From the IMG/VR virus record IMGVR_UViG_3300045988_109836: a stretch of DNA of 64,000 nucleotides; one strand, written 5' to 3'. How positions within the stretch are numbered: the first letter of the stretch is position 1; each line of letters starts with the position of its first letter. Of the stretch, positions 1 to 64,000 are shown one piece after another. The stretch comes from a virus. The notes under the pieces are model-generated. The model ran no database searches, had not been told where the DNA came from, and saw nothing but the letters and a program-made list of their open reading frames with translations. Both the position numbers and the translations under genes were made by a program.

Positions 1-44
1 CCCCGTTCCCTGTGCCCCCGTCATTAATATTTTGTCAAACTTTT

Positions 45-572
45 TCATCTATTGTCTCCTGCTCCGTGAATTTTACCACGTTGTTTACGTGAAAACAGTT
101 TTTCTATATTTTGCTCTGCAATCTTTTCCGTATCAAGTCCTACGCGGTTAATCATGCTGTTTATTACCTTCCAAGCATTCTTCCAGGCTTCCAAAACGGC
201 TTTCTTTCTTGCTTCCGGGAATACGTTCTGTTCGGCTTCCTTCCAGTCATCACGCAACCACTTTTTAACCTGGTCCGCAATCTTTCCAACTTCTACGGGC
301 AAATCAAACACGCCTGCACCTTCTGCATTTGCCAAAGCTTCTTTCCAATCCCAGCCTTCAATGTCAAGATTGCACTCTTTACGAATCATGGCAAGGTACC
401 AGAACATATCTCCGATTTCTTTAGAGATTTCTTCCGTTTCCGCCTCGTTATTGATTTTCTCGTAGGTTTCTCCCATCTCCGAACACAAACCAAGTGTTAC
501 ATAGGACAAAGCCACTTTTTCATTATAGCAAGCTGTAGTAGCTGCCTTTTCTTCATACTCGAAATACGTCAT
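45..572 (-). CDS. MazG-like nucleoside triphosphate pyrophosphohydrolase
   Basis: The track ORF 45..626 starts at TTG; the first ATG is at 572 (MTYFEYEE..). MazG-type helices are present: ..LGLCSEMGETYEKI.. and ..EIGDMFWYLAMI.. (acidic E-x-x-E / E-x-x-D metal-binding pattern). Confidence 0.7.
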   Translation of the reverse strand: MTYFEYEEKAATTACYNEKVALSYVTLGLCSEMGETYEKINNEAETEEISKEIGDMFWYLAMIRKECNLDIEGWDWKEALANAEGAGVFDLPVEVGKIADQVKKWLRDDWKEAEQNVFPEARKKAVLEAWKNAWKVINSMINRVGLDTEKIAEQNIEKLFSRKQRGKIHGAGDNR

Positions 573-639
573 ATCTTTTATTTTTAATTGTGATGCAAAA
601 TAAGAATTAAATTTTGAGATAAACAAATATTATCTCCAA

Positions 640-1131
640 TTATTTTAAATCTTTCATATCAATTTCTTCTAACCACCTCATTTTGAAGTAGGTATACGGA
701 ATCTGTTCCGGTATGCCATCAATCCATATCACTACATTGTCGTCGTTCGGGTGATTTATCTTCACCTTATATTCCTTTCCCTTATATATCACCGGGGTAC
801 CCGGTTTCAATAGGTGAAACCTATCCCAAAACATTACCGACTTTTTTGTTTTCTCCGAATACTGCAAGTTCGGCAACCCGTATTCCTGCAAAAATTCCTT
901 CTGATAAAAACTTGAAAACGCATTGTCATTATCAAACATCGTTCCAAGACGGAACCTCTGTTTTAAATTCAGAATCTTTGCCTTCTTCTTTTCCGCAATA
1001 TCCTTGTATATCTTTACAAGTTCTACACTCTCTATACGATTGTAAACTATCGAACGCAATTTACAGCTTAAATACTCCAACTGCAAATTAAATACAAACT
1101 GTTCCAAACTGATTTTCCGTGATTTCTCCAT
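640..1131 (-). CDS. hypothetical protein
   Basis: The track ORF 640..1179 begins at TTG; the first ATG is at 1131 (MEKSRKISLEQ..). Same strand, directly downstream of the primase gene. No motif recognised. Confidence 0.6.
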   Translation of the reverse strand: MEKSRKISLEQFVFNLQLEYLSCKLRSIVYNRIESVELVKIYKDIAEKKKAKILNLKQRFRLGTMFDNDNAFSSFYQKEFLQEYGLPNLQYSEKTKKSVMFWDRFHLLKPGTPVIYKGKEYKVKINHPNDDNVVIWIDGIPEQIPYTYFKMRWLEEIDMKDLK

Positions 1132-1189
1132 GTCCTTAATTTTGACTTCAAATCTAACAAAAATTAGGATAAATGGCAAAAAATCAACA

Positions 1190-2191
1190 CTATAAATGCT
1201 TGGTATAGTAATTAATCGGTTCTGTCATATTGTCAAGCGCCCATAGGAGTTCTTCTTGTGTCGCGTCCCCAGGGTCTTTCTTCTTGTCTTCCAGTTCAGC
1301 AATCTGCACATTGAAATATCTTTGCAAGGTCATTGATACCGTCTTAATCATTTCCGGCTTGTCCGGGTCATACATCAGAATCACGTTCCTTATACCGAGT
1401 TTATCCCTCAATAACCTTATCTGACTTAACCCCATATTGTTACCGAACGTAAACACGCACTTTATATCCGGTGATTCATAGAGGTGTAATTTCGTGTCTA
1501 CAGATATGTAGTCAAACATCCCCTCCACGATTATAACCGTGTCCGTCTCGTCCGTTATATTGTCATACCCTCCTATCACATGGGAAAACCCGTCTCGCGA
1601 ATTCTCGTACCTCAATACAAGCTTTTCTGTGCCCTCCTTGAACTTTTTCAAATTCTCCTCGTGCCATTCTTTGCTTTTCTTTGAACGTGCCAGCCATGCG
1701 GCTAACTTACCGTTCATAGTAAACTGGAATATGAACTTATCGTGCAGCTTTCTTTCGAGAAAAAACCTTGTTTCTGCCGGGCGAAATTCTTCGTAATATC
1801 TTTTTACAAACCCTCTTTTATCCAAATATTCGTCCTTCTCTATATATTCCAGTTTTTTAGGTAAAACACATTCCTTGATTTTCTCTATCGTTTCTTCCTC
1901 TTCTTCATTTATTAGAGGGGTCAATTTCTGCATTTTTACTGTGTTTTCATAATCCTGCTTTATAAGGTCCTTTCTTCCTATCTTTTCCAAGAACTTTTTT
2001 AAGGTGGTTTTTGTGCCACATTTGAAACAATGGAAAGCACCGTTATTCCCTGCCTCATTGAACTTTATACCCCATTTCCCCTTTTTATTGCAAAAAGGAC
2101 ATTCCTTGTTCCGGTCCTGCATGAAACCTTTTGCTCCGAACAAGGACAAATTCAGTTCGGATATTACTTCGTTTTTGTCAACTCTGAACAT
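1190..2191 (-). CDS. DNA primase (zinc-ribbon + Toprim-like)
   Basis: Zinc ribbon CPFCNKKGKWG...HCFKCGTKTT, then Toprim-like acidic motifs ..VIIVEGMFDYISV.. and ..ILMYDPDKPE... Lies close to the DnaB-like helicase gene, with only a small ORF and promoter copy A between them. Confidence 0.75.
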   Translation of the reverse strand: MFRVDKNEVISELNLSLFGAKGFMQDRNKECPFCNKKGKWGIKFNEAGNNGAFHCFKCGTKTTLKKFLEKIGRKDLIKQDYENTVKMQKLTPLINEEEEETIEKIKECVLPKKLEYIEKDEYLDKRGFVKRYYEEFRPAETRFFLERKLHDKFIFQFTMNGKLAAWLARSKKSKEWHEENLKKFKEGTEKLVLRYENSRDGFSHVIGGYDNITDETDTVIIVEGMFDYISVDTKLHLYESPDIKCVFTFGNNMGLSQIRLLRDKLGIRNVILMYDPDKPEMIKTVSMTLQRYFNVQIAELEDKKKDPGDATQEELLWALDNMTEPINYYTKHL

Positions 2192-2198
2192 CTTAAAC

Positions 2199-2345
2199 TT
2201 AAGCTCTTTCTAACGTTACTCGTTCGTTACCTCTTTTATAATTCTGATACCAAAAACAATCTGACGTTTTTACAAAACCTTGTGATTTAAGTTCTTTTTC
2301 TAACTTCCACATCTCTGAATTACTTTTGTACTGAATCGTTTTCAT
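2199..2345 (-). CDS. small hypothetical protein (48 aa)
   Basis: Not in the ORF track (<60 aa). ATG at 2345 follows the conserved leader GTCAAACAAATAAAAGATAAGGTT of promoter copy A. Reads MKTIQYKSNSEMWKLEKELKSQGFVKTSDCFWYQNYKRGNERVTLERA, with TAA at 2199..2201, 7 nt before the primase ATG. Confidence 0.45.
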   Translation of the reverse strand: MKTIQYKSNSEMWKLEKELKSQGFVKTSDCFWYQNYKRGNERVTLERA

Positions 2346-2402
2346 AACCTTATCTTTTATTTGTTTGACTTCTTGTTTCTTGCCTCCCTTAAGAAGACAC
2401 TA

Positions 2403-2444
2403 CAAAGATAAGATTATGTTATGACATACGCAAGTGCTTATGTC
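2403..2444 (-). promoter_or_regulatory. class-I phage promoter, copy A (-7 box TATCTTTG plus 22-bp near-palindrome over the -33 region)
   Basis: The minus strand reads GACATAAGCACTTGCGTATGTC-ATAACATAATCT-TATCTTTG. The -7 box (2403..2410) matches Bacteroidota TAnnTTTG; CTTG lies 20 nt upstream. The palindrome (2423..2444) has one mismatch. One of four full copies (a fifth, copy C, is truncated). Confidence 0.55.
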
Positions 2445-3898
2445 TAAATCATCTCTGTTTTAACATCATTTTGCATTTCATTGTCTCCTTCCTTCTTTTT
2501 CCTCTTTTTCTTGTCAGAAGTAGAAGATGTGAAACCCTTATCGCCTCCGTAATATTCGGCTGTCAACGCCTTATCGCAAAAACGTCCCCTTCCGTAATCC
2601 GTCACAATAGGAAAGGTATCTTTTACTGTATCGTAATCGCGTACCTTATCCATATAGATACGCATCTTGTTTTGTTTCTTTTCCTCCCTTGTCCGGTTCC
2701 CGGTAAACACAAAAGAAAACGGCTTTACAAGCGTCCTGTCTCCTTCCGTATAGCTTCTGTCTATCACCTTGTCTGCATTATCCCATATTTCCAACGGCAC
2801 ATTCCCGGCTTGTGCTGCCGTGAATCCTACCATCTTAAACTCTACACATAAGTTTTTCAAAAGCTGTGCGCACGTCTGTAGCTTTTCTTTTTTGAATGTA
2901 GGGTTATTGTCCACAACACGATTTGTCCCGGTTGCTACAAGGTCCAAAGAATCCAATATCAATACATGCGGATAATAACCGTTTTTCTTATAATAGGATA
3001 TTATCACATTACGGACATCCACCATTGTAGCCTGTCCGAATTTTTCAAAAGAATATACGTCTATGTCCTTAGAATAGGATTTTATATTTTCAAACGCCTT
3101 GTCAAGCTTTTCTGCCAGCTTATCATCTATAACACCCTTTCGGATATTCCCGTATTTTTGCCCCGTCCAGAACTGGTCGTATCTTTCCAAGCACGCACGT
3201 GCTCCACCTTCCAACTGTATATGCAAGACCGGGTGTCCGTCAAAGGCTGCCTGCATGCCGTGATATCTCAATGCCGTGGATTTTCCCACGCCGGACCTCA
3301 TTATCCATAACACCGTATCTTCTATCGTGGCGCCGCCTTCCGAAATATCGTCTATCTTGTCAAGTCCGAACATTACACGTGACGGAATTTCCCCGTCTTC
3401 CTCTTCCCGTCTTCCCCTCATTCGCTTGTCAAAATCGGCAAAGACCTTTTGGAAACCGCCTGCCTCATGTCTTAATGATAGGGATAATATTCTTTGGCTC
3501 TCTTCCGCATTTACCCGTATAGCGTCTTCCTTCTTTCCTTCTTCGTACAAATCATGTACTTTTTTGGAAAGTAGCTGGAATTCCACGTCTTTAATGTACG
3601 CTTCCAACTGGTCTATAATGATTTCCTTATCTACTTTAGCGGCTGACTGTACAGCATCTACCGCCTCGATTACAAAATCGCTGTCAGCGTATTTTTGCGA
3701 AACAACACCTAAAGAAGGAACCTTATCTTTCTCTTTTAATACCTCTGTAGCTTCTTTTAATAGAAATTTGAATCCTGCCCACTCTTTGGGTATCAATTGA
3801 TAAGACAGATGATTTACCACTATCCGGGTAATACTCAAATCCATATATACAAGCTTGAATAATTCTGCCATAAATCCGGCAGACAACTTTTGAGCCAT
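2444..3898 (-). CDS. DnaB-like replicative DNA helicase
   Basis: 484 aa. Walker A ..IMRSGVGKSTAL.., Walker B-like ..HVLILDSLDLV.., and a RecA-type C-terminal half behind an alpha-helical N-terminal half. Primase gene close by downstream. Confidence 0.75.
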   Translation of the reverse strand: MAQKLSAGFMAELFKLVYMDLSITRIVVNHLSYQLIPKEWAGFKFLLKEATEVLKEKDKVPSLGVVSQKYADSDFVIEAVDAVQSAAKVDKEIIIDQLEAYIKDVEFQLLSKKVHDLYEEGKKEDAIRVNAEESQRILSLSLRHEAGGFQKVFADFDKRMRGRREEEDGEIPSRVMFGLDKIDDISEGGATIEDTVLWIMRSGVGKSTALRYHGMQAAFDGHPVLHIQLEGGARACLERYDQFWTGQKYGNIRKGVIDDKLAEKLDKAFENIKSYSKDIDVYSFEKFGQATMVDVRNVIISYYKKNGYYPHVLILDSLDLVATGTNRVVDNNPTFKKEKLQTCAQLLKNLCVEFKMVGFTAAQAGNVPLEIWDNADKVIDRSYTEGDRTLVKPFSFVFTGNRTREEKKQNKMRIYMDKVRDYDTVKDTFPIVTDYGRGRFCDKALTAEYYGGDKGFTSSTSDKKKRKKKEGDNEMQNDVKTEMI

Positions 3899-3917
3899 TT
3901 TATTAGATTTTAGAAAT

Positions 3918-3939
3918 TAGGGCTACAAACATAGCCCTA
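3918..3939 (-). terminator. putative rho-independent terminator
   Basis: 8-bp stem tagggcta (3918..3925) / tagcccta (3932..3939) with a 6-nt loop. On the minus strand it is followed by ATTTCTAAAATC. Sits between the stop of the 54-aa ORF and the helicase ATG. Confidence 0.4.
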
Positions 3940-3966
3940 TAATATGAAGAAAACAAATTGTTGTTG

Positions 3967-4131
3967 TTAAATCAATCCAACCGCTTTTCTTAAGAAATCT
4001 CCTGCATTCTCTACCGATACACCCAATTTCTTTTGTATTAGAGTTATCATTTCATTAACTTGTTCTTGTGAATCCAAATTCCCTTTTACAAACTCCATCA
4101 TGATGAACTTTTCTAAAACTCTTGCTTTCAT
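3967..4131 (-). CDS. small protein (54 aa), candidate DNA-binding regulator
   Basis: The track ORF 3967..4164 is trimmed to the ATG at 4131, which occupies the same position relative to the conserved leader as in the other promoter copies (..AAGTAAAAGAAATAAGATT-ATG). Sequence: MKARVLEKFIMMEFVKGNLDSQEQVNEMITLIQKKLGVSVENAGDFLRKAVGLI. It is the sole gene between promoter copy B and a hairpin. Confidence 0.5.
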   Translation of the reverse strand: MKARVLEKFIMMEFVKGNLDSQEQVNEMITLIQKKLGVSVENAGDFLRKAVGLI

Positions 4132-4181
4132 AATCTTATTTCTTTTACTTGTTTGACTTATCATCTCTTAATCTCACAGTA

Positions 4182-4223
4182 CAAAGATAATATTATGTTA
4201 TGACATACGCAAGTGCGTATGTC
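4182..4223 (-). promoter_or_regulatory. class-I phage promoter, copy B (perfect 10-2-10 palindrome)
   Basis: -7 box TATCTTTG at 4182..4189 (minus strand). 4202..4223 is gacatacgca-ag-tgcgtatgtc, a perfect palindrome and the only perfect copy. Confidence 0.55.
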
Positions 4224-4249
4224 TAAATTGTTAGTTATTTAACATCATT

Positions 4250-4711
4250 TCACAATAAAAGCAAGCCTATTACTAAAACAATAGTCATAATGAAAAATAT
4301 CAATGCAAGACATTTCCATATTTTTGCAGTAGCCTCCAAACCGTGTTTCCGCTTGTCAAACTCGCTTAACGCATAATTCAAAGCCTCGTCTTTCAGTCCT
4401 TTAAACTTATCATTCAAAGCCTCGGTTATATCGTCTGCGATAACATGCTTCACCTTTTCTGACACGGATTCCGGATATCCTCTTTCCTCATAGTTCAATT
4501 CACTCAACAAGTCATGATGAAATATATAAGGCATTCCGTTCACTTCATAGGAAAGTTTGATACCGCTTTCTTTGACGTATTTCAAGAACCTTTCCTCAGC
4601 AATCTCGTTTACCCTTTCCTGGTTAAATTCTGCCTTCTTCTTTATCTCATTAAAATATTCCTCGTCAACAATCACACAGTTGTTTTCAAGCTTCATTACA
4701 TGTGCTTCCAT
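4250..4711 (-). CDS. tail-anchored membrane protein, function unknown
   Basis: 153 aa, ATG start. A single C-terminal hydrophobic helix ..IWKCLALIFFIMTIVLVIGLLLL*. Tightly packed with neighbouring ORFs. Confidence 0.6.
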   Translation of the reverse strand: MEAHVMKLENNCVIVDEEYFNEIKKKAEFNQERVNEIAEERFLKYVKESGIKLSYEVNGMPYIFHHDLLSELNYEERGYPESVSEKVKHVIADDITEALNDKFKGLKDEALNYALSEFDKRKHGLEATAKIWKCLALIFFIMTIVLVIGLLLL

Positions 4712-4713
4712 AA

Positions 4714-5127
4714 CTATTCTTTAGTTTTAATATATCCTTTCTCAATACACCAGCATAACGTATAATAGGCGGCATCTATTGCTTGAAGTGATTTTTCAAA
4801 ATGAAATGATTTATCCTCATATCCATCTGTATACATAAAATACCATAAACCAACTTTTTTAAACATGTAAAAATCATATATCTGTATATGTTCCGGTAGC
4901 TTATCGAGAATATCCTGCAAAGTATAAGTAGGAAAGGTTTCATATGACATAAACCCACAAGTCTGAAACCCCTTCTGTAAGCTCAAGAACCATTTACCTT
5001 TTGATTTATCATCAACACGACTTCCATGTGACACCCTCGCCCAATACATACTTGCATCACTTGTATTTAATCCAAGTTCTTGCAAGTGCTTCATCTGTTC
5101 GATTAATAATACTTGTTCTGACTTCAT
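4714..5127 (-). CDS. hypothetical protein
   Basis: 137 aa, ATG start. Its start overlaps the stop of the upstream mini-ORF (ATGA). No motif recognised. Confidence 0.6.
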   Translation of the reverse strand: MKSEQVLLIEQMKHLQELGLNTSDASMYWARVSHGSRVDDKSKGKWFLSLQKGFQTCGFMSYETFPTYTLQDILDKLPEHIQIYDFYMFKKVGLWYFMYTDGYEDKSFHFEKSLQAIDAAYYTLCWCIEKGYIKTKE

Positions 5128-5246
5128 TTCTCACTCCTTTCTTTCTCCTTTTTAGCCTTATCACATACCAACTTCTTCATTACATACGAACAATCGCAAT
5201 TCCCGTATCTTTCATTATACCAACAGCAATAATTACACTGGTGCAT
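5124..5246 (-). CDS. Cys-rich mini-protein (40 aa)
   Basis: Not in the track. Reads MHQCNYCCWYNERYGNCDCSYVMKKLVCDKAKKEKERSEK. Its TGA overlaps the next ATG (ATGA at 5124..5127), and its ATG lies 3 nt after the upstream stop. Confidence 0.35.
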   Translation of the reverse strand: MHQCNYCCWYNERYGNCDCSYVMKKLVCDKAKKEKERSEK

Positions 5247-5249
5247 TAT

Positions 5250-5459
5250 TTATTCCTCCTTATCTATCTTAATATCCGTTACTTTGCCACGATTGACAAA
5301 ATACATACAATCAATAAGCCTGCAAATCCATTCATCACAACGATTCTCTAATTCATCACATTCCTTGCGAAGAGAACATATACTACAAGAACTATCATTA
5401 CTATAATTCACAGCTTCATGTAATACTCCATCTATTATTATTCCGTTCTTTACTTCCAT
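5250..5459 (-). CDS. Cys-rich hypothetical protein (69 aa)
   Basis: ATG start. Cys pairs ..SSCSICSLRKECDELENRCDEWICRLIDC.. suggest a small zinc-binding fold. Confidence 0.5.
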   Translation of the reverse strand: MEVKNGIIIDGVLHEAVNYSNDSSCSICSLRKECDELENRCDEWICRLIDCMYFVNRGKVTDIKIDKEE

Positions 5460-5467
5460 AGCCTTTT

Positions 5468-5653
5468 CTATTTCTTTTTAAGTTTTAAAAACAACATTAT
5501 CCTGTCCCATAATACCATATAGCTATCCCAGTAATCGCTAAAGTCGAAATAATACCAACTCATTTGCAGGTACCATATCGGCAGATAGACAATGAATATG
5601 GCGAACCACAAAGGGATGAGCAACCATCGGAGTATCAGTCTTATTTTCCTCAT
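5468..5653 (-). CDS. small membrane protein (61 aa)
   Basis: ATG start. Hydrophobic segment ..LRWLLIPLWFAIFIVYLPIWYL... Confidence 0.5.
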   Translation of the reverse strand: MRKIRLILRWLLIPLWFAIFIVYLPIWYLQMSWYYFDFSDYWDSYMVLWDRIMLFLKLKKK

Positions 5654-5656
5654 ACT

Positions 5657-5875
5657 TCAATCATTTTTAAAAGTTACACCCAAACACAACACTTTGTTTG
5701 AAACACCTATATCTTCAAATTCCAGAATTAAATACTCTGTATCATAAGGATAAGGGTATCTGCAATGTCTCAATTCTTCATCCGTTAATTTGCGTCTGAC
5801 GCGCATCTCGATTTCAAAATCATCGGGAAGATTCTCTATGATTTTTCTAAGTTGTCCTACGTTCTTTATTTCCAT
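5657..5875 (-). CDS. hypothetical protein
   Basis: The track ORF 5657..5887 starts at TTG; the first ATG is at 5875 (MEIKNVGQLRK..). Confidence 0.5.
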   Translation of the reverse strand: MEIKNVGQLRKIIENLPDDFEIEMRVRRKLTDEELRHCRYPYPYDTEYLILEFEDIGVSNKVLCLGVTFKND

Positions 5876-5966
5876 ATTCAAATACAATTAGGGCATTCAG
5901 CCAATTTGTTACCTTTATTATCTGTATATACATAAATACTTTTTCCTTTTGAAGAAGTCACGTCAA

Positions 5967-6134
5967 CTATGCAGCCGCCCTCTCTATATCGACATCATTC
6001 CCATAGGTGTTTTGAAAGATACGTTTAACTTCCTCTTTCACAATTGGAATCATAATTTCCTTTATATCCTCTTTAGTCAACTTTAGTTCGTTGTGGATAT
6101 AGTTCTTCACTTCATTGTATATATATTTACTCAT
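5967..6134 (-). CDS. small hypothetical protein (55 aa)
   Basis: Not in the track. Reads MSKYIYNEVKNYIHNELKLTKEDIKEIMIPIVKEEVKRIFQNTYGNDVDIERAAA. Its ATG overlaps the stop of the upstream ORF (ATGA at 6131..6134). Confidence 0.4.
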   Translation of the reverse strand: MSKYIYNEVKNYIHNELKLTKEDIKEIMIPIVKEEVKRIFQNTYGNDVDIERAAA

Positions 6135-6436
6135 ATTAACCCAATCCTCTTTAATCTTTTTCTAAAATTCTTTTCATTCAAAGCTTGTTCGTAATAGCAA
6201 TCCGGCTCAATAACTGTTTTGGTTTCCATTATAGGTTTCCCGTTTAATCCAATTGAAACTTCGTTAGTAATAGAAGCTCTCTTTATCTCTTTCGTTTTCA
6301 GATTGAATGAAAATAAAATATGGCCCGGAACCCTCCTCTTCTTGTCCGTCAATTTATATTCATGCTGTTTCTTTTGAATATATTCTACCTGGTTTTTAGA
6401 TATATTACTTTTTGTTAAATCCGGAACTATTTCCAT
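6131..6436 (-). CDS. hypothetical protein
   Basis: The track ORF 6131..6445 starts at GTG; the first ATG is at 6436 (MEIVPDLTKS..). Confidence 0.55.
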   Translation of the reverse strand: MEIVPDLTKSNISKNQVEYIQKKQHEYKLTDKKRRVPGHILFSFNLKTKEIKRASITNEVSIGLNGKPIMETKTVIEPDCYYEQALNEKNFRKRLKRIGLI

Positions 6437-6486
6437 ATCAATCACCGTTTAAAATATACAACAACTCTCTTGCTTTCCTATAGGTA

Positions 6487-6612
6487 TCAAAACCTTTTAC
6501 ATTCCACCCATTCAGACGAAAGACGTTTGTCTTTTCTTACTTGTACGCAATACACGACTATCGGAATACAGCCGCTATACCTTATTTCTTTCACAATCCT
6601 ATATCTTTCCAT
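6487..6612 (-). CDS. small hypothetical protein (41 aa)
   Basis: Not in the track. Reads MERYRIVKEIRYSGCIPIVVYCVQVRKDKRLSSEWVECKRF. Its ATG lies 1 nt after the upstream stop (6614). Confidence 0.3.
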   Translation of the reverse strand: MERYRIVKEIRYSGCIPIVVYCVQVRKDKRLSSEWVECKRF

Positions 6613-6613
6613 G

Positions 6614-6874
6614 TCAGATACAATTTCTCATAAAAGTTCCCCTATCAAGCATACCGTTTTCCGATTCTTCTACCAAGTCTAAAAATGTATCAATAAAACA
6701 AACATGTTCTTCTATCATTATACATATTCCATCACCGGGATAATATTCACACGAAACATCATTGTTCCAATCTATATGCTTTTGTACTTCTTTAGCTACA
6801 CAGTCACAAGCAATCATATACTCTATGTATTTATTAGATGCTTTTCTTATTTTGTCAAATATATTTCCTTTCAT
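6614..6874 (-). CDS. hypothetical protein
   Basis: 86 aa, ATG start, several Cys/His residues. No family recognised. Confidence 0.55.
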   Translation of the reverse strand: MKGNIFDKIRKASNKYIEYMIACDCVAKEVQKHIDWNNDVSCEYYPGDGICIMIEEHVCFIDTFLDLVEESENGMLDRGTFMRNCI

Positions 6875-6885
6875 GGCTTTTTCAA

Positions 6886-7140
6886 TTACTCAATATATAA
6901 AACAAGACCTCTATGTATCATATCCTCTATTTCTCTTTCCAAAAACTCATCAAATGTGTGTTTGTCCATAGTACAGAAATGATACCTTACAGAATGCTTT
7001 TCATAATTGATGTTTTTATGATAATCAATCATTACGTCACTTATAACCGTCTCAACAATCTTACCATTTACAACAAAAGAAAAACGTGTTCCAACATCAT
7101 AACATGTCTTTTTAAACAAAAGAACTTTCCTTTCATTCAT
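6886..7140 (-). CDS. hypothetical protein
   Basis: The track ORF 6886..7146 starts at TTG; the ATG at 7140 (MNERKVLLF..) lies 2 nt after the upstream TGA. Confidence 0.55.
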   Translation of the reverse strand: MNERKVLLFKKTCYDVGTRFSFVVNGKIVETVISDVMIDYHKNINYEKHSVRYHFCTMDKHTFDEFLEREIEDMIHRGLVLYIE

Positions 7141-7142
7141 TT

Positions 7143-7328
7143 TCAATCTCCTTTCTCCTTAATGTATTTTTCTGTAAATTCAATAATTGAGTTCAAGAAA
7201 ATAGGGGTTGCATTATCAGATATAATACACCTACCTCCACTATTCCCGATTTCGTGTCTTTGAATTGAAAAGAACGCATATTCTTTTCTTGTAAGGGCAT
7301 ACCAAGCTACCTTTATTCGTTCAATCAT
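7143..7328 (-). CDS. hypothetical protein (61 aa)
   Basis: ATG start, 1 nt after the upstream stop. Confidence 0.5.
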   Translation of the reverse strand: MIERIKVAWYALTRKEYAFFSIQRHEIGNSGGRCIISDNATPIFLNSIIEFTEKYIKEKGD

Positions 7329-7329
7329 C

Positions 7330-7572
7330 TCATTTCAGTTTTTCTTCAAATTCTGCAATTATACAGTCTGCATCACCACCATGTACCCAGTCCTCCAGTA
7401 CAGAAGACAAAGCTTCAATAGCTTTCTCCTTCTGCCATTCAGCACCACTATTAAAACCATTAACAATCATTTCCTTGATGTCAGAAATTCCATTCGGTAC
7501 CCCACATGTTCCAAATGAACGAATAACCGATTCAGCATATTCTATTGAAGCCTTTTCTACTGTCTGTTTCAT
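7330..7572 (-). CDS. hypothetical protein
   Basis: The track ORF 7330..7605 starts at GTG and would overlap the upstream mini-ORF. The ATG at 7572 (MKQTVEKASIEY..) lies 1 nt after that ORF's TGA. Confidence 0.55.
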   Translation of the reverse strand: MKQTVEKASIEYAESVIRSFGTCGVPNGISDIKEMIVNGFNSGAEWQKEKAIEALSSVLEDWVHGGDADCIIAEFEEKLK

Positions 7573-7573
7573 A

Positions 7574-7738
7574 TCAATAACTTTTGGTTTTCTTGTATCT
7601 GCCACATTTCTTGCAGACGTAATATCTGGCGATATATTTATTACATCCTAACTCATCCCATGCCGTAACCTTTCTCTCATACATCAGCTCCCATTCATGG
7701 CGACAGAACCATTTCTTTATGATAGCATTCAGATTCAT
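7574..7738 (-). CDS. small zinc-ribbon-like protein (54 aa)
   Basis: Not in the track. Reads MNLNAIIKKWFCRHEWELMYERKVTAWDELGCNKYIARYYVCKKCGRYKKTKSY (C-x-H ... C-x-x-C). Confidence 0.4.
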   Translation of the reverse strand: MNLNAIIKKWFCRHEWELMYERKVTAWDELGCNKYIARYYVCKKCGRYKKTKSY

Positions 7739-7741
7739 ACC

Positions 7742-7903
7742 CTAAAACAAAATCTTGAATTTCTTCCCTTTCAATGTCGGCAACCTTTCTTCCACAAACT
7801 TCCTTAACTCTTCCTCCTCAATAGGAAACAAAGGATTATATTTATATTTGAATGTGTGTATGTATTGCTCATTCAGCATCACATCAAAAATTAATATCTT
7901 CAT
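7742..7903 (-). CDS. small hypothetical protein (53 aa)
   Basis: Not in the track. Reads MKILIFDVMLNEQYIHTFKYKYNPLFPIEEEELRKFVEERLPTLKGKKFKILF. ATGA overlap with the upstream stop (7900..7903). Confidence 0.4.
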   Translation of the reverse strand: MKILIFDVMLNEQYIHTFKYKYNPLFPIEEEELRKFVEERLPTLKGKKFKILF

Positions 7904-8169
7904 CTAAAATACCCCTCCATCCACAATACGGCTTCCTCTATCGTTTCCACCTTCTTAAACTCCTTTGTAACACAACGTTGCATATACTCACAACATATAT
8001 TTTCTTCATCATCGAAATAGATGTTATATGCTCCGTTATCATCAGCCCCGGTACAAGCTATTTCAAGCTCCAAAGCCTTTCTTACCTTTTCCGGTTCGGT
8101 TGAAAAATAGGCATAAACCTTTCCACCCTTTACACCCATCAATCCGTTAAGTTCTATGATATTGTTCAT
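7900..8169 (-). CDS. hypothetical protein (89 aa), first gene after promoter copy C
   Basis: ATG start at 8169, downstream of promoter copy C and a leader hairpin. Confidence 0.55.
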   Translation of the reverse strand: MNNIIELNGLMGVKGGKVYAYFSTEPEKVRKALELEIACTGADDNGAYNIYFDDEENICCEYMQRCVTKEFKKVETIEEAVLWMEGYFR

Positions 8170-8243
8170 ATTCGAGATAATATTTGTGTATGTCTGACCC
8201 GATTAAGAAAGGGAGCTTTCATACTCCCTTATCAATCACACCA

Positions 8244-8273
8244 CAAAGATAAGATTTGTTTATGACATACGCA
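8244..8273 (-). promoter_or_regulatory. class-I phage promoter, copy C (truncated; half operator)
   Basis: -7 box TATCTTTG at 8244..8251. Only the promoter-proximal half-site gacatacgca (8264..8273) is conserved. The leader carries a hairpin aagggag-N8-ctccctt at 8209..8230. Confidence 0.45.
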
Positions 8274-8278
8274 ATAGC

Positions 8279-8839
8279 TTATTCCCAATAAAATTGCATA
8301 TTTAACATTTCTTGTGTTTCCTTCTTGATAGGCTTATATCTCGTTTCTGTGGTTAAGTCCCTCTCTGCAACGTTGTTATACTCTTCCAAAGCCTTTTCCT
8401 TATCTATGCTTCTTTCAACCCATATACCTATCATCTGGTCCGGCTGCATATCTCCAATAGACACCGGATTATCTTCTGTAGCCTCGTAAAACTGTACCGT
8501 ATAGGGTCTGCTATATATATTAGGTGCACTTCCCATATATCGGCTTCCGTCTTCTCCTTCCATCATTCCTACTGCACCCACCTTGAACGAACACACATTT
8601 GTTTCCGGATTTTCAAACCATATCTTCACATCCCTTGCCGCTTCCTGGCTGTCATTATGCAGCACTATAGCCCGGTATTCATTCCTTGCATTTCTTATTG
8701 TATTTACACTCAATTCGTCAAACAAATTACCGAACATGTCATTAGGTATTGCCGTCGAAGACACAAAACCACCCAGTGAATAGGAAACATTCTGTTGTTC
8801 TGCCATATAGCCGGAACTCACTGTATACAATAGCCTCAT
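8279..8839 (-). CDS. hypothetical virion-associated protein
   Basis: 186 aa and the last gene of the fibre operon. No motif recognised; assignment by position only. Confidence 0.55.
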   Translation of the reverse strand: MRLLYTVSSGYMAEQQNVSYSLGGFVSSTAIPNDMFGNLFDELSVNTIRNARNEYRAIVLHNDSQEAARDVKIWFENPETNVCSFKVGAVGMMEGEDGSRYMGSAPNIYSRPYTVQFYEATEDNPVSIGDMQPDQMIGIWVERSIDKEKALEEYNNVAERDLTTETRYKPIKKETQEMLNMQFYWE

Positions 8840-8852
8840 ACCTTGTCCTCCT

Positions 8853-9689
8853 TTATTTCTTTGATTGTGGCATTCCTGCCAAAGACCAATATTCTTTTTT
8901 TGCTGTATTATCTATCGTAACCGTTCCTCCATTATTTCGTACACGAGCTATAAAAAACTCATTGTTTGATTTCGTAGGGGCTGTTTCCAATGTTACTTCT
9001 TGCGTCAATCCCAATGTAAACCAGTCGTATGTATAAAGTCCTCCCATCTGTGCATCCGTAAACACTTTTCCCAATGGCACGGTTCCCAATATCACTACTT
9101 GCAGATTTGTTTCTGCCACAAAATCAGATTCCGAAGTCAGCACGATATTCTTGTTGTCTATTATATTGACAATTTCGTATACACCGTTATTTAGAGGCTG
9201 TGACCCATCGTCTTTCAAAAATTTTATCGCTACCGGGGTTTTCCCTGCCTGTCCTCTCACCTTGCCGGAAAAGTCCACCGTTCCAGTTACAACTCCTTTC
9301 TGGTTGATACTCACATATCCGTTTTCATAGTTTTTTGTCGAATACCCGATTTTCAACCAGTAATAAACACTATCTGCCGGGATAGCATAATTATCGTATA
9401 TATTCGCAATATTTATCACTTGTCCCAACGAATTTACTGCCATACCCGGTAATATCTTTACCGTTCCTCCCTGTGTTCCTTGCTGTACATCAAAAGCCTT
9501 ATTGTCCACAAAATCCTCTTCCGTCTTGAAATCAGACTTGAATTTAATAGGATTATTTGTCACTATGCCGAAAGAGTAGCTTCCGGCAATTAAAATCTTT
9601 CCCAACAGAGAATTCTGTAGGAAAGACTGCATATTCATCACTTCTTCCTTTTCCAGGAAAGTGTTTCTGTTAACATTTATTTGAGCCAT
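8853..9689 (-). CDS. hypothetical tail/fibre-associated protein
   Basis: 278 aa, beta-rich, directly downstream of the 1818-aa fibre gene. Assignment by position only. Confidence 0.55.
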   Translation of the reverse strand: MAQINVNRNTFLEKEEVMNMQSFLQNSLLGKILIAGSYSFGIVTNNPIKFKSDFKTEEDFVDNKAFDVQQGTQGGTVKILPGMAVNSLGQVINIANIYDNYAIPADSVYYWLKIGYSTKNYENGYVSINQKGVVTGTVDFSGKVRGQAGKTPVAIKFLKDDGSQPLNNGVYEIVNIIDNKNIVLTSESDFVAETNLQVVILGTVPLGKVFTDAQMGGLYTYDWFTLGLTQEVTLETAPTKSNNEFFIARVRNNGGTVTIDNTAKKEYWSLAGMPQSKK

Positions 9690-9715
9690 ATATCAATAAA
9701 TTTTTATTTACAAAA

Positions 9716-12700
9716 TTAGAACCATGACGGATGTTGTTTCTTGTAATCTTCGTAACTGAACATCCTTGTACATCCTGCAAAACAACCGTTTCCATCAATT
9801 CTATCTATAGAAGGGAATCCAATTTGTGCGCCGAATATTCTACCTAAATCAAATATCAAAGGCATATATGCGGCTAGTAATGTAGCGCCGCCTATCTTAC
9901 CAACCCATCTCGGCTGTGCCGTCATACTTGAACAGTCTTTAAACGTATTTACACAATTAAATACATGTTTCAAAACGCCGGATTCTATAAAAGCATTAAG
10001 TCCGCTTGAATTTGTTACATCACCAAACGTGTATTCTGATGTCTGTAAGTTACTACACCCCTCAAACATACTTTTAATGCTTACCGATACAGAATGTCCC
10101 GGTGGTGTAACGGGGTTGCCTTGTGAACCTGCTGTTCTCAAATTAATACACCCACTGAAACACTCTACATAAGTATAACATTCCGTCGATTCTGAAAACA
10201 AAGAAGATGTTATCGTTGTTAGTCCACTATTCTTAAACATTGCTAATGCACTAACTATGTTAGGAATTATTACCCCACTCACATTCAACAGACTGCTGCA
10301 CCTCTCAAACATTCTGTCACAAAACACTCTGTTTGCACTAAAATTAAATGCACTTGAACTTATACTTGTCAAATTTTCACATTCATAAAACGCCTGAGCC
10401 ATCGTTAATTCCTGTACAGAGCCAGAAAACATATTAGACGGAAGAGAAGATATACCGGAATCAATACAAAATGCGTTTGCGACTTGTCTTTTCCCCGAAA
10501 AATACTTGAATACTATTCTACAAGGAGATTGTAAATTAGTACAACCGCTAAACATATATTGGCAACTACTTATGTTTAATGCGCCTATATCGTTACTTAT
10601 ACTTGACATTCCTGTACATTTAGAAAACATATAATCCAAGAATGTTCCATTACTTGATGTCCTTAATTGTCCTTGTACCGAAGATATACCCTTACATCCG
10701 CTAAAACAATAGGAGTAATCGTTTATTATACTTCCTCCAAGTATGCTTGACAAATTTATGGGACCACTCAATCCGCTATCCTTATATGTCTGCACGAATG
10801 TACCACTTGATACAAACCCAAATAATCCTTCTGGTACGCCTTTCAGACTTGAACATCCCTCAAAAAAAGAATCGGTAGAACCGCTCATTAAACTTGTAGT
10901 CCAACTTACAACCGAATAGAGGCTGCTGCAATTCTTGAACGCCCCTTTATTCCACGAAGTCCTTACATCTTCCACAAACCATTTTATTACCTTTGTCAAG
11001 CAATTCTGGAAACCTGCAAAATTAGAAGCACTCCATGACAAATTAGCCTGCATGCCGTTAAAATCAAACAAAATTATCTTCGTTCCGCTTGAATTATAGG
11101 TGTGTGAGCTTGTTCCTATTGTCTGCTCGCCGTCACCCCATTTTACACGCAAATTGTTAAGTCCTGTAGAGGTTGTATTCATCACCGGAAGTGTCAAGTT
11201 CATACCATTTGACACAAGAACCTCCAATACCGCACCATCTTCCATCGTGATGTTGATTGTCTTTTGAAATTCTTCCGGACCTACCGTATAATTTCCTCTT
11301 TCCGTAAAATAATTCTGACTTGTAGCTACCCACGCATAGGTATCGTTACATGGCACAATCCATGATACAGAACCGGAAGAGCTTGTTACTCCAGAACTTA
11401 CATTGTCCTCTATAGTCACTCCAGAAATAGGAGAGCCGTTTTTGGTACGCACATTATATGTCACCTGGCATTTATTCCTCGGCATCGTAACATTAACATA
11501 TACATCATCATCTTGTACACTCACAGCGCCATTCTGGCTTTGATATCCTGCTTTTGTGGTCTGCCAGTTAAAATTGCGTGGCGGTACATATCCACCAAAA
11601 GTGGCTTTTCCGTTTGCGGTCGTATATTGTGATTCATTGCCAAGAACTACCTTCACTCTTTCGATAGGATTTCCGGTATCATCCACAACCGTAAAGTAAA
11701 CCCTGTACAGATTAACGCTCAATATAATAGTCGCGTTTGTGTCCGTTTCCTCTACCTGCACAAACGTGTATCCTTGTGTATATTCCGGTAACTTGCTTGC
11801 ATAGGCGTTTCCGCTTGTTCCGGCCTCTACAATGAAAGAACACTGTCCCGTCTGACCTGTATATTGCGTTTGTCCGTTAAACGTCACCTGTGCGTTCTTT
11901 ACTACACTTCCGTATCTATCTTTCACGAAGATAGTCAGTGTTACCATCTTTACAGTAAAGTTAACCGGAACCTGTGTATTTCCATATACAGAGAACGAAG
12001 ACACCACATCGTTACAATATCTATAAGAAGCCCTGTAATTATAACTTCCGGAAACCAATTGCGTAGTCACCAAACCAAGTTCATTAGTTATTAGTGGTTC
12101 GCCTTGTCCTATAACCTCAATTTCAGCGCCAGAAGCCTGTACGCCACCAACAGAAGCGTTAAACGTCACATTGTAAGGAACCGCAGCTTTCTCACTCATT
12201 CTTATGGTATATTCATTATCACCTGCCTTTATATTGACGTTTCCCTTTGCCGGGTTATAATCCTGGTGAGACGCGCTCCACTCCCATACGCCAAGTTCAA
12301 GCGTCCAACTTGCAGCAATACCGTTATTGTTAGAATACCTCGTTTCCCCGTTTATTGTCACCACTGCATTTTGAATAGGAGCTTCTGTCTGTATATCAAT
12401 AACCTTTACTGTCAGTCTTCCCGTTTGCTTTATCAAGTCTACAGTTATTGCCAACGGCTGGTTTATGACGACTGCCGTTCCGGTTCTTGTCTCATACCCT
12501 TCTCTTGTTACGCTCCACGGATAACTACCTGGTACCCTGTTGAATACAGCGTTACCGCTCGCGTCCGTGTTGGCCGTCTGTTGTTCTTCCCCTACACCCA
12601 GGACTATAGGCTGATTCTTTACTGGTTGGTTATTTATTCTAACTGTAAATATAATGTCATAGGTTACAAGCTTCAATTGCACCTCCACACGTTTGTTTTC

Positions 12701-15160
12701 CCCATTCACCGTTACGACACCTTGTTTGGTATAATAACCTTCTTTTTGTACGGTCCAGTTGTAACCACCGGATATCCGGATAAATTGTGCCTGCCCACCA
12801 CTCGTGCTTATCGCTTCCGTTCCTATGGTAACCAAAGCATCGTCAAGCGGTGTATCGTTATCGTCCGTAACATAGAAATCAATCAAATAGCCTATCTGTA
12901 CCAAATCGACTTCTACTGTCACATCCCTATCCACGACTTCTACCGTTCCTTCTTGTCCTTTAAACTCTGTTTTTGACACCTTCCAGGAATAGGAACCTGC
13001 TATCTCCACAAACTTTGCAATACCATTACTTGCCGTTTGTAGCGTCGTGCCGTTGAAAGTAACATTCGCTTTTGCTACCGGTAATCCGTTGCTTCTCACG
13101 ACAAAGTTTATATTGTATTTCGGTATAGGATTAAATTGTATGTCTATAACCGCATTTCCGTATATGGTAAAATCCTTTTCTACGGTTATATATCCTTCTT
13201 TCACGACCTTATAATGATACGTTCCTGCCGGATATACAAACCCTGTTGCAAGACCCTGTGCATTAGAGCTTCCGGTTTGATTAGGAATATCCTTGCCTGT
13301 CACCAATACAGAGGCACCGGACACCGGGTCTACGCCATCCCTTATACGGAATGTCACGTTATAGTACGGTATCTTTTCCATCTCAATTTCTATGTTGGTG
13401 GAATCCACAATTTCCGCGTTTCTTCTTACCGTATAGTAGTCTTCGTATTCTGCCGTATATTCGTATATTCCCGGAAATACCTCGAACGTCGCTATGCCGT
13501 TTTGTCCGGTATACTGAACTTTTCCTGCAAACGTTACCTTCACGTTCTGCATCCAGTCTTTCGTTTCCTTGTCACGGACAAAGAATGTCACGACACGTTC
13601 ATAGGCAGCACCTTTCAACTGTATGTATTCTACCGCATCCTTGTCCACTAATAGAGAATTCTCTACGCTTTCAAAGTTATCGGCTTCCACCTCATAATAC
13701 CATTGTCCGCGCGGTAATATTATCTTTGCTTCTCCGTTTACATCCGTTACAAGCTCTTCCCCGTTTATTGTAATTCTCGCATTCGGTATGTACTTGTTCC
13801 GATTAGAAAACACCTTGAACAATATCTGATATTCCTCTTCTCCAATATATGGTCTTATTAATTCGCTGCCGAATATGTTCTTATATCCAACAAGGTAGTT
13901 TTTTAGGAAGGTCTCTACAGTGAATTGCTTCTGATATGCGTTGTTTTTATAATAGGCGGCTATAATATCTCTTTCCCCCAAATATCCCTGTGAAAACGGC
14001 AAATACAACGGCTTTACATGAAAATCGTAAATATATACATACGGCTGGTTGGAAGTCGTTCTTTCCTGCACGAATATCGGTGCTATATACTTCATACCCG
14101 GCTTTATTGACAAGGCACGTCCGGACGGGAAATTAAGCGCTGGCGCATTCAAAAACTTCTCGTTCGTTGACAACAGTATTCCTTTTATGTAGTAATATAT
14201 ACCGTCGTTCTTTATGTCCAGATATTCGTTTTCGTGGAACCATAGAGAGCTTCCGGTTATCTGTCCGTTCTCCAGTATACCCATAGGCAACGGTTCACCG
14301 TCTACCGTCTCATATCCTGCCACTCCAAATTTAAGGTTCTGGTTCTCTATTGCAGATACCTTTACTTGTAATGATATTTCGTATGATAAATTAGGGTCTA
14401 TGATAATAAGCTTGTCCAAGTCAACCCTTCCGTCTATACCTACAGTCTGGCTACCGAAAAAAGTCATTGCATTAAATATCTCTTCATCATCTCCGTTTTC
14501 GTCCTGGGTAATGCTTATACTTTCCGGTATCAATAGAGGGTAATTATTCAAGTCCTCTACTCCTTTTGTATATTCATACGCTTTTGATACGTTCATTACC
14601 GTATTCGTCCGGTCACATGTGGGTGAGCTATATCCCATCGCCCATCCTGTAGCTTCCGGTCTCAACAAGGCAAATATAAACTCGTCCAAAGAATTATACC
14701 TTATCAATCGCAACAACTCACCCAATATCTCACCTTCCTTGCTTATGATGTCAAGTCTTCCACGTTTTGAATATTCTTCCAGGTAGTTGTAAAATAGATA
14801 TTCCATTTGTTCCTGGCTATCTACCATATTAGTAACCAAACCTCTATTCTGGATAAACATCTCAAACAGAATCTGATTCGTGTCTATCTTCTTGTATTGC
14901 CTTGCATACAACACTATCAAAGCGAATATATGGGTTATAGTTCCCCAAAAGACACGGAAATCCTCGTTCTCTTTCTTTTTTAGGAACGTAGGCAAAATTC
15001 CCCTTCCTTCCAGTTTTTCGAGCACGTTTTCTGCCCACCGTATCACTTCCTTGTCGTTTTCCTCGAAAAAACGACTGAAAGGCAAATTATCATATATAGG
15101 TGTGGACTGGGGTAAAAATAATCCCCCACACGGGTTTTCTTTCTTTATTCTTTTTTCCAT
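9716..15160 (-). CDS. tail fibre/adhesin with tandem beta-sandwich repeats and a C-terminal BspA-type leucine-rich-repeat domain
   Basis: The track ORF starts at TTG (15172); the ATG is at 15160 (MEKRIKKENP..). About ten repeats follow the pattern V-x-F-x-V-x-D...P-(I/V)-x-x-A-x-V-T-x-N-G...T-x-x-N-G-x-A-x-F...G-x-Y-x-(Y/W)-x-V-x-K-x-G-Y (about 11290..13800). The C-terminal ~500 aa (about 9716..11220) carry repeated ..F-x-(G/N/D)-C-(S/T)-x-L-x-S.. units typical of BspA-like LRRs. Confidence 0.8.
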   Translation of the reverse strand: MEKRIKKENPCGGLFLPQSTPIYDNLPFSRFFEENDKEVIRWAENVLEKLEGRGILPTFLKKKENEDFRVFWGTITHIFALIVLYARQYKKIDTNQILFEMFIQNRGLVTNMVDSQEQMEYLFYNYLEEYSKRGRLDIISKEGEILGELLRLIRYNSLDEFIFALLRPEATGWAMGYSSPTCDRTNTVMNVSKAYEYTKGVEDLNNYPLLIPESISITQDENGDDEEIFNAMTFFGSQTVGIDGRVDLDKLIIIDPNLSYEISLQVKVSAIENQNLKFGVAGYETVDGEPLPMGILENGQITGSSLWFHENEYLDIKNDGIYYYIKGILLSTNEKFLNAPALNFPSGRALSIKPGMKYIAPIFVQERTTSNQPYVYIYDFHVKPLYLPFSQGYLGERDIIAAYYKNNAYQKQFTVETFLKNYLVGYKNIFGSELIRPYIGEEEYQILFKVFSNRNKYIPNARITINGEELVTDVNGEAKIILPRGQWYYEVEADNFESVENSLLVDKDAVEYIQLKGAAYERVVTFFVRDKETKDWMQNVKVTFAGKVQYTGQNGIATFEVFPGIYEYTAEYEDYYTVRRNAEIVDSTNIEIEMEKIPYYNVTFRIRDGVDPVSGASVLVTGKDIPNQTGSSNAQGLATGFVYPAGTYHYKVVKEGYITVEKDFTIYGNAVIDIQFNPIPKYNINFVVRSNGLPVAKANVTFNGTTLQTASNGIAKFVEIAGSYSWKVSKTEFKGQEGTVEVVDRDVTVEVDLVQIGYLIDFYVTDDNDTPLDDALVTIGTEAISTSGGQAQFIRISGGYNWTVQKEGYYTKQGVVTVNGENKRVEVQLKLVTYDIIFTVRINNQPVKNQPIVLGVGEEQQTANTDASGNAVFNRVPGSYPWSVTREGYETRTGTAVVINQPLAITVDLIKQTGRLTVKVIDIQTEAPIQNAVVTINGETRYSNNNGIAASWTLELGVWEWSASHQDYNPAKGNVNIKAGDNEYTIRMSEKAAVPYNVTFNASVGGVQASGAEIEVIGQGEPLITNELGLVTTQLVSGSYNYRASYRYCNDVVSSFSVYGNTQVPVNFTVKMVTLTIFVKDRYGSVVKNAQVTFNGQTQYTGQTGQCSFIVEAGTSGNAYASKLPEYTQGYTFVQVEETDTNATIILSVNLYRVYFTVVDDTGNPIERVKVVLGNESQYTTANGKATFGGYVPPRNFNWQTTKAGYQSQNGAVSVQDDDVYVNVTMPRNKCQVTYNVRTKNGSPISGVTIEDNVSSGVTSSSGSVSWIVPCNDTYAWVATSQNYFTERGNYTVGPEEFQKTINITMEDGAVLEVLVSNGMNLTLPVMNTTSTGLNNLRVKWGDGEQTIGTSSHTYNSSGTKIILFDFNGMQANLSWSASNFAGFQNCLTKVIKWFVEDVRTSWNKGAFKNCSSLYSVVSWTTSLMSGSTDSFFEGCSSLKGVPEGLFGFVSSGTFVQTYKDSGLSGPINLSSILGGSIINDYSYCFSGCKGISSVQGQLRTSSNGTFLDYMFSKCTGMSSISNDIGALNISSCQYMFSGCTNLQSPCRIVFKYFSGKRQVANAFCIDSGISSLPSNMFSGSVQELTMAQAFYECENLTSISSSAFNFSANRVFCDRMFERCSSLLNVSGVIIPNIVSALAMFKNSGLTTITSSLFSESTECYTYVECFSGCINLRTAGSQGNPVTPPGHSVSVSIKSMFEGCSNLQTSEYTFGDVTNSSGLNAFIESGVLKHVFNCVNTFKDCSSMTAQPRWVGKIGGATLLAAYMPLIFDLGRIFGAQIGFPSIDRIDGNGCFAGCTRMFSYEDYKKQHPSWF

Positions 15161-15239
15161 GTTGAGACACAATTAATTGCGCAGTAAAAATACGATTAAT
15201 TTTGGATATTACGAAAACAAACGCAACGAAAATACTGTA

Positions 15240-15320
15240 GAACCGTTCCACTACCTCAATCTCCTTTGTTCAAGACAGTACAATAACAATAGAGGCTCTG
15301 AAGGTAGGGGTGTGGGTGAA
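15240..15320. repeat. left arm of a perfect 81-bp inverted repeat (IR-L)
   Basis: 15240..15320 is the exact reverse complement of 18280..18360, compared base by base. The match ends at 15239/18361 and at 15321/18279. Confidence 0.93.
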
Positions 15321-16773
15321 CAACAGAAGAGTAGAACAATATTCTACATATATAGGCATATATGATAAACCGTATAAAGGGGCTTATACTGGTGTTGTAA
15401 ATTTACCAAGTGAAGAAAGTAAATTGTATGCTATTAGTAATTCTTTTGGTATTGTATTCCCTATGTATTATAGGGATACATATATGGTTGGGTATTCTGT
15501 CTATCTGGCCAGTAGTAAATTTAATGAATGGCTTATAGCTAAGTTATATAAAGGTAATAATATATGGAGTAATAATTATCCAAATTCAATAGATGATTAT
15601 AATATTTTTGGTTTATCAATAAGTTATCCTTATTATTATTTTAAAGAAAATAATAATTCAGTAATTACATTTATTTCTTATGCAATTGACTTAAGAATAA
15701 CTTGGTATGTGATACTAATTTATGGAGATACCAGTTCTAAGTTAAGTTCATATATGTCGCAAAGATTTTATACCAGTAATGCAGTAGGAGACCAACATAA
15801 ATATTTTAATAATTATTCTGTAAAGAAATATGCTTCTGTTATTAAATGTATTCCTTCTTCAAGAGGTTATGTTTATATTTATACTATTGGAAACCACGGT
15901 AATTCTTTTTTTCGGATAATAAGAGGTGAAACATCGAATAATGGTTATCCAACTGAATATCAAATTAGTTATTTAGATATATCGGGATATCCTTACAAAG
16001 ACGAAGGTAGAGTAGAACATATGGGATGGTTAGTATTGAGAAGTGATAACGAAAAAGTGATTATTTTAGTAAAATCACAAGATAGAACATATGGAGATAC
16101 GCATGCTAAATTTTATTACGGAATATGGAAAGCGTCTGTAGGGCAATATGGAGAAAGTTTATTATCAAGTAGTAATTATAGATGTTATTACAACATTCCC
16201 TCTGCAATTACATCTGTAATAGGTGGTGATTACTGGGTATCGCCAGATTTAAAATGGTTATTCTACATATCACTAAGTGGAGCTAATTACCAAGGATTTT
16301 CTAAAGGATTACATACTATAAAAGGGTCATCAGCTCTTTTTGGAGATAATGGATGGACTGGAGTTTCTTATGAAATGGAAGGAGGAGGTACAGATATTTT
16401 AAACGCTTGTCAGAACTATTATATATTAGATGTTCAATTTAATAGCAAATCTGATAAAATAATGGTTCTTGGGAATTCTTCTAAAGGTGCATTTACAGAT
16501 GTGGAACCTCGATATAGTTATGCAGAAGGTATTCAACCAGATATAATACTTTATTTTATTTGGGTGGAAAATAAGAAAAAATTTATCAAATTAAATAGTT
16601 CTTTTATAGGAGGAGATGCGCTTTGGAATGATTATAATAACTCTATATCTGGAGGCAAAGGTAATGCCTATAAACCTTTAATCAATTTTGTAAATGGAGA
16701 AATTAACTTCATGTATCCTGGAGGGAATGAGCCGTTTAATGCGTATAGATATAATTTGAGTTTCGGAGATTGA
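15241..16773 (+). CDS. silent alternative C-terminal cassette of the 3420-aa fibre (no own start codon or promoter)
   Basis: This is the only plus-strand ORF with protein-like composition. Its frame opens right after TAG 15238..15240, at the outer edge of IR-L. It encodes NRSTTSISFVQDSTITIEALKVGVWV, identical to the fibre protein, then 484 unique codons. There is no in-frame ATG for about 50 codons after the repeat. The C-terminal ~200 aa are homologous to the current fibre C-terminus. Confidence 0.8.
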   Translation, partial: NRSTTSISFVQDSTITIEALKVGVWVNNRRVEQYSTYIGIYDKPYKGAYTGVVNLPSEESKLYAISNSFGIVFPMYYRDTYMVGYSVYLASSKFNEWLIAKLYKGNNIWSNNYPNSIDDYNIFGLSISYPYYYFKENNNSVITFISYAIDLRITWYVILIYGDTSSKLSSYMSQRFYTSNAVGDQHKYFNNYSVKKYASVIKCIPSSRGYVYIYTIGNHGNSFFRIIRGETSNNGYPTEYQISYLDISGYPYKDEGRVEHMGWLVLRSDNEKVIILVKSQDRTYGDTHAKFYYGIWKASVGQYGESLLSSSNYRCYYNIPSAITSVIGGDYWVSPDLKWLFYISLSGANYQGFSKGLHTIKGSSALFGDNGWTGVSYEMEGGGTDILNACQNYYILDVQFNSKSDKIMVLGNSSKGAFTDVEPRYSYAEGIQPDIILYFIWVENKKKFIKLNSSFIGGDALWNDYNNSISGGKGNAYKPLINFVNGEINFMYPGGNEPFNAYRYNLSFGD

Positions 16774-16785
16774 TAGTTTATAAAA

Positions 16786-16818
16786 AGCGTCCATACCAAT
16801 TAAAAAAGTATGGACGCT
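16786..16818. terminator. bidirectional rho-independent terminator at the centre of the invertible segment
   Basis: Perfect 11-bp stem agcgtccatac / gtatggacgct with an 11-nt loop. It is flanked by T-runs for both strands (plus: cgttttattt; minus: CTTTTTATAAAC). Lies between the two convergent stop codons (16771 and 16827). Confidence 0.75.
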
Positions 16819-16826
16819 CGTTTTAT

Positions 16827-19800
16827 TTAATCATTAAAAGTAAGAGAAGCATAATATGCTGTCGCATTCTCACTATACGATGGATAAACATAACTCATAT
16901 CCCATGTGTTCCCTAAATAATTCTGGTTAATACTAAAGAATGGTCTCAATTTACCACTTCCAGAAGCGTTATATTTGTTCCAGAAATTAGTAAATCCTAC
17001 TATATTATATGGTATATTTATCCATTTACCACCATTTAGCATTTCAAAACAAAATATATTAGTAGGATGTATACCTTCTACATAGGAATTAGCAATAATC
17101 GCTCCTCCTTGTGCTCCCTTTTGTCCATTACAGAGAACAATCATTTTAGAACCATCTTTATTAAATATAACGTCAAGAACATAATAATTAGCAAGAGTGC
17201 TTCTTAATTCTGATACAAAGTTATCATTAATAGTTATTGATGTTGCAGCCCAGCCGTTTTCATTAACTAAAACGGAAGTGCTTCTTACTATATTTATTCC
17301 TTTCGACGCTCCCCCAGAACCCTTGCCAACATAAAACATAAATCTCTTATCTTTTGACATCCACACATTACCTCCCATATTGTTAGTAATAGAAGAAGGT
17401 ATGTTATTGTAACAATGCCAATATTGCAAACTACTACTACCTTTTATATAATTCCATGTAGAAGAACCTTTCCATACCAATACATAAAAATCAAAAGTTA
17501 GATTTTCTTCTGAAAAAGTCTTTTGAGGGCCGTATACAAACAATATCAATTGATGTTTGGACAGATTAATATACACTCTCTTGTAAAAGAATATATTGAT
17601 TTTTCTTCCAACAGTAGGCCCATTAACTTTTAAGCTATAAGAACTCATAGAAGAGCCGATATCCCAAGATTGAAGTCTTATACTAATTTGATTGTTATTA
17701 TTTGGTGTTTCGGGTATCGCAATTATTTCTTGACTATTAATGCTTTCATTAATTGAATTCACTTCTTCTTGTGTTACTAAAACACATAAAGAATTACGTA
17801 CAGAATAATTATTACTATTTTGAAATACTGAACCTAAAGTGCTATCATTATCGCCTTTTACATAATTTAAAAAGCCTTTTCTTATATTCAATTGCCCCCA
17901 TGTTAACCTATTTGCACCACTAAATCCACAACATACGTAGTTCAAGTTTTGAAAATCACCATTAGAAGAAGGACTTAAATAAAAACTACCTTGTATATGA
18001 CTATATCCATACAGTCTATATGAACCATTCGCTCTATTAGAATCAAAAAATGTTGAAACTCCATATACATTAGGGGAGTCAACGAAAAGAGAAGCTACCG
18101 TTTTTAGATTTATCATCTCTAATTCATTTACTTTACTGGGGTCATATGTCAATACAGCTGCACACGAACTACTTGGATATGTCTTATTTGCCTCTATAAC
18201 TGGTTCTACATATAACCCAGAATACGAATTTTTACGAGATGTTGCGTCTCTTCCGAAATTACTGCTGCTAAATTCGTCCTTCACCCACACCCCTACCTTC
18301 AGAGCCTCTATTGTTATTGTACTGTCTTGAACAAAGGAGATTGAGGTAGTGGAACGGTTCGGATAATTAAAGTTTCCTGTTCCTGTTCCTCCCCATGTCG
18401 TGCTTCCTCCAGCTTCCCACCAGTAGTTACCCGGCTTTATCTTCAAAACTACCTGTCCGCTCGTGTTTGTAGTGCCGCTGTATGATGTACTACTGTTGTT
18501 GCTTGACAACTTCACTATTACACCGCTTCCTACTCTTGAACCTGTACTCACGTTGTTTACGTTTATTGTTATCGTTACTTCACTCGGTGTCAAATTGATT
18601 GTCAAACCTCCTGTGTTATTGCTTGTCGTATTTGACGTGACGTATCTTGTAGCGGTTACTACATATCTATTTGTCAGTCCAGATACGTATACAGTTGCTT
18701 GTCCTGCGCTGTTTGTCGTTACTGTCTGTGTTGCATGTCCTGCACCTACTTCACCAGAAGTCTGGTAACTACCATTTATACCGTACATATTTATTGTAGC
18801 ACCACTTACAGCCGCACCTGTATAAATATTCCGCACTATCACCGTCATACTCTTTATTGCAGTAGAATAAAATGCTGTAGCGTCACTGTTATGTCCTATA
18901 TTGCTAAAATTATAATTAGGAGTGATGGAATACGGTGTTTCGGTTGTCGTTGTACCTGTCACGAAATAATTCGCCAATTTTGCCGTTATCGTTGTAGTAA
19001 GACCTGCTATCCATGTATATGTAGCCAAATAATACACTACGTTATTTGCCGTCAATGATACTGTTGTTGCTACTCCTGCCGTTGTAAATACTGGCTTTAC
19101 CAGATTAGCAGTTCCCCACCATCCTAATACTGGCGTCGAAAATGGTATTTTTAGCCTAAATTCTGTACCTACACTCTTCGTCAATCTTACCGCATTCTGT
19201 GTAGTAGTTGCCAAAGGCATTGTTATCGTCGTGCTTCCGGCTACCCAATAACTCGTACCACCACCCCATGACAATGTATATGAACCTACTATCATTGGAC
19301 CGAATGACACTTGACCGCTGCTGTTCGTCGTTCCGGAAAATGTAACAGAAGAAAGGCTCTTGTTCGTCAACGTTACCGGACATCCGTTCGCATTTCCTTT
19401 TACTGCTCCTTGATAGTAGTCCTTTATGGTGAATGTTATAGAAGAACTTGTCTCGCTCATTTTCAGACTGTATGGGCTTGCCTGTCCTGCTGATAATGTA
19501 CCGGATAACGAATTATAATTCGTTTTTGAGAATGAGTAGCTTCTTCCGATACCACTCCTGTATGCAGTCCAGTTACCGCTACTGTCTGTCGTTCCTGTCT
19601 GTCCGAAATAGGAACATGATACACCGCTTATGTTTGTTCCATAATTAGAACTCTTTATATTGAATGTAAGACGTGCAGTTATATTGAGCGTCATTGTCCA
19701 GGATTGATTTTCAGATACCCACGTCCATTCTTGGCTTGCATTACTATAGTAACTTGCATAGTTTTTCGACGTATAGGTGTAATTAATACCAGCATATACA

Positions 19801-22800
19801 GTATTTGACTTTTTACCGCTTCCGTCCAACGTTATTTCTCCTGCCGGGGCATTTGAACCAGTAGGTACACTTCTTACTATCACCGCCCCACTTAAAGGAT
19901 AAGTGGCGGTAATGTTTGGAATTTTCTCTACAACCGTCAATGTCACCGTCCTTGTCGTTCTGTTCATCGTCACTGTATAGGGTGATGTCTGTGTGGCGGT
20001 TACTGTTCCTACATAGTTATTGAAATACTGTGCCGTGGCAGTCATTTGTCTATCAAGTCCACTTCTGTAAAAATCTCCTCCAGATGCTTTTGTCTGTCCG
20101 AAATAGGTGATTGTTCCCAAAAGCGCATTACTTGTATTGTAAATATTTGCTACCGTATTAATAGTTATCTTCTGATTACAAGCCAGCCATACATTTATAA
20201 GTTGCCCTGCTGATGTATAGGTAATCTTCTGGCTCGCATTGCTGTAATAATTCGGTCTTGTTACTGGTGATATTGTAATAGGTGTACCAAGATAAGTCAC
20301 AAAAGATACACTACCGTTCGCATCCAACGTTAACGGACTTGTAGAAGCTGCTGGACTGAAATTCATCTTCATAGATGAGTATTGTTCCATTGCAAAATTG
20401 ACAAATGTATCTGTTCCAGAAGCTGCCTTTCTTGTTATTTTTACAGCATTTGAACCACTGCTATTGTTATATACATTTACGTTATTCATCCCTTTATCAA
20501 AAAAGAAGTCTCTATAGGCGTTTAGTATCTTGTCATAGGTACATTTACTTAAAATTGTAGCATCTGACGCATTTTGTACATTACTTCCAGTTATGTCGTA
20601 TACAGTAGCCATTTCGAGATACCATGTAACTGGTCTGCTTCCGCCATTCAGATAAAAGAAGTTGGTTGTTGAAAAACTTCCAGTAGAACCACATCTTACA
20701 TAATAGGCATAAGTATACCATCCCCCTGTTCCGTTTCCATTATTAGAATCAACCCATTTTCTTACTGTATTATCTCCTGTTGCATTACTTGCAAAAACCA
20801 ATTGTCTTCCTGCCGGAACCTTTGCTCTGAAATATGCTACAAATTCCTTGTTTGCTGCTGTTGGTGTACCAAGATAGAAGCCGCCTAATCCAGGCGTTAC
20901 GGCAGAACTTGCATCCGTAGTGATTTCAAGCATATATTTAGGAGTGACTGGTATAACTTCACTTACCGACAAACTTACTGTAGCGGTTGAACGTGTCATT
21001 ACTACATTGAAAGGTGATGCAGTGCTTGACGTTATACTGCCTCTGTAATTGCCGTGATAAGTGGCTGTAACATCTACGTTTCTTGTTACAGAACTTCTAT
21101 ACAACGACACATTACCGCTGCTGTCTGTCTTTCCCGTCTGATGGAAATATGATACCGTAGCTCCACTTAGATTTGTTCCACTCGGCACATTTGACTTGAC
21201 GTTTATAGTTATCTTTGCCGTTACCGTCAAATCCATAGTCCATGACTGGTTGGCGGCTGTATAGGTATGTTTCTGTGTCGGATTGCTGTAGAAGTTCGGA
21301 TGTCCTACTACTGTAAACGTCATTTCCGTACCTATATATCCGTTGAATGTCACTGCACCGTTCGCGTTCGTAGTAAGTGTTCCGGTTGTACTTCCTGCCG
21401 TGTATTTTATCTGCAAGTTCTGATAATAGGTTGTCTGTGCTGGCGTTACTTCTCTTACTACAAGTGTAACCGGATTGGCTGCACGTGTCATTATGATATT
21501 GAATGGGTTTGGTGAGTTGTAAGCTATCTGTCCGGTATAGGATCCCAGATTTGATGCACTTACTGATATATTACGAGTGTTAGCACTCCAATATAATACT
21601 GCATTACCGCTACTGTCTGTTGTCTTCGTTTGACTGAAATAAGTTACTGTAGCTCCCGACACATTCGTTCCAGGCACGTTGTCCTTCACATTTACAGTTA
21701 TCTGTTTTGCACAAGTGAGATTCATGTTCCATTTCTCACTGGATGTAGTAAATATATGTGTTTGTTGATAATTCGTGTAAAACGGTCTTCTGTCCGGTGC
21801 TGATATGGTGAATGTGATGGGAATACCTAAATATGCCTCAAAAGTGTTTTTACCTGCATCTACTGTTCCATTTCCTGCTGCGGATGTATAAGCAAGTGTA
21901 AAGTTGGTATTATTGTCAAGAATTACACTCGCACCACCTGGTATCACTTCATATTGCTGCACTGTCACTACATGTTTGTTTCTCAACATAGTAACATTAA
22001 GCGGTGAAGCCGTGGTAGGTGCAATGGTTCCATTTACTGTACTATAATCGTCCTTGTCAAGCGAATACTCTTTACTCAATGCAGACCTGTACAACGAAGC
22101 GTTGCCGCTCGCGTCCGTCTTCACTATCTGTTCACTGTACGCAACCGTTACACCCTGGATATTCGTTTTCGCATATACATCTTTTACATTTACAGTTATC
22201 TTTGCAGTCACATTCAAATCGAACTTCCAGATTATACCGTCTTCATTCCATGTATACTTCTGTGTTGGGTTACTGTAAAAGTTAGAGTAGGAATCAGTCG
22301 TGAACGTGTATTCGAGACCCTTAATCAATAACTCGTTCGTATATCCGTTCTCATCCAATGTCAATTTTATTGTTCCTGCCCTGGAAGTCATTGTTACAGT
22401 CTTATTTGCAAGAAACGCTCTTCCCGCTGTACCGTATATTTCCGATACCTGTATACCTGCGTTAATCAGTTCGTATTGTACTTCTACATCCAACACTGTG
22501 CCATTCTCATTCTGCGGATGTATGAATGTATCTGTAGTAACTTCACCTGCAAGTACGGAATAGGTGTAATTACCTATCGGAACATTCTGCATCGTAACTA
22601 CACCGTTCGCGTTCGTTTCACCCTCAAACACGAGGTCTTTCAATACAGTGTTTTGTATTCTTACCAAAATTCCGTCCGGTGGTAAAACTCCTTGTGTAGA
22701 AACATTGAACGTTACCGGATATGACTTTGCAGCCAATTCTATATCCATTCTCGTTTCCGAACCCGTAGGCTTGAAATTCCCGGTCTTGGTTGTATAATAT

Positions 22801-25800
22801 TGCTTACTTGCACTGTAAGACATATTTACTGGAGACAGATACATATACACTATCCCGTCTGTATTTGTCGTTTGTGTCTGATTTACAGACATTCCGCTAA
22901 ATACAACCGTTACTCCACTCAATTTCCCGTACAAGTCGGAAATCACATATACCGGAATTCTCTTTGAACATGTATATACAAGGTCTTTTGTATTCGCATC
23001 TCTATAATTGATTATAGCTGTTGTACCGTTGCCGGAATAGAATCCTACTGGCTGCACCTGGAAACGTTCTGCAATCCCTGCATATACTGTTTTTGTAAAT
23101 TGTCCGCTTGCATTCGTCGTTACGTTCACACCGGAAGATGTACTATTGTCGTTGTAATAGCATGCAAGAACAAGACCTGTCTTTACCGGATTTGATGCTG
23201 TAGTCGAAATAGAGGGTATTATTTCTTTTACCGTGAATGTGACTGATTTTGTTCTTCTTGTTAATACTGCTGAATGTGTCTTGTCCGTAGGCAGATAGAT
23301 GTTTTCTGTCTTGCTGTTGAAATTACTGTTTCCTCCTCCATAGGTTATCGTATAATTTCCAGGCGGTATATTGAAATTTCCATTTCCTTGCGATATCAAT
23401 TGTCCGCTTGCATTCGTTGTTCCAGAAAAACTATATGCTTGTGAAGATGTTCCACCCCATGCACTCGTAACCGTTACCGGACAACTTTCTGCTGCTTTTG
23501 AATAGGGATTATTTGCTGTCAACGTCAGACTGAATGTCATTGCAGCATAACCCATGATTATATCTATATAGTCAACCGACAACGGGGGTGTAAATGTTCC
23601 GGTCTTTTTCGTATGGTCTGCCACTGTACACTCGTAGCTCATTGCGATAGGTGAGATATACACTCTTGCTGAACCATCACTTCCGGACGTAACGGTTTGA
23701 GGCAGTGACATTCCGGACACCTTTATAGTCGCATTTTCAAGCGGTCTTAGAGTGTTCTGCTGTTTTACTCTTAATTCAAGTCTTTTTGAAGCTGTTATTT
23801 CCATGAGTGTAGGTACACTCGCTCCGAAATCCCAGTTCTTAATCAGCAACCCTTCGTTCTCATAGAAGCCTTTCTGTTTGATTGTCAACTGATAATCAAT
23901 ACCTGGCATTACTTCCGGAAATATCTTGCCTTGTGCGTTTGTCGTATATTCTTTTACTGTACTATTGTACATATTTTTTACTGACACGACAATTCCTGCT
24001 TTTACCGGATTGAAATTCAGTGCAGCCTTTTGTTCTGCCACTATCTTAACGGTTACCTGGCTTACTGGTGTTGTTATCGTCACATCCACATAGAAAGACC
24101 TTGCAGCCGCATCACGTGTAGTGTTCGGCTGCACTGTCAGTACGGAACCCTTAAATGATGCTATATCGTCACTTGACACGTTAAACGTCAATTCTGCGCC
24201 ACCATCTGCAAAATTATATGGTTCGTCCTCACCGCCTAACTCTACCCGTCTGAATGTCTTTATATAGTCCATCAAGTCAAACGTTGCCCCTTTGTTGGGT
24301 ATGATTAGGTTTTCGGGTGTATGGACTATATAATAATAGCTATCGTTCGACAACGTTTCTGCCGTATTCTCACCATTGAATCTTACTGTCGTCGCGTCAC
24401 CAGATACACCAGGTATACTTTCGATTACATCTACTTCCGGCTCTATCTCCTTTCTCGTCATAGTGAAAGGAAGTTCTATGTCTTTCAGCTTTTCAAGTGT
24501 TACCGCCTGGTTTTCTACCGCATTGTAATATCTATGCGAAGCGTTCCAAGTATATTCCCCCGCCTCTGCTCCAAGCAACAACACGCCTATATCGTTCGTA
24601 TAGCCGGAATCCACCTTTATTCCCGTACCCTTGTTTATCAATTCGATATATACTCCAGAAATAGGGTCTTTTGTTATTGCGTCTGTCGCAGTGTATGTTA
24701 TTACCGTGTCCCTCAACTCTAAAAAGATTGTTTCGGGTACATCCTGGTCCTTAATAGTCACCGTTCCGGTATATCTCTTGTAATTTCTGTGTGTTACCGT
24801 ATATTCATAATCACCATTGGGTAATGTTATACTCGATACACCATTGACATTCGTTATATGCGTTTCTCCGTTAATCTGGATTTCCGCACCTTGTATGTAG
24901 TTACCGTTCTCTATGTCTCTGACAGTTAGTCTGAATGTATAGAATGCCTGTTCAAGTTCAATTATTTTTGATACCTCCGTACCATCCACAACAACGAAGT
25001 CGTTGACCGACATATAACCGGACTTAAAAGCGGTATATTCGTATGTTCCATTAGGAAGGCTGACAATCGCCACACCTTCTGAATCTGTTAAATATGTCGA
25101 TTCGTTGATTTTTATTGTCGCTCCTTCCAACACCATTTGTGTTGCCGCATCCAATACGGTAAACTTTATGGCATACGGAATCGCGGTCATTTCAACAAGT
25201 ATACAATTAGGGTCTTCTGCCGTTACCTCAATCTCCTTGTTGAGTTCTTGGTAGTCCTTTTTTACTACCTTCATTTCATACCTTCCTGTCTGCAATCCGA
25301 TTGTTGCCTGCCCTTCCTTGTCTGTTGTCTCTGTAATATCCTTTATGATAATATCGGCTTCCGGAACATAAATATTTCTATTTCTGTCTATTACAGCAAA
25401 ATTAACTTCCTTGGTTGTAAGAAACATTCTTTGGAATACCTCTACTGGCTGGTTTTCTACTGTAAAAACACTCTCTATAGTTTGAAAACCTGCCTTCTCT
25501 AAAGTGTATTCGTATATACCAGGTTCGAGACTTATTGTCGCTGTTCCGTCCTCTCCTGTTTCAGATGTGTAAACACTTGTCTTTACCGTAACACCTTGTA
25601 ACGGTGCTTCTCCTTCATATACAGTAAACGTTACTGGATAAGGTGTTGCAACAAAATCGTTTATATTTATGTATATAGGGTTGTTCAAAACCACAAACTC
25701 ACCCTTCTTTTGAGTCCAGTTCGTTTTTGAAAGGATGTATTCATATTCCCCGTTTTCGAGAAGAATGTTTGCCGTACCGTTACTGTCCGTAATGATTACC

Positions 25801-27089
25801 TTGTTTCCTATTGTTATATATGCACCCGGTACGGCTACATTCTTGGTATTTGTCACTGTAAACGAACACAAATATTTCTGTGACGCTATGACTGATTGCG
25901 ACCCTTTATATATATCACTTTCCCCTGCCGGATAGAAAATATTGGATAGACTGCTTCCCGAATCATACAAGATGTTTCCTTCCAAATCTCGCATTCTGAA
26001 ACCCTTGATACGCGGCAACATGTTCAAAGGAACCTCTTCGTCAAAGTAGGGGAAGAAGTATTCATCTGGTACATATTTCACGCCTTCTGCTGTCTTCACG
26101 ACTTCCAACAAATCATCCCATTCTACCTTTTTACCTGCTTCCCAGAAACGGAAATCAAGATATTTTGTCATTGCAATCTGGATATTTTTTCTTACATCCG
26201 CAATCACTGCATTAGGTGACAATTCCACACGGAAATCTACCCCCTCTTCACCACCTACATACATCCATTTTGCATTTTCAATCACTATTCCAAGCGTATT
26301 CCCTTGCAAGTCAAGTTCTGTCAATCCGAAATAGGGTGTTGCTTTTGTCAATAATTCTTCCAATTCATCATCCGTAAAGAAAGAACCGTTTTGCGTCACA
26401 AGGTAGATATGTGTCTTTCCATCCTCGCCCAAACCGACATTCATAACCTTTAGAATGCGTGAATCCAAATCCTGGAATATCTGTGTCCAGCCTTCCATTG
26501 TATCGGTGGAAAGCTTGTTGTTGTAATTTATTATTCTGTTTCTGAATGTCTCGTCGTCCTCATAGTCACGTCCACCAATAGCTGCGTATTCATTAGTGCA
26601 CTCTATATGTGTCAACGGTCTTGGCGATACCTCTGTAATACTATTCGCCTCCACATTCGTAGCCGACCCGGTTATAACACTGCGTACACTGATATATCCA
26701 TATCCCGACTTATCAACAGTAAACGGCTGGTCTACAATGAATTGTACTCCATTCTTTGATATAAACTTTGTGCCTACCTCGTACTGTGTACCTGGTTCAG
26801 CGAATACACGTACATAAGTAGAGGAACCAAGCGCTTCTTTTCTCGGACTGACACCGAACAACGCTGCCGACTTGTCAAGATAATTTCCTGTTGCCGATTT
26901 CGGGAAAATCTGTGCCTCCACTATGGCAATATCCTTTATCGCTTTTTGTGCCACCTTTGCGGTGCCATAGGCAACACCATTAAGTACAGAACCGTCCGCA
27001 ATATTTGAAACACGGTCGGTCTTGTTCAAGAACATTTCAATCCACAAATTTTTTAAATTTGCAATCGTATTCGCTGTTTTAGTAATCAT
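16827..27089 (-). CDS. baseplate-J-like wedge protein fused to a giant repetitive tail fibre (3420 aa); C-terminal 484 aa encoded inside the invertible segment
   Basis: The N-terminal ~390 aa have baseplate J (P2 gpJ / T4 gp6-like) character: ..GSVLNGVAYGTAKV.., ..YLDKSAALFGVSPRKEA.., ..GGRDYEDDETFRNRI... Next come carboxypeptidase-regulatory-like repeats. Five ~200-aa tandem modules occupy about 19450..22300. The variable tip lies downstream of IR-R. Confidence 0.85.
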   Translation of the reverse strand: MITKTANTIANLKNLWIEMFLNKTDRVSNIADGSVLNGVAYGTAKVAQKAIKDIAIVEAQIFPKSATGNYLDKSAALFGVSPRKEALGSSTYVRVFAEPGTQYEVGTKFISKNGVQFIVDQPFTVDKSGYGYISVRSVITGSATNVEANSITEVSPRPLTHIECTNEYAAIGGRDYEDDETFRNRIINYNNKLSTDTMEGWTQIFQDLDSRILKVMNVGLGEDGKTHIYLVTQNGSFFTDDELEELLTKATPYFGLTELDLQGNTLGIVIENAKWMYVGGEEGVDFRVELSPNAVIADVRKNIQIAMTKYLDFRFWEAGKKVEWDDLLEVVKTAEGVKYVPDEYFFPYFDEEVPLNMLPRIKGFRMRDLEGNILYDSGSSLSNIFYPAGESDIYKGSQSVIASQKYLCSFTVTNTKNVAVPGAYITIGNKVIITDSNGTANILLENGEYEYILSKTNWTQKKGEFVVLNNPIYININDFVATPYPVTFTVYEGEAPLQGVTVKTSVYTSETGEDGTATISLEPGIYEYTLEKAGFQTIESVFTVENQPVEVFQRMFLTTKEVNFAVIDRNRNIYVPEADIIIKDITETTDKEGQATIGLQTGRYEMKVVKKDYQELNKEIEVTAEDPNCILVEMTAIPYAIKFTVLDAATQMVLEGATIKINESTYLTDSEGVAIVSLPNGTYEYTAFKSGYMSVNDFVVVDGTEVSKIIELEQAFYTFRLTVRDIENGNYIQGAEIQINGETHITNVNGVSSITLPNGDYEYTVTHRNYKRYTGTVTIKDQDVPETIFLELRDTVITYTATDAITKDPISGVYIELINKGTGIKVDSGYTNDIGVLLLGAEAGEYTWNASHRYYNAVENQAVTLEKLKDIELPFTMTRKEIEPEVDVIESIPGVSGDATTVRFNGENTAETLSNDSYYYIVHTPENLIIPNKGATFDLMDYIKTFRRVELGGEDEPYNFADGGAELTFNVSSDDIASFKGSVLTVQPNTTRDAAARSFYVDVTITTPVSQVTVKIVAEQKAALNFNPVKAGIVVSVKNMYNSTVKEYTTNAQGKIFPEVMPGIDYQLTIKQKGFYENEGLLIKNWDFGASVPTLMEITASKRLELRVKQQNTLRPLENATIKVSGMSLPQTVTSGSDGSARVYISPIAMSYECTVADHTKKTGTFTPPLSVDYIDIIMGYAAMTFSLTLTANNPYSKAAESCPVTVTSAWGGTSSQAYSFSGTTNASGQLISQGNGNFNIPPGNYTITYGGGNSNFNSKTENIYLPTDKTHSAVLTRRTKSVTFTVKEIIPSISTTASNPVKTGLVLACYYNDNSTSSGVNVTTNASGQFTKTVYAGIAERFQVQPVGFYSGNGTTAIINYRDANTKDLVYTCSKRIPVYVISDLYGKLSGVTVVFSGMSVNQTQTTNTDGIVYMYLSPVNMSYSASKQYYTTKTGNFKPTGSETRMDIELAAKSYPVTFNVSTQGVLPPDGILVRIQNTVLKDLVFEGETNANGVVTMQNVPIGNYTYSVLAGEVTTDTFIHPQNENGTVLDVEVQYELINAGIQVSEIYGTAGRAFLANKTVTMTSRAGTIKLTLDENGYTNELLIKGLEYTFTTDSYSNFYSNPTQKYTWNEDGIIWKFDLNVTAKITVNVKDVYAKTNIQGVTVAYSEQIVKTDASGNASLYRSALSKEYSLDKDDYSTVNGTIAPTTASPLNVTMLRNKHVVTVQQYEVIPGGASVILDNNTNFTLAYTSAAGNGTVDAGKNTFEAYLGIPITFTISAPDRRPFYTNYQQTHIFTTSSEKWNMNLTCAKQITVNVKDNVPGTNVSGATVTYFSQTKTTDSSGNAVLYWSANTRNISVSASNLGSYTGQIAYNSPNPFNIIMTRAANPVTLVVREVTPAQTTYYQNLQIKYTAGSTTGTLTTNANGAVTFNGYIGTEMTFTVVGHPNFYSNPTQKHTYTAANQSWTMDLTVTAKITINVKSNVPSGTNLSGATVSYFHQTGKTDSSGNVSLYRSSVTRNVDVTATYHGNYRGSITSSTASPFNVVMTRSTATVSLSVSEVIPVTPKYMLEITTDASSAVTPGLGGFYLGTPTAANKEFVAYFRAKVPAGRQLVFASNATGDNTVRKWVDSNNGNGTGGWYTYAYYVRCGSTGSFSTTNFFYLNGGSRPVTWYLEMATVYDITGSNVQNASDATILSKCTYDKILNAYRDFFFDKGMNNVNVYNNSSGSNAVKITRKAASGTDTFVNFAMEQYSSMKMNFSPAASTSPLTLDANGSVSFVTYLGTPITISPVTRPNYYSNASQKITYTSAGQLINVWLACNQKITINTVANIYNTSNALLGTITYFGQTKASGGDFYRSGLDRQMTATAQYFNNYVGTVTATQTSPYTVTMNRTTRTVTLTVVEKIPNITATYPLSGAVIVRSVPTGSNAPAGEITLDGSGKKSNTVYAGINYTYTSKNYASYYSNASQEWTWVSENQSWTMTLNITARLTFNIKSSNYGTNISGVSCSYFGQTGTTDSSGNWTAYRSGIGRSYSFSKTNYNSLSGTLSAGQASPYSLKMSETSSSITFTIKDYYQGAVKGNANGCPVTLTNKSLSSVTFSGTTNSSGQVSFGPMIVGSYTLSWGGGTSYWVAGSTTITMPLATTTQNAVRLTKSVGTEFRLKIPFSTPVLGWWGTANLVKPVFTTAGVATTVSLTANNVVYYLATYTWIAGLTTTITAKLANYFVTGTTTTETPYSITPNYNFSNIGHNSDATAFYSTAIKSMTVIVRNIYTGAAVSGATINMYGINGSYQTSGEVGAGHATQTVTTNSAGQATVYVSGLTNRYVVTATRYVTSNTTSNNTGGLTINLTPSEVTITINVNNVSTGSRVGSGVIVKLSSNNSSTSYSGTTNTSGQVVLKIKPGNYWWEAGGSTTWGGTGTGNFNYPNRSTTSISFVQDSTITIEALKVGVWVKDEFSSSNFGRDATSRKNSYSGLYVEPVIEANKTYPSSSCAAVLTYDPSKVNELEMINLKTVASLFVDSPNVYGVSTFFDSNRANGSYRLYGYSHIQGSFYLSPSSNGDFQNLNYVCCGFSGANRLTWGQLNIRKGFLNYVKGDNDSTLGSVFQNSNNYSVRNSLCVLVTQEEVNSINESINSQEIIAIPETPNNNNQISIRLQSWDIGSSMSSYSLKVNGPTVGRKINIFFYKRVYINLSKHQLILFVYGPQKTFSEENLTFDFYVLVWKGSSTWNYIKGSSSLQYWHCYNNIPSSITNNMGGNVWMSKDKRFMFYVGKGSGGASKGINIVRSTSVLVNENGWAATSITINDNFVSELRSTLANYYVLDVIFNKDGSKMIVLCNGQKGAQGGAIIANSYVEGIHPTNIFCFEMLNGGKWINIPYNIVGFTNFWNKYNASGSGKLRPFFSINQNYLGNTWDMSYVYPSYSENATAYYASLTFND
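18280..18360. repeat. right arm of the perfect 81-bp inverted repeat (IR-R), inside the fibre ORF
   Basis: Encodes residues 2911-2936 (NRSTTSISFVQDSTITIEALKVGVWV) of the 3420-aa protein. It is the reverse complement of 15240..15320. Confidence 0.93.
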
Positions 27090-27100
27090 TGTAAATATAT

Positions 27101-28018
27101 TTAAATAGGAACATTAATAACAAAATCTTCTCTCGTCACAGTTGTAGCCTTCACCTTCATAAATACCGCATCTTCTTTTTTTATCAAATCAAGAAGCTCT
27201 GCACTCGCCCATCGGTTATCTCTTTGGAACATGTTCATAAGAGCCTTGAATATTACCGGGTATTGTATTGCGTTCGTTGTCTGCCCTACAAAATCAGATG
27301 GCAGTCCATAATCTTTAAATTCCGGAATACAGCCTTTCAAAGCCTCTAATATGATTTTCAACGCCTGCTCCATAGATGTACCGAATTTCTTTACCTTCAA
27401 ATCATCATTCTTAAACTCGAATTCCGTATCTATGTCTTTGCCCAGCACGTTCTCGCCTACCAGTGTATCTACCACATTATCCACATAGTTTACACCGATA
27501 TTGCGAAGATTTACGGCAAAAGTATTGCTTCCTTGTCCTGCCTTATAATCCTCTTCTATAATGTATTGTGGTGTGGTTATAGAAGTCCAGTCGTCCTCCG
27601 GGTCCGTCATTGCAATTTCTTCCGCTACATTCTCAAACGTCTCGCCTGTCCTTAGCTGCTTGTCAAGCTGTAGGGTGTTCTGTCTTCCAAGCGTTGCACT
27701 TCTTAACCATCTGTCAGAATTTTTTATTGTCAATATCTTTGTTTCCACTTCCGAAAAGTTATCCAGTATTTCCCACATAGAAATATCGTCCAACTTGTTT
27801 TCATGAAGTTGAAACATGGGTTCTACGATATTGATTTGCGCAATCATCTTGTCAAGTTCATAGAATGACTGTGCGTTTATCTCGCCTCCCTGGTAGTAAT
27901 CCACTATATAGGGATAATGATTGTTGCAGAAGTCCACATAACTCTGGAAGAACTTTTTTATGTCATACCCGGTTATATTCTTAAATTTGGCGTATGCCGT
28001 TTCCATCACTGCATCCAT
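27101..28018 (-). CDS. baseplate component (hypothetical)
   Basis: 305 aa, ATG start, located between the spike/hub genes and the baseplate-J fusion. Assignment by position only. Confidence 0.5.
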   Translation of the reverse strand: MDAVMETAYAKFKNITGYDIKKFFQSYVDFCNNHYPYIVDYYQGGEINAQSFYELDKMIAQINIVEPMFQLHENKLDDISMWEILDNFSEVETKILTIKNSDRWLRSATLGRQNTLQLDKQLRTGETFENVAEEIAMTDPEDDWTSITTPQYIIEEDYKAGQGSNTFAVNLRNIGVNYVDNVVDTLVGENVLGKDIDTEFEFKNDDLKVKKFGTSMEQALKIILEALKGCIPEFKDYGLPSDFVGQTTNAIQYPVIFKALMNMFQRDNRWASAELLDLIKKEDAVFMKVKATTVTREDFVINVPI

Positions 28019-28032
28019 CCTTTACCCTCCTT

Positions 28033-28809
28033 TTATAACAACGTTGCTAAAGAAGCCGCCAAATCATTTACGCCTTTCTGTATTGCTGCGGCTGTACAAA
28101 TTTTAGTGAGTGCCGTTTTTGCTTTCTGTTCCCCTGCTACAGCTTCCAAAGGCGCTATCGCTGTCATTGTAAGCGAATATTCCCAAATCATATTGCGCTG
28201 CAAACTCTGATTTAATACCAACCCTGTAGGGGGCACAACTACCAAATAGCTCTCACCCAAAGCCATATTATAAAAGTAAAGACGGAATGGCAAACCGTCC
28301 TTATCCACACCGTTACTTTTTGATATGATGGCTTGCAATATCTTCGTACATCCATATCCATTTTTTACAGACGGGTCAAATGAAGCTGATTTTAAAGAAT
28401 TTGTACTTTTCCCCGAAACATCGCTTAAACTCCATTTCCCGGCTGATAGGCTATAGGCTGCACCCGCCAGACTTGACGCACCACCACCAAGCGACAAAAG
28501 CAATTTAAATGTTCGTCCGAAATCCCCTCTTATCGTTATGTCCTGCGGTACAAAAGTAGGAGAAGACAACACCGTAACGCCCCCTGCCGTATTCCTTATG
28601 TTTTCCCTTTTTGCTTCCGTTTTGCTTATCGCATTCGGGTTAATCGGGAACGTGAAAAAATCTATCGTATTGTTCTTTGAATCCGCCAATTCAAGCGTAC
28701 AAAGATACACCTCAAAATCATTAGGAAATTGAGATGCAAGTAAAGCTCTTCCGGCTGTCTCTATCAAAGACCCTGCTTTCTGTATTGCTGATTGTGCGAC
28801 GTTTGCCAT
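28033..28809 (-). CDS. baseplate/tail structural protein (hypothetical)
   Basis: 258 aa. ..FFTFPINPNAISKTEAKRENIRNTAGGVTVLSSPTFVPQDITIRGDFG.. resembles the conserved beta-core of contractile-tail baseplate proteins. Call rests on position plus weak pattern similarity. Confidence 0.5.
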   Translation of the reverse strand: MANVAQSAIQKAGSLIETAGRALLASQFPNDFEVYLCTLELADSKNNTIDFFTFPINPNAISKTEAKRENIRNTAGGVTVLSSPTFVPQDITIRGDFGRTFKLLLSLGGGASSLAGAAYSLSAGKWSLSDVSGKSTNSLKSASFDPSVKNGYGCTKILQAIISKSNGVDKDGLPFRLYFYNMALGESYLVVVPPTGLVLNQSLQRNMIWEYSLTMTAIAPLEAVAGEQKAKTALTKICTAAAIQKGVNDLAASLATLL

Positions 28810-28847
28810 AATCTTTTCTTATCGTTTTCAAAAATACAAAATAAATA

Positions 28848-29894
28848 TCAATCCGAAAAAGTTACCGTGCTTTTTATTCCGTCGAACTGTAACGGATTCA
28901 CAGCCGATACCGCACCGACACCTGCCCCGAATCCGGCTTTTCCGCCGTCCATCGCTGCCGAACCTGCAAGCGCTGTTTGCCATGCGTTCTTTAATGTCAT
29001 TATCTGATTTTCTACATTGTTCAACAACTGTATCAAAGTGTTGGCTAATGTCAAAGGCTCTTTCGCATTGTTTATATTCACCTTCTGCCCAGTTATAAGT
29101 TTTATTAGGTTCTGCGTCAATTGAATCATTTCCGCATCATTGTCATAGCCCAGCACTACACCGCTTTCATCCATTGTTATATGGCTTTTCCCGTCGTGAA
29201 AATTGACATCTACCGTATTAGGGTCTACCTTTACCGTTGTCGTCTTGTCCTGGACCTTCCATGTAAAATTAGCCTCTTCCTGGTTTATCGTCAGTCTTCG
29301 TATCTCCTTGTCCTTTTCTTTTACATCCTCAACCACATTCACGACTTCCGTAACGACTTCATTGTACCCCGTTACTTTCACTTTCTTAGAGGCTATTATT
29401 TCCGCTTCTCCCGAACTTTGCAATCTTATCTTGTTCTCCTCATTGCCTCCCAGTGTAACGTTGAAATTTACGGGTTTCTCGATAGAAGTAACATTCACAT
29501 TCCATTCCCGGTTCCGTGGGTCTATCGTCATTGACATGGTAACGTCTTTTATCTGTTTCTTAATACGTACAACATCCTCGCTCCATGCCGGGACCTCATC
29601 ATTTCCAATAAACGTTCCTATCACTATAGGCTGGTTCAAAAACTCACCGCTTGCTATAACTACTTGTGCTCCAAGCTCTCCAGGCTCTTCCGGAAACCAT
29701 ATATTATTAATCGCCTCATTTGTAATACGCACGTCGTTTCTGAAAACACCGCCTTCCATCATAACGGCAACAAGATTAGTACGGAAAACGGTATCTATGT
29801 AACTTTCCCTGCCTACATCTGTAGGCAGCACTATATACCCTTTTGATATATACGGCAAATTGTTATTACTTATCCTTGGTTTTCCTCCTGCCAT
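28848..29894 (-). CDS. putative baseplate central spike protein
   Basis: 348 aa. N-terminal OB-like segment ..GAQVVIASGEFLNQPIVIGTFIGND.., then a repetitive beta-strand region ..VNFNVTLGGNEENKIRLQSSGEAEIIASKKVKVTGYNEVV... One-nt overlap (TAATG) with the upstream gene. Confidence 0.45.
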   Translation of the reverse strand: MAGGKPRISNNNLPYISKGYIVLPTDVGRESYIDTVFRTNLVAVMMEGGVFRNDVRITNEAINNIWFPEEPGELGAQVVIASGEFLNQPIVIGTFIGNDEVPAWSEDVVRIKKQIKDVTMSMTIDPRNREWNVNVTSIEKPVNFNVTLGGNEENKIRLQSSGEAEIIASKKVKVTGYNEVVTEVVNVVEDVKEKDKEIRRLTINQEEANFTWKVQDKTTTVKVDPNTVDVNFHDGKSHITMDESGVVLGYDNDAEMIQLTQNLIKLITGQKVNINNAKEPLTLANTLIQLLNNVENQIMTLKNAWQTALAGSAAMDGGKAGFGAGVGAVSAVNPLQFDGIKSTVTFSD

Positions 29895-32056
29895 TATTCA
29901 AGTCCTCCAAAAAATTTTCTGTTCAAAAAATAATCAAACTGTTGCTTGTCAACTTTAGGGTTATCGTAATTCGTTATCTCTCCACTTTCTGCTTCCTTTG
30001 CCTTTTGCCTCAATCCGCTTAAATCCACCAACTTGAAATAATCTGGCGTAAATCCAGACGCTGATTTTTCAGAAACGGAGTTGTCATTTCTTTTTACTGC
30101 TTCCATCAGATTTCCTTTCAGTATAGGAACATAGAACCCTCTTTCTACCTGCAAAACTGTACGTCTGTCCACCCCGTCACGATTAAATGATATGGTATTG
30201 GTTACATTCGTCACATAGAAAAATTCGTTCGTACTTTGATTCAGTACAAAGGTGCCTATCTTTATACGTCTGTCTCCGTTTATTTCAATTGTTCCACAAC
30301 GTGTAAAAGGCACGTACATATTACTTTCAACAAGATAAATCAAGTCGTTCAACATCGTTGCCTGGTAAGTAGAAAATATCTTCTTGTTTTCCGCTCCGTT
30401 CTGTATCATACGAATACAGTACATGTCCACGAAATCCATCTTTCTGTTTCCCCATCTTTCTACATATTCTTCCAGGTACACAATAGGGACAAATGCCAAT
30501 CCCGGCTTGTCTTTTCCACCAACTTGTGAATTCTGTCCGTGTAACTGGAACCAGGTGTAAACCCGTGGGTCATAACTCAAATTATAGGAGATAACGTTGT
30601 CCGGCGTTATGGTTATATAGTTTTCCGACTTGAACGCATCCTTTATCGCCTTTTCCGTAAACGGGGGTTGTCTTACAATAATGTCTATCGTGTTTATATA
30701 GGTGTCAAAGAAAAATTCTGTCAAAGGATATTGACAAATCCTGTCCATATATTCCATCAACGTTCCGTTCGGATTTCCAAGGCCCGTATCGGTCACAATC
30801 CTTTCCATTATTTCGTTGGATATCTCCAGTTTCACAATCTGCCATATTCCACGTACCGGGACACCGCTTGTTCCGGGTATATCATAAGCGCTTGTTCTTT
30901 TGTCCTTCCAGGAAGAAAACACATCATCCTTGCATACCCCGATAGAAGACATTATGTTTATGATGAACCAGATACATTCGTTTATCGTCTTGTACCCCAA
31001 ATTCCATATAAACTGGTATGCTCCGCCTATTACATTTCTCCCATCCCATACACCACCAGTTTTCCGCGCCAACCAATTCTGCACCGTATTATTGACGTTT
31101 TCAAGCGGTATAAAATAACTTCCATCCTCTACAAACATCTTTGTAATGTCCCGTCCGCTTATAACAGTGCTCTTTGAATTGTCTTCCGAAGAATAGGTTT
31201 CCATTACGCTATCTACAAAGCCTATCATATCCCACACGTTATAATTCGGCCCGTTATTTGCAAGCTTATTCAGAGATACAAACAAGTTGTTGGCATCCTC
31301 ACTGTCCGAACTCCCTTCAAGCCTCAACCGTTCAAACCGGACAAACACTATATCGTTTATCTGCACCACCTTTTCAAGATATGATTTGTAATCATATCCT
31401 TTAGGTGTCACAACCGGGAATATATCATAATATCCAGCCCCGTACACATTCGATAAATTAGCATCCTTAAAAGGCGTTATATTGATTGAAAATGTTCCGT
31501 TCTTGAATCCCTTGTCAGTAGAACAAGTATTTACAAACTGGCTTACATCCACCACCTTGTTTATCGCCTTGCAATATATCCATACCTTTATATTGATAGG
31601 CTGTACTTTCGTTCTTACCGCCTTCTCCTCGTCCATTGCGACAACGTTATCCGGCACATACCCCTCCTTATCTTCCAAAAGCTTTTTCAAGTTTTCGGAC
31701 CAATAAGCGGAAAACGGGCGTTGCTTCATGAACATCTCGCTTTTTGCCGCCTTCTGAATAAGCAAGGGAGAATCTTTTATGGTGAAAGATAGAGGTGTAT
31801 TCGGCTTTATATACGGCAAATCCTTGCTGGAATACTCGGCTTTATATTTCTCTTTCTCCCAATCGTCATATGTAGCCCATATAGCATCCAGGTTTGATAT
31901 TCCGGACACCTCGTTTACAATATCCATAAATTCCGGAACCGTCAGTTTTTTTGCTTCTGGTGTATCTGGTCCCAATCCCTTTTGCCACTCCTCTATAAAA
32001 GTTTTAGGTGGAATATTGTACTTATAACTCTGTATGTTAAATATATTTACTTTCAT
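29894..32056 (-). CDS. putative baseplate hub / distal tail protein
   Basis: 720 aa, immediately downstream of the tape measure gene. Assignment by position only. Confidence 0.5.
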   Translation of the reverse strand: MKVNIFNIQSYKYNIPPKTFIEEWQKGLGPDTPEAKKLTVPEFMDIVNEVSGISNLDAIWATYDDWEKEKYKAEYSSKDLPYIKPNTPLSFTIKDSPLLIQKAAKSEMFMKQRPFSAYWSENLKKLLEDKEGYVPDNVVAMDEEKAVRTKVQPINIKVWIYCKAINKVVDVSQFVNTCSTDKGFKNGTFSINITPFKDANLSNVYGAGYYDIFPVVTPKGYDYKSYLEKVVQINDIVFVRFERLRLEGSSDSEDANNLFVSLNKLANNGPNYNVWDMIGFVDSVMETYSSEDNSKSTVISGRDITKMFVEDGSYFIPLENVNNTVQNWLARKTGGVWDGRNVIGGAYQFIWNLGYKTINECIWFIINIMSSIGVCKDDVFSSWKDKRTSAYDIPGTSGVPVRGIWQIVKLEISNEIMERIVTDTGLGNPNGTLMEYMDRICQYPLTEFFFDTYINTIDIIVRQPPFTEKAIKDAFKSENYITITPDNVISYNLSYDPRVYTWFQLHGQNSQVGGKDKPGLAFVPIVYLEEYVERWGNRKMDFVDMYCIRMIQNGAENKKIFSTYQATMLNDLIYLVESNMYVPFTRCGTIEINGDRRIKIGTFVLNQSTNEFFYVTNVTNTISFNRDGVDRRTVLQVERGFYVPILKGNLMEAVKRNDNSVSEKSASGFTPDYFKLVDLSGLRQKAKEAESGEITNYDNPKVDKQQFDYFLNRKFFGGLE

Positions 32057-32061
32057 CGTTC

Positions 32062-34878
32062 TTATCTTTCTGCTGGAATATTACGACTTTTTCCTGCTGT
32101 AATTATATCCAAAAATCCTTTAGATATTGACATTTGAATACCTTTCAATAAAGCATCCCAATCTGAACTACCAGCTTCTTTATATGCACCAGAAACAAGT
32201 TTCGTATCTTCTACTATTTGTTTTGGCATTCCTGCATAGGTATCTAATCTATCTTTTACGCCTGCCAATATTGCGGTATCTTCCTTAATACTATCAAGAA
32301 CTTTTTTTATCTCATTCAACTGATTTGCACCTTCCGACATCTGGCGGTTCATATCACCAGCCAAAATCGTTTCTCCTGCACCTACAGTCCTTTTTGCTGC
32401 ATCCTTATCATAAGCCTCTGTAGGGGTTTCTCTAATTCTTTGACTTGATTTTTTATACAAGTCAAACAAATTGCTTACAAGCTTGGACGGGTCACTGTCC
32501 TTTTGTATCGTAGAATTAATATCATTCCAGGACAAATTAGGAAATATTTCGGACATTGCCAAACGCAACTGTTCGGAACCTCCCCCGGTACGTTCTATCA
32601 GCCTGTTCAAAAAGTTTTCCATAACTTTCGGGTTTGCCGCTCCTGCACGTATCTTTTCCAGTTCTTCCTGGATTTCCGAATAAGAAGTCTTGTCTGGCAT
32701 AACTTCCTGGATAGAACGTACAAGCATTGCATTTGTCACTTCATCCTTTGACATCCCCTGTCCAGTGAATGCTTGCTGTACCCTTTCAAGCTGTCTTCCT
32801 TGCAGTCCGGTTGCCTGGCGTATTCCGCTAAACATCGCTGCAAGCTCCTTTGCATCAAATTCACCGCGCTTTGAAAGAATCTGGTCTGACTGTGTTATGA
32901 AGGTATCTAAACTTTCCTCCATTGTAGAGGCTATCTGTTCAAACGGGATATTCAAGTTTTTCATTGCTTGTTCAAACTCCCTAATAATGGCAGAAGCCCC
33001 TGTACCGGAATCCTGGTCTCCAAACCTCATTGCACCCTGCAAACGATTGACTGCATTAGGAGACAGACCGAACAACCTTTCTGCTGCCATTACAGACTGC
33101 GTTTCCCTTACCGCATACGGGTCATATTCATTGCCTCCTACAAAACGTCCTCCTCCTGCACGTATCAATTCGGCACGTCTTCCCATGTATGAAGCGTAAT
33201 CCATACCAAGTGCAGAAGCTGCATATCCACCTTCTCTTCCGGCTTGTCTGAATGCTTCTCCTGCCGATACACCCATAACTTGTGCATACGGGATAACACG
33301 TCTTTCTCCTTCCGCATATTTCCCGAAAGTTGCCATCATCTTTTCGGCTGCAAGTTGTGCTGGCAACTCTATGCTTTTTGCTATCGTGTCACCAATTAGA
33401 GGAATCCATCTAAAAGCGTCTGCCTGGTTAGCGGCTTGTAATCGTGTATAATTTGCGGCCGTTTCCACGGTTCCTTGATATTGGGAACGCGCTTCAAATT
33501 CCTGCTGCCGGAAATATCTTTCTGACAATACGTTCTTGGCGGTATTGAATGCCGTCAAAGCCCCCAAACCGCCCAATATTCCTTTTAATCCTCCTCCGAA
33601 TATATTCAGTCCTCCACCAGGTGTACCAGTGCTTCCAGTAGGCGGCACAATTCCCCCAGGTGTTCCAACCCCACCGCCTATACCATTATTAGAAATAACC
33701 TTCTGTATTTCTTCCAATATATTTTCCGTGCTGTCTTCTATAACAGATACGGAGTTTGCAATAGTTTCCAGATAACGGGTAACACCGCTTCTTTGGTTTT
33801 CCTCGCCCGTCCCCTTTTCAAGTCCTCTAATAACGGAAATAACATCACGCCCGACATTATCCGTTATCGTTCCCAACCTTGTAATGGCACGTATTATTCC
33901 CTCGTCCGAAAACTTGATTTCCGTCTGTCCGTTATCCGTTATTTCCGGTCTTCTCTGTATTCTGTCGTCTTCTCTTAATAGAGGTCTGTTCGGTTGTTCA
34001 GAAACGACCTCCAGATTCCCTTTTTCTCTTATAGCGGTTGTGTTCTCCGTTATTGTCTGGGTATTCTTTTCAATATTTACAACATGCTCGGTTATATTCT
34101 CCGTATGCCGTGAGTTGTCTGTCCTGTTTTCGCTGTTGTCCTGGAAATTCTTGGAATTGTCAACATTCGTAACAGATTCGTCTATATTCTCGACGTGTCT
34201 GTTTATCTCCCTTAACAGTTCTTTCTGTGTCTCCTTTGTAGTGGTCGGTTCTTCTCTTTCCGTTCCTCTTTCAGTAGGGGTAACACGTTCTCTTTCCGGT
34301 CTCCGTGTCAAATCCCACGTCATGGTACCCGTTTCCTCGTCTATGGTTGGCTCTACATCCGGTATGGGTTCCTGGACTTTTCTTCTTCTCCTTCTTCTCG
34401 GTACTGGTCTTTCTTCCGGTTCTTCGACTGGCAACGGTTCTTCTACATCCGTTTCCCGGTCCGTCCTTTGTTGTTCCCGTCTTGGTTCCGGCTGTACGGT
34501 TTCCTCTTTCCTTCTTGGCGATACGTCCCATGTAATAGACCCTGTTTCGGGGTCTATGGTTGGCTGTTCCGGTCTTGGAAGTTCTTCTGTAGGCGGCTGT
34601 CTCCTTATCGGTCTTTCCGGCATAGGAGACGGTTTTTGCATTGTGGTTGCATCAATGGCGGCAGACTGTCTTTTAAGGTCAAGCAACAGCCTTTCCAGCT
34701 CGTTACGGTCCTCCATCAATGCAAGTTGTTCCCGTAGCTGTGAAATGCTTTTCTCGGCTTCCTGTGCGCTCTGCATAGAAGCCTGGTTTATCTCGCGGTA
34801 CAAAGAAACCGCTTCTTCTCTCAACTGTCTTAGCGGTGTGGTGTCGGCCGCTATCCTAATCCTCTTATCCTCTGCCAT
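32062..34878 (-). CDS. tail tape measure protein
   Basis: 938 aa. Coiled-coil N-terminus, a Pro/Glu/Arg-rich spacer with an internal duplicate, a Gly-rich hydrophobic stretch (GIGGGVGTPGGIVPPTGSTGTPGGGLNIFGGGLKGILGGLGAL) and a long alpha-helical C-terminal part. Located upstream of the baseplate genes. Confidence 0.8.
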   Translation of the reverse strand: MAEDKRIRIAADTTPLRQLREEAVSLYREINQASMQSAQEAEKSISQLREQLALMEDRNELERLLLDLKRQSAAIDATTMQKPSPMPERPIRRQPPTEELPRPEQPTIDPETGSITWDVSPRRKEETVQPEPRREQQRTDRETDVEEPLPVEEPEERPVPRRRRRRKVQEPIPDVEPTIDEETGTMTWDLTRRPERERVTPTERGTEREEPTTTKETQKELLREINRHVENIDESVTNVDNSKNFQDNSENRTDNSRHTENITEHVVNIEKNTQTITENTTAIREKGNLEVVSEQPNRPLLREDDRIQRRPEITDNGQTEIKFSDEGIIRAITRLGTITDNVGRDVISVIRGLEKGTGEENQRSGVTRYLETIANSVSVIEDSTENILEEIQKVISNNGIGGGVGTPGGIVPPTGSTGTPGGGLNIFGGGLKGILGGLGALTAFNTAKNVLSERYFRQQEFEARSQYQGTVETAANYTRLQAANQADAFRWIPLIGDTIAKSIELPAQLAAEKMMATFGKYAEGERRVIPYAQVMGVSAGEAFRQAGREGGYAASALGMDYASYMGRRAELIRAGGGRFVGGNEYDPYAVRETQSVMAAERLFGLSPNAVNRLQGAMRFGDQDSGTGASAIIREFEQAMKNLNIPFEQIASTMEESLDTFITQSDQILSKRGEFDAKELAAMFSGIRQATGLQGRQLERVQQAFTGQGMSKDEVTNAMLVRSIQEVMPDKTSYSEIQEELEKIRAGAANPKVMENFLNRLIERTGGGSEQLRLAMSEIFPNLSWNDINSTIQKDSDPSKLVSNLFDLYKKSSQRIRETPTEAYDKDAAKRTVGAGETILAGDMNRQMSEGANQLNEIKKVLDSIKEDTAILAGVKDRLDTYAGMPKQIVEDTKLVSGAYKEAGSSDWDALLKGIQMSISKGFLDIITAGKSRNIPAER

Positions 34879-35246
34879 TATTCCTTATCCTTTTGGCTTT
34901 CCTCGTATTCGGCCATCCGCGCCATTTCCTCGCGGAAGGCTTCAATCTGACTTTGCGTTATCTCCTTGGTATCGGTTTCCTGGTCTACCATTTCATCATA
35001 GGAATCTTTCAGCCATTCTCCGATATTCGGAACGTATTCAACTTTCTTTTCCTCGTCCTCCAAAGCCTGCTTGAACATCCGGTCTTCCTCGAACTCGAAA
35101 AGTTGTTGAAAAAAAGAACATTTCTTGTGTTCCTCGGACATGAAAGCAATGTTATGTTTCTTTCTATACCATCTGTCAAGCGGGAATTTATTATTCCATC
35201 TGACTACAAACGTTCTGAAATCTTCCTTTTTATTTCGCTCCATCAT
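34878..35246 (-). CDS. hypothetical protein (possible tail assembly chaperone)
   Basis: 122 aa and acidic, immediately upstream of the tape measure gene with a TAATG overlap. Assignment by position only. Confidence 0.45.
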   Translation of the reverse strand: MMERNKKEDFRTFVVRWNNKFPLDRWYRKKHNIAFMSEEHKKCSFFQQLFEFEEDRMFKQALEDEEKKVEYVPNIGEWLKDSYDEMVDQETDTKEITQSQIEAFREEMARMAEYEESQKDKE

Positions 35247-35263
35247 ACAAAATCAATCAAAAA

Positions 35264-35296
35264 TAGGGATATAACCCGTAACAGACTATACCCCTA
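35264..35296 (-). terminator. possible terminator/attenuator hairpin
   Basis: 10-bp stem with one A.C mismatch (tagggatata / tataccccta) and a 13-nt loop. Followed on the minus strand by TTTTTGATTGATTTTG. Confidence 0.3.
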
Positions 35297-35349
35297 TACT
35301 CTTTGAATAACTAAACTTTCAAACTATAGTGATTCTCGCTCGAATACTC

Positions 35350-35688
35350 TTATCGGTTGGGGTTCATCATTTTTTCAACTTCCTTAATAAAAGGCAAAAC
35401 CTCCTTATTGTAAATATCCCTTACCTCCACGTAGTCCTTGATACCAAGCTGTTTGAAAGAAGTTACCTTCATATCTGCCAGCAAGTCCGGCAACATCACT
35501 GTAAGCGTCGCTTCAATGTCTATCATATCCAGGGCATCCGCGGCAGCCTGCGTTCTGTTACCCAGCAAGGTATTGTAATATCCACGACCTAAAAACTGCT
35601 TCTGCGTTTCAATCTCGTAATATTGTCCTACTGTAGGAAAGGACATCTTATATTCATGTCCCTTAATTTTAATTATCTTATCCTCCAT
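35350..35688 (-). CDS. hypothetical protein (possible tail assembly chaperone)
   Basis: The track ORF starts at GTG (35694); the ATG is at 35688 (MEDKIIKIKGHEY..). 112 aa, upstream of the tape measure region. Confidence 0.45.
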   Translation of the reverse strand: MEDKIIKIKGHEYKMSFPTVGQYYEIETQKQFLGRGYYNTLLGNRTQAAADALDMIDIEATLTVMLPDLLADMKVTSFKQLGIKDYVEVRDIYNKEVLPFIKEVEKMMNPNR

Positions 35689-35736
35689 AATCACAAAATA
35701 TTATTCGTTACAAATATACATCATTAATTAGTTAAA

Positions 35737-36021
35737 TCAAAACTTAACTCTAAAATATTGAGATAGCGTAATTAACGCTTGTCTTTCTGCATTTTCTTCT
35801 TCTGTCAAACCCACCTTGTCAAGTTCAATCAATCGGTTTGTTATCTCATGAAACAACTTGTTATCGGTATACTTCAATGCAATTTTCTTGATAGTGGTGA
35901 AACCGTTCAATTCCTCAAACATCTTACATTCTTTCCTGTCTTTAGGGTCCGTTACCTCTATTTCCTCAATAGTTAGAAAACATCTAAATCCTATAGCCGT
36001 TCTTATCAAATCCTTTTTCAT
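35737..36021 (-). CDS. hypothetical protein
   Basis: The track ORF extends to 36048 and overlaps the upstream gene. The ATG at 36021 (MKKDLIRTAIG..) is preceded by AAGGAGGTTAAGGTT. Confidence 0.5.
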   Translation of the reverse strand: MKKDLIRTAIGFRCFLTIEEIEVTDPKDRKECKMFEELNGFTTIKKIALKYTDNKLFHEITNRLIELDKVGLTEEENAERQALITLSQYFRVKF

Positions 36022-36034
36022 AACCTTAACCTCC

Positions 36035-36250
36035 TTATCTAAAAACATGGTCCATAAAAACAGTATTTCTCACCCATTGTCCTCTATGCTTTACAAAAAT
36101 ATATCCCCGTATTATTGCCGTCTCATTCATCGAATTTGCAAAATTATATGCTGCTTCTTGGTTTTTCTCGAAATTCTTATTTATTGAACCGGAATTGTTG
36201 CTGACATTGTATCTTAAACATGCTGGGGCCTTCTTTCTATCAGTAATCAT
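36035..36250 (-). CDS. hypothetical protein (71 aa)
   Basis: ATG start. No motif recognised. Confidence 0.5.
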   Translation of the reverse strand: MITDRKKAPACLRYNVSNNSGSINKNFEKNQEAAYNFANSMNETAIIRGYIFVKHRGQWVRNTVFMDHVFR

Positions 36251-36268
36251 AACTTTGTCCTCCCTTCG

Positions 36269-36592
36269 TTACCAAATCAAATTCCGTGCAATAGCACAAT
36301 TTGCATACTTCTTAACCAATTCCTTTTCCATCTTTTTGAACTTTGCATTATGCGTTGCATTCCCTTCGTTGGCTATACATATCTGGTGTGCTACTTCGTG
36401 ACACAAAGCATAAGCAGAACCGATACATATTCTATTCAAATCAATAGAGATTGATTTCGGTTTGTTATCCACATATGAACAACAAGCACCGCCTTTTCCA
36501 ACTTTACAAAACTTCAAAGCAATTGCCTTAATACCTTCACTAACACAAATGAACTTGTATAACTCTTTGAGAACCTTAATATCGTTTTCCAT
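36269..36592 (-). CDS. SprT-like zinc metallopeptidase-motif protein
   Basis: 107 aa with ..YALCHEVAHQICIANEGNATHNAKF.. (an HExxH motif plus a downstream His). First gene after promoter copy D. Confidence 0.45.
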   Translation of the reverse strand: MENDIKVLKELYKFICVSEGIKAIALKFCKVGKGGACCSYVDNKPKSISIDLNRICIGSAYALCHEVAHQICIANEGNATHNAKFKKMEKELVKKYANCAIARNLIW

Positions 36593-36649
36593 TTTCTTAT
36601 CTTTTATTTGTTTGACTTCTTGTTTCTCGCCTCCCTTAAGAAGACACTA

Positions 36650-36691
36650 CAAAGATAAGATTATGTTATGACATACGCAAGTGCTTATGTG
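36650..36691 (-). promoter_or_regulatory. class-I phage promoter, copy D
   Basis: -7 box TATCTTTG at 36650..36657 and a near-palindrome gacatacgcaagtgcttatgtg at 36670..36691. The leader 36593..36649 is almost identical to copy A. Confidence 0.55.
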
Positions 36692-36716
36692 TAAATTGTT
36701 AGTTATTTAACATCAT

Positions 36717-37646
36717 TTAATAAATCCTCTTCCAATAATAACCTCTCGCTGTAAAAACTGGGAAATTATCACAAGCCCTTTTTATAGCGGTTCCGTTCAC
36801 AAGATTTACGCTTCTTGCTGCATTACTAAAAGAATCATGAGTATTTATAAGATTCATATCTTTATCATATTGTTCTATTCTCATATTGCCTTTTCTTGGA
36901 TATTTTACTTCATACGACCTTTTAGAAGAAGCAATTTCGATATTTTCTCTTTCTTCATTTGTTTCTTTATATTTCCATTTAAACCCTTTACAAGTACGAT
37001 TCGGATTGTTACAAGCTGTTCTAATTCCCGAAGCTCCATAACATAACCCGTAAAATTTACCAGCTTCACATACACTTTCCCATTCTCTTATAAAATTACC
37101 GTTCAAATCATATTGCAAAATAGGTCTTTCTCTTTTTCTTGAAATAACTCTTTTCTTTCTTTCCTCAATAGTTTTCTTTTTACGATTATTATTAATTTTA
37201 CCTAATTTGGTTTTTCTTATTTTCTCTATTGATTCTTTTGAAATAACCTTTCCCTTATGAGCAAGTCCAATCTTTCTTTTTGCTTCTTCTGAATGTCTAT
37301 AAAACCTTTTCTTATAAACTTCTTCTCCTAAAAATCCTCCTCCACAACACAAAGTTCTATTATATCCTACTTCCGGATTTATAGAATCAAACTTTTCTAT
37401 ATAACTTCTTTCAAGATTATTAAATTCTTCTTTAGAATCTCCTTCATAAAATTCTAAAATATCTATTTTAAAGTTATGCTTGCCGTACTTTTTAAATGCT
37501 TGTTCTATAACAATACCACTGCCTTTATATCCATCATTCAGTCTATCAGTAATATGTTGCCCGATATAAATTTTACCGTTTATATTATTAGTTGTTTTAT
37601 AGATAAACTTATATTTACGGTTTGTCATTTTGTTAGCTGTTCTCAT
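36717..37646 (-). CDS. GIY-YIG homing endonuclease (free-standing)
   Basis: N-terminal ..YKFIYKTTNNINGKIYIGQH.. (GIY-x10-YIG) with ..R..E..N.. further downstream. Basic repeats resembling NUMOD/IENR DNA-binding modules in the C-terminal half. Starts 4 nt after the terminase stop; an alternative ATG lies at 37628. Confidence 0.8.
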   Translation of the reverse strand: MRTANKMTNRKYKFIYKTTNNINGKIYIGQHITDRLNDGYKGSGIVIEQAFKKYGKHNFKIDILEFYEGDSKEEFNNLERSYIEKFDSINPEVGYNRTLCCGGGFLGEEVYKKRFYRHSEEAKRKIGLAHKGKVISKESIEKIRKTKLGKINNNRKKKTIEERKKRVISRKRERPILQYDLNGNFIREWESVCEAGKFYGLCYGASGIRTACNNPNRTCKGFKWKYKETNEERENIEIASSKRSYEVKYPRKGNMRIEQYDKDMNLINTHDSFSNAARSVNLVNGTAIKRACDNFPVFTARGYYWKRIY

Positions 37647-37650
37647 AATA

Positions 37651-39765
37651 TTATATCAAATCTACACTTATTTTTACTTCTTTATCATCTTCGCGTAAGC
37701 TATTTATGGAGAGGAACGAACTGAGTGCTATGTCGTCGTGACCGCTTGCTGCCTCCAATTTCCCGTTATCACTTCTAAACGTAATAGAGGAAAACTCACC
37801 GAACATCAAATCGACTGCCTGCCTTGTTTCTCCAATCGCATAGGGGCATTTTATCTGTCCTCTTTCAAACATTGCGGATAAAGAAGGCAATCCGGTATAT
37901 AAATCCTTCTTGTTTCCTTCCGTTGTGGTAAACGGTTCTATATTCTTAAGTCCTCTTTCCTTTGCAAGACCGGACAATATGGACTGGAAACCGTTTGCTT
38001 CACACCGTATCTTATTAGGGTGGAAAAGTCTGTCAAGCTGTACAATCTTATCTACCTGTTCGTTGTGCGACATACCGCGCTTCCGGTAATAATACAACAA
38101 GTAGTAATTATCCATCGCATCTTTGCCCCATACCGAATACACCGTATAGTCCGCTCCGATATTACCGGAAACCGCAAAGTCCACACCTATATGCACCCTT
38201 GTAAGCTTGAAAGGGAAATCGTCTATACTTGACGCAAAACGTATCGTTTCCATTCCTATAACACTGCGCATCAGATATTCATAAGGAAATATCGTTGACG
38301 TGTCACTGATAGGAACCACCAGGTATTCACGGTTGAACACAATCGTTCCGAGTTCTTCCTTTTTCGCCAATATCTGTTCAAACGTGTATCTGTCCGGCGC
38401 TAACGGTCTACCATCCGGGAACAATATCGGATATTCAAAACAATAGAAACGCTTGTCTGCCTTCAATATCTGGTACAATTCATTCGGTGCAGAAGAATAG
38501 GGTGTACCGGTTACAAGGAAATAACCGTATGGTTCCACAATCGGCTCTATCGTACCCTTCAAAAGTTCTTTCAGCTTCTCCCTTTGTTCGTCCGAATATA
38601 GAGAGCTTTCGTCCGGCATATCGTCACACAAACAAGCCCCCACGTGCAGACCTCGAATCATTGAATCCTTACCTCGCACATGCAACGTACTTCCGGTTTC
38701 CGTCTTTATGGCTGTTTCTCCAATTGAAGCCTTGTTATAGGGATTAAGCTTTTCTTTTATCAAATCGTTCGCCTCTATCTCTTCCGTTACCTTTGCTATC
38801 TGTACCTTTGCCAATGTAAAAGTGTTGGTAATATAGCACGTCTCTTTCCTGTTGGCATTGTCTACCGTGTCCTGTCTGTAGGCGGTCGGTCTTGTGTAGG
38901 ACCATAAACGCCACAATATGAAGGCATAAGACCATTGATAACTGTTATGTACAACCGTTCCATCCTCCAATAAAAACTTATGGTCTCCATCGCACGCAAA
39001 ACCGTAATATTCACCCTCTCCAATAGGTTCAATTTTCAACGAAGAATAATCAAATTCCGGTACCTCTTCCCCTATATTCTTGACTTTATATCCAAGAAAC
39101 AATTTTCTTATATCTTTCTGTTGTCTACATACAGCGTCTACCTCTACGTCTATAAAATAACCATTGTAATAACAGCAAAGCAAATGCCCTTCGTTCACCT
39201 CATAAGTCATTCCTTTGGACTGGCTCACTCTATACATAGGTGCAACCCCTTTATGTAATTGCAACACTGTGCGTGGTGTTGAATCAACACCCATCACTTT
39301 ATCACCAACTTCTATATCTTGAATTTTCTTCAAAGACCCATCAAACATTACAACCAATGTATCAGCACTCATACACTTGCCACTCGCCCGGGCGCATAGA
39401 TAACAGCTCCACGGATATAATTGCGTCAAATTGGACCACTCTATGTTACGCCACCCTAACCGGAATTTAGGCAACATGGTTGTTATGAAGTAATTAAGGG
39501 ACAATATTTTAAGCGTATTATCCATAGAGGCTTTCACGTTATCCACATAGGATAGACTTTCAGAATCCAGCGTCCGTCCCAGATACAGCGCCTTTTCCGA
39601 CTGATGCACCATTTCCCTAAGCATGGTGTCAACATCGTTTCCATATCCTTCAAGCAACTGGTTAAGCGCCCCTTCCGGCAGTCTCTCTATGATATTGTCT
39701 ACTGCATTGTATAGATATGTAAGCTGGTTGTTTGTAAGTATTCCTTTTCCGTCACCCGTTAGCAT
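37651..39765 (-). CDS. terL: terminase large subunit interrupted by a mini-intein
   Basis: 704 aa. Once residues 131-274 are removed, the Walker A motif reads ..CARASGK|S... Followed by an ATPase core, then a nuclease-type C-terminal half with conserved acidic residues (..IGVDFAVSG..., ..GHDDIALS..). Confidence 0.8.
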   Translation of the reverse strand: MLTGDGKGILTNNQLTYLYNAVDNIIERLPEGALNQLLEGYGNDVDTMLREMVHQSEKALYLGRTLDSESLSYVDNVKASMDNTLKILSLNYFITTMLPKFRLGWRNIEWSNLTQLYPWSCYLCARASGKCMSADTLVVMFDGSLKKIQDIEVGDKVMGVDSTPRTVLQLHKGVAPMYRVSQSKGMTYEVNEGHLLCCYYNGYFIDVEVDAVCRQQKDIRKLFLGYKVKNIGEEVPEFDYSSLKIEPIGEGEYYGFACDGDHKFLLEDGTVVHNSYQWSYAFILWRLWSYTRPTAYRQDTVDNANRKETCYITNTFTLAKVQIAKVTEEIEANDLIKEKLNPYNKASIGETAIKTETGSTLHVRGKDSMIRGLHVGACLCDDMPDESSLYSDEQREKLKELLKGTIEPIVEPYGYFLVTGTPYSSAPNELYQILKADKRFYCFEYPILFPDGRPLAPDRYTFEQILAKKEELGTIVFNREYLVVPISDTSTIFPYEYLMRSVIGMETIRFASSIDDFPFKLTRVHIGVDFAVSGNIGADYTVYSVWGKDAMDNYYLLYYYRKRGMSHNEQVDKIVQLDRLFHPNKIRCEANGFQSILSGLAKERGLKNIEPFTTTEGNKKDLYTGLPSLSAMFERGQIKCPYAIGETRQAVDLMFGEFSSITFRSDNGKLEAASGHDDIALSSFLSINSLREDDKEVKISVDLI
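38944..39375 (-). mobile_element. mini-intein (144 aa) inserted in the terminase P-loop
   Basis: Starts with Cys (C131, CMSADTLVVMFDGSLKKIQDIEVGDKV = Hint block A). Ends ..LEDGTVVHN (N274), followed by the +1 nucleophile Ser275. Splicing restores GKS. At 144 aa it is too short to hold an endonuclease domain. Confidence 0.8.
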
Positions 39766-40412
39766 AATTGAAAGTCCTCTCTATATCTCCTTTCTTTCTT
39801 CTCCACCGTTTCTACACCTTCACCCCTCAACTTCTTCACATAGGAGATGAACAGCATTGCATTCGCGTCCACATCGTGCTGTGCCCTGTGCGCTTCCACA
39901 AGGTCAATCCCGGCAGCCTGGCAACACGTACCCAGCTTGTAGTCCATCTGTTCCAAGGCTGCCATGTGCGCAAACTGCATCGTGTCTATGTAGTATTTTA
40001 CGTAATTGTCTATATCGTCCTTCATATAGGCAAAGAAATTTCTAAGAAACGGGTTATCGAACCCCACTATATTATGTCCTACAAGGGTACACATCTGGCG
40101 TGGATTCTTGTATTTGGCGAACCATTTCTTGCAAGTGCTGTATATCTCTTTCAATGGCACCGCATTCTCTTCTTGGACTTCTTTTGTTATGCCGTGTACT
40201 GCCGTTGCTTCCTCCGAATATCCTGCAAGTCCTTCCTTGTAGTTATACGGAAATATCATTTCCACACGGTCTATTATTTCCAACTTTTTCATGTCTATGC
40301 ACGACATAGCCATTTCTACCAAAGGGATATCCAAAAAAGCCTGCTTCTCCTTGCTTGGCAATCCCCCGGTTTCAAAGTCATAGACAATCACGAAATTACT
40401 ACTTGTTTTCAC
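39759..40412 (-). CDS. DnaQ-like DEDDh 3'-5' exonuclease
   Basis: Exo I ..VIVYDFETGGL.., Exo II ..GHNIVGFDNPFL.., Exo III ..HRAQHDVDANA... Only a GTG start is available (40412). Its 3' end overlaps the terL start by 7 nt. Confidence 0.75.
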   Translation of the reverse strand: MKTSSNFVIVYDFETGGLPSKEKQAFLDIPLVEMAMSCIDMKKLEIIDRVEMIFPYNYKEGLAGYSEEATAVHGITKEVQEENAVPLKEIYSTCKKWFAKYKNPRQMCTLVGHNIVGFDNPFLRNFFAYMKDDIDNYVKYYIDTMQFAHMAALEQMDYKLGTCCQAAGIDLVEAHRAQHDVDANAMLFISYVKKLRGEGVETVEKKERRYREDFQLC

Positions 40413-40485
40413 GTTACCAAAATTTATTTTAAACTACCCCATTGTTCCGCTATCGCTTCCGCAATGCCCGGAAATGTCTTGCTTC

Positions 40486-41130
40486 TTATCTTCTGTCTTT
40501 CTCTTTAGGCAGTCCGTAGGCATCACAATACCATTTCTGCATTCTAAAACCATTCTTTCCTTCCACCACTTCACCTTTCCCGACAATCTTTGTAGGAGTG
40601 AGTTTAGGCAGATTTTTAAGCCATAAACAAGTCTTCTTGCTTGCTTCATCCCCGAACATCCAAGGTTCTATGATTTGGTCTGCCTTTCTGAACCTTGTAC
40701 TCATAATCCCTACTGGGTTCTCTATGGCAATTCTTTTTACGCCCGAATTATATAGCTCCATAAAGAAATTAACGGCTTCTTCTCGGTCTTTCTCCCTGTT
40801 TGGATATTTCGGATGTGGTCTTCTCTGTTCTATCGGCAGCCCCTTATCTTCCGGGTGATAATACCATGCAGCACCAGACACACATAGATAAGTACAAGGT
40901 GGGTGTGCAACCATCAAATCCCATTCTTCGCCTTCCGGCAAATAATACTCTTCACCGTTTTGCAGCTTTCCTCCGAAATTGGGAATAACCTGCAAAACAT
41001 CCTGCTTGAAATGCCATTCGGGGTGCCCACCGCTACAGTCTACAATGTCACAACTAAAGGCGTTATGTCCTCGTTTTCTAAAAGCCTCACAAACTCTCTG
41101 ACTTTCTTCACATGCTACCAATACATTCAT
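40486..41130 (-). CDS. putative DNA (cytosine-5) methyltransferase-like protein
   Basis: 214 aa. ..WDLMVAHPPCTYLCVSG.. resembles the catalytic Pro-Cys motif IV, and ..IAIENPVG.. resembles the ENV motif. The N-terminus MNVLVACEESQRV is not a canonical FxGxG motif. Family assignment is from pattern memory only. Confidence 0.45.
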   Translation of the reverse strand: MNVLVACEESQRVCEAFRKRGHNAFSCDIVDCSGGHPEWHFKQDVLQVIPNFGGKLQNGEEYYLPEGEEWDLMVAHPPCTYLCVSGAAWYYHPEDKGLPIEQRRPHPKYPNREKDREEAVNFFMELYNSGVKRIAIENPVGIMSTRFRKADQIIEPWMFGDEASKKTCLWLKNLPKLTPTKIVGKGEVVEGKNGFRMQKWYCDAYGLPKEKDRR

Positions 41131-41374
41131 TTTCTTCTTCCTCCACTACCGGGTTATTGTCATTTTCCAATACGTTGTACATCTTAATTGTACAATGCTT
41201 TTTAGGTGTTACTACAATCTCGTTTCCTCCCAGGTATTCCGGCAAATGTCCCCTCATTATATATGCCTGCACATCATTACGGGTAAACCGTTTCCCGTTC
41301 TGCTTCCGGAAATTGTCATTCATCCAGATAAGCAATCCTTTCGCGTTTACGTCTTCTATTAAAAATTTTCCCAT
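41108..41374 (-). CDS. hypothetical protein (88 aa)
   Basis: ATG start; overlaps the next gene by 23 nt. No motif recognised. Confidence 0.5.
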   Translation of the reverse strand: MGKFLIEDVNAKGLLIWMNDNFRKQNGKRFTRNDVQAYIMRGHLPEYLGGNEIVVTPKKHCTIKMYNVLENDNNPVVEEEENECIGSM

Positions 41375-41379
41375 ACCAA

Positions 41380-42246
41380 CTAAAATAAATTATTTTTACA
41401 AATCCAAAGACCTTCTTGCTTGTTACAGCCTTTGTTCTTTCCACAAAATGATACTGTCTTGTCTATATAATCCACACATTCAAAATCACCGGGCATCCAG
41501 TATTCCGATATGTAACAATTTTTCTGCTGTTTCGCCCAGTCATAAAATTCTTCATGATTGAAATTAGTAAAATACCCTTCGGTATTTATATAGGGTGGGT
41601 CGCAATATATTACATACTTCTCTTCTTTCGGTATTTCCAACTCTCTATAGTCACCCTGGAAAACTTCGATATTACCCATTCCCTGTAAACTCTGCAAATC
41701 CCAAAGTCTTTCCAACCGTTCCATGCTTTGCAATCTCTGCAAATTATCCGGATAATTAAGCTTCACCAGAATATCCTTTATTGCACATCTTCTATCCTTG
41801 AATGTATCACACCCCTTAAACACATCTTCCGGAATAGAGATACCCATATCTTCAAACAGATTAAAATCACCAAAACAGATTGCATAGTGGAAAGCCTTCT
41901 TATATGGTTCGACCTGTTCACTATAACAATAGGTTCTCTGATTGTTACCGAAAGAAAAACATAATCTTACATACGTATCGTCTTTCTTTAATCTGAAAAA
42001 GTCCTCCCTACTTATCCATCGGTTTTCATCCTTGAACTTCCCGTTTACTGCATCAGCGAAAAACTTTGCGCTGTCCGTTATATCGTTTATGACAAACCTT
42101 TTGTATTTCCCCGATAAAATGGCTGCATGAGTGACTGCACATCCCCCAGCAAAAGGTTCTACCCATACATCAGCGGAAGGAAGAGCCTCAACGACCCATT
42201 TTGCAATACGTGATTTACTCCCTTTATAGGATAATCCATAATTCAT
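41380..42246 (-). CDS. Dam-like N6-adenine DNA methyltransferase (D12 class)
   Basis: N-terminal ..YKGSKSRIAKWV.. and AdoMet-binding ..VEPFAGGCAV.., with the catalytic ..IYCDPPYINTEGY.. (DPPY motif). Confidence 0.8.
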   Translation of the reverse strand: MNYGLSYKGSKSRIAKWVVEALPSADVWVEPFAGGCAVTHAAILSGKYKRFVINDITDSAKFFADAVNGKFKDENRWISREDFFRLKKDDTYVRLCFSFGNNQRTYCYSEQVEPYKKAFHYAICFGDFNLFEDMGISIPEDVFKGCDTFKDRRCAIKDILVKLNYPDNLQRLQSMERLERLWDLQSLQGMGNIEVFQGDYRELEIPKEEKYVIYCDPPYINTEGYFTNFNHEEFYDWAKQQKNCYISEYWMPGDFECVDYIDKTVSFCGKNKGCNKQEGLWICKNNLF

Positions 42247-42252
42247 ACCTCA

Positions 42253-42648
42253 CTACTTTATCATCAACAACCTTTCAAAATCCTTGTCCCGTTCCTCCTC
42301 ACTCTTATACACTACCCATAAATTCTTTATAGGGTTGTCCTTGAATGATGCACTTTCGTCTGCCAGCTTGTTTATCACTATAGCCGGGTTTCCGTCCGAA
42401 TACCAGTCTTTTTCGTATGATATGATAAAATACTTCATAAGGGCGTGTTCCCCGTCACTGAACACAAACATTCTGCCTTTTGAACGTTCCTCGTATTCCT
42501 TCCAGGAATCAACTTCTTTCTGAAATATTTCCGCTTTCTCGCTATTAGGGTTTTCCAAATAGTCTATTATCTTTTTGGATATCCTTTTCAGTCCTATAGC
42601 GTTGAACACTTCCGCACATCCTATCAATATATCAATATCTTTTCCCAT
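42253..42648 (-). CDS. hypothetical protein
   Basis: 131 aa, ATG start. No motif recognised. Confidence 0.55.
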   Translation of the reverse strand: MGKDIDILIGCAEVFNAIGLKRISKKIIDYLENPNSEKAEIFQKEVDSWKEYEERSKGRMFVFSDGEHALMKYFIISYEKDWYSDGNPAIVINKLADESASFKDNPIKNLWVVYKSEEERDKDFERLLMIK

Positions 42649-43063
42649 GCTCTTTCTCCAAAAGTTTTTCTATCCTCTCTTCCGGTATCTGGTTCTTCAA
42701 ACTCTTTCTGTCTCCAAAATCATATATCTGATGGCATTCCATACATGCCAGCACTATGTTTTCCGGGTCACAGCGCAAACCTGGGTGTGCTCCTCGGCTC
42801 AATATATGGGAGAAGAAAATAGGCTTCATTTCAAGACCCAGCCACTTTCCACAATGGAAACAATAATGGGGGTTCTCCTCCCATACCTTAACAAACACTT
42901 CGTTAAGCCTGTTTTCTTCCTCCTTCAATGAAGCGCGGTTCAACTTCAATTTCTTTCTATTGTCGTAGCATTCCTTACATAACCATCTATTGCGGTCATA
43001 TATGAAATGATTCTCCTTGCAAGAAACACACGGTCTGACTTCTTCCTTCACTGTCTTTTTCAT
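42632..43063 (-). CDS. HNH/NinG-like zinc-ribbon nuclease
   Basis: CxxC pairs (CVSCKEN..CKEC; CFHCGKW..CMEC) surround ..FSHILSRGAHPGLRCDPENIVLACMECHQ.., which shows H...N...H spacing. Confidence 0.45.
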   Translation of the reverse strand: MKKTVKEEVRPCVSCKENHFIYDRNRWLCKECYDNRKKLKLNRASLKEEENRLNEVFVKVWEENPHYCFHCGKWLGLEMKPIFFSHILSRGAHPGLRCDPENIVLACMECHQIYDFGDRKSLKNQIPEERIEKLLEKEHGKRY

Positions 43064-43109
43064 GATGCAAATATAATAATATTATCTGATAACATAAACT
43101 TTTATTATG

Positions 43110-43616
43110 TCATTTTTCACAAACCTTATAAAATATACAATCCTTACATCTATTTTTGTCAAACAACCATCCTCCGTACTGACTGCAAAGTATGAACCCC
43201 TTCTCCTTGTTCCAATACTTTTTCCTCAACATCTCCCTGTATCTTTCAGATAAACCCTCTTCCTCTTCCTTAAACGGGCTTATCCATCCTCTTTCTCGCT
43301 GGCGTTTATTGGCTATGAATACCTGGTATTTACCCCTCTTATTCCATTTTTCTATTGCCTTTGGTCCTATCAAGTTATAGGGGTCGAACATTATTTCTTT
43401 ATATCGACTGTTCTCTATCATTGACCCTTGAAACACCATATATTCCCATAATGCCCTATTAGAGGAAATCCCGGTCTTTTCCCAGAACTTTTCCATGAGT
43501 TCTATTTTTGACCGGGTTCTCTTAAGGTTGGGGGTGTAATTGAAAAGATATTCTATAATCCTTTCAATGGCTGTTTCAATCCTCCTGTTCTCCCCACAAT
43601 CTTTTTGCTGTGTCAT
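43110..43616 (-). CDS. hypothetical protein
   Basis: 168 aa, ATG start, basic, with a C-terminal Cys cluster (CSQYGGW..CKDCIFYKVC). Confidence 0.55.
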   Translation of the reverse strand: MTQQKDCGENRRIETAIERIIEYLFNYTPNLKRTRSKIELMEKFWEKTGISSNRALWEYMVFQGSMIENSRYKEIMFDPYNLIGPKAIEKWNKRGKYQVFIANKRQRERGWISPFKEEEEGLSERYREMLRKKYWNKEKGFILCSQYGGWLFDKNRCKDCIFYKVCEK

Positions 43617-43621
43617 AACAA

Positions 43622-43780
43622 TTATGAATTACACCTGTTCGCAAACTCAATAGCCGATTTCTTATCGGGGAAATAGTTTGCCCGATTACCAGTCATTACA
43701 TTTATCACTTCATAAATTTTACAACCATATTCAGCCGCTTCACGAACTATATACTTAATTCTACAATTTAAAGATTTCAT
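43622..43780 (-). CDS. small hypothetical protein (52 aa)
   Basis: The track ORF starts at TTG (43810). The ATG at 43780 (MKSLNCRIKY..) is preceded by the leader motif GTCAAACAAATAAAATTTAGAGTT. Confidence 0.45.
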   Translation of the reverse strand: MKSLNCRIKYIVREAAEYGCKIYEVINVMTGNRANYFPDKKSAIEFANRCNS

Positions 43781-43806
43781 AACTCTAAATTTTATTTGTT
43801 TGACAA

Positions 43807-44076
43807 TCAAAAATTATTAGCCTTAAATTCACCTCTTAACTCTCCGTTTTTGTACATTCTTACAGAAGCAACAACTACCGTACTGGACAAATAACGTCCG
43901 ACATCATTTCTCAGTTTACGTTCCAAATCCATAGCCTTTGCCAGTGATTTAGTTCTTTTCTTCAATACCTTACTAAATCCGAAAACTATATCTTTCGTTT
44001 CAATCTCAAAGCTATATACATTTGAAAACAACACCTTTTTCAAATCTTCCGTCATTCTTTCTACATTTGATTTCAT
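43807..44076 (-). CDS. hypothetical protein (89 aa), first gene after promoter copy E
   Basis: The ATG at 44076 follows the conserved leader of promoter copy E. Confidence 0.55.
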   Translation of the reverse strand: MKSNVERMTEDLKKVLFSNVYSFEIETKDIVFGFSKVLKKRTKSLAKAMDLERKLRNDVGRYLSSTVVVASVRMYKNGELRGEFKANNF

Positions 44077-44121
44077 ATCTTTTATCTTTTATTTGTTTGA
44101 CTTTCTTTCCTTATCACATTG

Positions 44122-44163
44122 CAAAGATAAGATTATGTTATGACATACGCAAGTGCTTATGTC
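44122..44163 (-). promoter_or_regulatory. class-I phage promoter, copy E
   Basis: -7 box TATCTTTG at 44122..44129 and a near-palindrome gacatacgcaagtgcttatgtc at 44142..44163. Coordinates were checked against the frame of antisense track ORF 44022..44204. Confidence 0.55.
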
Positions 44164-44293
44164 TAAATTGTGGATTTATTAACATCATTTCACAATACCA
44201 ATAATTCACTATAATAAAAATATTTTACAAATTACATAACATTTTATTATTCTATAATTAATCCAATTTGTAATTATTTATAACCAAAATAAA

Positions 44294-44319
44294 AGGGAGT
44301 TACTAAATTGTAACTCCCT
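44294..44319 (-). terminator. rho-independent terminator after the tail tube gene
   Basis: 10-bp stem agggagttac / gtaactccct with a 6-nt loop, followed on the minus strand by TTTTATTTTGG. Confidence 0.65.
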
Positions 44320-44344
44320 AATTATCAATTGTTTATAATCAAAA

Positions 44345-44827
44345 TTAAAGTTCCAAAGTTGATACGGGGTAAAGATAGATTCCCGATATAGAATACCCGG
44401 CAATGCCAGCTTCTTGCAATGAAAAATTTTGATTATTTACAAAACACGGATTCAACATGCACATAGTCTGTCCGGTAGGGTCTACTGCTGTCACCATCTT
44501 TGTAGTCGAATCCTGGCTCTGAATTGTCTTGCTATAAATAGCAATGGCAAAACCAAGCTCACCCAAAATCAAAGTGTCCACGATAGACTTAACGGAACCC
44601 AAACGGTGCATCATACCTTCCATTACTGGCTGTTTAAAGTCAATAAAGAATTGGTCTACCGTCCATGTGCACTGGTATTGCACGGCTGGCACCTCCTGGT
44701 TAAGGAGTGAACCGAGACCCTGCACGTTTGCACGGGTAATGTTCTCTGCAAATTGCAGATTACGAACAAACCCGGCTACTTGATTATCTATTTTAATATA
44801 CGCTTTAGGCGCTGTAAAAACTGCCAT
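44345..44827 (-). CDS. tail tube protein
   Basis: 160 aa and beta-rich, directly downstream of the sheath gene and followed by a terminator. This is the canonical sheath-tube order. Confidence 0.6.
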   Translation of the reverse strand: MAVFTAPKAYIKIDNQVAGFVRNLQFAENITRANVQGLGSLLNQEVPAVQYQCTWTVDQFFIDFKQPVMEGMMHRLGSVKSIVDTLILGELGFAIAIYSKTIQSQDSTTKMVTAVDPTGQTMCMLNPCFVNNQNFSLQEAGIAGYSISGIYLYPVSTLEL

Positions 44828-44852
44828 AATCTTCTAATTTTTAGGGTTTGTT

Positions 44853-46496
44853 TTATCCACGAATTAAGTAACCTGTAAAGAACAACTTGGTGATTTCGTT
44901 ATTTACCACAATTTTGTAAGTGGTGAAATAAGCGTCTTCCTTTCTTGTTGTCACTACATCCTTGAACGACAGAATCAGATTGTCTTGTGCGTCCGTTGCG
45001 GTTCTTGACTGTAAATATGCCACTGTCCAATCCTTCACCGCTCCTGCTGTCAGTGTATTGGCGTTAACACCGTTTTCCTGTCCCAGCAAGTCCAATGTCG
45101 CATTTACAATCAATTCCTTATTGATTTGTGCGACGATACGCATGAACTGGATAGAATAGGACTGTCCTTTTGCGTTGAACAAGTTAGCGTTGTCCTGCAA
45201 TGTATTCACACCTTGCAAGATGTTGAACTTTCCGGTGTAGTCATTCAATACGGTTGTCAGAATACCGTATTTCAATGCCTTCTTCTTTTCAGAATCAGTC
45301 AATGCGTGTTGCAGTCTGTCAACACCGATTGTCTTGAATGTAGGCGGTACATAAGGCGGTTTTCCACTGATACGACCCACAATCGCGCACAAGTTATACA
45401 TTACACCCCACCAACGGATTTTCTGCGCATCGAATGCAGATACCACACCAGCACCACCGTGTACAAGCTGTACAAATGAGCTGTCGAACTTCTTTGCCAA
45501 ATCAATTTCCTTTGAGAAATCGGCTCCCTTGTCATATCCTGCCACATAGAGGAAATGCTGGAATTTGGCCGCACCATTCATGTGTGTAAGATATGCCTTT
45601 GTCGTGGCCGAATAGGCGTTGTCTCCTACCTGGTCCAAAATCACATTACTATAGTCCAAACCTACAATCTGGTCCAGTACAGCATTGAAATCGTTCGCGT
45701 CGAATGATTCCGTACCGCCTGCCGCCAGAATATAGGGTTTACCATTAAGGGCTGTGGTGATATCGTTTTCTTCGATTGTCCCATCTCCCTGTACTTCCGT
45801 ATCGGATGTTAACACGAATGCCAGTGCAAAGTTAGAATCATTTGTAGCCCAGTCTACAAGTTCTTGCATGTTCTCAAATTCCGGTGATTCAAGAACAAGC
45901 TCTGGGTCGCAATTCTCCTGCGTAATATCACCGTATGGCAGACCGTCCGTATAGGTTCCCGTATATGTGCCTCTCCAGAACTGCAAGATGTGTTTTGTCG
46001 GGTCTTCGCGTCCTGCAATGAAGTTCATACCATACCCCTTTGTTAGTAACTTATCGTTCAATAATGAACCGTTTGCTACCAAACCTTCGTCCAAAGTCTT
46101 TACCGCAAATGTGCCTCCTGCTGAAGTTGCGAATGTCATTGTTGCGCCTGTTGTTTTTGCAGCGCGTACAAATTCAAGTTCGGAAACACCTACCGCATCC
46201 GCATTTGAGGGGTCGGGGGCAAACAGAGCCTCGGCAACTCTCCACCAAAGACCACCTTTCATAAATGCACGGAAATCAGAAATATTGTCGAAAGTATAGA
46301 TAGCGTTCTGTCCTTGTGCGTTCTCGCCATTGATACCAGCACCGCCGCCAAATCCGGCTGAATACTTTCCTGTATCAATAATAAGGACCTTTCCATAGTC
46401 AAGATTTCTTGCCGGGTTCATTTCCCCACTTACAATAGTGGAATAGACACCGGGCAATGAAATCTGCCGACCGTTGAAAATAAACGTTGATGCCAT
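44853..46496 (-). CDS. contractile tail sheath protein
   Basis: 547 aa. The N-terminus ..ISLPGVYSTIV.. is typical of sheath proteins. Size and position upstream of the tube gene agree. Confidence 0.72.
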   Translation of the reverse strand: MASTFIFNGRQISLPGVYSTIVSGEMNPARNLDYGKVLIIDTGKYSAGFGGGAGINGENAQGQNAIYTFDNISDFRAFMKGGLWWRVAEALFAPDPSNADAVGVSELEFVRAAKTTGATMTFATSAGGTFAVKTLDEGLVANGSLLNDKLLTKGYGMNFIAGREDPTKHILQFWRGTYTGTYTDGLPYGDITQENCDPELVLESPEFENMQELVDWATNDSNFALAFVLTSDTEVQGDGTIEENDITTALNGKPYILAAGGTESFDANDFNAVLDQIVGLDYSNVILDQVGDNAYSATTKAYLTHMNGAAKFQHFLYVAGYDKGADFSKEIDLAKKFDSSFVQLVHGGAGVVSAFDAQKIRWWGVMYNLCAIVGRISGKPPYVPPTFKTIGVDRLQHALTDSEKKKALKYGILTTVLNDYTGKFNILQGVNTLQDNANLFNAKGQSYSIQFMRIVAQINKELIVNATLDLLGQENGVNANTLTAGAVKDWTVAYLQSRTATDAQDNLILSFKDVVTTRKEDAYFTTYKIVVNNEITKLFFTGYLIRG

Positions 46497-46572
46497 ATTA
46501 TTTTTCTTTTTTATTTGTCTACGGAATTCTGCGCAATTTCCCTATCAAATCACACATTCATATAAGTCGCTA

Positions 46573-46604
46573 TAAAGATAGTGTTTTTATCTATATAATG
46601 CAAA
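46573..46604 (-). promoter_or_regulatory. putative promoter for the sheath/tube genes
   Basis: The minus strand reads TTTG(46601..46604)-N20-TATCTTTA(46573..46580), one mismatch from TAnnTTTG. About 75 nt upstream of the sheath ATG. Confidence 0.4.
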
Positions 46605-46607
46605 GGT

Positions 46608-47318
46608 TTACAGTCCTTTGTTTATATCAGCTTCCACACCGGGCAATTCGTAATCCCTTTGATAATTATCCGCACCCCACTTGTCAGCCGCAATGCCTGC
46701 ATCCTCAAATGCAATCTTGCTAAGCAATTCTTCGTTTACCAGTGTTCCTACAATCTGGTCCAAAGTCAAATCAAGCCTTACAGACTTTATGAATATAGGA
46801 ATAGGCAACACGTTCTGGTTTGTCATTAATTCCGTTATCCTTACCTCTACCAAATCATATTGGGTAGAAAGCCAGTTGTAGGAACCCATTATAAGTGCAT
46901 ACAAAACTTCCGACATAATTATACTTTCCAGCATGTTGTCCGAAAGACACATTATCTCAAAGTTATGGAAACGGCTATCTCTTATTTGCCATGCTCCACC
47001 ATCGTATATCTGTCCGTTCATTTTCCCTATGGAATTTGCAGCTCCTGGGTCTGCTCCCGGCTCCCTTATTACATAGGCCGGTAATCCCGTATTGTCTTTC
47101 GGGAATTCAAACAACACCCTTAAATTACGGGGGTTTGTCATTCCTCTCAAAAACAGCTTTTTCGCCTGGTCGTAAAAATCAAAATTCCCTTCCTTCATCC
47201 CATTAAGAAGTCTGTATAAGAAAGTATTCTGTTCGTCTCCCTTATGCAGTCTGTAATCTTCTGGTATATAGTTCAATATTGAAACTATAAACTGCTTTAC
47301 CTTCACAATTTCTATCAT
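46608..47318 (-). CDS. virion structural protein (neck/tail completion region)
   Basis: 236 aa, ATGA-coupled to the upstream gene. Assignment by position only. Confidence 0.5.
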   Translation of the reverse strand: MIEIVKVKQFIVSILNYIPEDYRLHKGDEQNTFLYRLLNGMKEGNFDFYDQAKKLFLRGMTNPRNLRVLFEFPKDNTGLPAYVIREPGADPGAANSIGKMNGQIYDGGAWQIRDSRFHNFEIMCLSDNMLESIIMSEVLYALIMGSYNWLSTQYDLVEVRITELMTNQNVLPIPIFIKSVRLDLTLDQIVGTLVNEELLSKIAFEDAGIAADKWGADNYQRDYELPGVEADINKGL

Positions 47319-48100
47319 AGCCCTTTAATTTGTTTTAATGCCTCGTCTATCGCCATTTCAGCAACATATTCTATCTGGGCCTCTTCTAAAGCCCTGTCCA
47401 TTAGTTTTTTAGCTGTTATACCACCATTGAACCAGCTTGTAGGGTCTGACTTATCACTAACCCTTCTGAATGTCATATACTGACCTCTCTTTTCCTGGTC
47501 CGAACTTCGAGCCTCAACCCTTACAAGACCTTCATATTTTGCAGACTTGTGCATGTATTCCGGCACGTTCAATCCCGGTATGTTTATCTCCTTCCTGCTT
47601 CCCCTTACCTGCTGGTTTGCTGGCAAGTCTGCGAATTTCAGAGGCTGACCGCCTGCATTACGTGCCATATCGTACACATCTTTAGGCATAACAGAACTGA
47701 ATATTCCGGATTCCGCTATTGCTCCAGGCGTGGCGTGTCTGAACGGTATTGTTAGATACCATCCTAAACCGTCCTTCTTTATCTTTGCCTTGTCCGAACG
47801 TTGGAACCCTATCTTCTCGTCAAACGGTGTCGCACCCTCTTCCAGCATCATAGGAAGTGGACCTGCCGCCCTTGCAGACAATACAAATTCTACAGATGTG
47901 GCGGAAGTCCGGTCTACCTGCATTGCAGACCGATATATTCCCCGTGTCTGATGCAGTTCAGAATCTACAAGCGCATTCCACCTTCGCATATACTCCTTTA
48001 CTACATCATCGACAAGACGTGTTCCAAGGAATTCTGCTTCTTGTGGTGTCAATGCGAATTCCGCAACCGTTTCTGATATGTCTACATATAGAGGTAACAT
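47315..48100 (-). CDS. virion structural protein (neck region)
   Basis: 261 aa, between the capsid and sheath genes. Assignment by position only. Confidence 0.5.
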   Translation of the reverse strand: MLPLYVDISETVAEFALTPQEAEFLGTRLVDDVVKEYMRRWNALVDSELHQTRGIYRSAMQVDRTSATSVEFVLSARAAGPLPMMLEEGATPFDEKIGFQRSDKAKIKKDGLGWYLTIPFRHATPGAIAESGIFSSVMPKDVYDMARNAGGQPLKFADLPANQQVRGSRKEINIPGLNVPEYMHKSAKYEGLVRVEARSSDQEKRGQYMTFRRVSDKSDPTSWFNGGITAKKLMDRALEEAQIEYVAEMAIDEALKQIKGL

Positions 48101-48102
48101 CT

Positions 48103-48558
48103 TTATTCTTCTGCTATATACCTAATATCACACCCGAACTTTGCAAACAACATCTCTATAAAATCGCTGTCCGTTCCCGACAGACTTTTCCGGCTCAATG
48201 TTACTACCGTCCCTATCTTATAGGCTATCACATCATCCAATAGCTTGTTGAACCCTTTTCTTTGCGCCAATGTAACGTTAAACGTCACGTCCTTATATAC
48301 ATCTTTGGCATGCAGTCCGTTTTCCCTGCAATATCTTTCCAGTGCTTCTATATGCTTGTTTAGGTTATGTTTGTTCATAACCCTTGCATACATTACATTC
48401 TTTCTTTGTCCTTTGGACGCAATCGCATATACCGATTCATCGTCGTAATCTATCCATTGTGTGGCGGAATTATGGGTCTTTATCTTTCCTTCCTTTACAT
48501 AATTAGATAGTGTTGCCCGGCTTATGCCCAGGACTTCCAAAACTTTCTTTGCTCTCAT
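48103..48558 (-). CDS. MerR-type HTH + degenerate serine-recombinase (resolvase/IS607 TnpA-like) catalytic-domain protein
   Basis: The track start at 48564 is TTG; the ATG is at 48558 (MRAKKVLEVLGISRATLSNYVKEGKIK = HTH). Then ..VMYARVMNKHN.. sits where Y-x-R-V-S-S-x-x-Q is expected, and ..VVTLSRKSLSG.. sits where D-R-L-x-R is expected. The ORF ends at ..CDIRYIAEE*, before helix E. Confidence 0.65.
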   Translation of the reverse strand: MRAKKVLEVLGISRATLSNYVKEGKIKTHNSATQWIDYDDESVYAIASKGQRKNVMYARVMNKHNLNKHIEALERYCRENGLHAKDVYKDVTFNVTLAQRKGFNKLLDDVIAYKIGTVVTLSRKSLSGTDSDFIEMLFAKFGCDIRYIAEE

Positions 48559-48608
48559 ATACAAAATGTTTAAAAGTGTACAAAACTAAACATTTTCTTT
48601 CAAAGATG

Positions 48609-48616
48609 CAAATTTA
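48609..48616 (-). promoter_or_regulatory. putative -7 box TAAATTTG (class-II TTTGCAT type) upstream of the recombinase-like gene
   Basis: The minus strand reads TAAATTTGCATC. The TAA is also the stop codon of ORF 48614..49408. About 50 nt upstream of ATG 48558. No good -33 element was seen. Confidence 0.3.
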
Positions 48617-49408
48617 TACGTCCTCAATATCTTCATTATATATCACACCGCTACCGTCAAAATTAGGTTTCTCCATCGCTATAAGATGGCTTCTTCTTAC
48701 AATTGCCTGTACCGGAAGTTCTATCTTATTGAGTTGTCCGCTTTTCTTGTCTGTAGCCCATGAAGCACGTATCTCGTGCGGCAAATCTATAACATGATAT
48801 TCCGGGTTATGCTTGTAATATACCGACACAAAGCCGTTTTCGGGCAAAGCGTCTATCTCCATATCCAATATGATACAATAGGGATTAACGTCGCTTATAT
48901 GCCCTTTATCCGTCTTTACAAGGGGCTTGTTTGAAGCCTCAAACAGATACATCGCCAATACCTGTACTGGCTTATATGTAGTGAACACAAACGGCTGTCC
49001 CATATCATCGTATCTTATAGGAAGATTTTCAGAAAAATACGATATCTCGTTTCTGAAAGATATCCTGTCATAATAGGATAAATTCGCCTTGTCTATATCC
49101 CTAACTGTTACAGCCATTGTACCTAAAAGTTCCTGGCTCCATGACTTGTATTTGTCCGTAAAGTTAATCCCTGTTATCAGCGCCTTTGTGTGTATCGCGT
49201 TCACATAGAAATATCCTGTACCGAAACAGTTCTGACAATCCGGCAATGCAGATTCTTTCCCATGACACGGACAACGTAAAGCACGCATTATCTCCACGTC
49301 GTAACCTTTGGCTTGTATCGCCTTGTCAAATTCCGACTTGAAAAATTCCGGTCTAAAATTACTCAATCCGGAAGACGGGGATTGTAATATATTTCTTGTT
49401 TCTCCCAT
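48614..49408 (-). CDS. virion structural protein with a Cys4 knuckle
   Basis: 264 aa. ..RCPCHGKESALPDCQNCFGTGYF.. Located in the head-tail connector region. Confidence 0.5.
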   Translation of the reverse strand: MGETRNILQSPSSGLSNFRPEFFKSEFDKAIQAKGYDVEIMRALRCPCHGKESALPDCQNCFGTGYFYVNAIHTKALITGINFTDKYKSWSQELLGTMAVTVRDIDKANLSYYDRISFRNEISYFSENLPIRYDDMGQPFVFTTYKPVQVLAMYLFEASNKPLVKTDKGHISDVNPYCIILDMEIDALPENGFVSVYYKHNPEYHVIDLPHEIRASWATDKKSGQLNKIELPVQAIVRRSHLIAMEKPNFDGSGVIYNEDIEDV

Positions 49409-49411
49409 ACC

Positions 49412-50215
49412 TTAGAATACTGCAAATTTTACTTCATCATACACTAACTTCAATCTTCCTACAGTCTCTTTTATCTCTTTTTGATATTGAAGCAATCGTG
49501 CAGAATATCCTGCTGATGTTGCAGAAGCCGTTGTATTTATACTTTGACTTAATCCGTCTATACTCAAAGACTGTCCAGAAACACCTGCAATCCCTAAAAT
49601 AAGGTCTCCAGCAATATTTAAAGGGGCAAAAGATGCAAGTTTTCCTAACAGATTAATCAAGTCCATAGGCATCTGGTCCACATCCCATCCGGTTATATAC
49701 TGTACCCTCCAATAATCCGGTATATACTGGAAACGCTGCATACCTATCTGTGACGTTATGCCCGTCAATATGATTTCCGCGTTTCCCTGTGTCGTGGAAG
49801 ACCCGGTAGGAACAACGCTCAACCTTCTTTTCCCTTGTCCCATACCGCTATCATATTGACATGATAACCACCCCTGCGGATATATAATCTGTTCTATCTT
49901 GTTAAGCATTCCAATCATGCTTAACGGCTTTCTTACCGGATATGAAGGAAACAATATAGGGAATTGCTGCCAATAGTCCTTCTGATAATAAGTCAAAGAC
50001 TGGTCAATTAACTGTTTACAGAATTTCAAGTTGAACCAGTTTTCAACCTCTCTTTGTGCTGATTCTATATAGAAACGCATGGATTCGTCCGTGAATGATG
50101 CTCCCTGCCCTCCGTCAATGGTTATTCCATATAGGTATGTCTGCCATATCTCGGCTACAGACAGCACAAGTCCGGAATTTTTCTTATATTTTATCGTAAA
50201 CGTCAATTGACCCAT
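49412..50215 (-). CDS. virion structural protein (head-tail connector region)
   Basis: 267 aa. Assignment by position only. Confidence 0.5.
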   Translation of the reverse strand: MGQLTFTIKYKKNSGLVLSVAEIWQTYLYGITIDGGQGASFTDESMRFYIESAQREVENWFNLKFCKQLIDQSLTYYQKDYWQQFPILFPSYPVRKPLSMIGMLNKIEQIIYPQGWLSCQYDSGMGQGKRRLSVVPTGSSTTQGNAEIILTGITSQIGMQRFQYIPDYWRVQYITGWDVDQMPMDLINLLGKLASFAPLNIAGDLILGIAGVSGQSLSIDGLSQSINTTASATSAGYSARLLQYQKEIKETVGRLKLVYDEVKFAVF

Positions 50216-50230
50216 CTTTGTAAAGTATTT

Positions 50231-50797
50231 TTATTTAGACAAAATCATATCTATAATTTCCTCTTTCTTTTTGCCTTTAAGGTCTTCTTCCTTGAAAGAA
50301 CCTCCGTCTTCTGTCATTGCAAGCTCTTTCAGTTCGTCAACCTTCATTTTCTTAAGGGCTGTTTTCACCTCGTCATCCTCTTCTTGCTTGATAGGAGTTT
50401 CTTCTTCTGGTTTCGTTTCTGGTTCGGGGGCTGCTGGCGCTACCGTTTCCTTGTTTCCTGCTTTCAATTCCTCGACACATTTCTTCCACATCTCAACTTC
50501 CTTTTCTTTTCTGGAAATCTCGACCTTCTGTGCCTCAATGATATTTTTAAGGCGCTTGATTTCCTCCTCGAACTCCTGGTTTCCCTCTTTCACTTCCGAA
50601 CGGAGTTTTTCTTCAAGACGTGTTTTATATTCCGGCTCTTCGCCTTCCTTATAGATATCCGGAATTTCACGGCTTACTATTTCCTGGTAGAGTTCTTCCG
50701 AAACCTCCGCTCTACCACTTACAAACTGTACCGGACCACCATTCAGCATAATTCTGTGGTTGTTGTATACCCGGCTTTTTAAAATCACTTTTTCCAT
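50231..50797 (-). CDS. hypothetical Glu/Lys-rich protein
   Basis: 188 aa with a charged coiled-coil-like centre. First gene after the terminator that follows the capsid gene. Confidence 0.5.
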   Translation of the reverse strand: MEKVILKSRVYNNHRIMLNGGPVQFVSGRAEVSEELYQEIVSREIPDIYKEGEEPEYKTRLEEKLRSEVKEGNQEFEEEIKRLKNIIEAQKVEISRKEKEVEMWKKCVEELKAGNKETVAPAAPEPETKPEEETPIKQEEDDEVKTALKKMKVDELKELAMTEDGGSFKEEDLKGKKKEEIIDMILSK

Positions 50798-50820
50798 AAT
50801 ACAAAATCTTTAAACAAAAA

Positions 50821-50846
50821 GGGAAGGAGTTCAATTACTCCCTCCC
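50821..50846 (-). terminator. rho-independent terminator after the major capsid gene
   Basis: Stem gggaaggagt / actccctccc (one mismatch) with a 6-nt loop, followed on the minus strand by TTTTTGTTTAAAG. Confidence 0.6.
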
Positions 50847-50889
50847 TTTCACTTTTCACTTTTAAACCTATAAATTTATGTCAAGCCAA

Positions 50890-52404
50890 TTACAAGCCCT
50901 CTTCGCCGATGTTAACGATACGTACAATCTTCGCTGGCTGATACAATACCGGGGTACCGTAGTTCAGAATTGCAAAACGTTTGCTCGGAGATGTAACCGC
51001 AAAGTCCATCTTCATAGTGTCTGCAAACTGCAAGTATTCGTTAATCTGGCTGTCATTGTAGTATACCAAAGCTGACTTGGTACCTGCAATGATACGGTTG
51101 CGGTCACGTACACAATTTGCGGCTGCACCGTCATAACCTGTTGCCATCTGTGCAGCCGGAACCTCAAAGATAGGATAGTATTCGGTGTTTGCATTCAGAA
51201 CCGCATTCTTCTTGGTACGGTATACCACGAAGCAAGTAGCCGGATATGCACCACCTACACCAGCGGTAAATCCAAATTCCAGTGATTCAGTAGCCGCAAC
51301 AGCCTGTGCACCGCCATCAGTAATATTCAGAGGTGCAGATTCACCGTATCTATTCTTTGCTGTTACCAGGTAACCATAAGAACCTGCATGCTGTCCGAAG
51401 TTGGTCTTGGTGTCTGCGGCTTTTGCTGTAATTACTGTTCCCTTTGTCGGTGTAACCGGGGCTTTAGCACTTGTGGCACCCTTGCCTACCATGATAGGCT
51501 TGCGTTCGTCGAAGAAACGGTCGTTCTTAATGTTAATCTTACCGAACTGAGTAGTAACGTCGTTTACAGACTGCCCCATAGTAGCACCAGTTACAGAAGC
51601 TGCAAGACCTACAATAACTCGTTTGCTTTCATGGAACATTTTAACGTAGTTGTTGAACACAATCGGGTTAGAAATGATGCGGTCGATATAACCGTTATAA
51701 ACATTCACTACAACGTTTGCAGCGTCTTGAATCAGACTGTCATTCAATACAGAACCCTGTGCGTCAATAACTGCCGGGCTGCTGAAATAACCATCCAACA
51801 GTTGTTCAGAAGTCTTACCTTCTGCCGTGCCGCCGTCCATTTCATTGATACCCAGCATGTGTTGACGGAACACACCATCAAACTGTTCTTCCACACAAGA
51901 AGAATCAGCGTCAACAAGACGTATATCGATAATTGTACTCAAAAGGATAGTTTTGTTTTCTACTTCCTTCTGATACATATCCATATTACCAGCCAATTTA
52001 GCCAACATTCCCGGATGTGTAACTTGTCCCGATACACCCATGAACTTAGTTACGATTGACTTACGTCTGTATTGAGAATCAGTTTCCTGCGGTGTCTCGC
52101 CTTCTGCGTTGAAGATACCGACTTCCTCACCGTACTTGTACAACTGGTTGTACTGGTATACAGTGTTGTCAATCTTATGTTTAGGCATTTCCATATAGTA
52201 AACCAACTGGTTCATACGGTTGCCCAAAATCTTCAAAACTGAATCCAAAGATTCAACTTTCAGACCACCACCGTTGTTGATTTCGTTGTTATACTGCATT
52301 CCGGTCTTAAGACCTGCTTCCATCGCTTTCAAGATTTCTGCCGAATCCATGCCGCCCAGTACATCACCCGTACCGTTTTGATTGCTATAATTATACAAAT
52401 CCAT
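50890..52404 (-). CDS. major capsid protein
   Basis: 504 aa. Follows the protease and scaffold genes and is followed by a strong terminator. The composition and lack of any enzyme motif are consistent with a coat protein. Confidence 0.62.
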   Translation of the reverse strand: MDLYNYSNQNGTGDVLGGMDSAEILKAMEAGLKTGMQYNNEINNGGGLKVESLDSVLKILGNRMNQLVYYMEMPKHKIDNTVYQYNQLYKYGEEVGIFNAEGETPQETDSQYRRKSIVTKFMGVSGQVTHPGMLAKLAGNMDMYQKEVENKTILLSTIIDIRLVDADSSCVEEQFDGVFRQHMLGINEMDGGTAEGKTSEQLLDGYFSSPAVIDAQGSVLNDSLIQDAANVVVNVYNGYIDRIISNPIVFNNYVKMFHESKRVIVGLAASVTGATMGQSVNDVTTQFGKINIKNDRFFDERKPIMVGKGATSAKAPVTPTKGTVITAKAADTKTNFGQHAGSYGYLVTAKNRYGESAPLNITDGGAQAVAATESLEFGFTAGVGGAYPATCFVVYRTKKNAVLNANTEYYPIFEVPAAQMATGYDGAAANCVRDRNRIIAGTKSALVYYNDSQINEYLQFADTMKMDFAVTSPSKRFAILNYGTPVLYQPAKIVRIVNIGEEGL

Positions 52405-52425
52405 ATTCTTTTATTTTAATAGAGT

Positions 52426-53100
52426 TTATTTCACGAATTTTACACCGTTTTTCTCATACATGTAACGTGCCAGGTTCTCGCCTACGATTTCAGCGTCCGG
52501 ATTGATAAGATATGCCAGTGCGTCACTTTCCAGTGATTTAGCGATATCTTCCGGTGCCTCTTCCAAAGACTTTTCAATAAGCTTTACTGCCATAGGTCTG
52601 TCTTTCACCACGTTAACTTCATATTTACCTGCTTCATCCTTTCTTTCCTCAAAAGATTTCTGAATGGCAGTCATATTGCTAAGTCCTTCTGAACGAAACA
52701 TAGGAGTGACACCAGACATCTTGTCCAATTTGTCATTGATACCGTCTACGGTCTCCTGGAATTTGTCGATAGACTTCTGAAAGTTTTCCATCAGAGGGGC
52801 AAATACAGAACCCAAAGACTTCATGATGTCTTCCGCGTTAGATTTCTCCATCTTTTCGCCTTCCGCATTCTTATCCTCGGCTGTATTCTTCTCGTCTTCC
52901 TTTACTTTTTCTTCGTCCTTCACGGCTTCCTTCTCCAACTTGTTGATATCCTTTTCCTCTTTGGTTTCGGATTCATGGTCTCCTGCTGCCGCTCCGTTTT
53001 CAGACTTTTCGATTTTCACGTTTGCCATAATATACTCGTCTGAAAATCCCATAGACTTCATAAGAGATACAATAGGGTCGTTCAAATATTTCTCGTCCAT
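52426..53100 (-). CDS. scaffolding protein
   Basis: 224 aa, highly acidic and helical (..EKEAVKDEEKVKEDEKNTAEDKNAEGEKMEK..). Located between the protease and capsid genes. Confidence 0.55.
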   Translation of the reverse strand: MDEKYLNDPIVSLMKSMGFSDEYIMANVKIEKSENGAAAGDHESETKEEKDINKLEKEAVKDEEKVKEDEKNTAEDKNAEGEKMEKSNAEDIMKSLGSVFAPLMENFQKSIDKFQETVDGINDKLDKMSGVTPMFRSEGLSNMTAIQKSFEERKDEAGKYEVNVVKDRPMAVKLIEKSLEEAPEDIAKSLESDALAYLINPDAEIVGENLARYMYEKNGVKFVK

Positions 53101-53123
53101 TTTATTAAACTTTTAATTGTGTA

Positions 53124-53131
53124 CAAATTTA
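53124..53131 (-). promoter_or_regulatory. putative -7 box TAAATTTG upstream of the scaffold/capsid genes
   Basis: The minus strand reads TAAATTTGTACAC, 24 nt upstream of the scaffold ATG. The TAA is the stop codon of the protease ORF. Confidence 0.3.
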
Positions 53132-53902
53132 TTTATTAACGGTTCTCAAATAGTCCTTTATAACGTTCAACTGCACTTTGCCGTTCAGATAATATTTATA
53201 AAGCTCTTGAAATCTTTCATCTCTTTCCACTATGATAGGGTTAATGGTAATATTGAAAGACTTGTCTATCCTTATATTATATCCGTCCTTCTGTAGCTCT
53301 AAAAGAACGTTGTTAGAACCGTTTCCAATTTCTTTGTTGTCCTCTACAAAATCCACTGTCTGCATACCCTTGACTATATCGGCAAATGAATTTGCGTTTA
53401 CTGGTGTCATTGTCATTGCCACGTTGGTAATCAATGCTTTTGTCACCTTTTTAGGGTTGTTCTTGTCTCTTTCAAGCGCTCTTCCCTCAACGGAAAAACC
53501 CGGTTTCCGGTCCGTACCGCTTGCAAGCATTTCCAGCGCCTTGTCATAGAACGCCCTTGCTTCTGGTGATTTCTTCCATAACTGGCAACGTACGTAGAAC
53601 TTGTTATTCTTTACATATGCGTCCAATGGATGTCCTATCCAGAACCTGGACTTATTGATAGGGCTTCTTGATGGCAAATGGTCTAAATTGATTAGTCCGT
53701 GCTTCAAAAATCTGTCTATTACAAATCCGTTTGGGTTCATAGATTCATCCTCCGAATCAATGGAAGAATCGGATGCCAGGCCCTCAAAAATCATCTTTTC
53801 ATATCTTCTGTCGTCCCCTACCGGGTAATCCATAGGATTGAAATCTGATTTCTCAAAGTTTGCCTCTGTGAAAAAATTGAATTTTGAATCTACCTCAAAC
53901 AT
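53129..53902 (-). CDS. putative prohead maturation protease
   Basis: 257 aa, immediately upstream of the scaffold and capsid genes. ..FEGLASDSSIDSEDESMNPNGF...INLDH.. resembles the start of HK97-type prohead proteases. The pattern match is weak. Confidence 0.45.
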   Translation of the reverse strand: MFEVDSKFNFFTEANFEKSDFNPMDYPVGDDRRYEKMIFEGLASDSSIDSEDESMNPNGFVIDRFLKHGLINLDHLPSRSPINKSRFWIGHPLDAYVKNNKFYVRCQLWKKSPEARAFYDKALEMLASGTDRKPGFSVEGRALERDKNNPKKVTKALITNVAMTMTPVNANSFADIVKGMQTVDFVEDNKEIGNGSNNVLLELQKDGYNIRIDKSFNITINPIIVERDERFQELYKYYLNGKVQLNVIKDYLRTVNK

Positions 53903-54053
53903 CTTTTAATACTCTGTAATCCAACGAATTGAAATAAACATGTTTCTGTAAATATCTAATAATCAATATATTGCAATAACTAAAATATATTTACAGCTTT
54001 ACCGATTCAAATGTATGGATTTTTATGCAAATAGCCAAAGTTTTATGCAAAAA

Positions 54054-55088
54054 TTATTCACCCTTCGCTTTCAGATAATTATCCACAAACTTATCTGACG
54101 GTTTGGTGTAGTTCTTCTTGCCTTCCGGTACCGGGTACGCCCACTCATAGAAATATTTCTTTCTATCTCCTTCTCCCAATTCCCCAATTACCATAAAGCC
54201 TTTTGCATTTCCCTTGCTTCTTTCTTGTACAATCTTCTCGAACTCTTCCGGGGGCGTGGTAGACGTTTCTTGTTTGAATATATGGTTATCCAACTCTTTC
54301 ATCACCTTCTCCCTTCTTTCCTTCTTACTTTCTTTTTCTTTTACCTCTTTCTCCTTTTGTTCTTGCATCTTCTTTTCCTTCTCTTCGGACATCTTTTTAT
54401 GTACACCGCTTTTGTGTAAACTTTGGTCAAACATATTTCCTACGATATCTCCCAATATCCCATATTCCGATTCTTCTATTCCGATAATGTTAACGACATC
54501 TTCAATAAACTTTGTGCGTTTGGAAGGTGTATATCTTTCGTTGTAATATTTCTCTAATAGGGTTTCGTCTCCCAACATCTTTTTCAACTTCTCGTTCTTG
54601 TACACTTCCCCGTTTATTCTTTCCGTGTCCTTAATGATATTCTGTATGTCCTTGGAAGTAAAACCGTATGCCGTATCTATAGAAACGCTGAATCCGTCAT
54701 TTGAACCATAGGATTGAATATCTATACCGCCTTTCTCGTCTGCATTCGCTTTGGTGTGGTTGGAAACCCTTATCTCATAGCTCCCTTTCCCTGTCTCAAA
54801 CTTGAAATAGCTGCTCGCGGTCGTTTTCGCCTTGGTGTAGTCATAATCGATATTATTCTTATCCAACCATGCTTTCAGTCCCTTAGTGACTGCTGCCGGG
54901 TTCGTTCCCGTCTTCTCTATGGACTTGTCACCGCTTCTGTTAATGACCTGGTTTGTCGATTCTCTTTCCTTCTCGGTATATATGTATATGAAACCGCCTT
55001 TTCCGTCCGGCTCTTTCCTTACATACTTGTGTGATACCGCCTTTTCCAGTCTGTCACACAACATGCTTTTCAATATATCTCTTTCCAT
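54054..55088 (-). CDS. hypothetical protein with a Lys/Glu-rich linker
   Basis: 344 aa, ATG start. No motif recognised. Confidence 0.55.
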   Translation of the reverse strand: MERDILKSMLCDRLEKAVSHKYVRKEPDGKGGFIYIYTEKERESTNQVINRSGDKSIEKTGTNPAAVTKGLKAWLDKNNIDYDYTKAKTTASSYFKFETGKGSYEIRVSNHTKANADEKGGIDIQSYGSNDGFSVSIDTAYGFTSKDIQNIIKDTERINGEVYKNEKLKKMLGDETLLEKYYNERYTPSKRTKFIEDVVNIIGIEESEYGILGDIVGNMFDQSLHKSGVHKKMSEEKEKKMQEQKEKEVKEKESKKERREKVMKELDNHIFKQETSTTPPEEFEKIVQERSKGNAKGFMVIGELGEGDRKKYFYEWAYPVPEGKKNYTKPSDKFVDNYLKAKGE

Positions 55089-55108
55089 ACTTCCTTTTTA
55101 ATAAAAAG

Positions 55109-55130
55109 AAAGGGGTAATATCACCCCTTT
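55109..55130 (-). terminator. rho-independent terminator after the Nudix-domain gene
   Basis: 8-bp stem aaaggggt / accccttt with a 6-nt loop, followed on the minus strand by CTTTTTATT. Confidence 0.5.
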
Positions 55131-55139
55131 CCGAAACGA

Positions 55140-56942
55140 TTAATGTAATTGTAAACGGTATTTAGTTTGCTTAAGTGTTGCCATGAAATCTTCCACCCAC
55201 GACTTTTCCCCTGCATATTCGGGGTTATTGTCAAGTCTTGAATAGAAATCCTTTGTACGGTCTATGATAAGGTCCACCAGTTCTATAGGGTCGTTGACCT
55301 CTATATCTTCACCGTTTATTTCCCCGTCCTTGAAACGTCCGAAACCGCTTTGTCCAGCTTCCATTATCTTGTCCTCATAATCTGAAAGCTCTTCAATCAA
55401 ATCATCAAGATATTTATGCTTAGAGTTGTCTTCCTCTTTCCAGTGCACGTTTTTTGAACGGGTCTTCACTCCTTCCAGGAAGTTAGCGAAATCGGCAAAT
55501 ACGGTATACATACCGTCCTCTTTCTTTGCCTTTTCCAATACATCCGCCTTTACCTTCCCTTCTTGAATCATTTCAGAAATAACACTCTTGAATATCATTG
55601 CGTCCTCTACAGAAGAAAACTTCATAGAGACCGTCAGTCCGTCTTCCGACTTCTCTATTTCCTGGCTGTCCGGTTCTTCTCTTTCTATGGTTTCTCCTTC
55701 CTCGGTCTTCGCTATCCCGTCACCTTCCGGGCCTTTGGGTTTATCGTCCAAATCTTCCTTACAGATTGCGTTCGCGTCGTTGCAATCCATCGTCTTTTCA
55801 ACTTCCTTACTTTTCCATTCTTCCGGCAATTCACTTTCAAGACCCAACTCTTTAGCGCGCTTCTTAATCCACGCCTGCACCTTTTCTTTCGGCATATCAG
55901 AAGCACCGGACAACTTGATGGCGTCCTTCAAATCCTGGCTGTTTCTGATAGGATATTTCCCGTTAGGCATTGCCTCACCTTTCTTTGCAAGGTCCTTTCT
56001 TTCACTGTGTGAAAAATCGGTCTTGTTATTCGCTTTCCGTATCTCTTTAGGATATTTCCCACACACGGACTTTACTACATCTTCCGTTACTTTTCCTTCC
56101 TGGAAAGCCTTCATTACGATTTCTACCGGACTGGGTTTCACTTCCAAGCCTAAAATCTTCTTGATATTGTCTTTCATATCAAAAATAAAATCATAGTCTT
56201 CCAGTTCTGTAGCTGGTTCAATCCACATGCTGCCTATTTCTTCTTCACCGTCAACCACCACGAAAGCTGGGGATTCATCGTCTACATGCCCCATAAAGTA
56301 ATGAATTTCCGCATTCTTTGTTTTTGCCACACCTACTTCCATAAGTGTATCTTCCGGCACGTCTATTCCGGTCTCCTCAAACAGCTCTCTTTGTGCTGCC
56401 GTCCGAAAATCCTCTCCTTCGTCAACATGTCCACCTGGTATACACCAATCCGGGGTATAGTTCATATGCTCCCCTGCTCTTTGTAGGATAAGCAATTTAT
56501 TGCCTCTGAACAAAAGGACGTCCGCATATTTGACTACCCCAGTTTTCGCCTTCATGATATCGTCATATGCACTTTTTGAAAGCTTCTTGTTCTTCCATGC
56601 TTTTCTTGCTACATGGACCGCATACACGTCCGCAATTGCTTCCGCTATATCCTCGTCATTCTGGAATGCGGCAATAGCCTTGAAAACCTTGTCCCTGTCT
56701 TTCTGTAATTGTGCGACGTTTTTAGTATGCTCCTTCAAGAACTCGTTGTATTTCTTTTCCGAAATCTCCCTTTCGTCCTTATCAAGCAAAGAGAAGCTTT
56801 TCAATACCTGGCTTCTTTCTGCAAATTCGTTTGCAAGCTCTTCCGTTCTTGCTTCTATCTTTTCAGAGCGTCTTAATAACTCCCTGTATTCAGACACCTT
56901 TTGTTCGGCTGTCTGTAAATGAAATAATCTCTTTAAATTCAT
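55140..56942 (-). CDS. multidomain head-module protein: coiled coil + Nudix hydrolase + Dps/ferritin-like C-terminal domain
   Basis: Start moved to the ATG at 56942 (MNLKRLFHLQ..) to avoid overlapping the upstream gene. Nudix box GGHVDEGEDFRTAAQRELFEETGI fits G-x5-E-x7-R-E-x-x-E-E-x-G. The C-terminus ..FLEGVKTRSKNVHWKEEDNSKHKYLDDLIEELSDYEDKIMEAGQ.. resembles Dps helices A and B. Confidence 0.7.
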   Translation of the reverse strand: MNLKRLFHLQTAEQKVSEYRELLRRSEKIEARTEELANEFAERSQVLKSFSLLDKDEREISEKKYNEFLKEHTKNVAQLQKDRDKVFKAIAAFQNDEDIAEAIADVYAVHVARKAWKNKKLSKSAYDDIMKAKTGVVKYADVLLFRGNKLLILQRAGEHMNYTPDWCIPGGHVDEGEDFRTAAQRELFEETGIDVPEDTLMEVGVAKTKNAEIHYFMGHVDDESPAFVVVDGEEEIGSMWIEPATELEDYDFIFDMKDNIKKILGLEVKPSPVEIVMKAFQEGKVTEDVVKSVCGKYPKEIRKANNKTDFSHSERKDLAKKGEAMPNGKYPIRNSQDLKDAIKLSGASDMPKEKVQAWIKKRAKELGLESELPEEWKSKEVEKTMDCNDANAICKEDLDDKPKGPEGDGIAKTEEGETIEREEPDSQEIEKSEDGLTVSMKFSSVEDAMIFKSVISEMIQEGKVKADVLEKAKKEDGMYTVFADFANFLEGVKTRSKNVHWKEEDNSKHKYLDDLIEELSDYEDKIMEAGQSGFGRFKDGEINGEDIEVNDPIELVDLIIDRTKDFYSRLDNNPEYAGEKSWVEDFMATLKQTKYRLQLH

Positions 56943-56982
56943 AGCTATAAATTTTTCTGCTAATGTACGAATTTTGCACAAT

Positions 56983-57405
56983 CTATCCAAAAACGCAGAC
57001 ATTATCAATATAATAGGAAGTGTTTTTCTTCAAATCGGGCTTGTAAAAATATCGGTTCAATGTCTCCACTTTTTCTATACGGTCAATCCTTCCCCATTTA
57101 TTATCGTATATCACAAGTTTGTCGGACATTTCCAAATCCTTTACCTTTACCGGAACAAGCCAGTTCTTTTCATGCGTCCATACCATCTGTTCACCGGACA
57201 CCCTGTTAAGAATACCTTCTTTCCCTGCACTGTAATAGATATTATACACCGATTCTTTCGGTTTCATTTCGCGCACATACAGACCGTTTACAAGCGTATA
57301 GGAACGTCTTGTCTTTACGGCTTCATTAATCCTTATATTCTTTAAGAACTTATCCCCTTCAAGCGTCCTTATCTCCACAAAACCCGTATTGAATCCTCCT
57401 GTCAT
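56983..57405 (-). CDS. hypothetical beta-rich protein (possible degenerate Hint-like fold)
   Basis: 140 aa. ..GFVEIRTLEGDKF.. near the N-terminus and ..YYIDNVCVFG* at the C-terminus. Confidence 0.5.
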   Translation of the reverse strand: MTGGFNTGFVEIRTLEGDKFLKNIRINEAVKTRRSYTLVNGLYVREMKPKESVYNIYYSAGKEGILNRVSGEQMVWTHEKNWLVPVKVKDLEMSDKLVIYDNKWGRIDRIEKVETLNRYFYKPDLKKNTSYYIDNVCVFG

Positions 57406-57407
57406 AA

Positions 57408-58016
57408 TCAGTGCTCCGTTTTCAAAAACAAACCTTCCTTAGTTATAAGTGCATATTCCGGTGAAGCCTTTATATTATAGAGGGTTCCTTCGTACAAGGA
57501 CTGTCCTCTTTCCTTTATCTTCAACACTCCTGCGCCAATATTCATATATCCTGGATTATCGTTGTAATACTTCACGTATTCTTCCGCATCTCCCCGTTCT
57601 ATCTCTTTATCTGGGCTTTTGTAACTCATTCCGGACCATCTACCGAAACAATCTTCATCCGTCCATTCGACAAATGTCTTTTCGTCTACCAATGGTGTGT
57701 TTGTCTGGTACGGCAAAGTAAATGCAAGGTTTTTCGCGTCCTCGCATACAGAAAAAATATGTCCGTCTTCAAACACTATATTCTCCATCGCACCTTTATA
57801 ATAAACGGATTCAACCCCTTTCTTGAACATCGCACTATTGTTCATCATGCAATAGAGCAATACATACTCGTCTTCCTTTATCTGGTCCAGACGTACCGGG
57901 ACAACCTCCCAGTTGTACACATCCACCTCTTCCGTGCTTTCCTTGACACGTTCCTTTGTTACCCTTGTCTTCCGTAGGGTCAACACTTCCACATCTCCTT
58001 TATATCCAAAAATCAT
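57408..58016 (-). CDS. hypothetical beta-rich protein (possible degenerate Hint-like fold)
   Basis: 202 aa, ATGA-coupled to the MuF-like gene. ..GYKGDVEVLTLRK.. near the N-terminus and ..ALITKEGLFLKTEH* at the C-terminus. Confidence 0.5.
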   Translation of the reverse strand: MIFGYKGDVEVLTLRKTRVTKERVKESTEEVDVYNWEVVPVRLDQIKEDEYVLLYCMMNNSAMFKKGVESVYYKGAMENIVFEDGHIFSVCEDAKNLAFTLPYQTNTPLVDEKTFVEWTDEDCFGRWSGMSYKSPDKEIERGDAEEYVKYYNDNPGYMNIGAGVLKIKERGQSLYEGTLYNIKASPEYALITKEGLFLKTEH

Positions 58017-58966
58017 ACCTCAAACAATTTATCTCCGACATATATCTTTACTTTGCTTTTTCTCTCTACCTGTCTTTTGTATGGTTCTTTAGGCGGTTCA
58101 AATGAATGTGTCTCGTCATTCCAAACCATACCTTTAGGCACCTCCTTAAGGTCGCAACGGCAAAAAGGGTGAACACTATTTAACACTGGTTTCCAATCTT
58201 TAACTTTCCTCCCTATATTGTCCCCATTGCTTATAAGGTCTATAAGCTTGAATATCCTCGGTTTGCTTCCTATCCCTGCTGTGGTGTAAAACTTTATGCA
58301 GTGCTGGCACGCTCCACTGAATACCTCTTTATATACAAGCGCGTCCGCCCCCTGTTCCTTCATTATCTGCTGGGCTACCCCGGTCTGATAGATGTTCTGC
58401 ATTTCGGTTTCCACTATACGTCCCCAGTCACGATTCCAGTCTTCCAGGGAATGCCCTATGTTGCTAACAATGTTCTGCACGGATTTCTTTTTCAACACAC
58501 CTTCTATCATTTCCTTCTTTATCGTTCCAAGCTCCAGTTGTCTCTGTTTCTCTACAAGCGCTTTTGCTTCCTCTTCCGACACGGCATTTGACATTATCGT
58601 TTTGGCCCGTTCCCCCATCGTCTTTATATAGGAGTACGTGCGTGTCGCTGCTGCATAATAAACTTCCTTTTCCAGGGGTGTAAGAACCGCCCATTGGTGA
58701 CGGTCTATATACTTTGTAAAATCGTCAAAATTGAGTGTTGATAATTGTGCTGGCGTGAGTTGTGCACTCAATCTCCCAAACAGATAGGATTGGAAATAGG
58801 GTGGTAATTTTTGTATCTCCCTTCTCCATTTATAGCCATACCGCCTTAACAAAGACTTGTCTTCCGGTGTCAATAGTTCATCTCCCATTACATCGGCTAC
58901 AATCCTTGCAAGACGGTAGTCTATTATATCATACAGTTTTTGTATCTCTTCCGGCGTAAATATCAT
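58013..58966 (-). CDS. MuF/SPP1 gp7-like minor head (head morphogenesis) protein
   Basis: 317 aa. C-terminal ..CQHCIKFY...NSVHPFCRCDLKEVP.. (H-P-x-C-R-C signature of the Mu F family). Encoded downstream of the portal gene. Confidence 0.7.
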   Translation of the reverse strand: MIFTPEEIQKLYDIIDYRLARIVADVMGDELLTPEDKSLLRRYGYKWRREIQKLPPYFQSYLFGRLSAQLTPAQLSTLNFDDFTKYIDRHQWAVLTPLEKEVYYAAATRTYSYIKTMGERAKTIMSNAVSEEEAKALVEKQRQLELGTIKKEMIEGVLKKKSVQNIVSNIGHSLEDWNRDWGRIVETEMQNIYQTGVAQQIMKEQGADALVYKEVFSGACQHCIKFYTTAGIGSKPRIFKLIDLISNGDNIGRKVKDWKPVLNSVHPFCRCDLKEVPKGMVWNDETHSFEPPKEPYKRQVERKSKVKIYVGDKLFEV

Positions 58967-59163
58967 TTTCCGACCGTTTTAATCATTTCTTTTATAAGCT
59001 CCTTTATCATCGCGTCCGATTGTGTGGCAAACATGGTCTGTGCAAGCCCTTCATATCCGCATTGTATTTTCGGGTATCTGATAGGGTCTTTCACGTGTCT
59101 TTTCACTCCAATAAGACGCGATACCAAAGGTGTTCTTATACCATCAATTTTCTTTTCCGGCAT
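58963..59163 (-). CDS. small hypothetical protein (66 aa)
   Basis: The track ORF 58963..59334 overlaps ORF 59144..59386 out of frame for 190 nt. Trimmed to the ATG at 59163 (MPEKKIDGIRTPL..), leaving a 20-nt overlap. ATGA-coupled to the MuF gene. Confidence 0.4.
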   Translation of the reverse strand: MPEKKIDGIRTPLVSRLIGVKRHVKDPIRYPKIQCGYEGLAQTMFATQSDAMIKELIKEMIKTVGK

Positions 59164-59386
59164 TCTTCTTTTCTTTGATTTTGTAACCATCATATAACGA
59201 TTCGTCCCACATTGACATATCCGGTGCAGGGAAATAGGGATTTGAAGGCGCGTTTCTATAATCCTCTCTACCTTCTGGACCCATCGCTGCAATTTCCTCC
59301 ATCGTCCAACCTTCACCCATTCCGCGTTCTTCAATCTCGAACCATTCGTCGGCCGTCATATCAATTCCGTACTTTTTCTTTTCCAT
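59144..59386 (-). CDS. small acidic protein (80 aa)
   Basis: ATG start about 30 nt downstream of a good Bacteroidota-type promoter. Acidic composition. Confidence 0.5.
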   Translation of the reverse strand: MEKKKYGIDMTADEWFEIEERGMGEGWTMEEIAAMGPEGREDYRNAPSNPYFPAPDMSMWDESLYDGYKIKEKKNAGKEN

Positions 59387-59414
59387 AATTAACTCCTTTC
59401 TTTAAGTTTCTATG

Positions 59415-59446
59415 CAAATATACAAAACTGTTCAGAATTGAACAAA
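59415..59446 (-). promoter_or_regulatory. Bacteroidota-type promoter TTTG-N20-TATATTTG (class II, TTTGCAT)
   Basis: On the minus strand: TTTG at 59443..59446, a 20-nt spacer, then TATATTTG at 59415..59422 followed by CATAG. Confidence 0.5.
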
Positions 59447-59447
59447 T

Positions 59448-60377
59448 TTATAAGTCTATTTTTTTAAGAAACCTATCAAGTTCTTTTTGATTTAACACTT
59501 TGTTATCATAAATCACTCCATTATCGGAATTACCGTCATACAATTTAACGGACTTAAATTTATCTTTCAACGGAGTTTCGATAACTTTCTTGAAAGATTC
59601 GGATGCGCCCTTATGTCCTTTTCTCGCTATTTCTGTAGGGACATACCGTTTCGTTCTCTCAAAACGTTTCTGTATTCTATCCAAAGCCGTATTGAAATCG
59701 GTTGCCACTCCTACCAAATGAACATCATAACCTTGTGCCTTCAATTCGTCAACAAGTTTTTCAAGTTTTGCCGGATTTCCAAAAACAGCATCTTTCACAA
59801 AAGAAGATTTTTTGGAAACATATTCTTTATCAATCTGTTTTCCTATATCCGACACTTCTTCATGTACATAAGAAGCTGCCTTCTTCGGGTCTATATCCTT
59901 CACTCTTTCATAGTCCGGTATCATGTCGCGCATATCGTCCACGTCAATAACGGGCAACTTGTCTATAGACGGGTCTTTCTCTTTCATCTTCTTAAGATAA
60001 TACCCTTTGCCCGAACCACCACCGCCAAGCATTAAGTAAGCACGCGGTTTGGTCTCAAACAACATTTTCTTCCGATATTCAGACTTCACTTTATTATGGA
60101 CTTTAATCTGTCTGTCTCGTTTCCAAACACCGCCTTCCTTATAAAGGTCTTCCGTTGTCTTGGTTAAGTCGGCTTTCTCTTCCTCTGTAGCCTTTCTTTT
60201 CTTGTAGGGTAATCCCACAATACCAAGTTTTCGGTTTACCGCGTTGTTCACATATACGCCTTGTTGTGCCTTCGCAATTTCCAAAAGCGTATCATACAAT
60301 TCTGTACGTCCGAAGCTCTTTTCTAAAAGAGCCTTGTTTATGTATCTGTCCAGTTTTAATTCATCGAAGCTTTCCAT
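59448..60377 (-). CDS. zeta-toxin-like P-loop kinase domain protein
   Basis: 309 aa. Walker A ..LMLGGGGSGKGYY.., then ..PVIDVDDMRDMIPDY.. (the zeta-family D-x-D-x-x-R pattern) and ..RTKRYVPTEIARKGH.. near the end. Confidence 0.55.
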   Translation of the reverse strand: MESFDELKLDRYINKALLEKSFGRTELYDTLLEIAKAQQGVYVNNAVNRKLGIVGLPYKKRKATEEEKADLTKTTEDLYKEGGVWKRDRQIKVHNKVKSEYRKKMLFETKPRAYLMLGGGGSGKGYYLKKMKEKDPSIDKLPVIDVDDMRDMIPDYERVKDIDPKKAASYVHEEVSDIGKQIDKEYVSKKSSFVKDAVFGNPAKLEKLVDELKAQGYDVHLVGVATDFNTALDRIQKRFERTKRYVPTEIARKGHKGASESFKKVIETPLKDKFKSVKLYDGNSDNGVIYDNKVLNQKELDRFLKKIDL

Positions 60378-60383
60378 ACTGTC

Positions 60384-62084
60384 TTATTTGTAAAGATTTT
60401 TTAAATAATAATCAACTGCTGGTTTCATTATAGGATTGTCGTTAAACGACTTGTATTGTGCAAACGGGTCTTCCTCGTCTTCCGGTACACCTTCCGGCTG
60501 CTGTCCTGGTTGTGAAGCTCCGAACATCTTGTTTTGTTCTTCTGCCTGCTTCATTCCCTGGTACACCTGGTTAAGAATGATGTCCTTTTCCGGGTCAAAG
60601 TCTCGTCCGTTATACTTCTTGAAGATATCCTGCATGGCAACCATTCCGCTACTCAATTTCTCGGAATCAAGTTTTACCTGTGCTTCCTCGTCTTCCACCT
60701 CTATTCCGGTAAATGCAAACTCATAGTTTTCGTCTAACTCACTTACAATATACTTCGTTATGATACCCTGCAAGAATATCAATAGAGGCTTCAATCCTTT
60801 TTCCCGGCTGTGCTTCAATCTTTCGCGCTGCCCGTCCTGTCCGAATATCTGCTGACTTTCCTTGAAATTGAATCCAAGTTCGGACGGGTCTATACGGTAT
60901 ACGGAACATGTCATTATAATAAGAAACTTTATCCATTCGTTAAATTCCATATCACGATTGCTAAGTTTCTGTAAATCAACCCATTCCAAATCGATACCGT
61001 TTATAACGGGTGTGCGGTGACTGTTGCTTACCCCTGCCATCGTCTGTGTCCATGCCTGCCGAAACTCTTGCAATGTACTGTTTGATATATTGGGGTTCTT
61101 TATATTGATAAACCCTTTAGGCTGTGACCCCTGCGAAAAAAAATTTGCATTATAGGAAAAGCCCCACAATATCCAGGTTATGATATTTACCAGCGTTTCC
61201 AATTCCGATATCCCATATCCGTTTCTTCTTACATCAGATGTCTTGTTTCTGATACCAAAACCAAGCTCCCACGGGTAATACAATATCGGTTCCTTCGTTA
61301 TAGGATTGTGAAGAATCATCTCGTCCCACACCATACAGTAACGCGGCAAATGCCCCTTAAATCTGTACTGCTCGAAGCCTTCCCTTTGTCTTGGGTCTAC
61401 ACTGTCCAGAAAGCGTATCAAAGAAGCGTCCACGGCACGGAATTTCTGCAATTCCCACATTCTGTTTCGCACCATCTCAAAGGCCAACTGGTCTAATGTA
61501 AGACTATCCGACATTATTTTACTTACAAATTCCTGCAAGCTGTCTACATTATCCCATTTGTCCGTCCATCCTCCCTTTTCCAGGAATTCGACTATCTTTG
61601 CAATCTTTTTCTTGTCCTCGTTTGTCAGTTTTTCATCCCCGGTAGAAAAAAGGCTTTTCTTCTTTCTGATTGTGTAGCCTTCCTTCTGCTCGTCTTCCGA
61701 AAAGTCCATAAAGTTCATTATCTGCTCCACACGTGTAGACACGATACTTTTCACTATATGGATATCTCCCATCCGACGCAATACGGAAAAGGATAGAACC
61801 CCTTTGGAATCCTTGAATCCTCTTCCGTTGCCGGATATGTCGTTAGGGTCAAAGAAAACAGACTGTATTCTTGTCGGCTGTCTGTTGATTTCTCCCAGAT
61901 ACAAATTAGCTTTCATTATCTCCCCTGCATCATTCGAGTTCAGTGCAGCCTGCAATTTGCTTTGGAAAGCCATAGGTGCCGCCTTCTGTAATCTGTCTAT
62001 TTCTTCAATGGACAAACTCGAAAGGCTTGCTATCAAATCCGGCTTTTCCGCTTTTTGTATAATCTTTCTTTTTCTCCTTCCCAT
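60384..62084 (-). CDS. portal protein
   Basis: The track start at 62093 is TTG; the ATG is at 62084 (MGRRKRKIIQ..). About 566 aa with an acidic C-terminus. Located upstream of the MuF-like gene. Confidence 0.65.
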   Translation of the reverse strand: MGRRKRKIIQKAEKPDLIASLSSLSIEEIDRLQKAAPMAFQSKLQAALNSNDAGEIMKANLYLGEINRQPTRIQSVFFDPNDISGNGRGFKDSKGVLSFSVLRRMGDIHIVKSIVSTRVEQIMNFMDFSEDEQKEGYTIRKKKSLFSTGDEKLTNEDKKKIAKIVEFLEKGGWTDKWDNVDSLQEFVSKIMSDSLTLDQLAFEMVRNRMWELQKFRAVDASLIRFLDSVDPRQREGFEQYRFKGHLPRYCMVWDEMILHNPITKEPILYYPWELGFGIRNKTSDVRRNGYGISELETLVNIITWILWGFSYNANFFSQGSQPKGFINIKNPNISNSTLQEFRQAWTQTMAGVSNSHRTPVINGIDLEWVDLQKLSNRDMEFNEWIKFLIIMTCSVYRIDPSELGFNFKESQQIFGQDGQRERLKHSREKGLKPLLIFLQGIITKYIVSELDENYEFAFTGIEVEDEEAQVKLDSEKLSSGMVAMQDIFKKYNGRDFDPEKDIILNQVYQGMKQAEEQNKMFGASQPGQQPEGVPEDEEDPFAQYKSFNDNPIMKPAVDYYLKNLYK

Positions 62085-62096
62085 TGTAAACAATTT

Positions 62097-63599
62097 TTAT
62101 GCACCAGCCAATTGAGTTAAATTTACCGTCGCTTTCTTTCCTCCTTCCACTGCCGTAACAACTGCCGTTCCGGTACGCTGTGCCCCCGTATTTGCAGCCG
62201 CAACAACAGAGTATTCGGTAGACCCCTTGGTAAACCCTGTGCCGCTTACAACCGTATCATAATCTACTGTCATTGCTGCACCCTCATTCTTTCCGTTCAC
62301 CTTCTTTTGTTTCTTGCTTGAAACACCGAACGTCTTTGTTTCTCCTGCTGCTGCAAATGAAAGCGTTGTCGGGTTTGTAGTCAATGTATATTCATAGGTA
62401 ACTGTCGCTGCAAGCTGTGTTAACGTAACCTTTACTGTCTTGTTACTTCCAGTCTGTGTAATGGTAATAGAACCGCTATTAACTGCTTCTGCCTTGTTTT
62501 CAGCCGCCACTATACTATAATTCTCTCCATTAGATGTTTCAGAAGAAGTCTGGCTGAATCCGGTTCCGGTAATCTGTGCAGTCGTATCTACCTTCTCAAC
62601 ACCGCCAGACGGTTTGCCGTTGACTTTTTTCTGTCTTGTTGAAACAACTTGTAAACTCTTAGTTTCTCCAAGCGCCACAAACTGTATGGTCTGTGAATTG
62701 GCTGTAAGCGCATAGTCATACGTCACTGTAGCCGCATTCTGTGTCAAGTTCATCTGTACAGTCTTTCCGCCTTCCTGTGAAATAGTCGCTTTTCCTGTTC
62801 TCTGTGATGTCCCGGTATTCTCCGCAGCTTTCAGATTGTAGTTGTTTCCGCTCACTTCATAGCTGAATCCCACACCTGCCAGTTCTATGTCAGTAGGATA
62901 AGTTTGTGCCTGCTGTTTTACCCCGTTCAGAACTTTTGTTCTTGTAGAGGTCACTGTAACCAGCTTTTCACCTCCTGCACCGTCAAAAGTCACTGATGTA
63001 GGATTAAGCGTCAGTGCGTATTCGTATGACACGGTAGATGCGGCCTGTACACATTCAATCTGCACGGTCTTTCCACTCTCATTCTGTTTAATCGTCACAA
63101 CTGCCTTTCTTGTCGTGTTGTTCGGGTTTTCGTCTACCGTTACTTGTCCTCCACCGTCAACCTTGAATCCGGTTCCAGATATTGAGAATGTTACTGGCAC
63201 ACCTTCCGGGTGTCCTACTGGTTGTCCGTTCTTGAATGTCTGTTTTGAAGAAGTAACCACACACATATCATCTCCTCCTTTTGCCGGGAAATTGAGTGTA
63301 GGCTCTTTGGTCTCCAATACATATTCTATCGTATCTTGTACGTCCGACAATACGATGCTTTCTTCCTCGAATCCTTCCGGATATGCAATAAGCTTAACAA
63401 GCGCCTTGAAAGCCCATTCCTTGAACTGTCCTATATTATAGGTGTGTCCGGGTTCTATCACGATACCCAGACTCTTGTAATATTCCACGTCACCATAGAG
63501 GCTTTCCGTTACGAAAACCTTCATCTGACCGTCGATTCCGTCGGTTACGACGGTCATCTGGTGAACATTATCCTCTGTTGTAAACAATAACCGTAACAT
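62097..63599 (-). CDS. protein with four tandem BACON/Ig-like repeats (possible capsid decoration or adhesion protein)
   Basis: Start set at the ATG at 63599 (MLRLLFTTED..), just after the upstream stop. Four ~95-aa repeats each end ..N-x-G/T..(Q)R-(T/K)-G/A-x-(A/V)-(T/V)-(I/V)-(S/T)...K-(T/A)-V-x-(V/M)-x-L-T-Q. Confidence 0.6.
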   Translation of the reverse strand: MLRLLFTTEDNVHQMTVVTDGIDGQMKVFVTESLYGDVEYYKSLGIVIEPGHTYNIGQFKEWAFKALVKLIAYPEGFEEESIVLSDVQDTIEYVLETKEPTLNFPAKGGDDMCVVTSSKQTFKNGQPVGHPEGVPVTFSISGTGFKVDGGGQVTVDENPNNTTRKAVVTIKQNESGKTVQIECVQAASTVSYEYALTLNPTSVTFDGAGGEKLVTVTSTRTKVLNGVKQQAQTYPTDIELAGVGFSYEVSGNNYNLKAAENTGTSQRTGKATISQEGGKTVQMNLTQNAATVTYDYALTANSQTIQFVALGETKSLQVVSTRQKKVNGKPSGGVEKVDTTAQITGTGFSQTSSETSNGENYSIVAAENKAEAVNSGSITITQTGSNKTVKVTLTQLAATVTYEYTLTTNPTTLSFAAAGETKTFGVSSKKQKKVNGKNEGAAMTVDYDTVVSGTGFTKGSTEYSVVAAANTGAQRTGTAVVTAVEGGKKATVNLTQLAGA

Positions 63600-63603
63600 G
63601 TCC

Positions 63604-63981
63604 TTATGCGTTTTGTGCCACAAGTTCTTCGCGCCAAGTGTCGTTATCCGCAATGATAACCACGTTCAAATCCTCTTTCGCCTCCAATCCCAAATCTGCC
63701 AGTGTAAACGCCATAGGTTTACCGGACATAACTTTTGTAGAGATGGTTTTGCGGTCTCCCCTCACTACTCCGAATCTTTCCGCGCTTTCCTTCAAGTCAA
63801 CGCTATTAGGGAAATAGATATCCACGTCCTTCTTTGCCGGAACGCTTGTCTTGATGGTGATTACACAAGCGTTCGCGTCGTTCCATTCCGCCGTTACGGA
63901 CACGATTTCATTAAGTCCTTGTGGGTCAATAATCAATTCCAAACCCTTTTCTTCTGCAAACGATACAAGTTCTTCGTGCAT
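63604..63981 (-). CDS. hypothetical protein (the frame stays open to the window edge, so the start could lie further upstream)
   Basis: The track ORF reaches 63996 with a GTG. The first ATG is at 63981 (MHEELVSFAEE..). The window ends at 64000. Confidence 0.45.
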   Translation of the reverse strand: MHEELVSFAEEKGLELIIDPQGLNEIVSVTAEWNDANACVITIKTSVPAKKDVDIYFPNSVDLKESAERFGVVRGDRKTISTKVMSGKPMAFTLADLGLEAKEDLNVVIIADNDTWREELVAQNA

Positions 63982-64000
63982 GACCGCTTCGCCCACATTC

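Follow-up and report, generated by a model that had tools for sequence, protein, structure and literature searches.

The 64,000-nucleotide stretch of viral DNA analysed here (the window; IMG/VR record IMGVR_UViG_3300045988_109836) carries two identical copies of a short coding sequence in opposite orientation, one inside a giant fibre gene and the other at the head of an open reading frame on the opposite strand. Is the DNA between these copies a switch for the tip of the fibre and, if so, what turns it? Switching by tail-fibre inversion is textbook material, described for temperate enterobacterial elements that encode an invertase of their own. The segment at 15240–18360 is, with high confidence, a real and recurrently inverting tip switch. 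Taken as a whole, the locus can be read, with confidence that is about evenly balanced, as a reversible host-range switch that is most likely flipped by homologous recombination of the RecA type.

Inverted arms and alternative tips

A repeat search found 15240–15320 and 18280–18360 to be complementary at 81 of 81 positions, with the two arms lying 2959 nt apart. They form the single arm pair in the 8-kb region 13000–21000 and by far its longest inverted repeat, the runner-up reaching 39 nt at 74%. When both strands are read, complementarity ends at 15239/18361 (a versus c) and at 15321/18279 (c versus g). Exact arms with these same limits had been proposed by an earlier reading made from the letters alone (the sequence-only reading), which counted arm identity among the points on which it could fail.

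The proximal arm (18280–18360, minus strand) lies within an open reading frame of 3420 aa (16827–27089, minus strand) and encodes residues 2911–2936 (NRSTTSISFVQDSTITIEALKVGVWV) plus 2 nt of the following codon, as the earlier translation had it. Ahead of this arm, the constant part of the fibre (residues 1–2910; 18361–27089, minus strand) opens with an N-terminal Baseplate_J domain (3.8e-16 at residues 68–194) and continues with many CarboxypepD_reg or Ig-like repeats (5e-33 for CarboxypepD_reg), so that its description as a giant baseplate fusion was apt. Beyond the arm lies cassette A (16827–18282, minus strand), the tip expressed here, comprising 484 aa plus a stop codon in an in-frame fusion to the constant part. 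Cassette A also occupies the fused slot in the closest relatives, L001 and L002, at 96% amino acid identity.

The distal arm (15240–15320, plus strand) is the exact reverse complement of the proximal one and starts on the G of an in-frame TAG (15238–15240). Translation of this plus-strand frame gives the same 26 residues followed by cassette B (15319–16773, plus strand), a detached alternative tip of 484 aa with its stop codon at 16771–16773; both the shared in-frame peptide and the closure of the frame at the outer edge of the repeat had been noted. The TAG is supplied by a conserved non-coding outer flank (15161–15239), near-identical in most relatives, that separates the distal arm from the ATG (15160–15158, minus strand) of the next gene downstream. 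That gene (9716–15160, minus strand) specifies another fibre-like protein, 1814 aa long and containing CarboxypepD_reg repeats; the gene bounds the switch and is no part of it.

Cassettes A and B are homologous (BLASTP E = 9e-39), with 29% identity over 510 residues, including the 26 that are encoded by the repeat. The tips model as beta-propellers: the predicted structure of cassette B has a pLDDT of 69.6 and a pTM of 0.77, and its Foldseek matches are propeller proteins. Apart from the two cassettes, the segment contains only a 53-nt spacer between their stop codons. Neither a chaperone or fibre-assembly gene of the U/U′ type nor a recombinase gene lies in or adjoining it, and the segment's reading frames bear out the earlier statement about the chaperone.

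Within the spacer, between the convergent stop codons, sits a hairpin (16779–16825) whose 11-bp stem is flanked by an A-run and, on the opposite side, a T-run (−21 kcal/mol, z = −5.7). A strong hairpin occurs at this site in each of the 40 relatives examined; three unrelated sequences serve as its stem. It can be read as a bidirectional terminator and, by terminating in both directions, would work in either orientation of the segment. The hairpin was not among the results of a consensus terminator scan that limits loops to 3–8 nt; its own loop is longer.

Inversion among related phages

The module is present in 40 of 47 IMG/VR relatives, with arms of 62–87 nt and a segment of about 3.1 kb. Both cassettes are open (504–524 aa) in 39 of these 40, so that the broken plus-strand cassettes that would have spoken against a switch are not what the relatives carry. 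The carriers seem to be a widespread, uncultured family of myovirus-like, virulent-looking human-gut phages of Bacteroidota, with genomes of about 104–108 kb; no integrase was found in the phage. A Bacteroidota host, as first suggested from the sequence, is plausible because the phage has a BACON-domain protein and the isolates closest to it infect Chryseobacterium and Bacteroides.

When 41 segments were oriented by their constant regions and then compared pairwise, the full-length pairs divided into 24 direct and 24 inverted, the latter reaching 99.84% identity; a search for oppositely assembled relatives, proposed earlier as a check, clearly finds them. In the comparison of L007 with L035, the flanks align directly and the whole arm-to-arm stretch of 3212 bp is inverted at 99.84%. 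Other inverted pairs include L008/L036 (99.09%), L013/L027 (99.08%) and L039/L047 (98.9%), and the inversion breakpoints fall exactly at the arms. These pairs display the outcome foreseen for this phage, where a flip of 15321–18279 would fuse the plus-strand cassette with the constant 2936 residues. Moreover, cassette types turn up fused as well as detached, with their partners re-assorted among genomes. Six contigs stop at an arm, which also counts towards recurrent inversion. The orientation of a segment in a short-read assembly depends on reads or read pairs that bridge the 81-bp repeat. A collection of 15 billion proteins does not contain this phage in its exact flipped state, and a metagenome scan yielded no same-sample pair of orientations. 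Judged between assembled genomes, repeated and recent inversion of the segment is supported and, as the segment flips between its arms, the receptor-binding tip would be swapped.

The arrangement is then as follows. Two convergent, homologous and highly diverged tip cassettes, modelled as beta-propellers, sit between identical inverted 81-bp coding copies. Through the arm inside the gene, the 2936 constant residues of the Baseplate_J fibre continue into the cassette that happens to face it, and the other cassette is cut off by the TAG with which the distal arm is closed on its outer side. The central hairpin, acting in both directions, would end transcription in either state. Inversion would exchange the last 484 residues and keep the fibre at 3420 aa. 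Since the two tips presumably recognize different receptors, the result would be a reversible switch of host range.

What flips the segment

We lean towards homologous recombination between the coding repeats as the force behind the flip. It would occur during phage replication, with the phage-encoded RecA and accessory recombination and repair proteins as catalysts in place of a specialized invertase of the Gin/Hin or tyrosine type. A composite genome of about 104 kb was put together from the window and, for the remainder, from its closest relatives (L048, L050, L200, L222 and L125), and essentially all of its ORFs of about 120 aa or more were searched with Pfam or PHROGs. No Resolvase, Phage_integrase or IS110-type domain (serine, tyrosine and DEDD recombinases, respectively) was found in the ORFs tested, although zero Pfam matches fall short of proving absence, and a host invertase could act in trans. 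The earlier observation that no gin/cin-type invertase adjoins the segment can therefore be extended to the composite genome. As no invertase gene was found, the phage RecA becomes the likely driver. Among 75 family loci, 73 carry RecA (match of 5.4e-75) at full length; it lies outside the 64-kb window and was seen in relatives, including the contig of the closest relative, where the flanking genes are 99–100% identical. Further recombination genes encode an SbcD-like phosphoesterase, a UvrD-like helicase, an SNF2 helicase and a ligase.

The arms themselves provide a second line of evidence. They are 100% identical over their full length in 26 of 41 genomes, and the inner edge of identity shifts (78–87 nt) with the similarity of the two cassette starts. 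A test for concerted evolution used a 58-nt arm core from the 41 genomes (28 alleles) and 10,000 permutations. Mismatches average 0.46 between the arms of a single genome and 3.06 between arms of different genomes, and the paired cores are identical in 32 of the 41; none of the permutations reached the observed within-genome similarity. Clearly, the arms evolve in concert, and their identity is actively maintained. Heteroduplex repair during homologous recombination can homogenize 60–80 nt, whereas the short overlap of a site-specific recombinase cannot, and concerted evolution consequently counts for homologous recombination. It is also conceivable that homologous recombination homogenizes the arms and a separate enzyme flips the segment.

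A site-specific recombinase could flip the same tip switch by crossover inside the 81-bp arm, whether supplied in trans by the Bacteroidales host or encoded by the phage as a protein too diverged to be found. This is rather unlikely, though deserving of attention. The outer boundary of the distal arm, CTGTAG|AACCGTTCC, is sharp and common to most relatives, and it starts with a 9-bp palindrome, GAACCGTTC, an arrangement that would also fit a recognition site. Several phage proteins of 200–480 aa have no annotation or family assignment. Bacteroidales genomes encode many invertases, some of which act on distant sites and, to our knowledge, all characterized tail-fibre inversion systems of phages use a dedicated recombinase. 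Besides the lack of recombinase domains in the composite genome, however, no dyad-symmetric core above chance was found in the arm, and the Mpi consensus, ARACGTWCGT, has no occurrence in the window. In some genomes, the distal arm is shortened to 62–68 nt by loss of its outer 16 nt, palindrome included, and the cassettes there still occupy either slot and have flipped recently (as in L008/L036). Finally, a crossover region of 2–8 bp leaves the homogenization of 60–80 nt unexplained. Homologous recombination is favoured over a site-specific invertase because no recombinase was found, RecA is present in the family, the arms evolve in concert and a dyad core is lacking. If homologous recombination is indeed the driver, then this virulent-looking family might, more tentatively, possess a stochastic switch that needs no enzyme of its own, in which RecA-mediated replication and recombination would flip the segment in the pool of replicating DNA and each burst would carry both tip types.

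Another explanation, which we consider improbable, is that the rearrangements are rare evolutionary events rather than the work of a programmed switch that flips often. The detached cassette would then be a stored spare, exchanged between co-infecting phages by double crossovers in the arms and the shared central spacer and afterwards fixed by selection. It is true that all of the flip evidence comes from assembled genomes of different samples and that cassette partners are reshuffled between genomes. Similarly, the constant regions of L007 and L035 are only 82% identical over 2.1 kb, although their segments match at 99.84%, which resembles horizontal module exchange. Rare events would not be expected, however, to leave a 24:24 split of orientations among related segments, even at identities of at least 99%, an intact detached cassette in nearly all relatives or arms whose perfect identity is actively kept. 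In addition, genomes that recombined with one another at identical inverted arms would rely on the very reaction that would flip the segment inside a single genome.

It is very improbable that the orientations are artefacts, chosen arbitrarily by assemblers whose k-mers are shorter than the 81-bp inverted repeat. Many of the contigs are SPAdes NODE contigs, six terminate at an arm, and some public contigs of about 3.1 kb cover the segment alone. Yet reads of 100–150 nt and read pairs bridge 81 bp, assemblers usually break at such a repeat and seldom guess, and MEGAHIT k141 contigs hold the module intact. Moreover, the in-frame arms, the two intact homologous cassettes and the central hairpin are independent of assembly and would be senseless without inversion.

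The sequence-only reading held that cassette B cannot be expressed where it sits, there being no in-frame ATG for about 50 codons past the repeat. The first in-frame Met does lie 49 residues beyond it, and silence of the detached cassette is likely; "cannot" is too strong, given that the arm contains GTG codons in the same frame (15310 and 15316), the second of which public gene callers take as the start of a 485-aa ORF (P0001). That both cassettes are expressed together, with B translated in place from such a GTG as a free tip or accessory protein of about 485 aa, is nevertheless hardly credible: the homologues of B that were found are many and all stand-alone ORFs of about this length, and the outer flank has a plus-strand TAATTTTG motif similar to the Bacteroides −7 promoter box, but this motif is not kept in all relatives, a stop codon directly abuts the arm, every cassette type has at least one genome in which it is joined to the constant part, and the 26 shared residues are conserved as a portion of the fused protein.

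Relation to known switches

The switch is a variant of the Mu G and P1 C type, in a family of Bacteroidota gut phages that has no integrase and apparently no invertase. Much like Mu G/Gin, the C/Cin systems of P1 and P7, e14 P/Pin and p15B Min, it consists of a segment of about 3 kb between inverted repeats in a tail-fibre gene, in which a constant N-terminal part continues into either of two C-terminal parts, the other being left detached and promoterless. The shared outcome would be an alternative host range. The differences first listed from the sequence all hold. The classical switches have an adjacent serine invertase gene, whereas none was found here, near or distant; they recombine at 26-bp gix/cix/hix dyad sites, whereas the arms have no dyad above chance. 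Their U/U′ fibre-assembly genes invert along with the segment, and the present segment has none. The Mu repeats are 34 bp long, in contrast to arms of 62–87 nt of coding sequence across this family. Furthermore, the classical systems reside in temperate phages or plasmids, unlike this virulent-looking phage with its 3420-aa Baseplate_J fusion fibre, modelled beta-propeller tips and Bacteroidota host.

The Rin shufflon of Bifidobacterium prophages is reportedly also a phage element of the human gut in which rearrangement alters the C-terminus of a receptor-binding protein. Rin and the R64 Rci shufflon resemble the present switch in changing the C-terminus of a receptor-binding protein or adhesin, but they involve several segments, short repeats of about 19 bp and an adjacent tyrosine recombinase, as opposed to one segment, long arms and no recombinase found. 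The diversity-generating retroelements of Bacteroides phages such as hankyphage share the purpose of diversifying the receptor-binding protein of a gut Bacteroides phage. They do so by mutagenesis, whereas here the choice is between two stored cassettes. No reverse transcriptase family match was obtained, the weak RVT_3 hit (E = 0.0014; 18.9 bits, below the Pfam cut-off of 21.6) being to an RNase H protein, and no template/variable repeat pair was found, the sole long repeat in 13000–21000 being the inverted one.

A closer mechanistic parallel may be the flip-flop isomerization of plastid genomes, of the herpesvirus L and S segments and of an invertible region of about 30 kb in Anabaena cyanophages, in which identical inverted repeats with no dedicated recombinase assigned yield both isomers among close relatives. 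For the cyanophages, a preprint describes two isomers side by side in lytic phage populations (10.64898/2026.02.14.705889). The present locus likewise has identical inverted arms kept alike by concerted evolution, RecA available (in relatives) and no invertase detected. Flip-flop repeats, however, measure from 400 nt to many kb and do not re-splice coding sequence, whereas in-frame repeats of 81 bp here swap a protein domain. Gene-altering programmed inversions have been surveyed in bacterial genomes, where prophage tail-fibre genes are an enriched class (Milman et al. 2023, PMC9881135). As here, the inverted repeats overlap coding sequence and inversion alters the product; that survey covered bacterial genomes only, its confirmed tail-fibre cases are Mu-like prophages, and free virulent phages and recombinase-less systems fall outside it.

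If general recombination drives the flip, then maintained repeat identity alone can encode a programmed phenotypic switch, and screens that accept an invertible element only if a recombinase gene lies nearby would overlook such cases. A stochastic, RecA-driven switch would mirror the phase-variable capsules of Bacteroidales hosts. As the phage-side counterpart of Bacteroides capsule phase variation, the switch could help to explain how phage and host persist together in the gut over long periods. The arm, beta-propeller cassette and hairpin also constitute natural, exchangeable receptor-binding modules of value for engineering.

An invertible tip in a giant fibre gene

Comparisons among related genomes make it very probable that the segment at 15240-18360 acts as a receptor-binding-tip switch, one that inverts recurrently throughout a family of uncultured gut Bacteroidota phages. 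Its most interesting property is the apparent lack of a dedicated invertase. A repeat-finder search of 13000-21000 recovered one outstanding inverted repeat, whose 81-nt arms (distal, 15240-15320; proximal, 18280-18360) are 100% complementary and enclose 2959 nt. When both strands were read, identity ended at 15239/18361 and 15321/18279, exactly where a sequence-only reading had placed the breaks. That reading had also assigned the proximal arm to residues 2911-2936 of a minus-strand fibre ORF of 3420 aa (16827..27089), and translation returned these residues as NRSTTSISFVQDSTITIEALKVGVWV. On the plus strand, a frame closed by the TAG at 15238-15240 encodes the same 26 residues in the distal arm and continues for 484 aa to a stop at 16771-16773, again as proposed. 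The fused tip (cassette A, minus strand) and the detached tip (cassette B, plus strand) are both 484 aa long and homologous (E = 9e-39; 29% identity across 510 aa, with the shared 26 included). Cassette B had been thought to lack an ATG for about 50 codons, and its earliest in-frame Met indeed lies 49 residues beyond the repeat; in-frame GTG codons occur at 15310 and 15316, and public gene calls begin a 485-aa ORF at the second of these. All that the sequence-only reading stated as fact is correct.

Between the two stop codons lies a hairpin (16779-16825; -21 kcal/mol, z = -5.7) whose 11-bp stem sits between an A-run and a T-run; from its sequence it can be read as a putative terminator serving either orientation of the segment. 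It was missed by a sigma-70 promoter/terminator scan, itself uninformative for this organism, because its loop is 11 nt long. A strong stop-to-stop spacer hairpin occurs in 40 of 40 relatives checked (-17 to -36 kcal/mol, z = -4.9 to -9.4), and the family's hairpins use three unrelated stem sequences. Outside the segment, a second fibre-like protein of 1814 aa with CarboxypepD_reg repeats (9716-15160, minus strand) starts 79 nt past the distal arm. This 79-nt outer flank is nearly invariant in the family, carries a TAATTTTG motif directed into the detached cassette, and may contain the promoter of the fibre-like gene.

An AlphaFold model of cassette B (30 homologues; pLDDT 69.6, pTM 0.77) is all-beta. 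Its Foldseek matches were neuraminidases, a PL24 lyase, GH43 and WD40-like proteins, that is, generic beta-propellers, with E-values down to 1e-5 but TM scores of only 0.23-0.34. A PDB search and Pfam gave no sequence-level family for the cassette tips. The predicted propeller-like distal domain is claimed as a fold class only, exclusive of sialidase or lyase activity, and such a tip would suit a glycan-binding or glycan-cleaving role in receptor binding.

Conservation and inversion among relatives

A protein-guided scan of IMG/VR recovered 47 related loci, mostly on contigs of 100-108 kb. In 40 of them, inverted arms of 62-87 nt that match each other at 91-100% enclose about 3.1 kb, and in the seven loci without such a repeat the contig breaks off at the module or close to it. 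An exact search of IMG/VR with 50 nt of this phage's arm gave no match, because its arm allele is rare. Decayed plus-strand cassettes, which the sequence-only reading had named as part of the evidence that would refute a switch, were looked for, and both cassettes proved open in 39 of the 40 loci (504-524 codons, each in frame with its own arm). The one broken detached cassette, open for 95 codons (L020:14002-17174), possibly reflects a decaying switch or an assembly error. That the detached cassette is a chance ORF was rejected on its intactness in 40 of 41 cases.

The evidence for inversion consists throughout of comparisons between assemblies. Cassettes group into about 19 types at 85% identity, many of them seen both fused and detached, and more cassettes in the opposite slot were found in other human-gut assemblies. 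Relatives in the opposite orientation, as a tip swap by inversion would predict, were also found, and the sequence-only reading's interpretation is thereby supported. In the clearest pair (L007 and L035) both flanks are direct while the 3212 bp from arm to arm are inverted at 99.84% identity, the breakpoints falling precisely at the arms; L009/L025, L017/L042, L029/L042 and L008/L040 likewise combine direct flanks with an inverted segment. When 41 segments were oriented by the constant region of the fibre, and genome pairs counted if their segments aligned over 90% or more, 24 pairs were direct and 24 inverted; at about 98.9% identity or higher there were five inverted and three direct. This even split, together with the near-identical inverted pairs, means that orientation is uncoupled from sequence divergence, as fast, reversible inversion would predict.

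Other searches were directed at individual samples and at this very phage. A metagenome scan with a degenerate arm pattern returned 30 stretches and no sample in which one cassette pair was present both ways round. Cassette A as a stand-alone ORF, the form expected of the flipped state, was absent from the protein collection by exact look-up, and no flipped copy of the phage was found among the only 3-4 contigs of it that exist. A homologue search with cassette B returned stand-alone ORFs and no giant fusions, so orientations could not be counted from it. Six contigs, four of them 94-108 kb long, stop at an arm (the distal one in L017 and L036, the proximal one in L024, L028, L032 and L037), which fits mixed or unresolved orientation but would also follow if the assembler's k-mer was shorter than the repeat. 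A 15.9-kb contig of this very phage (L261; ENA ERZ19666779 k141_21267) ends 51 nt into the proximal arm and was assembled at k = 141, exceeding the repeat length; its end may reflect heterogeneity at the arm in that sample, a suggestive but not interpretable sign.

The fibre shaft itself appears from these alignments to be a recombination mosaic. Between L007 and L035, about 2 kb of constant region upstream of the arm is 82% identical and the downstream flank 98.9%, and repeat domains vary in number upstream of the arm, with the same query span occupying about 1.5 to 3 kb.

Candidate mechanisms of the flip

The sequence-only reading had noted no invertase gene abutting the segment; indeed, no recombinase gene adjoins it, and the observation extends to a composite genome. 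This was built from the window, a locus on its own ENA contig (L048), L050, L200 and L125, which share one contig with 99-100% identical marker proteins, and L222, which closes a 1.3-kb gap. Pfam or PHROGs searches of essentially all its ORFs of at least about 120 aa gave no match to Resolvase, Phage_integrase or IS110-type recombinases. The rest of the genome, taken from the closest relatives, does encode RecA (5.4e-75), which 73 of 75 family loci carry in full length, along with an SbcD-like phosphoesterase, a UvrD-like helicase, an SNF2 helicase and an NAD-dependent ligase.

The arms themselves carry a record of exchange. Over a 58-nt core, the two arms of a genome differ at a mean of 0.46 positions, with a complete match in 32 of 41 genomes, as against 3.06 positions between genomes (28 alleles). 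Within-genome similarity as high as this was seen in none of 10,000 permutations. On this sequence evidence, the two arms of a genome evolve in concert. A site-specific enzyme exchanges only 2-8 bp; homogenisation of 60-80 nt therefore argues for heteroduplex between the arms, that is, homologous recombination. The inner edge of identity also shifts, from 78 to 87 nt, with the likeness of the two cassette starts. We favour, with modest confidence, a RecA-mediated crossover between the arms, which would take place in the pool of replicating phage DNA.

The second choice, a distinctly less probable one, is that a host-encoded or unrecognised site-specific invertase flips the segment. Its strongest argument is the sharp, conserved outer boundary of the arms. 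Against it stand the composite genome's lack of recombinase matches and the arm sequence, in which no dyad-symmetric core above chance was found; the Mpi consensus is absent from the window. Moreover, a sub-lineage (L008, L042 and L045; also L266, L282/L285 and L283) differs from the others in its outer flank; its distal arm, 62-68 nt long, lacks the first 16 nt, and with them the palindrome GAACCGTTC. Its two cassettes are nonetheless intact and found in either slot, with a recent flip in L008/L036 at 99.09% identity.

Known systems and genome setting

Like Mu G, P1 C, e14 P and p15B Min, the module uses DNA inversion to attach either of two C-terminal parts to a constant N-terminal portion of the fibre. 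The features that define that family were each looked for, and no invertase gene, dyad crossover sites or co-inverting assembly genes were found; it is therefore not a member. A shufflon was rejected on the single segment and lack of a tyrosine recombinase, and a diversity-generating retroelement (DGR) on the lack of a reverse transcriptase. In mechanism it may be closest to flip-flop isomerisations driven by general recombination, such as the recently reported invertible region of approximately 30 kb with 400-700-nt repeats in lytic Anabaena cyanophages (10.64898/2026.02.14.705889), although no protein is re-spliced in these. Surveys of gene-altering inversions have covered bacterial genomes only, where the tail-fibre cases are Mu-like prophages (PMC9881135), and our literature search found no paper describing this module.

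Every real gene of the window lies on the minus strand, in the structural and replication modules of a large tailed phage. The former include a portal (60384-62093), a Zeta-toxin domain protein within the head/portal module (59448-60377; 1.6e-34), a 622-aa NUDIX and DUF5856 protein (55140-57008) and a 518-aa BACON-domain protein (62097-63653), whose domain suggests Bacteroidota or a mucin-glycan environment; the SU10 major capsid protein family matched weakly, under Pfam's cut-off. A tail-tube initiator, DnaB-like helicase, primase and MazG are also encoded, and the 3420-aa fibre itself has a Baseplate_J domain and CarboxypepD_reg repeats. The large terminase bears a Hint/intein insert, and a GIY-YIG/NUMOD homing endonuclease comes after it (36717-39765); relatives have further inteins in DNA polymerase III alpha and a UvrD-like helicase (L048:14909-17281; L200:12599-15112), the latter with a LAGLIDADG domain. 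Selfish elements are unusually numerous in this phage family.

Megablast of 14500-19500 against GenBank phages gave no nucleotide-level relative. By portal protein, the closest cultured phages are Chryseobacterium phage MA9V-3 (36% identity) and the DAC/SJC phages of Bacteroides thetaiotaomicron (35%); identity rises to 57% with an unannotated phage contig from human faeces. Exact window proteins occur on human-gut ENA contigs of 104,281 and 104,195 bp.

Follow-up and report, generated by a model that had tools for sequence, protein, structure and literature searches.

The window analysed here, the whole 64,000-nucleotide stretch of IMG/VR virus record IMGVR_UViG_3300045988_109836, carries on its minus strand a short gene whose product resembles TnpA, the serine transposase of IS607-type elements (Table 1). 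An in-frame TTG at 48564, two codons upstream of the ATG, is an alternative start for the open reading frame (ORF), and the ATG of g261 follows 2 nt past its stop codon. The surrounding module begins with genes for a BACON-domain protein, the portal, a NUDIX/DUF5856 protein, a protease and the major head protein. These are followed by three small virion genes, the TnpA-like gene, and virion and tail genes leading towards tail genes that include Baseplate_J. PHROG and Pfam assignments along this order bear out an earlier note, drawn up from the DNA letters only, which had placed the gene among virion genes. The same note had described it as the only recombinase-like gene in the window, and a Pfam scan (E <= 1e-3) of the window's remaining 69 ORFs with 120 aa or more agrees, as it returned no Resolvase, integrase, DDE transposase or TnpB.

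Table 1. Coordinates of the TnpA-like gene, its parts, its flanking genes and the candidate control elements in the window
Feature	Position	Strand	Details
CDS of the most likely catalytically dead, helix-E-less IS607 TnpA-like protein	48103..48558	-	151 aa, ATG start; stop codon 48103-48105
N-terminal winged helix-turn-helix domain (predicted), residues 1-50	48409..48558	-	HTH_17 and MerR_1 matches, AF2
Former catalytic core (predicted), residues 51-151, last element strand beta4	48106..48408	-	Pfam Resolvase, Foldseek
Met61 codon at the nucleophilic-serine position; a 3-residue deletion comes next, in which the conserved Gln is lost	48376..48378	-	hhalign, phmmer vs 6dgc
RKSLSG (residues 123-128) over the KDRLTR active-site motif	48175..48192	-	hhalign, phmmer vs 6dgc
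g264, upstream flanking virion gene, left border of the insertion	48614..49408	-	PHROG 1004 'virion structural protein'
g261, downstream flanking gene, right border of the insertion	47315..48100	-	PHROG 16819
Candidate Bacteroides-type promoter	48581..48612	-	-33 TTTG 48612-48609; 20-nt spacer; -7 TAGTTTTG 48588-48581; 22 nt before the ATG
Two direct TTTTGTAYA copies, 19 nt apart, candidate binding sites	48585-48577, 48566-48558	-	weak evidence

A candidate promoter precedes the gene, and we take it to be of the Bacteroides type by its likeness to a consensus reportedly set out by Bayley and colleagues in 2000. Its layout, a -33 TTTG, 20 nt and a -7 TAnnTTTG, with 22 to 24 nt to the start codon, is found in both lineages that carry the gene (that of the window and the more divergent L001) and is also present in all 60 close relatives. 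The candidate -7 box that had been assigned to the gene from the window is thus part of a conserved arrangement. The promoter type and the BACON domain make Bacteroidota the probable hosts. The pair of TTTTGTAYA copies overlaps these promoter elements. This motif occurs seven times in the window against 3.1 expected, two of the seven being those upstream of the TnpA-like gene, an enrichment that is weak and not decisive. A palindrome seen upstream in relatives, ATTTGTACAAAT, is not enriched in the window (9 occurrences against 8.2 expected).

Predicted fold and state of the active site

Profile searches divide the protein into two parts. Residues 1-45 match the Pfam families HTH_17 (E 3e-5) and MerR_1 (E 7e-3), and residues 55-149 match Resolvase (E 3.5e-7; 30.9 bits, cut-off 23.3) over profile positions 2-100 of 145. 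Both parts are spanned by the NCBIfam IS607 transposase model NF033518, which aligns over positions 2-152 of 187 (E 4.7e-21) with a score of 75.2 bits, below its curated equivalog cut-off of 110. Additionally, PHROG 6620, annotated 'transposase', matches the protein (E 5e-21), and the relatives aligned from the IS607 family, whether or not they contain the serine, are 25-41% identical to it. PADLOC yielded weak HTH-level matches only. Among INPHARED phages, megablast with the locus found no match, and tblastn recovered ordinary IS607-like transposases only, at no more than 36% identity.

An AF2 model computed from an 81-sequence alignment reached a pLDDT of 91.3 and a pTM of 0.81, whereas a 5-sequence alignment gave a pLDDT of 55 only. 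The N-terminal elements of the model (H3-10, H14-22, E28-30, E36-38 and H40-48; pLDDT 84-95) are arranged as helix-helix-hairpin-helix, and T16, L17 and G24 of this domain, which are nearly invariant across the wider IS607 family, are kept. Foldseek placed the predicted core on the catalytic domains of the IS607-like TnpAs 3lhk, 6dgc and 3ilx at E values of about 3e-7 and an rmsd of 1.4-1.6 A across some 100 residues, with core superpositions of 1.4-2.3 A on 6dgc (ISC1926 TnpA) and 2.8-2.9 A on 6dgb (IS1535 TnpA). Homology and predicted fold together show a winged HTH joined to the core fold of an IS607-family serine transposase. The earlier note had recognised by eye a MerR/excisionase-type HTH ahead of an IS607 TnpA-like segment and had proposed a profile search and structure prediction as checks; HTH_17, MerR_1, NF033518 and the AF2 model confirm that domain order, and the Resolvase match above its Pfam cut-off and the low Foldseek rmsd support the resolvase fold.

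The active site was compared with a reference profile of 21 aligned, Ser-containing, full-length IS607 TnpA relatives, to which the family profile was matched by hhalign (probability 100%, E 4e-41). The 21 TnpAs share ten invariant columns, namely Y, R, V, S, Q, Q, R, D, R and a Glu of helix E. The alignment sets YARVM---NKHNLNKH on YARVSTxKQKxDLxNQ and RKSLSG on KDRLTR. As a result, Y57, R59, V60 and the Arg of 'RKGF' are retained, and six of the ten invariant columns are lost, with Ser replaced by Met61, the first Gln deleted, the second Gln replaced by His69, Asp by Lys124 and Arg by Ser125, and the helix-E Glu missing. The last Arg of KDRLTR is likewise replaced, by Gly128. A phmmer alignment to PDB 6dgc agrees with hhalign on the loss of catalytic residues, and the RKSLSG-type loss of the active-site Asp and Arg is common to all family members in the five-sequence alignment. 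The L001 lineage has Phe at the nucleophilic-serine position, and the loop between beta1 and helix A is free of Ser, Thr and Cys in both lineages (YARVMNKHN and YARVFERVN).

The C-terminal end is also reduced. The hhalign match stops at template column 157 of 210, so that the helix-E region (about 45-50 aa) is absent, and the last secondary-structure element of the AF2 model is a strand at 144-147, with the ORF ending four residues later. These alignments agree with most of what had been read from the window by eye, namely a missing catalytic serine with M-N in its place and a stop codon where helix E would begin. The loss of arginines at the DRLxR position was also read correctly, although the register given for it (SRKSL) was one residue off. 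An intact Ser/Arg set in register would have spoken against that reading, and the profile alignment shows both the Ser and the Arg to be lost. Since the Ser, Gln, Asp and Arg residues and helix E are all gone, we read the TnpA-like protein as non-catalytic, and it is most likely unable to cut or rejoin DNA.

Conservation, selection and history of the insertion

In a large protein database, the family consists of only four 90% clusters, whose proteins measure 141-155 aa and lack the serine without exception. The main one comprises 312 members on contigs of up to 108 kb, and almost every member is 151 aa long. An HMM search of 1.84 billion representatives retrieved a single representative of the family (297 bits), and the next matches, at 112 bits, were ordinary IS607-like proteins. 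A scan of bacterial and archaeal genomes for the family, as host or prophage genes, gave no confirmed match. From IMG/VR, 60 loci were retrieved with 94-97% identity, on phage contigs of about 100-108 kb.

Selection was examined in 61 copies, comprising 59 IMG/VR loci, the relative L002 and the window. The 151-aa ORF is intact in all 61, which represent 49 DNA alleles, and the variant codons are synonymous in 57 cases and nonsynonymous in 17. The gene is present as a single copy at the same locus in the 61 genomes, and its GC and GC3 are those of the phage. Nei-Gojobori estimates of dN/dS are 0.055 (window/L002), 0.085 (window/L001) and 0.114 (L001/L002), the dS against L001 being about 2, where synonymous sites are near saturation; these estimates match the 0.01-0.12 of ten neighbouring virion genes. 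The L001 lineage, at 74% protein identity, keeps the architecture, length and position of the gene. The exceptions, among hundreds of sequences, are one frameshifted allele of 81 aa (P0007) and one member of 90 aa. When five family sequences are aligned (A1), the conservation of helices B and D does not exceed that of the remaining core. An apparent domain-swap variant, P0004, was set aside; it lies on a 1.1-kb contig whose first 480 nt carry in-frame TAG codons together with an unrelated upstream gene, and it is probably an assembly chimera or an uninterpretable recombinant. The TnpA-like gene is under purifying selection, and we hold it to be highly probable that its product is both non-catalytic and functional.

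The position of the gene gives an indication of its age. The L001 lineage carries it at exactly the window position, and in four more distant relatives, whose g264 proteins are 63, 61, 47 and 39% identical to that of the window, g264 is followed directly by g261, the two genes overlapping or lying at most 7 nt apart. The view that the gene interrupts a structural module is therefore borne out by comparison. Since the gene is shared by the window and L001, and g264 and g261 abut in the distant relatives, comparative gene order shows an old, clade-specific insertion into the tight g264/g261 junction in the common ancestor of the two lineages. We infer that an IS607-type element inserted there, between two normally abutting head-completion or neck genes of the clade ancestor, and that the transposase would then have lost its nucleophilic serine, the remaining active-site residues and the whole helix-E region. 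A single deletion taking helix E, tnpB and the right end would be a parsimonious route, because the canonical IS607 order is left end, tnpA, tnpB, right end, an order seen directly in intact copies of other gut phages.

Other mobile genes are found in the same neighbourhood. In two of the 62 relatives examined, L002 and L049, a TnpB gene lies directly upstream of the TnpA-like gene. The two TnpBs, of 404 aa in L002 and 397 aa in L049, are unrelated to each other, both have OrfB_IS605 and TNB domains, and these upstream TnpBs are absent from 58 of the 60 IMG/VR relatives. In the L002-type element, the terminal inverted repeats (GGTAAYTATATA ... TATATAATTACC) are 12 bp long and the target duplications 8 bp, and the element occurs at no fewer than 15 different sites in gut phage contigs. 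One of its insertion sites is empty in the window, at 43050-43063, and the element end GGTAAYTATATA has near-chance, one-mismatch matches only in the window. The L002 and L049 TnpBs belong to elements of the terminal inverted repeat and target site duplication (TIR/TSD) type and are not IS607 partners of the TnpA-like gene. The simplest reading is that the neighbourhood is a hot spot for mobile genes, with a junction that tolerates selfish insertions, and there is no support for tying the dead TnpA functionally to the TnpB elements. Earlier work has described, in viruses, TnpBs that have inverted-repeat ends and are linked to DDE transposases (PMC10691335). Just upstream of g264, the distant relatives carry GIY-YIG/NUMOD3 homing-endonuclease genes.

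Proposed function and alternative explanations

The reading that we favour, with moderate confidence and by analogy with characterised relatives, is that the gene encodes an exapted derivative of IS607-family TnpA that serves as a dimeric, sequence-specific, regulator-like DNA-binding protein. It would have retained the winged-HTH domain and the alpha/beta core, would dimerise through the core by helices B and D as IS607 TnpAs do, and would be expressed from its own host-type promoter. Its role is probably that of a regulator, possibly at left-end-derived DNA just upstream of its own gene. In IS607-family TnpAs, dimerisation of the catalytic domains relies on helices B and D and not on helix E, and the N-terminal winged helix is required for DNA binding; IS1535 TnpA without residues 147-193, which ends at beta4, forms DNA complex 1 but shows a defect in the cooperative complex of paired ends (Chen et al. 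2018, eLife, PMC6188088). A dimeric but inert DNA-binding protein is suggested because the natural protein corresponds to this deletion combined with the loss of the chemistry.

Comparison with known systems delimits this proposal. The phage protein shares with the TnpAs of IS607, IS1535 and ISC1926 the order of N-terminal winged HTH, short linker and serine-recombinase core. Unlike them, it lacks the nucleophilic Ser, the DRLxR arginines and aspartate, the conserved glutamines and the helix-E region, and its gene has neither a tnpB partner nor a sign of mobility, being present in one copy at one fixed locus under purifying selection. The engineered IS1535 TnpA with residues 147-193 deleted has the beta4 end, the winged HTH and the B/D dimer interface in common with it. 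However, the laboratory construct has the catalytic Ser and known sites in its end DNA, whereas the phage protein is Ser-less and has candidate sites only. TldR proteins, reportedly presented by Wiegand and colleagues in 2024 as nuclease-dead, TnpB-derived, RNA-guided repressors, are also components of IS200/605 or IS607-type elements that lost catalysis and were kept as DNA-binding regulators, in phages among others, but they derive from TnpB instead of TnpA and are guided by RNA and not by an HTH.

Tn5 Inh, IS1 InsA and the P-element KP protein are truncated or inactive transposase-derived inhibitors that bind DNA without catalysis and can compete for element ends. They are encoded by the active element itself, in contrast to the phage protein, which stands alone with no cognate active element detected. 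The invertases Gin, Cin and Hin have the resolvase core fold in common with it, as well as a phage-encoded setting in a genome with an inverted-repeat-flanked tail-gene segment; they possess a C-terminal HTH, an active Ser and helix E, while the phage protein has an N-terminal HTH and neither Ser nor helix E. It thus falls outside the small serine invertases and resolvases typified by Hin, Gin and gamma-delta, which are defined by Ser, helix E and a C-terminal HTH. In the literature searched, no account was found of an IS607 TnpA that is domesticated or Ser-less, nor of a Ser-less, helix-E-less derivative fixed in a phage.

Among the alternatives, it is possible but doubtful that the protein is a transposition inhibitor or decoy. 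Here, the dead TnpA would bind IS607 ends or heterodimerise with active TnpA through the B/D interface, and would block IS607 insertion into the phage genome, or its rearrangement, as truncated transposase inhibitors do. Such a role would be consistent with the distribution of intact IS607 elements (a Ser-containing 200-aa tnpA followed by tnpB), which are common in other gut phage contigs and were not seen in the loci fetched from the window clade, a pattern-limited sample and not a census. It would also agree with the helix-E deletion mutant of IS1535 TnpA, which binds ends and forms no paired-end complex, as expected of a competitive inhibitor (PMC6188088). However, the pattern-limited sampling behind the apparent absence of IS607 weakens the first argument, and an identity of 25-41% to IS607 relatives makes shared DNA specificity or heterodimerisation doubtful. 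Furthermore, TnpB elements continue to colonise the clade, although they are of the TIR/TSD type, which would not use IS607 TnpA.

An improbable explanation is that the product is a structural or adaptor protein that does not bind DNA, or that the locus is kept mainly as a promoter for the downstream neck and tail genes. The location among the virion genes, with g261 starting 2 nt further on, and the conserved host-type promoter brought along with the gene would suit either version. Nevertheless, the retention of the nearly invariant HTH residues T16, L17 and G24 argues against a structural role, and a dN/dS of 0.055-0.114 is not predicted if only the promoter matters. The promoter brought by the insertion could account for some of the selective value, but it would leave the low dN unexplained.

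The earlier note had also suggested a link between the protein and a pair of 81-bp inverted repeats, and we consider it unlikely that the protein assists, as an accessory factor, in inverting the segment between them, acting with phage RecA or a host recombinase. The presence of the repeats was confirmed at 15240-15320 and 18280-18360, with a complementarity of 100%. The note had found no evident inverting enzyme and had allowed that one might lie outside the window. About 40 kb outside the window were covered, except for about 250 bp, by a 104-kb ENA contig with the identical window protein and a 106-kb IMG/VR relative (L190, L192, L334, L310), using precomputed Pfam hits and ORFs of at least 100-110 aa. 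This region encodes DNA polymerase III alpha, RecA (E 1e-74), NAD ligase, SNF2 and UvrD helicases, RNase H and a holin, and among its ORFs of at least 100-110 aa in the 106-kb relative no site-specific recombinase was detected. The observation on the enzyme therefore extends beyond the window. This lack of a detected invertase, together with RecA, would leave room for an accessory factor, but nothing connects the TnpA-like gene with the repeats. TTTTGTAYA is absent from the repeat arms, which leaves the suggested link without support, and an exact 34-nt probe from the repeat, used to look for orientation variants of the segment, matched nothing in IMG/VR. Moreover, 81 bp of perfect identity suffice for RecA-dependent recombination without an accessory protein, and homologous recombination between the repeats is a plausible route of inversion because the 106-kb relative encodes RecA.

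The earlier note had left the choice between an exapted DNA-binding protein and a decayed remnant, and our results favour exaptation. A functionless, decaying pseudogene of an IS607 insertion might be expected from the truncation, the absence of all catalytic residues and the two shortened sequences among hundreds. Low dN/dS at dS values of up to about 2, intact ORFs in 61 of 61 copies and a length kept at 74% protein identity lead us to reject this reading, which is very unlikely. Finally, a still-active recombinase with an unconventional nucleophile, for which the preserved core fold could be cited, is extremely unlikely given a beta1-helix A loop with no Ser, Thr or Cys in both lineages, the loss of the Asp, both Arg and both Gln, and the absence of helix E.

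Implications for the annotation and evolution of IS607 transposases

The loss of the serine may extend beyond this phage clade. Of the best 150 representatives, 127 align to 135 or more of the 151 residues; 72 of these 127 lack the serine and 24 of the 72 also lack helix E, in a sample biased by the Ser-less query profile and in which most Ser-less clusters are rare. Several distinct lineages of 153-157 aa are found among the Ser-less representatives. At the level of sequence, this pattern points to repeated inactivation of IS607 TnpA.

It is also important to consider how such genes are annotated. The JGI label for the main cluster, 'predicted site-specific integrase-resolvase', is wrong in function and could mislead into calling an abundant gut phage temperate or invertase-bearing.

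Although we regard it as a slim possibility, a phage-encoded anti-transposon factor that occupies IS607-type ends or poisons active TnpA dimers would, if true, shield a tightly packed 105-kb genome from IS607 invasion. In that event, the other Ser-less IS607 TnpA-like clusters would be a class, so far unrecognised, of inhibitors or regulators of transposition that derive from transposases.

Under the favoured reading of an exapted regulator, the gene would be a natural example of a serine transposase that was pared down to the parts for DNA binding and dimerisation before selection fixed it in a virus. Since an engineered mutant of known biochemistry corresponds to the natural truncation, the proposed mechanism is directly testable. 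The exaptation of transposon proteins is already known as a kind of event, and the TnpA-like protein would parallel, on the TnpA side, the repressors derived from TnpB; across the family, a common yet unsurveyed fate of IS607 TnpA may be exaptation or inactivation.

TnpB elements and their ends

The L002-type element, a TnpB-only element represented by contig locus L002, had 259 matches in IMG/VR and held at least 15 distinct sites in gut phage contigs of 100 to 160 kb. Its ends are 12-bp terminal inverted repeats (GGTAAYTATATA ... TATATAATTACC), with a hairpin immediately internal to the right end, and its target-site duplications are 8 bp long with A as the first base. These ends look like those of a DDE-type transposon, not those of IS200/605 or IS607 elements, and no transposase for the element was seen in the phages carrying it. 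A second TnpB element, at contig locus L049, sits in the 3' end of the virion structural gene g264, directly upstream of the dead tnpA-like gene. Its TnpB is unrelated to the L002-type protein, yet the element ends are of the same kind. Because the two TnpB lineages share one set of ends, mobilization in trans by the same enzyme is suggested.

Features of the TnpB elements and of the 81-bp repeats
Feature	Location	Strand	Remarks
L002-type TnpB-only element	L002 8672-9989; also L063-L142		~1.3 kb
Empty target site of L002-type element	window 43050-43063	-	first codons of ORF 42632..43063
Second TnpB element	L049 4626-5931		TnpB of 397 aa with HTH_OrfB_IS605 domain
81-bp perfect inverted repeats	window 15240-15320 and 18280-18360		

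Intact and serine-less IS607 relatives

Gut and jumbo phage contigs commonly carry intact IS607 elements (L143-L186, further phage contigs from IMG/VR, 60 to 700 kb long), in which a serine-containing tnpA of 200 to 209 aa is followed by a tnpB whose product is 36 to 40% identical to the L002-type TnpB. Among the nearest IS607 TnpA-like representatives (P0005-P0153) retrieved with a profile that is itself serine-less, the catalytic serine was absent in 72 of the 127 covering at least 135 of the 151 residues, and 24 of these 72 also lacked helix E. In representative P0005 (270 aa), the TnpA-type winged HTH occurs five times in tandem and is the only domain. On the 1.1-kb contig L189, the C-terminal two-thirds of the dead tnpA-like gene is fused to DNA (positions 1-480) with TAG-containing ORFs, the in-frame TAG codons being called as Gln, and the upstream gene is unrelated. 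Either the contig was misassembled as a chimera, or it derives from recombination with a TAG-recoded phage bearing its own serine-less TnpA-like gene, one similar to P0051.

The segment between the 81-bp repeats

The 81-bp repeats flank the 3' end of a 3420-aa ORF (16827..27089, -) and an opposite-strand 487-aa ORF (15310..16773, +), and the segment between them looks like a switchable tail-protein C-terminus. No invertase for it was detected in the window, nor outside the window span in one relative, which encodes RecA (L192 11029-12000).

Selfish elements and other genes near the virion module

Between positions 36000 and 64000, the region of the virion module also holds one ORF with a Zeta_toxin match (E 1.6e-34) and a D12-class adenine methyltransferase ORF (41380-42246, -).

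Selfish elements are abundant in this phage genome. The large terminase (37651-39765, -) contains an intein (Hom_end_hint, E 3e-18, plus Hint), and a NUMOD1 homing-endonuclease-like gene (36717-37646, -) directly follows the terminase gene. In distant relatives, GIY-YIG/NUMOD3 homing-endonuclease genes (L388 3148-4014; L390 3425-3979) lie just upstream of the g264 homologue. These insertions fall in the neighborhood where the dead tnpA lies and where TnpB elements occur in some genomes.
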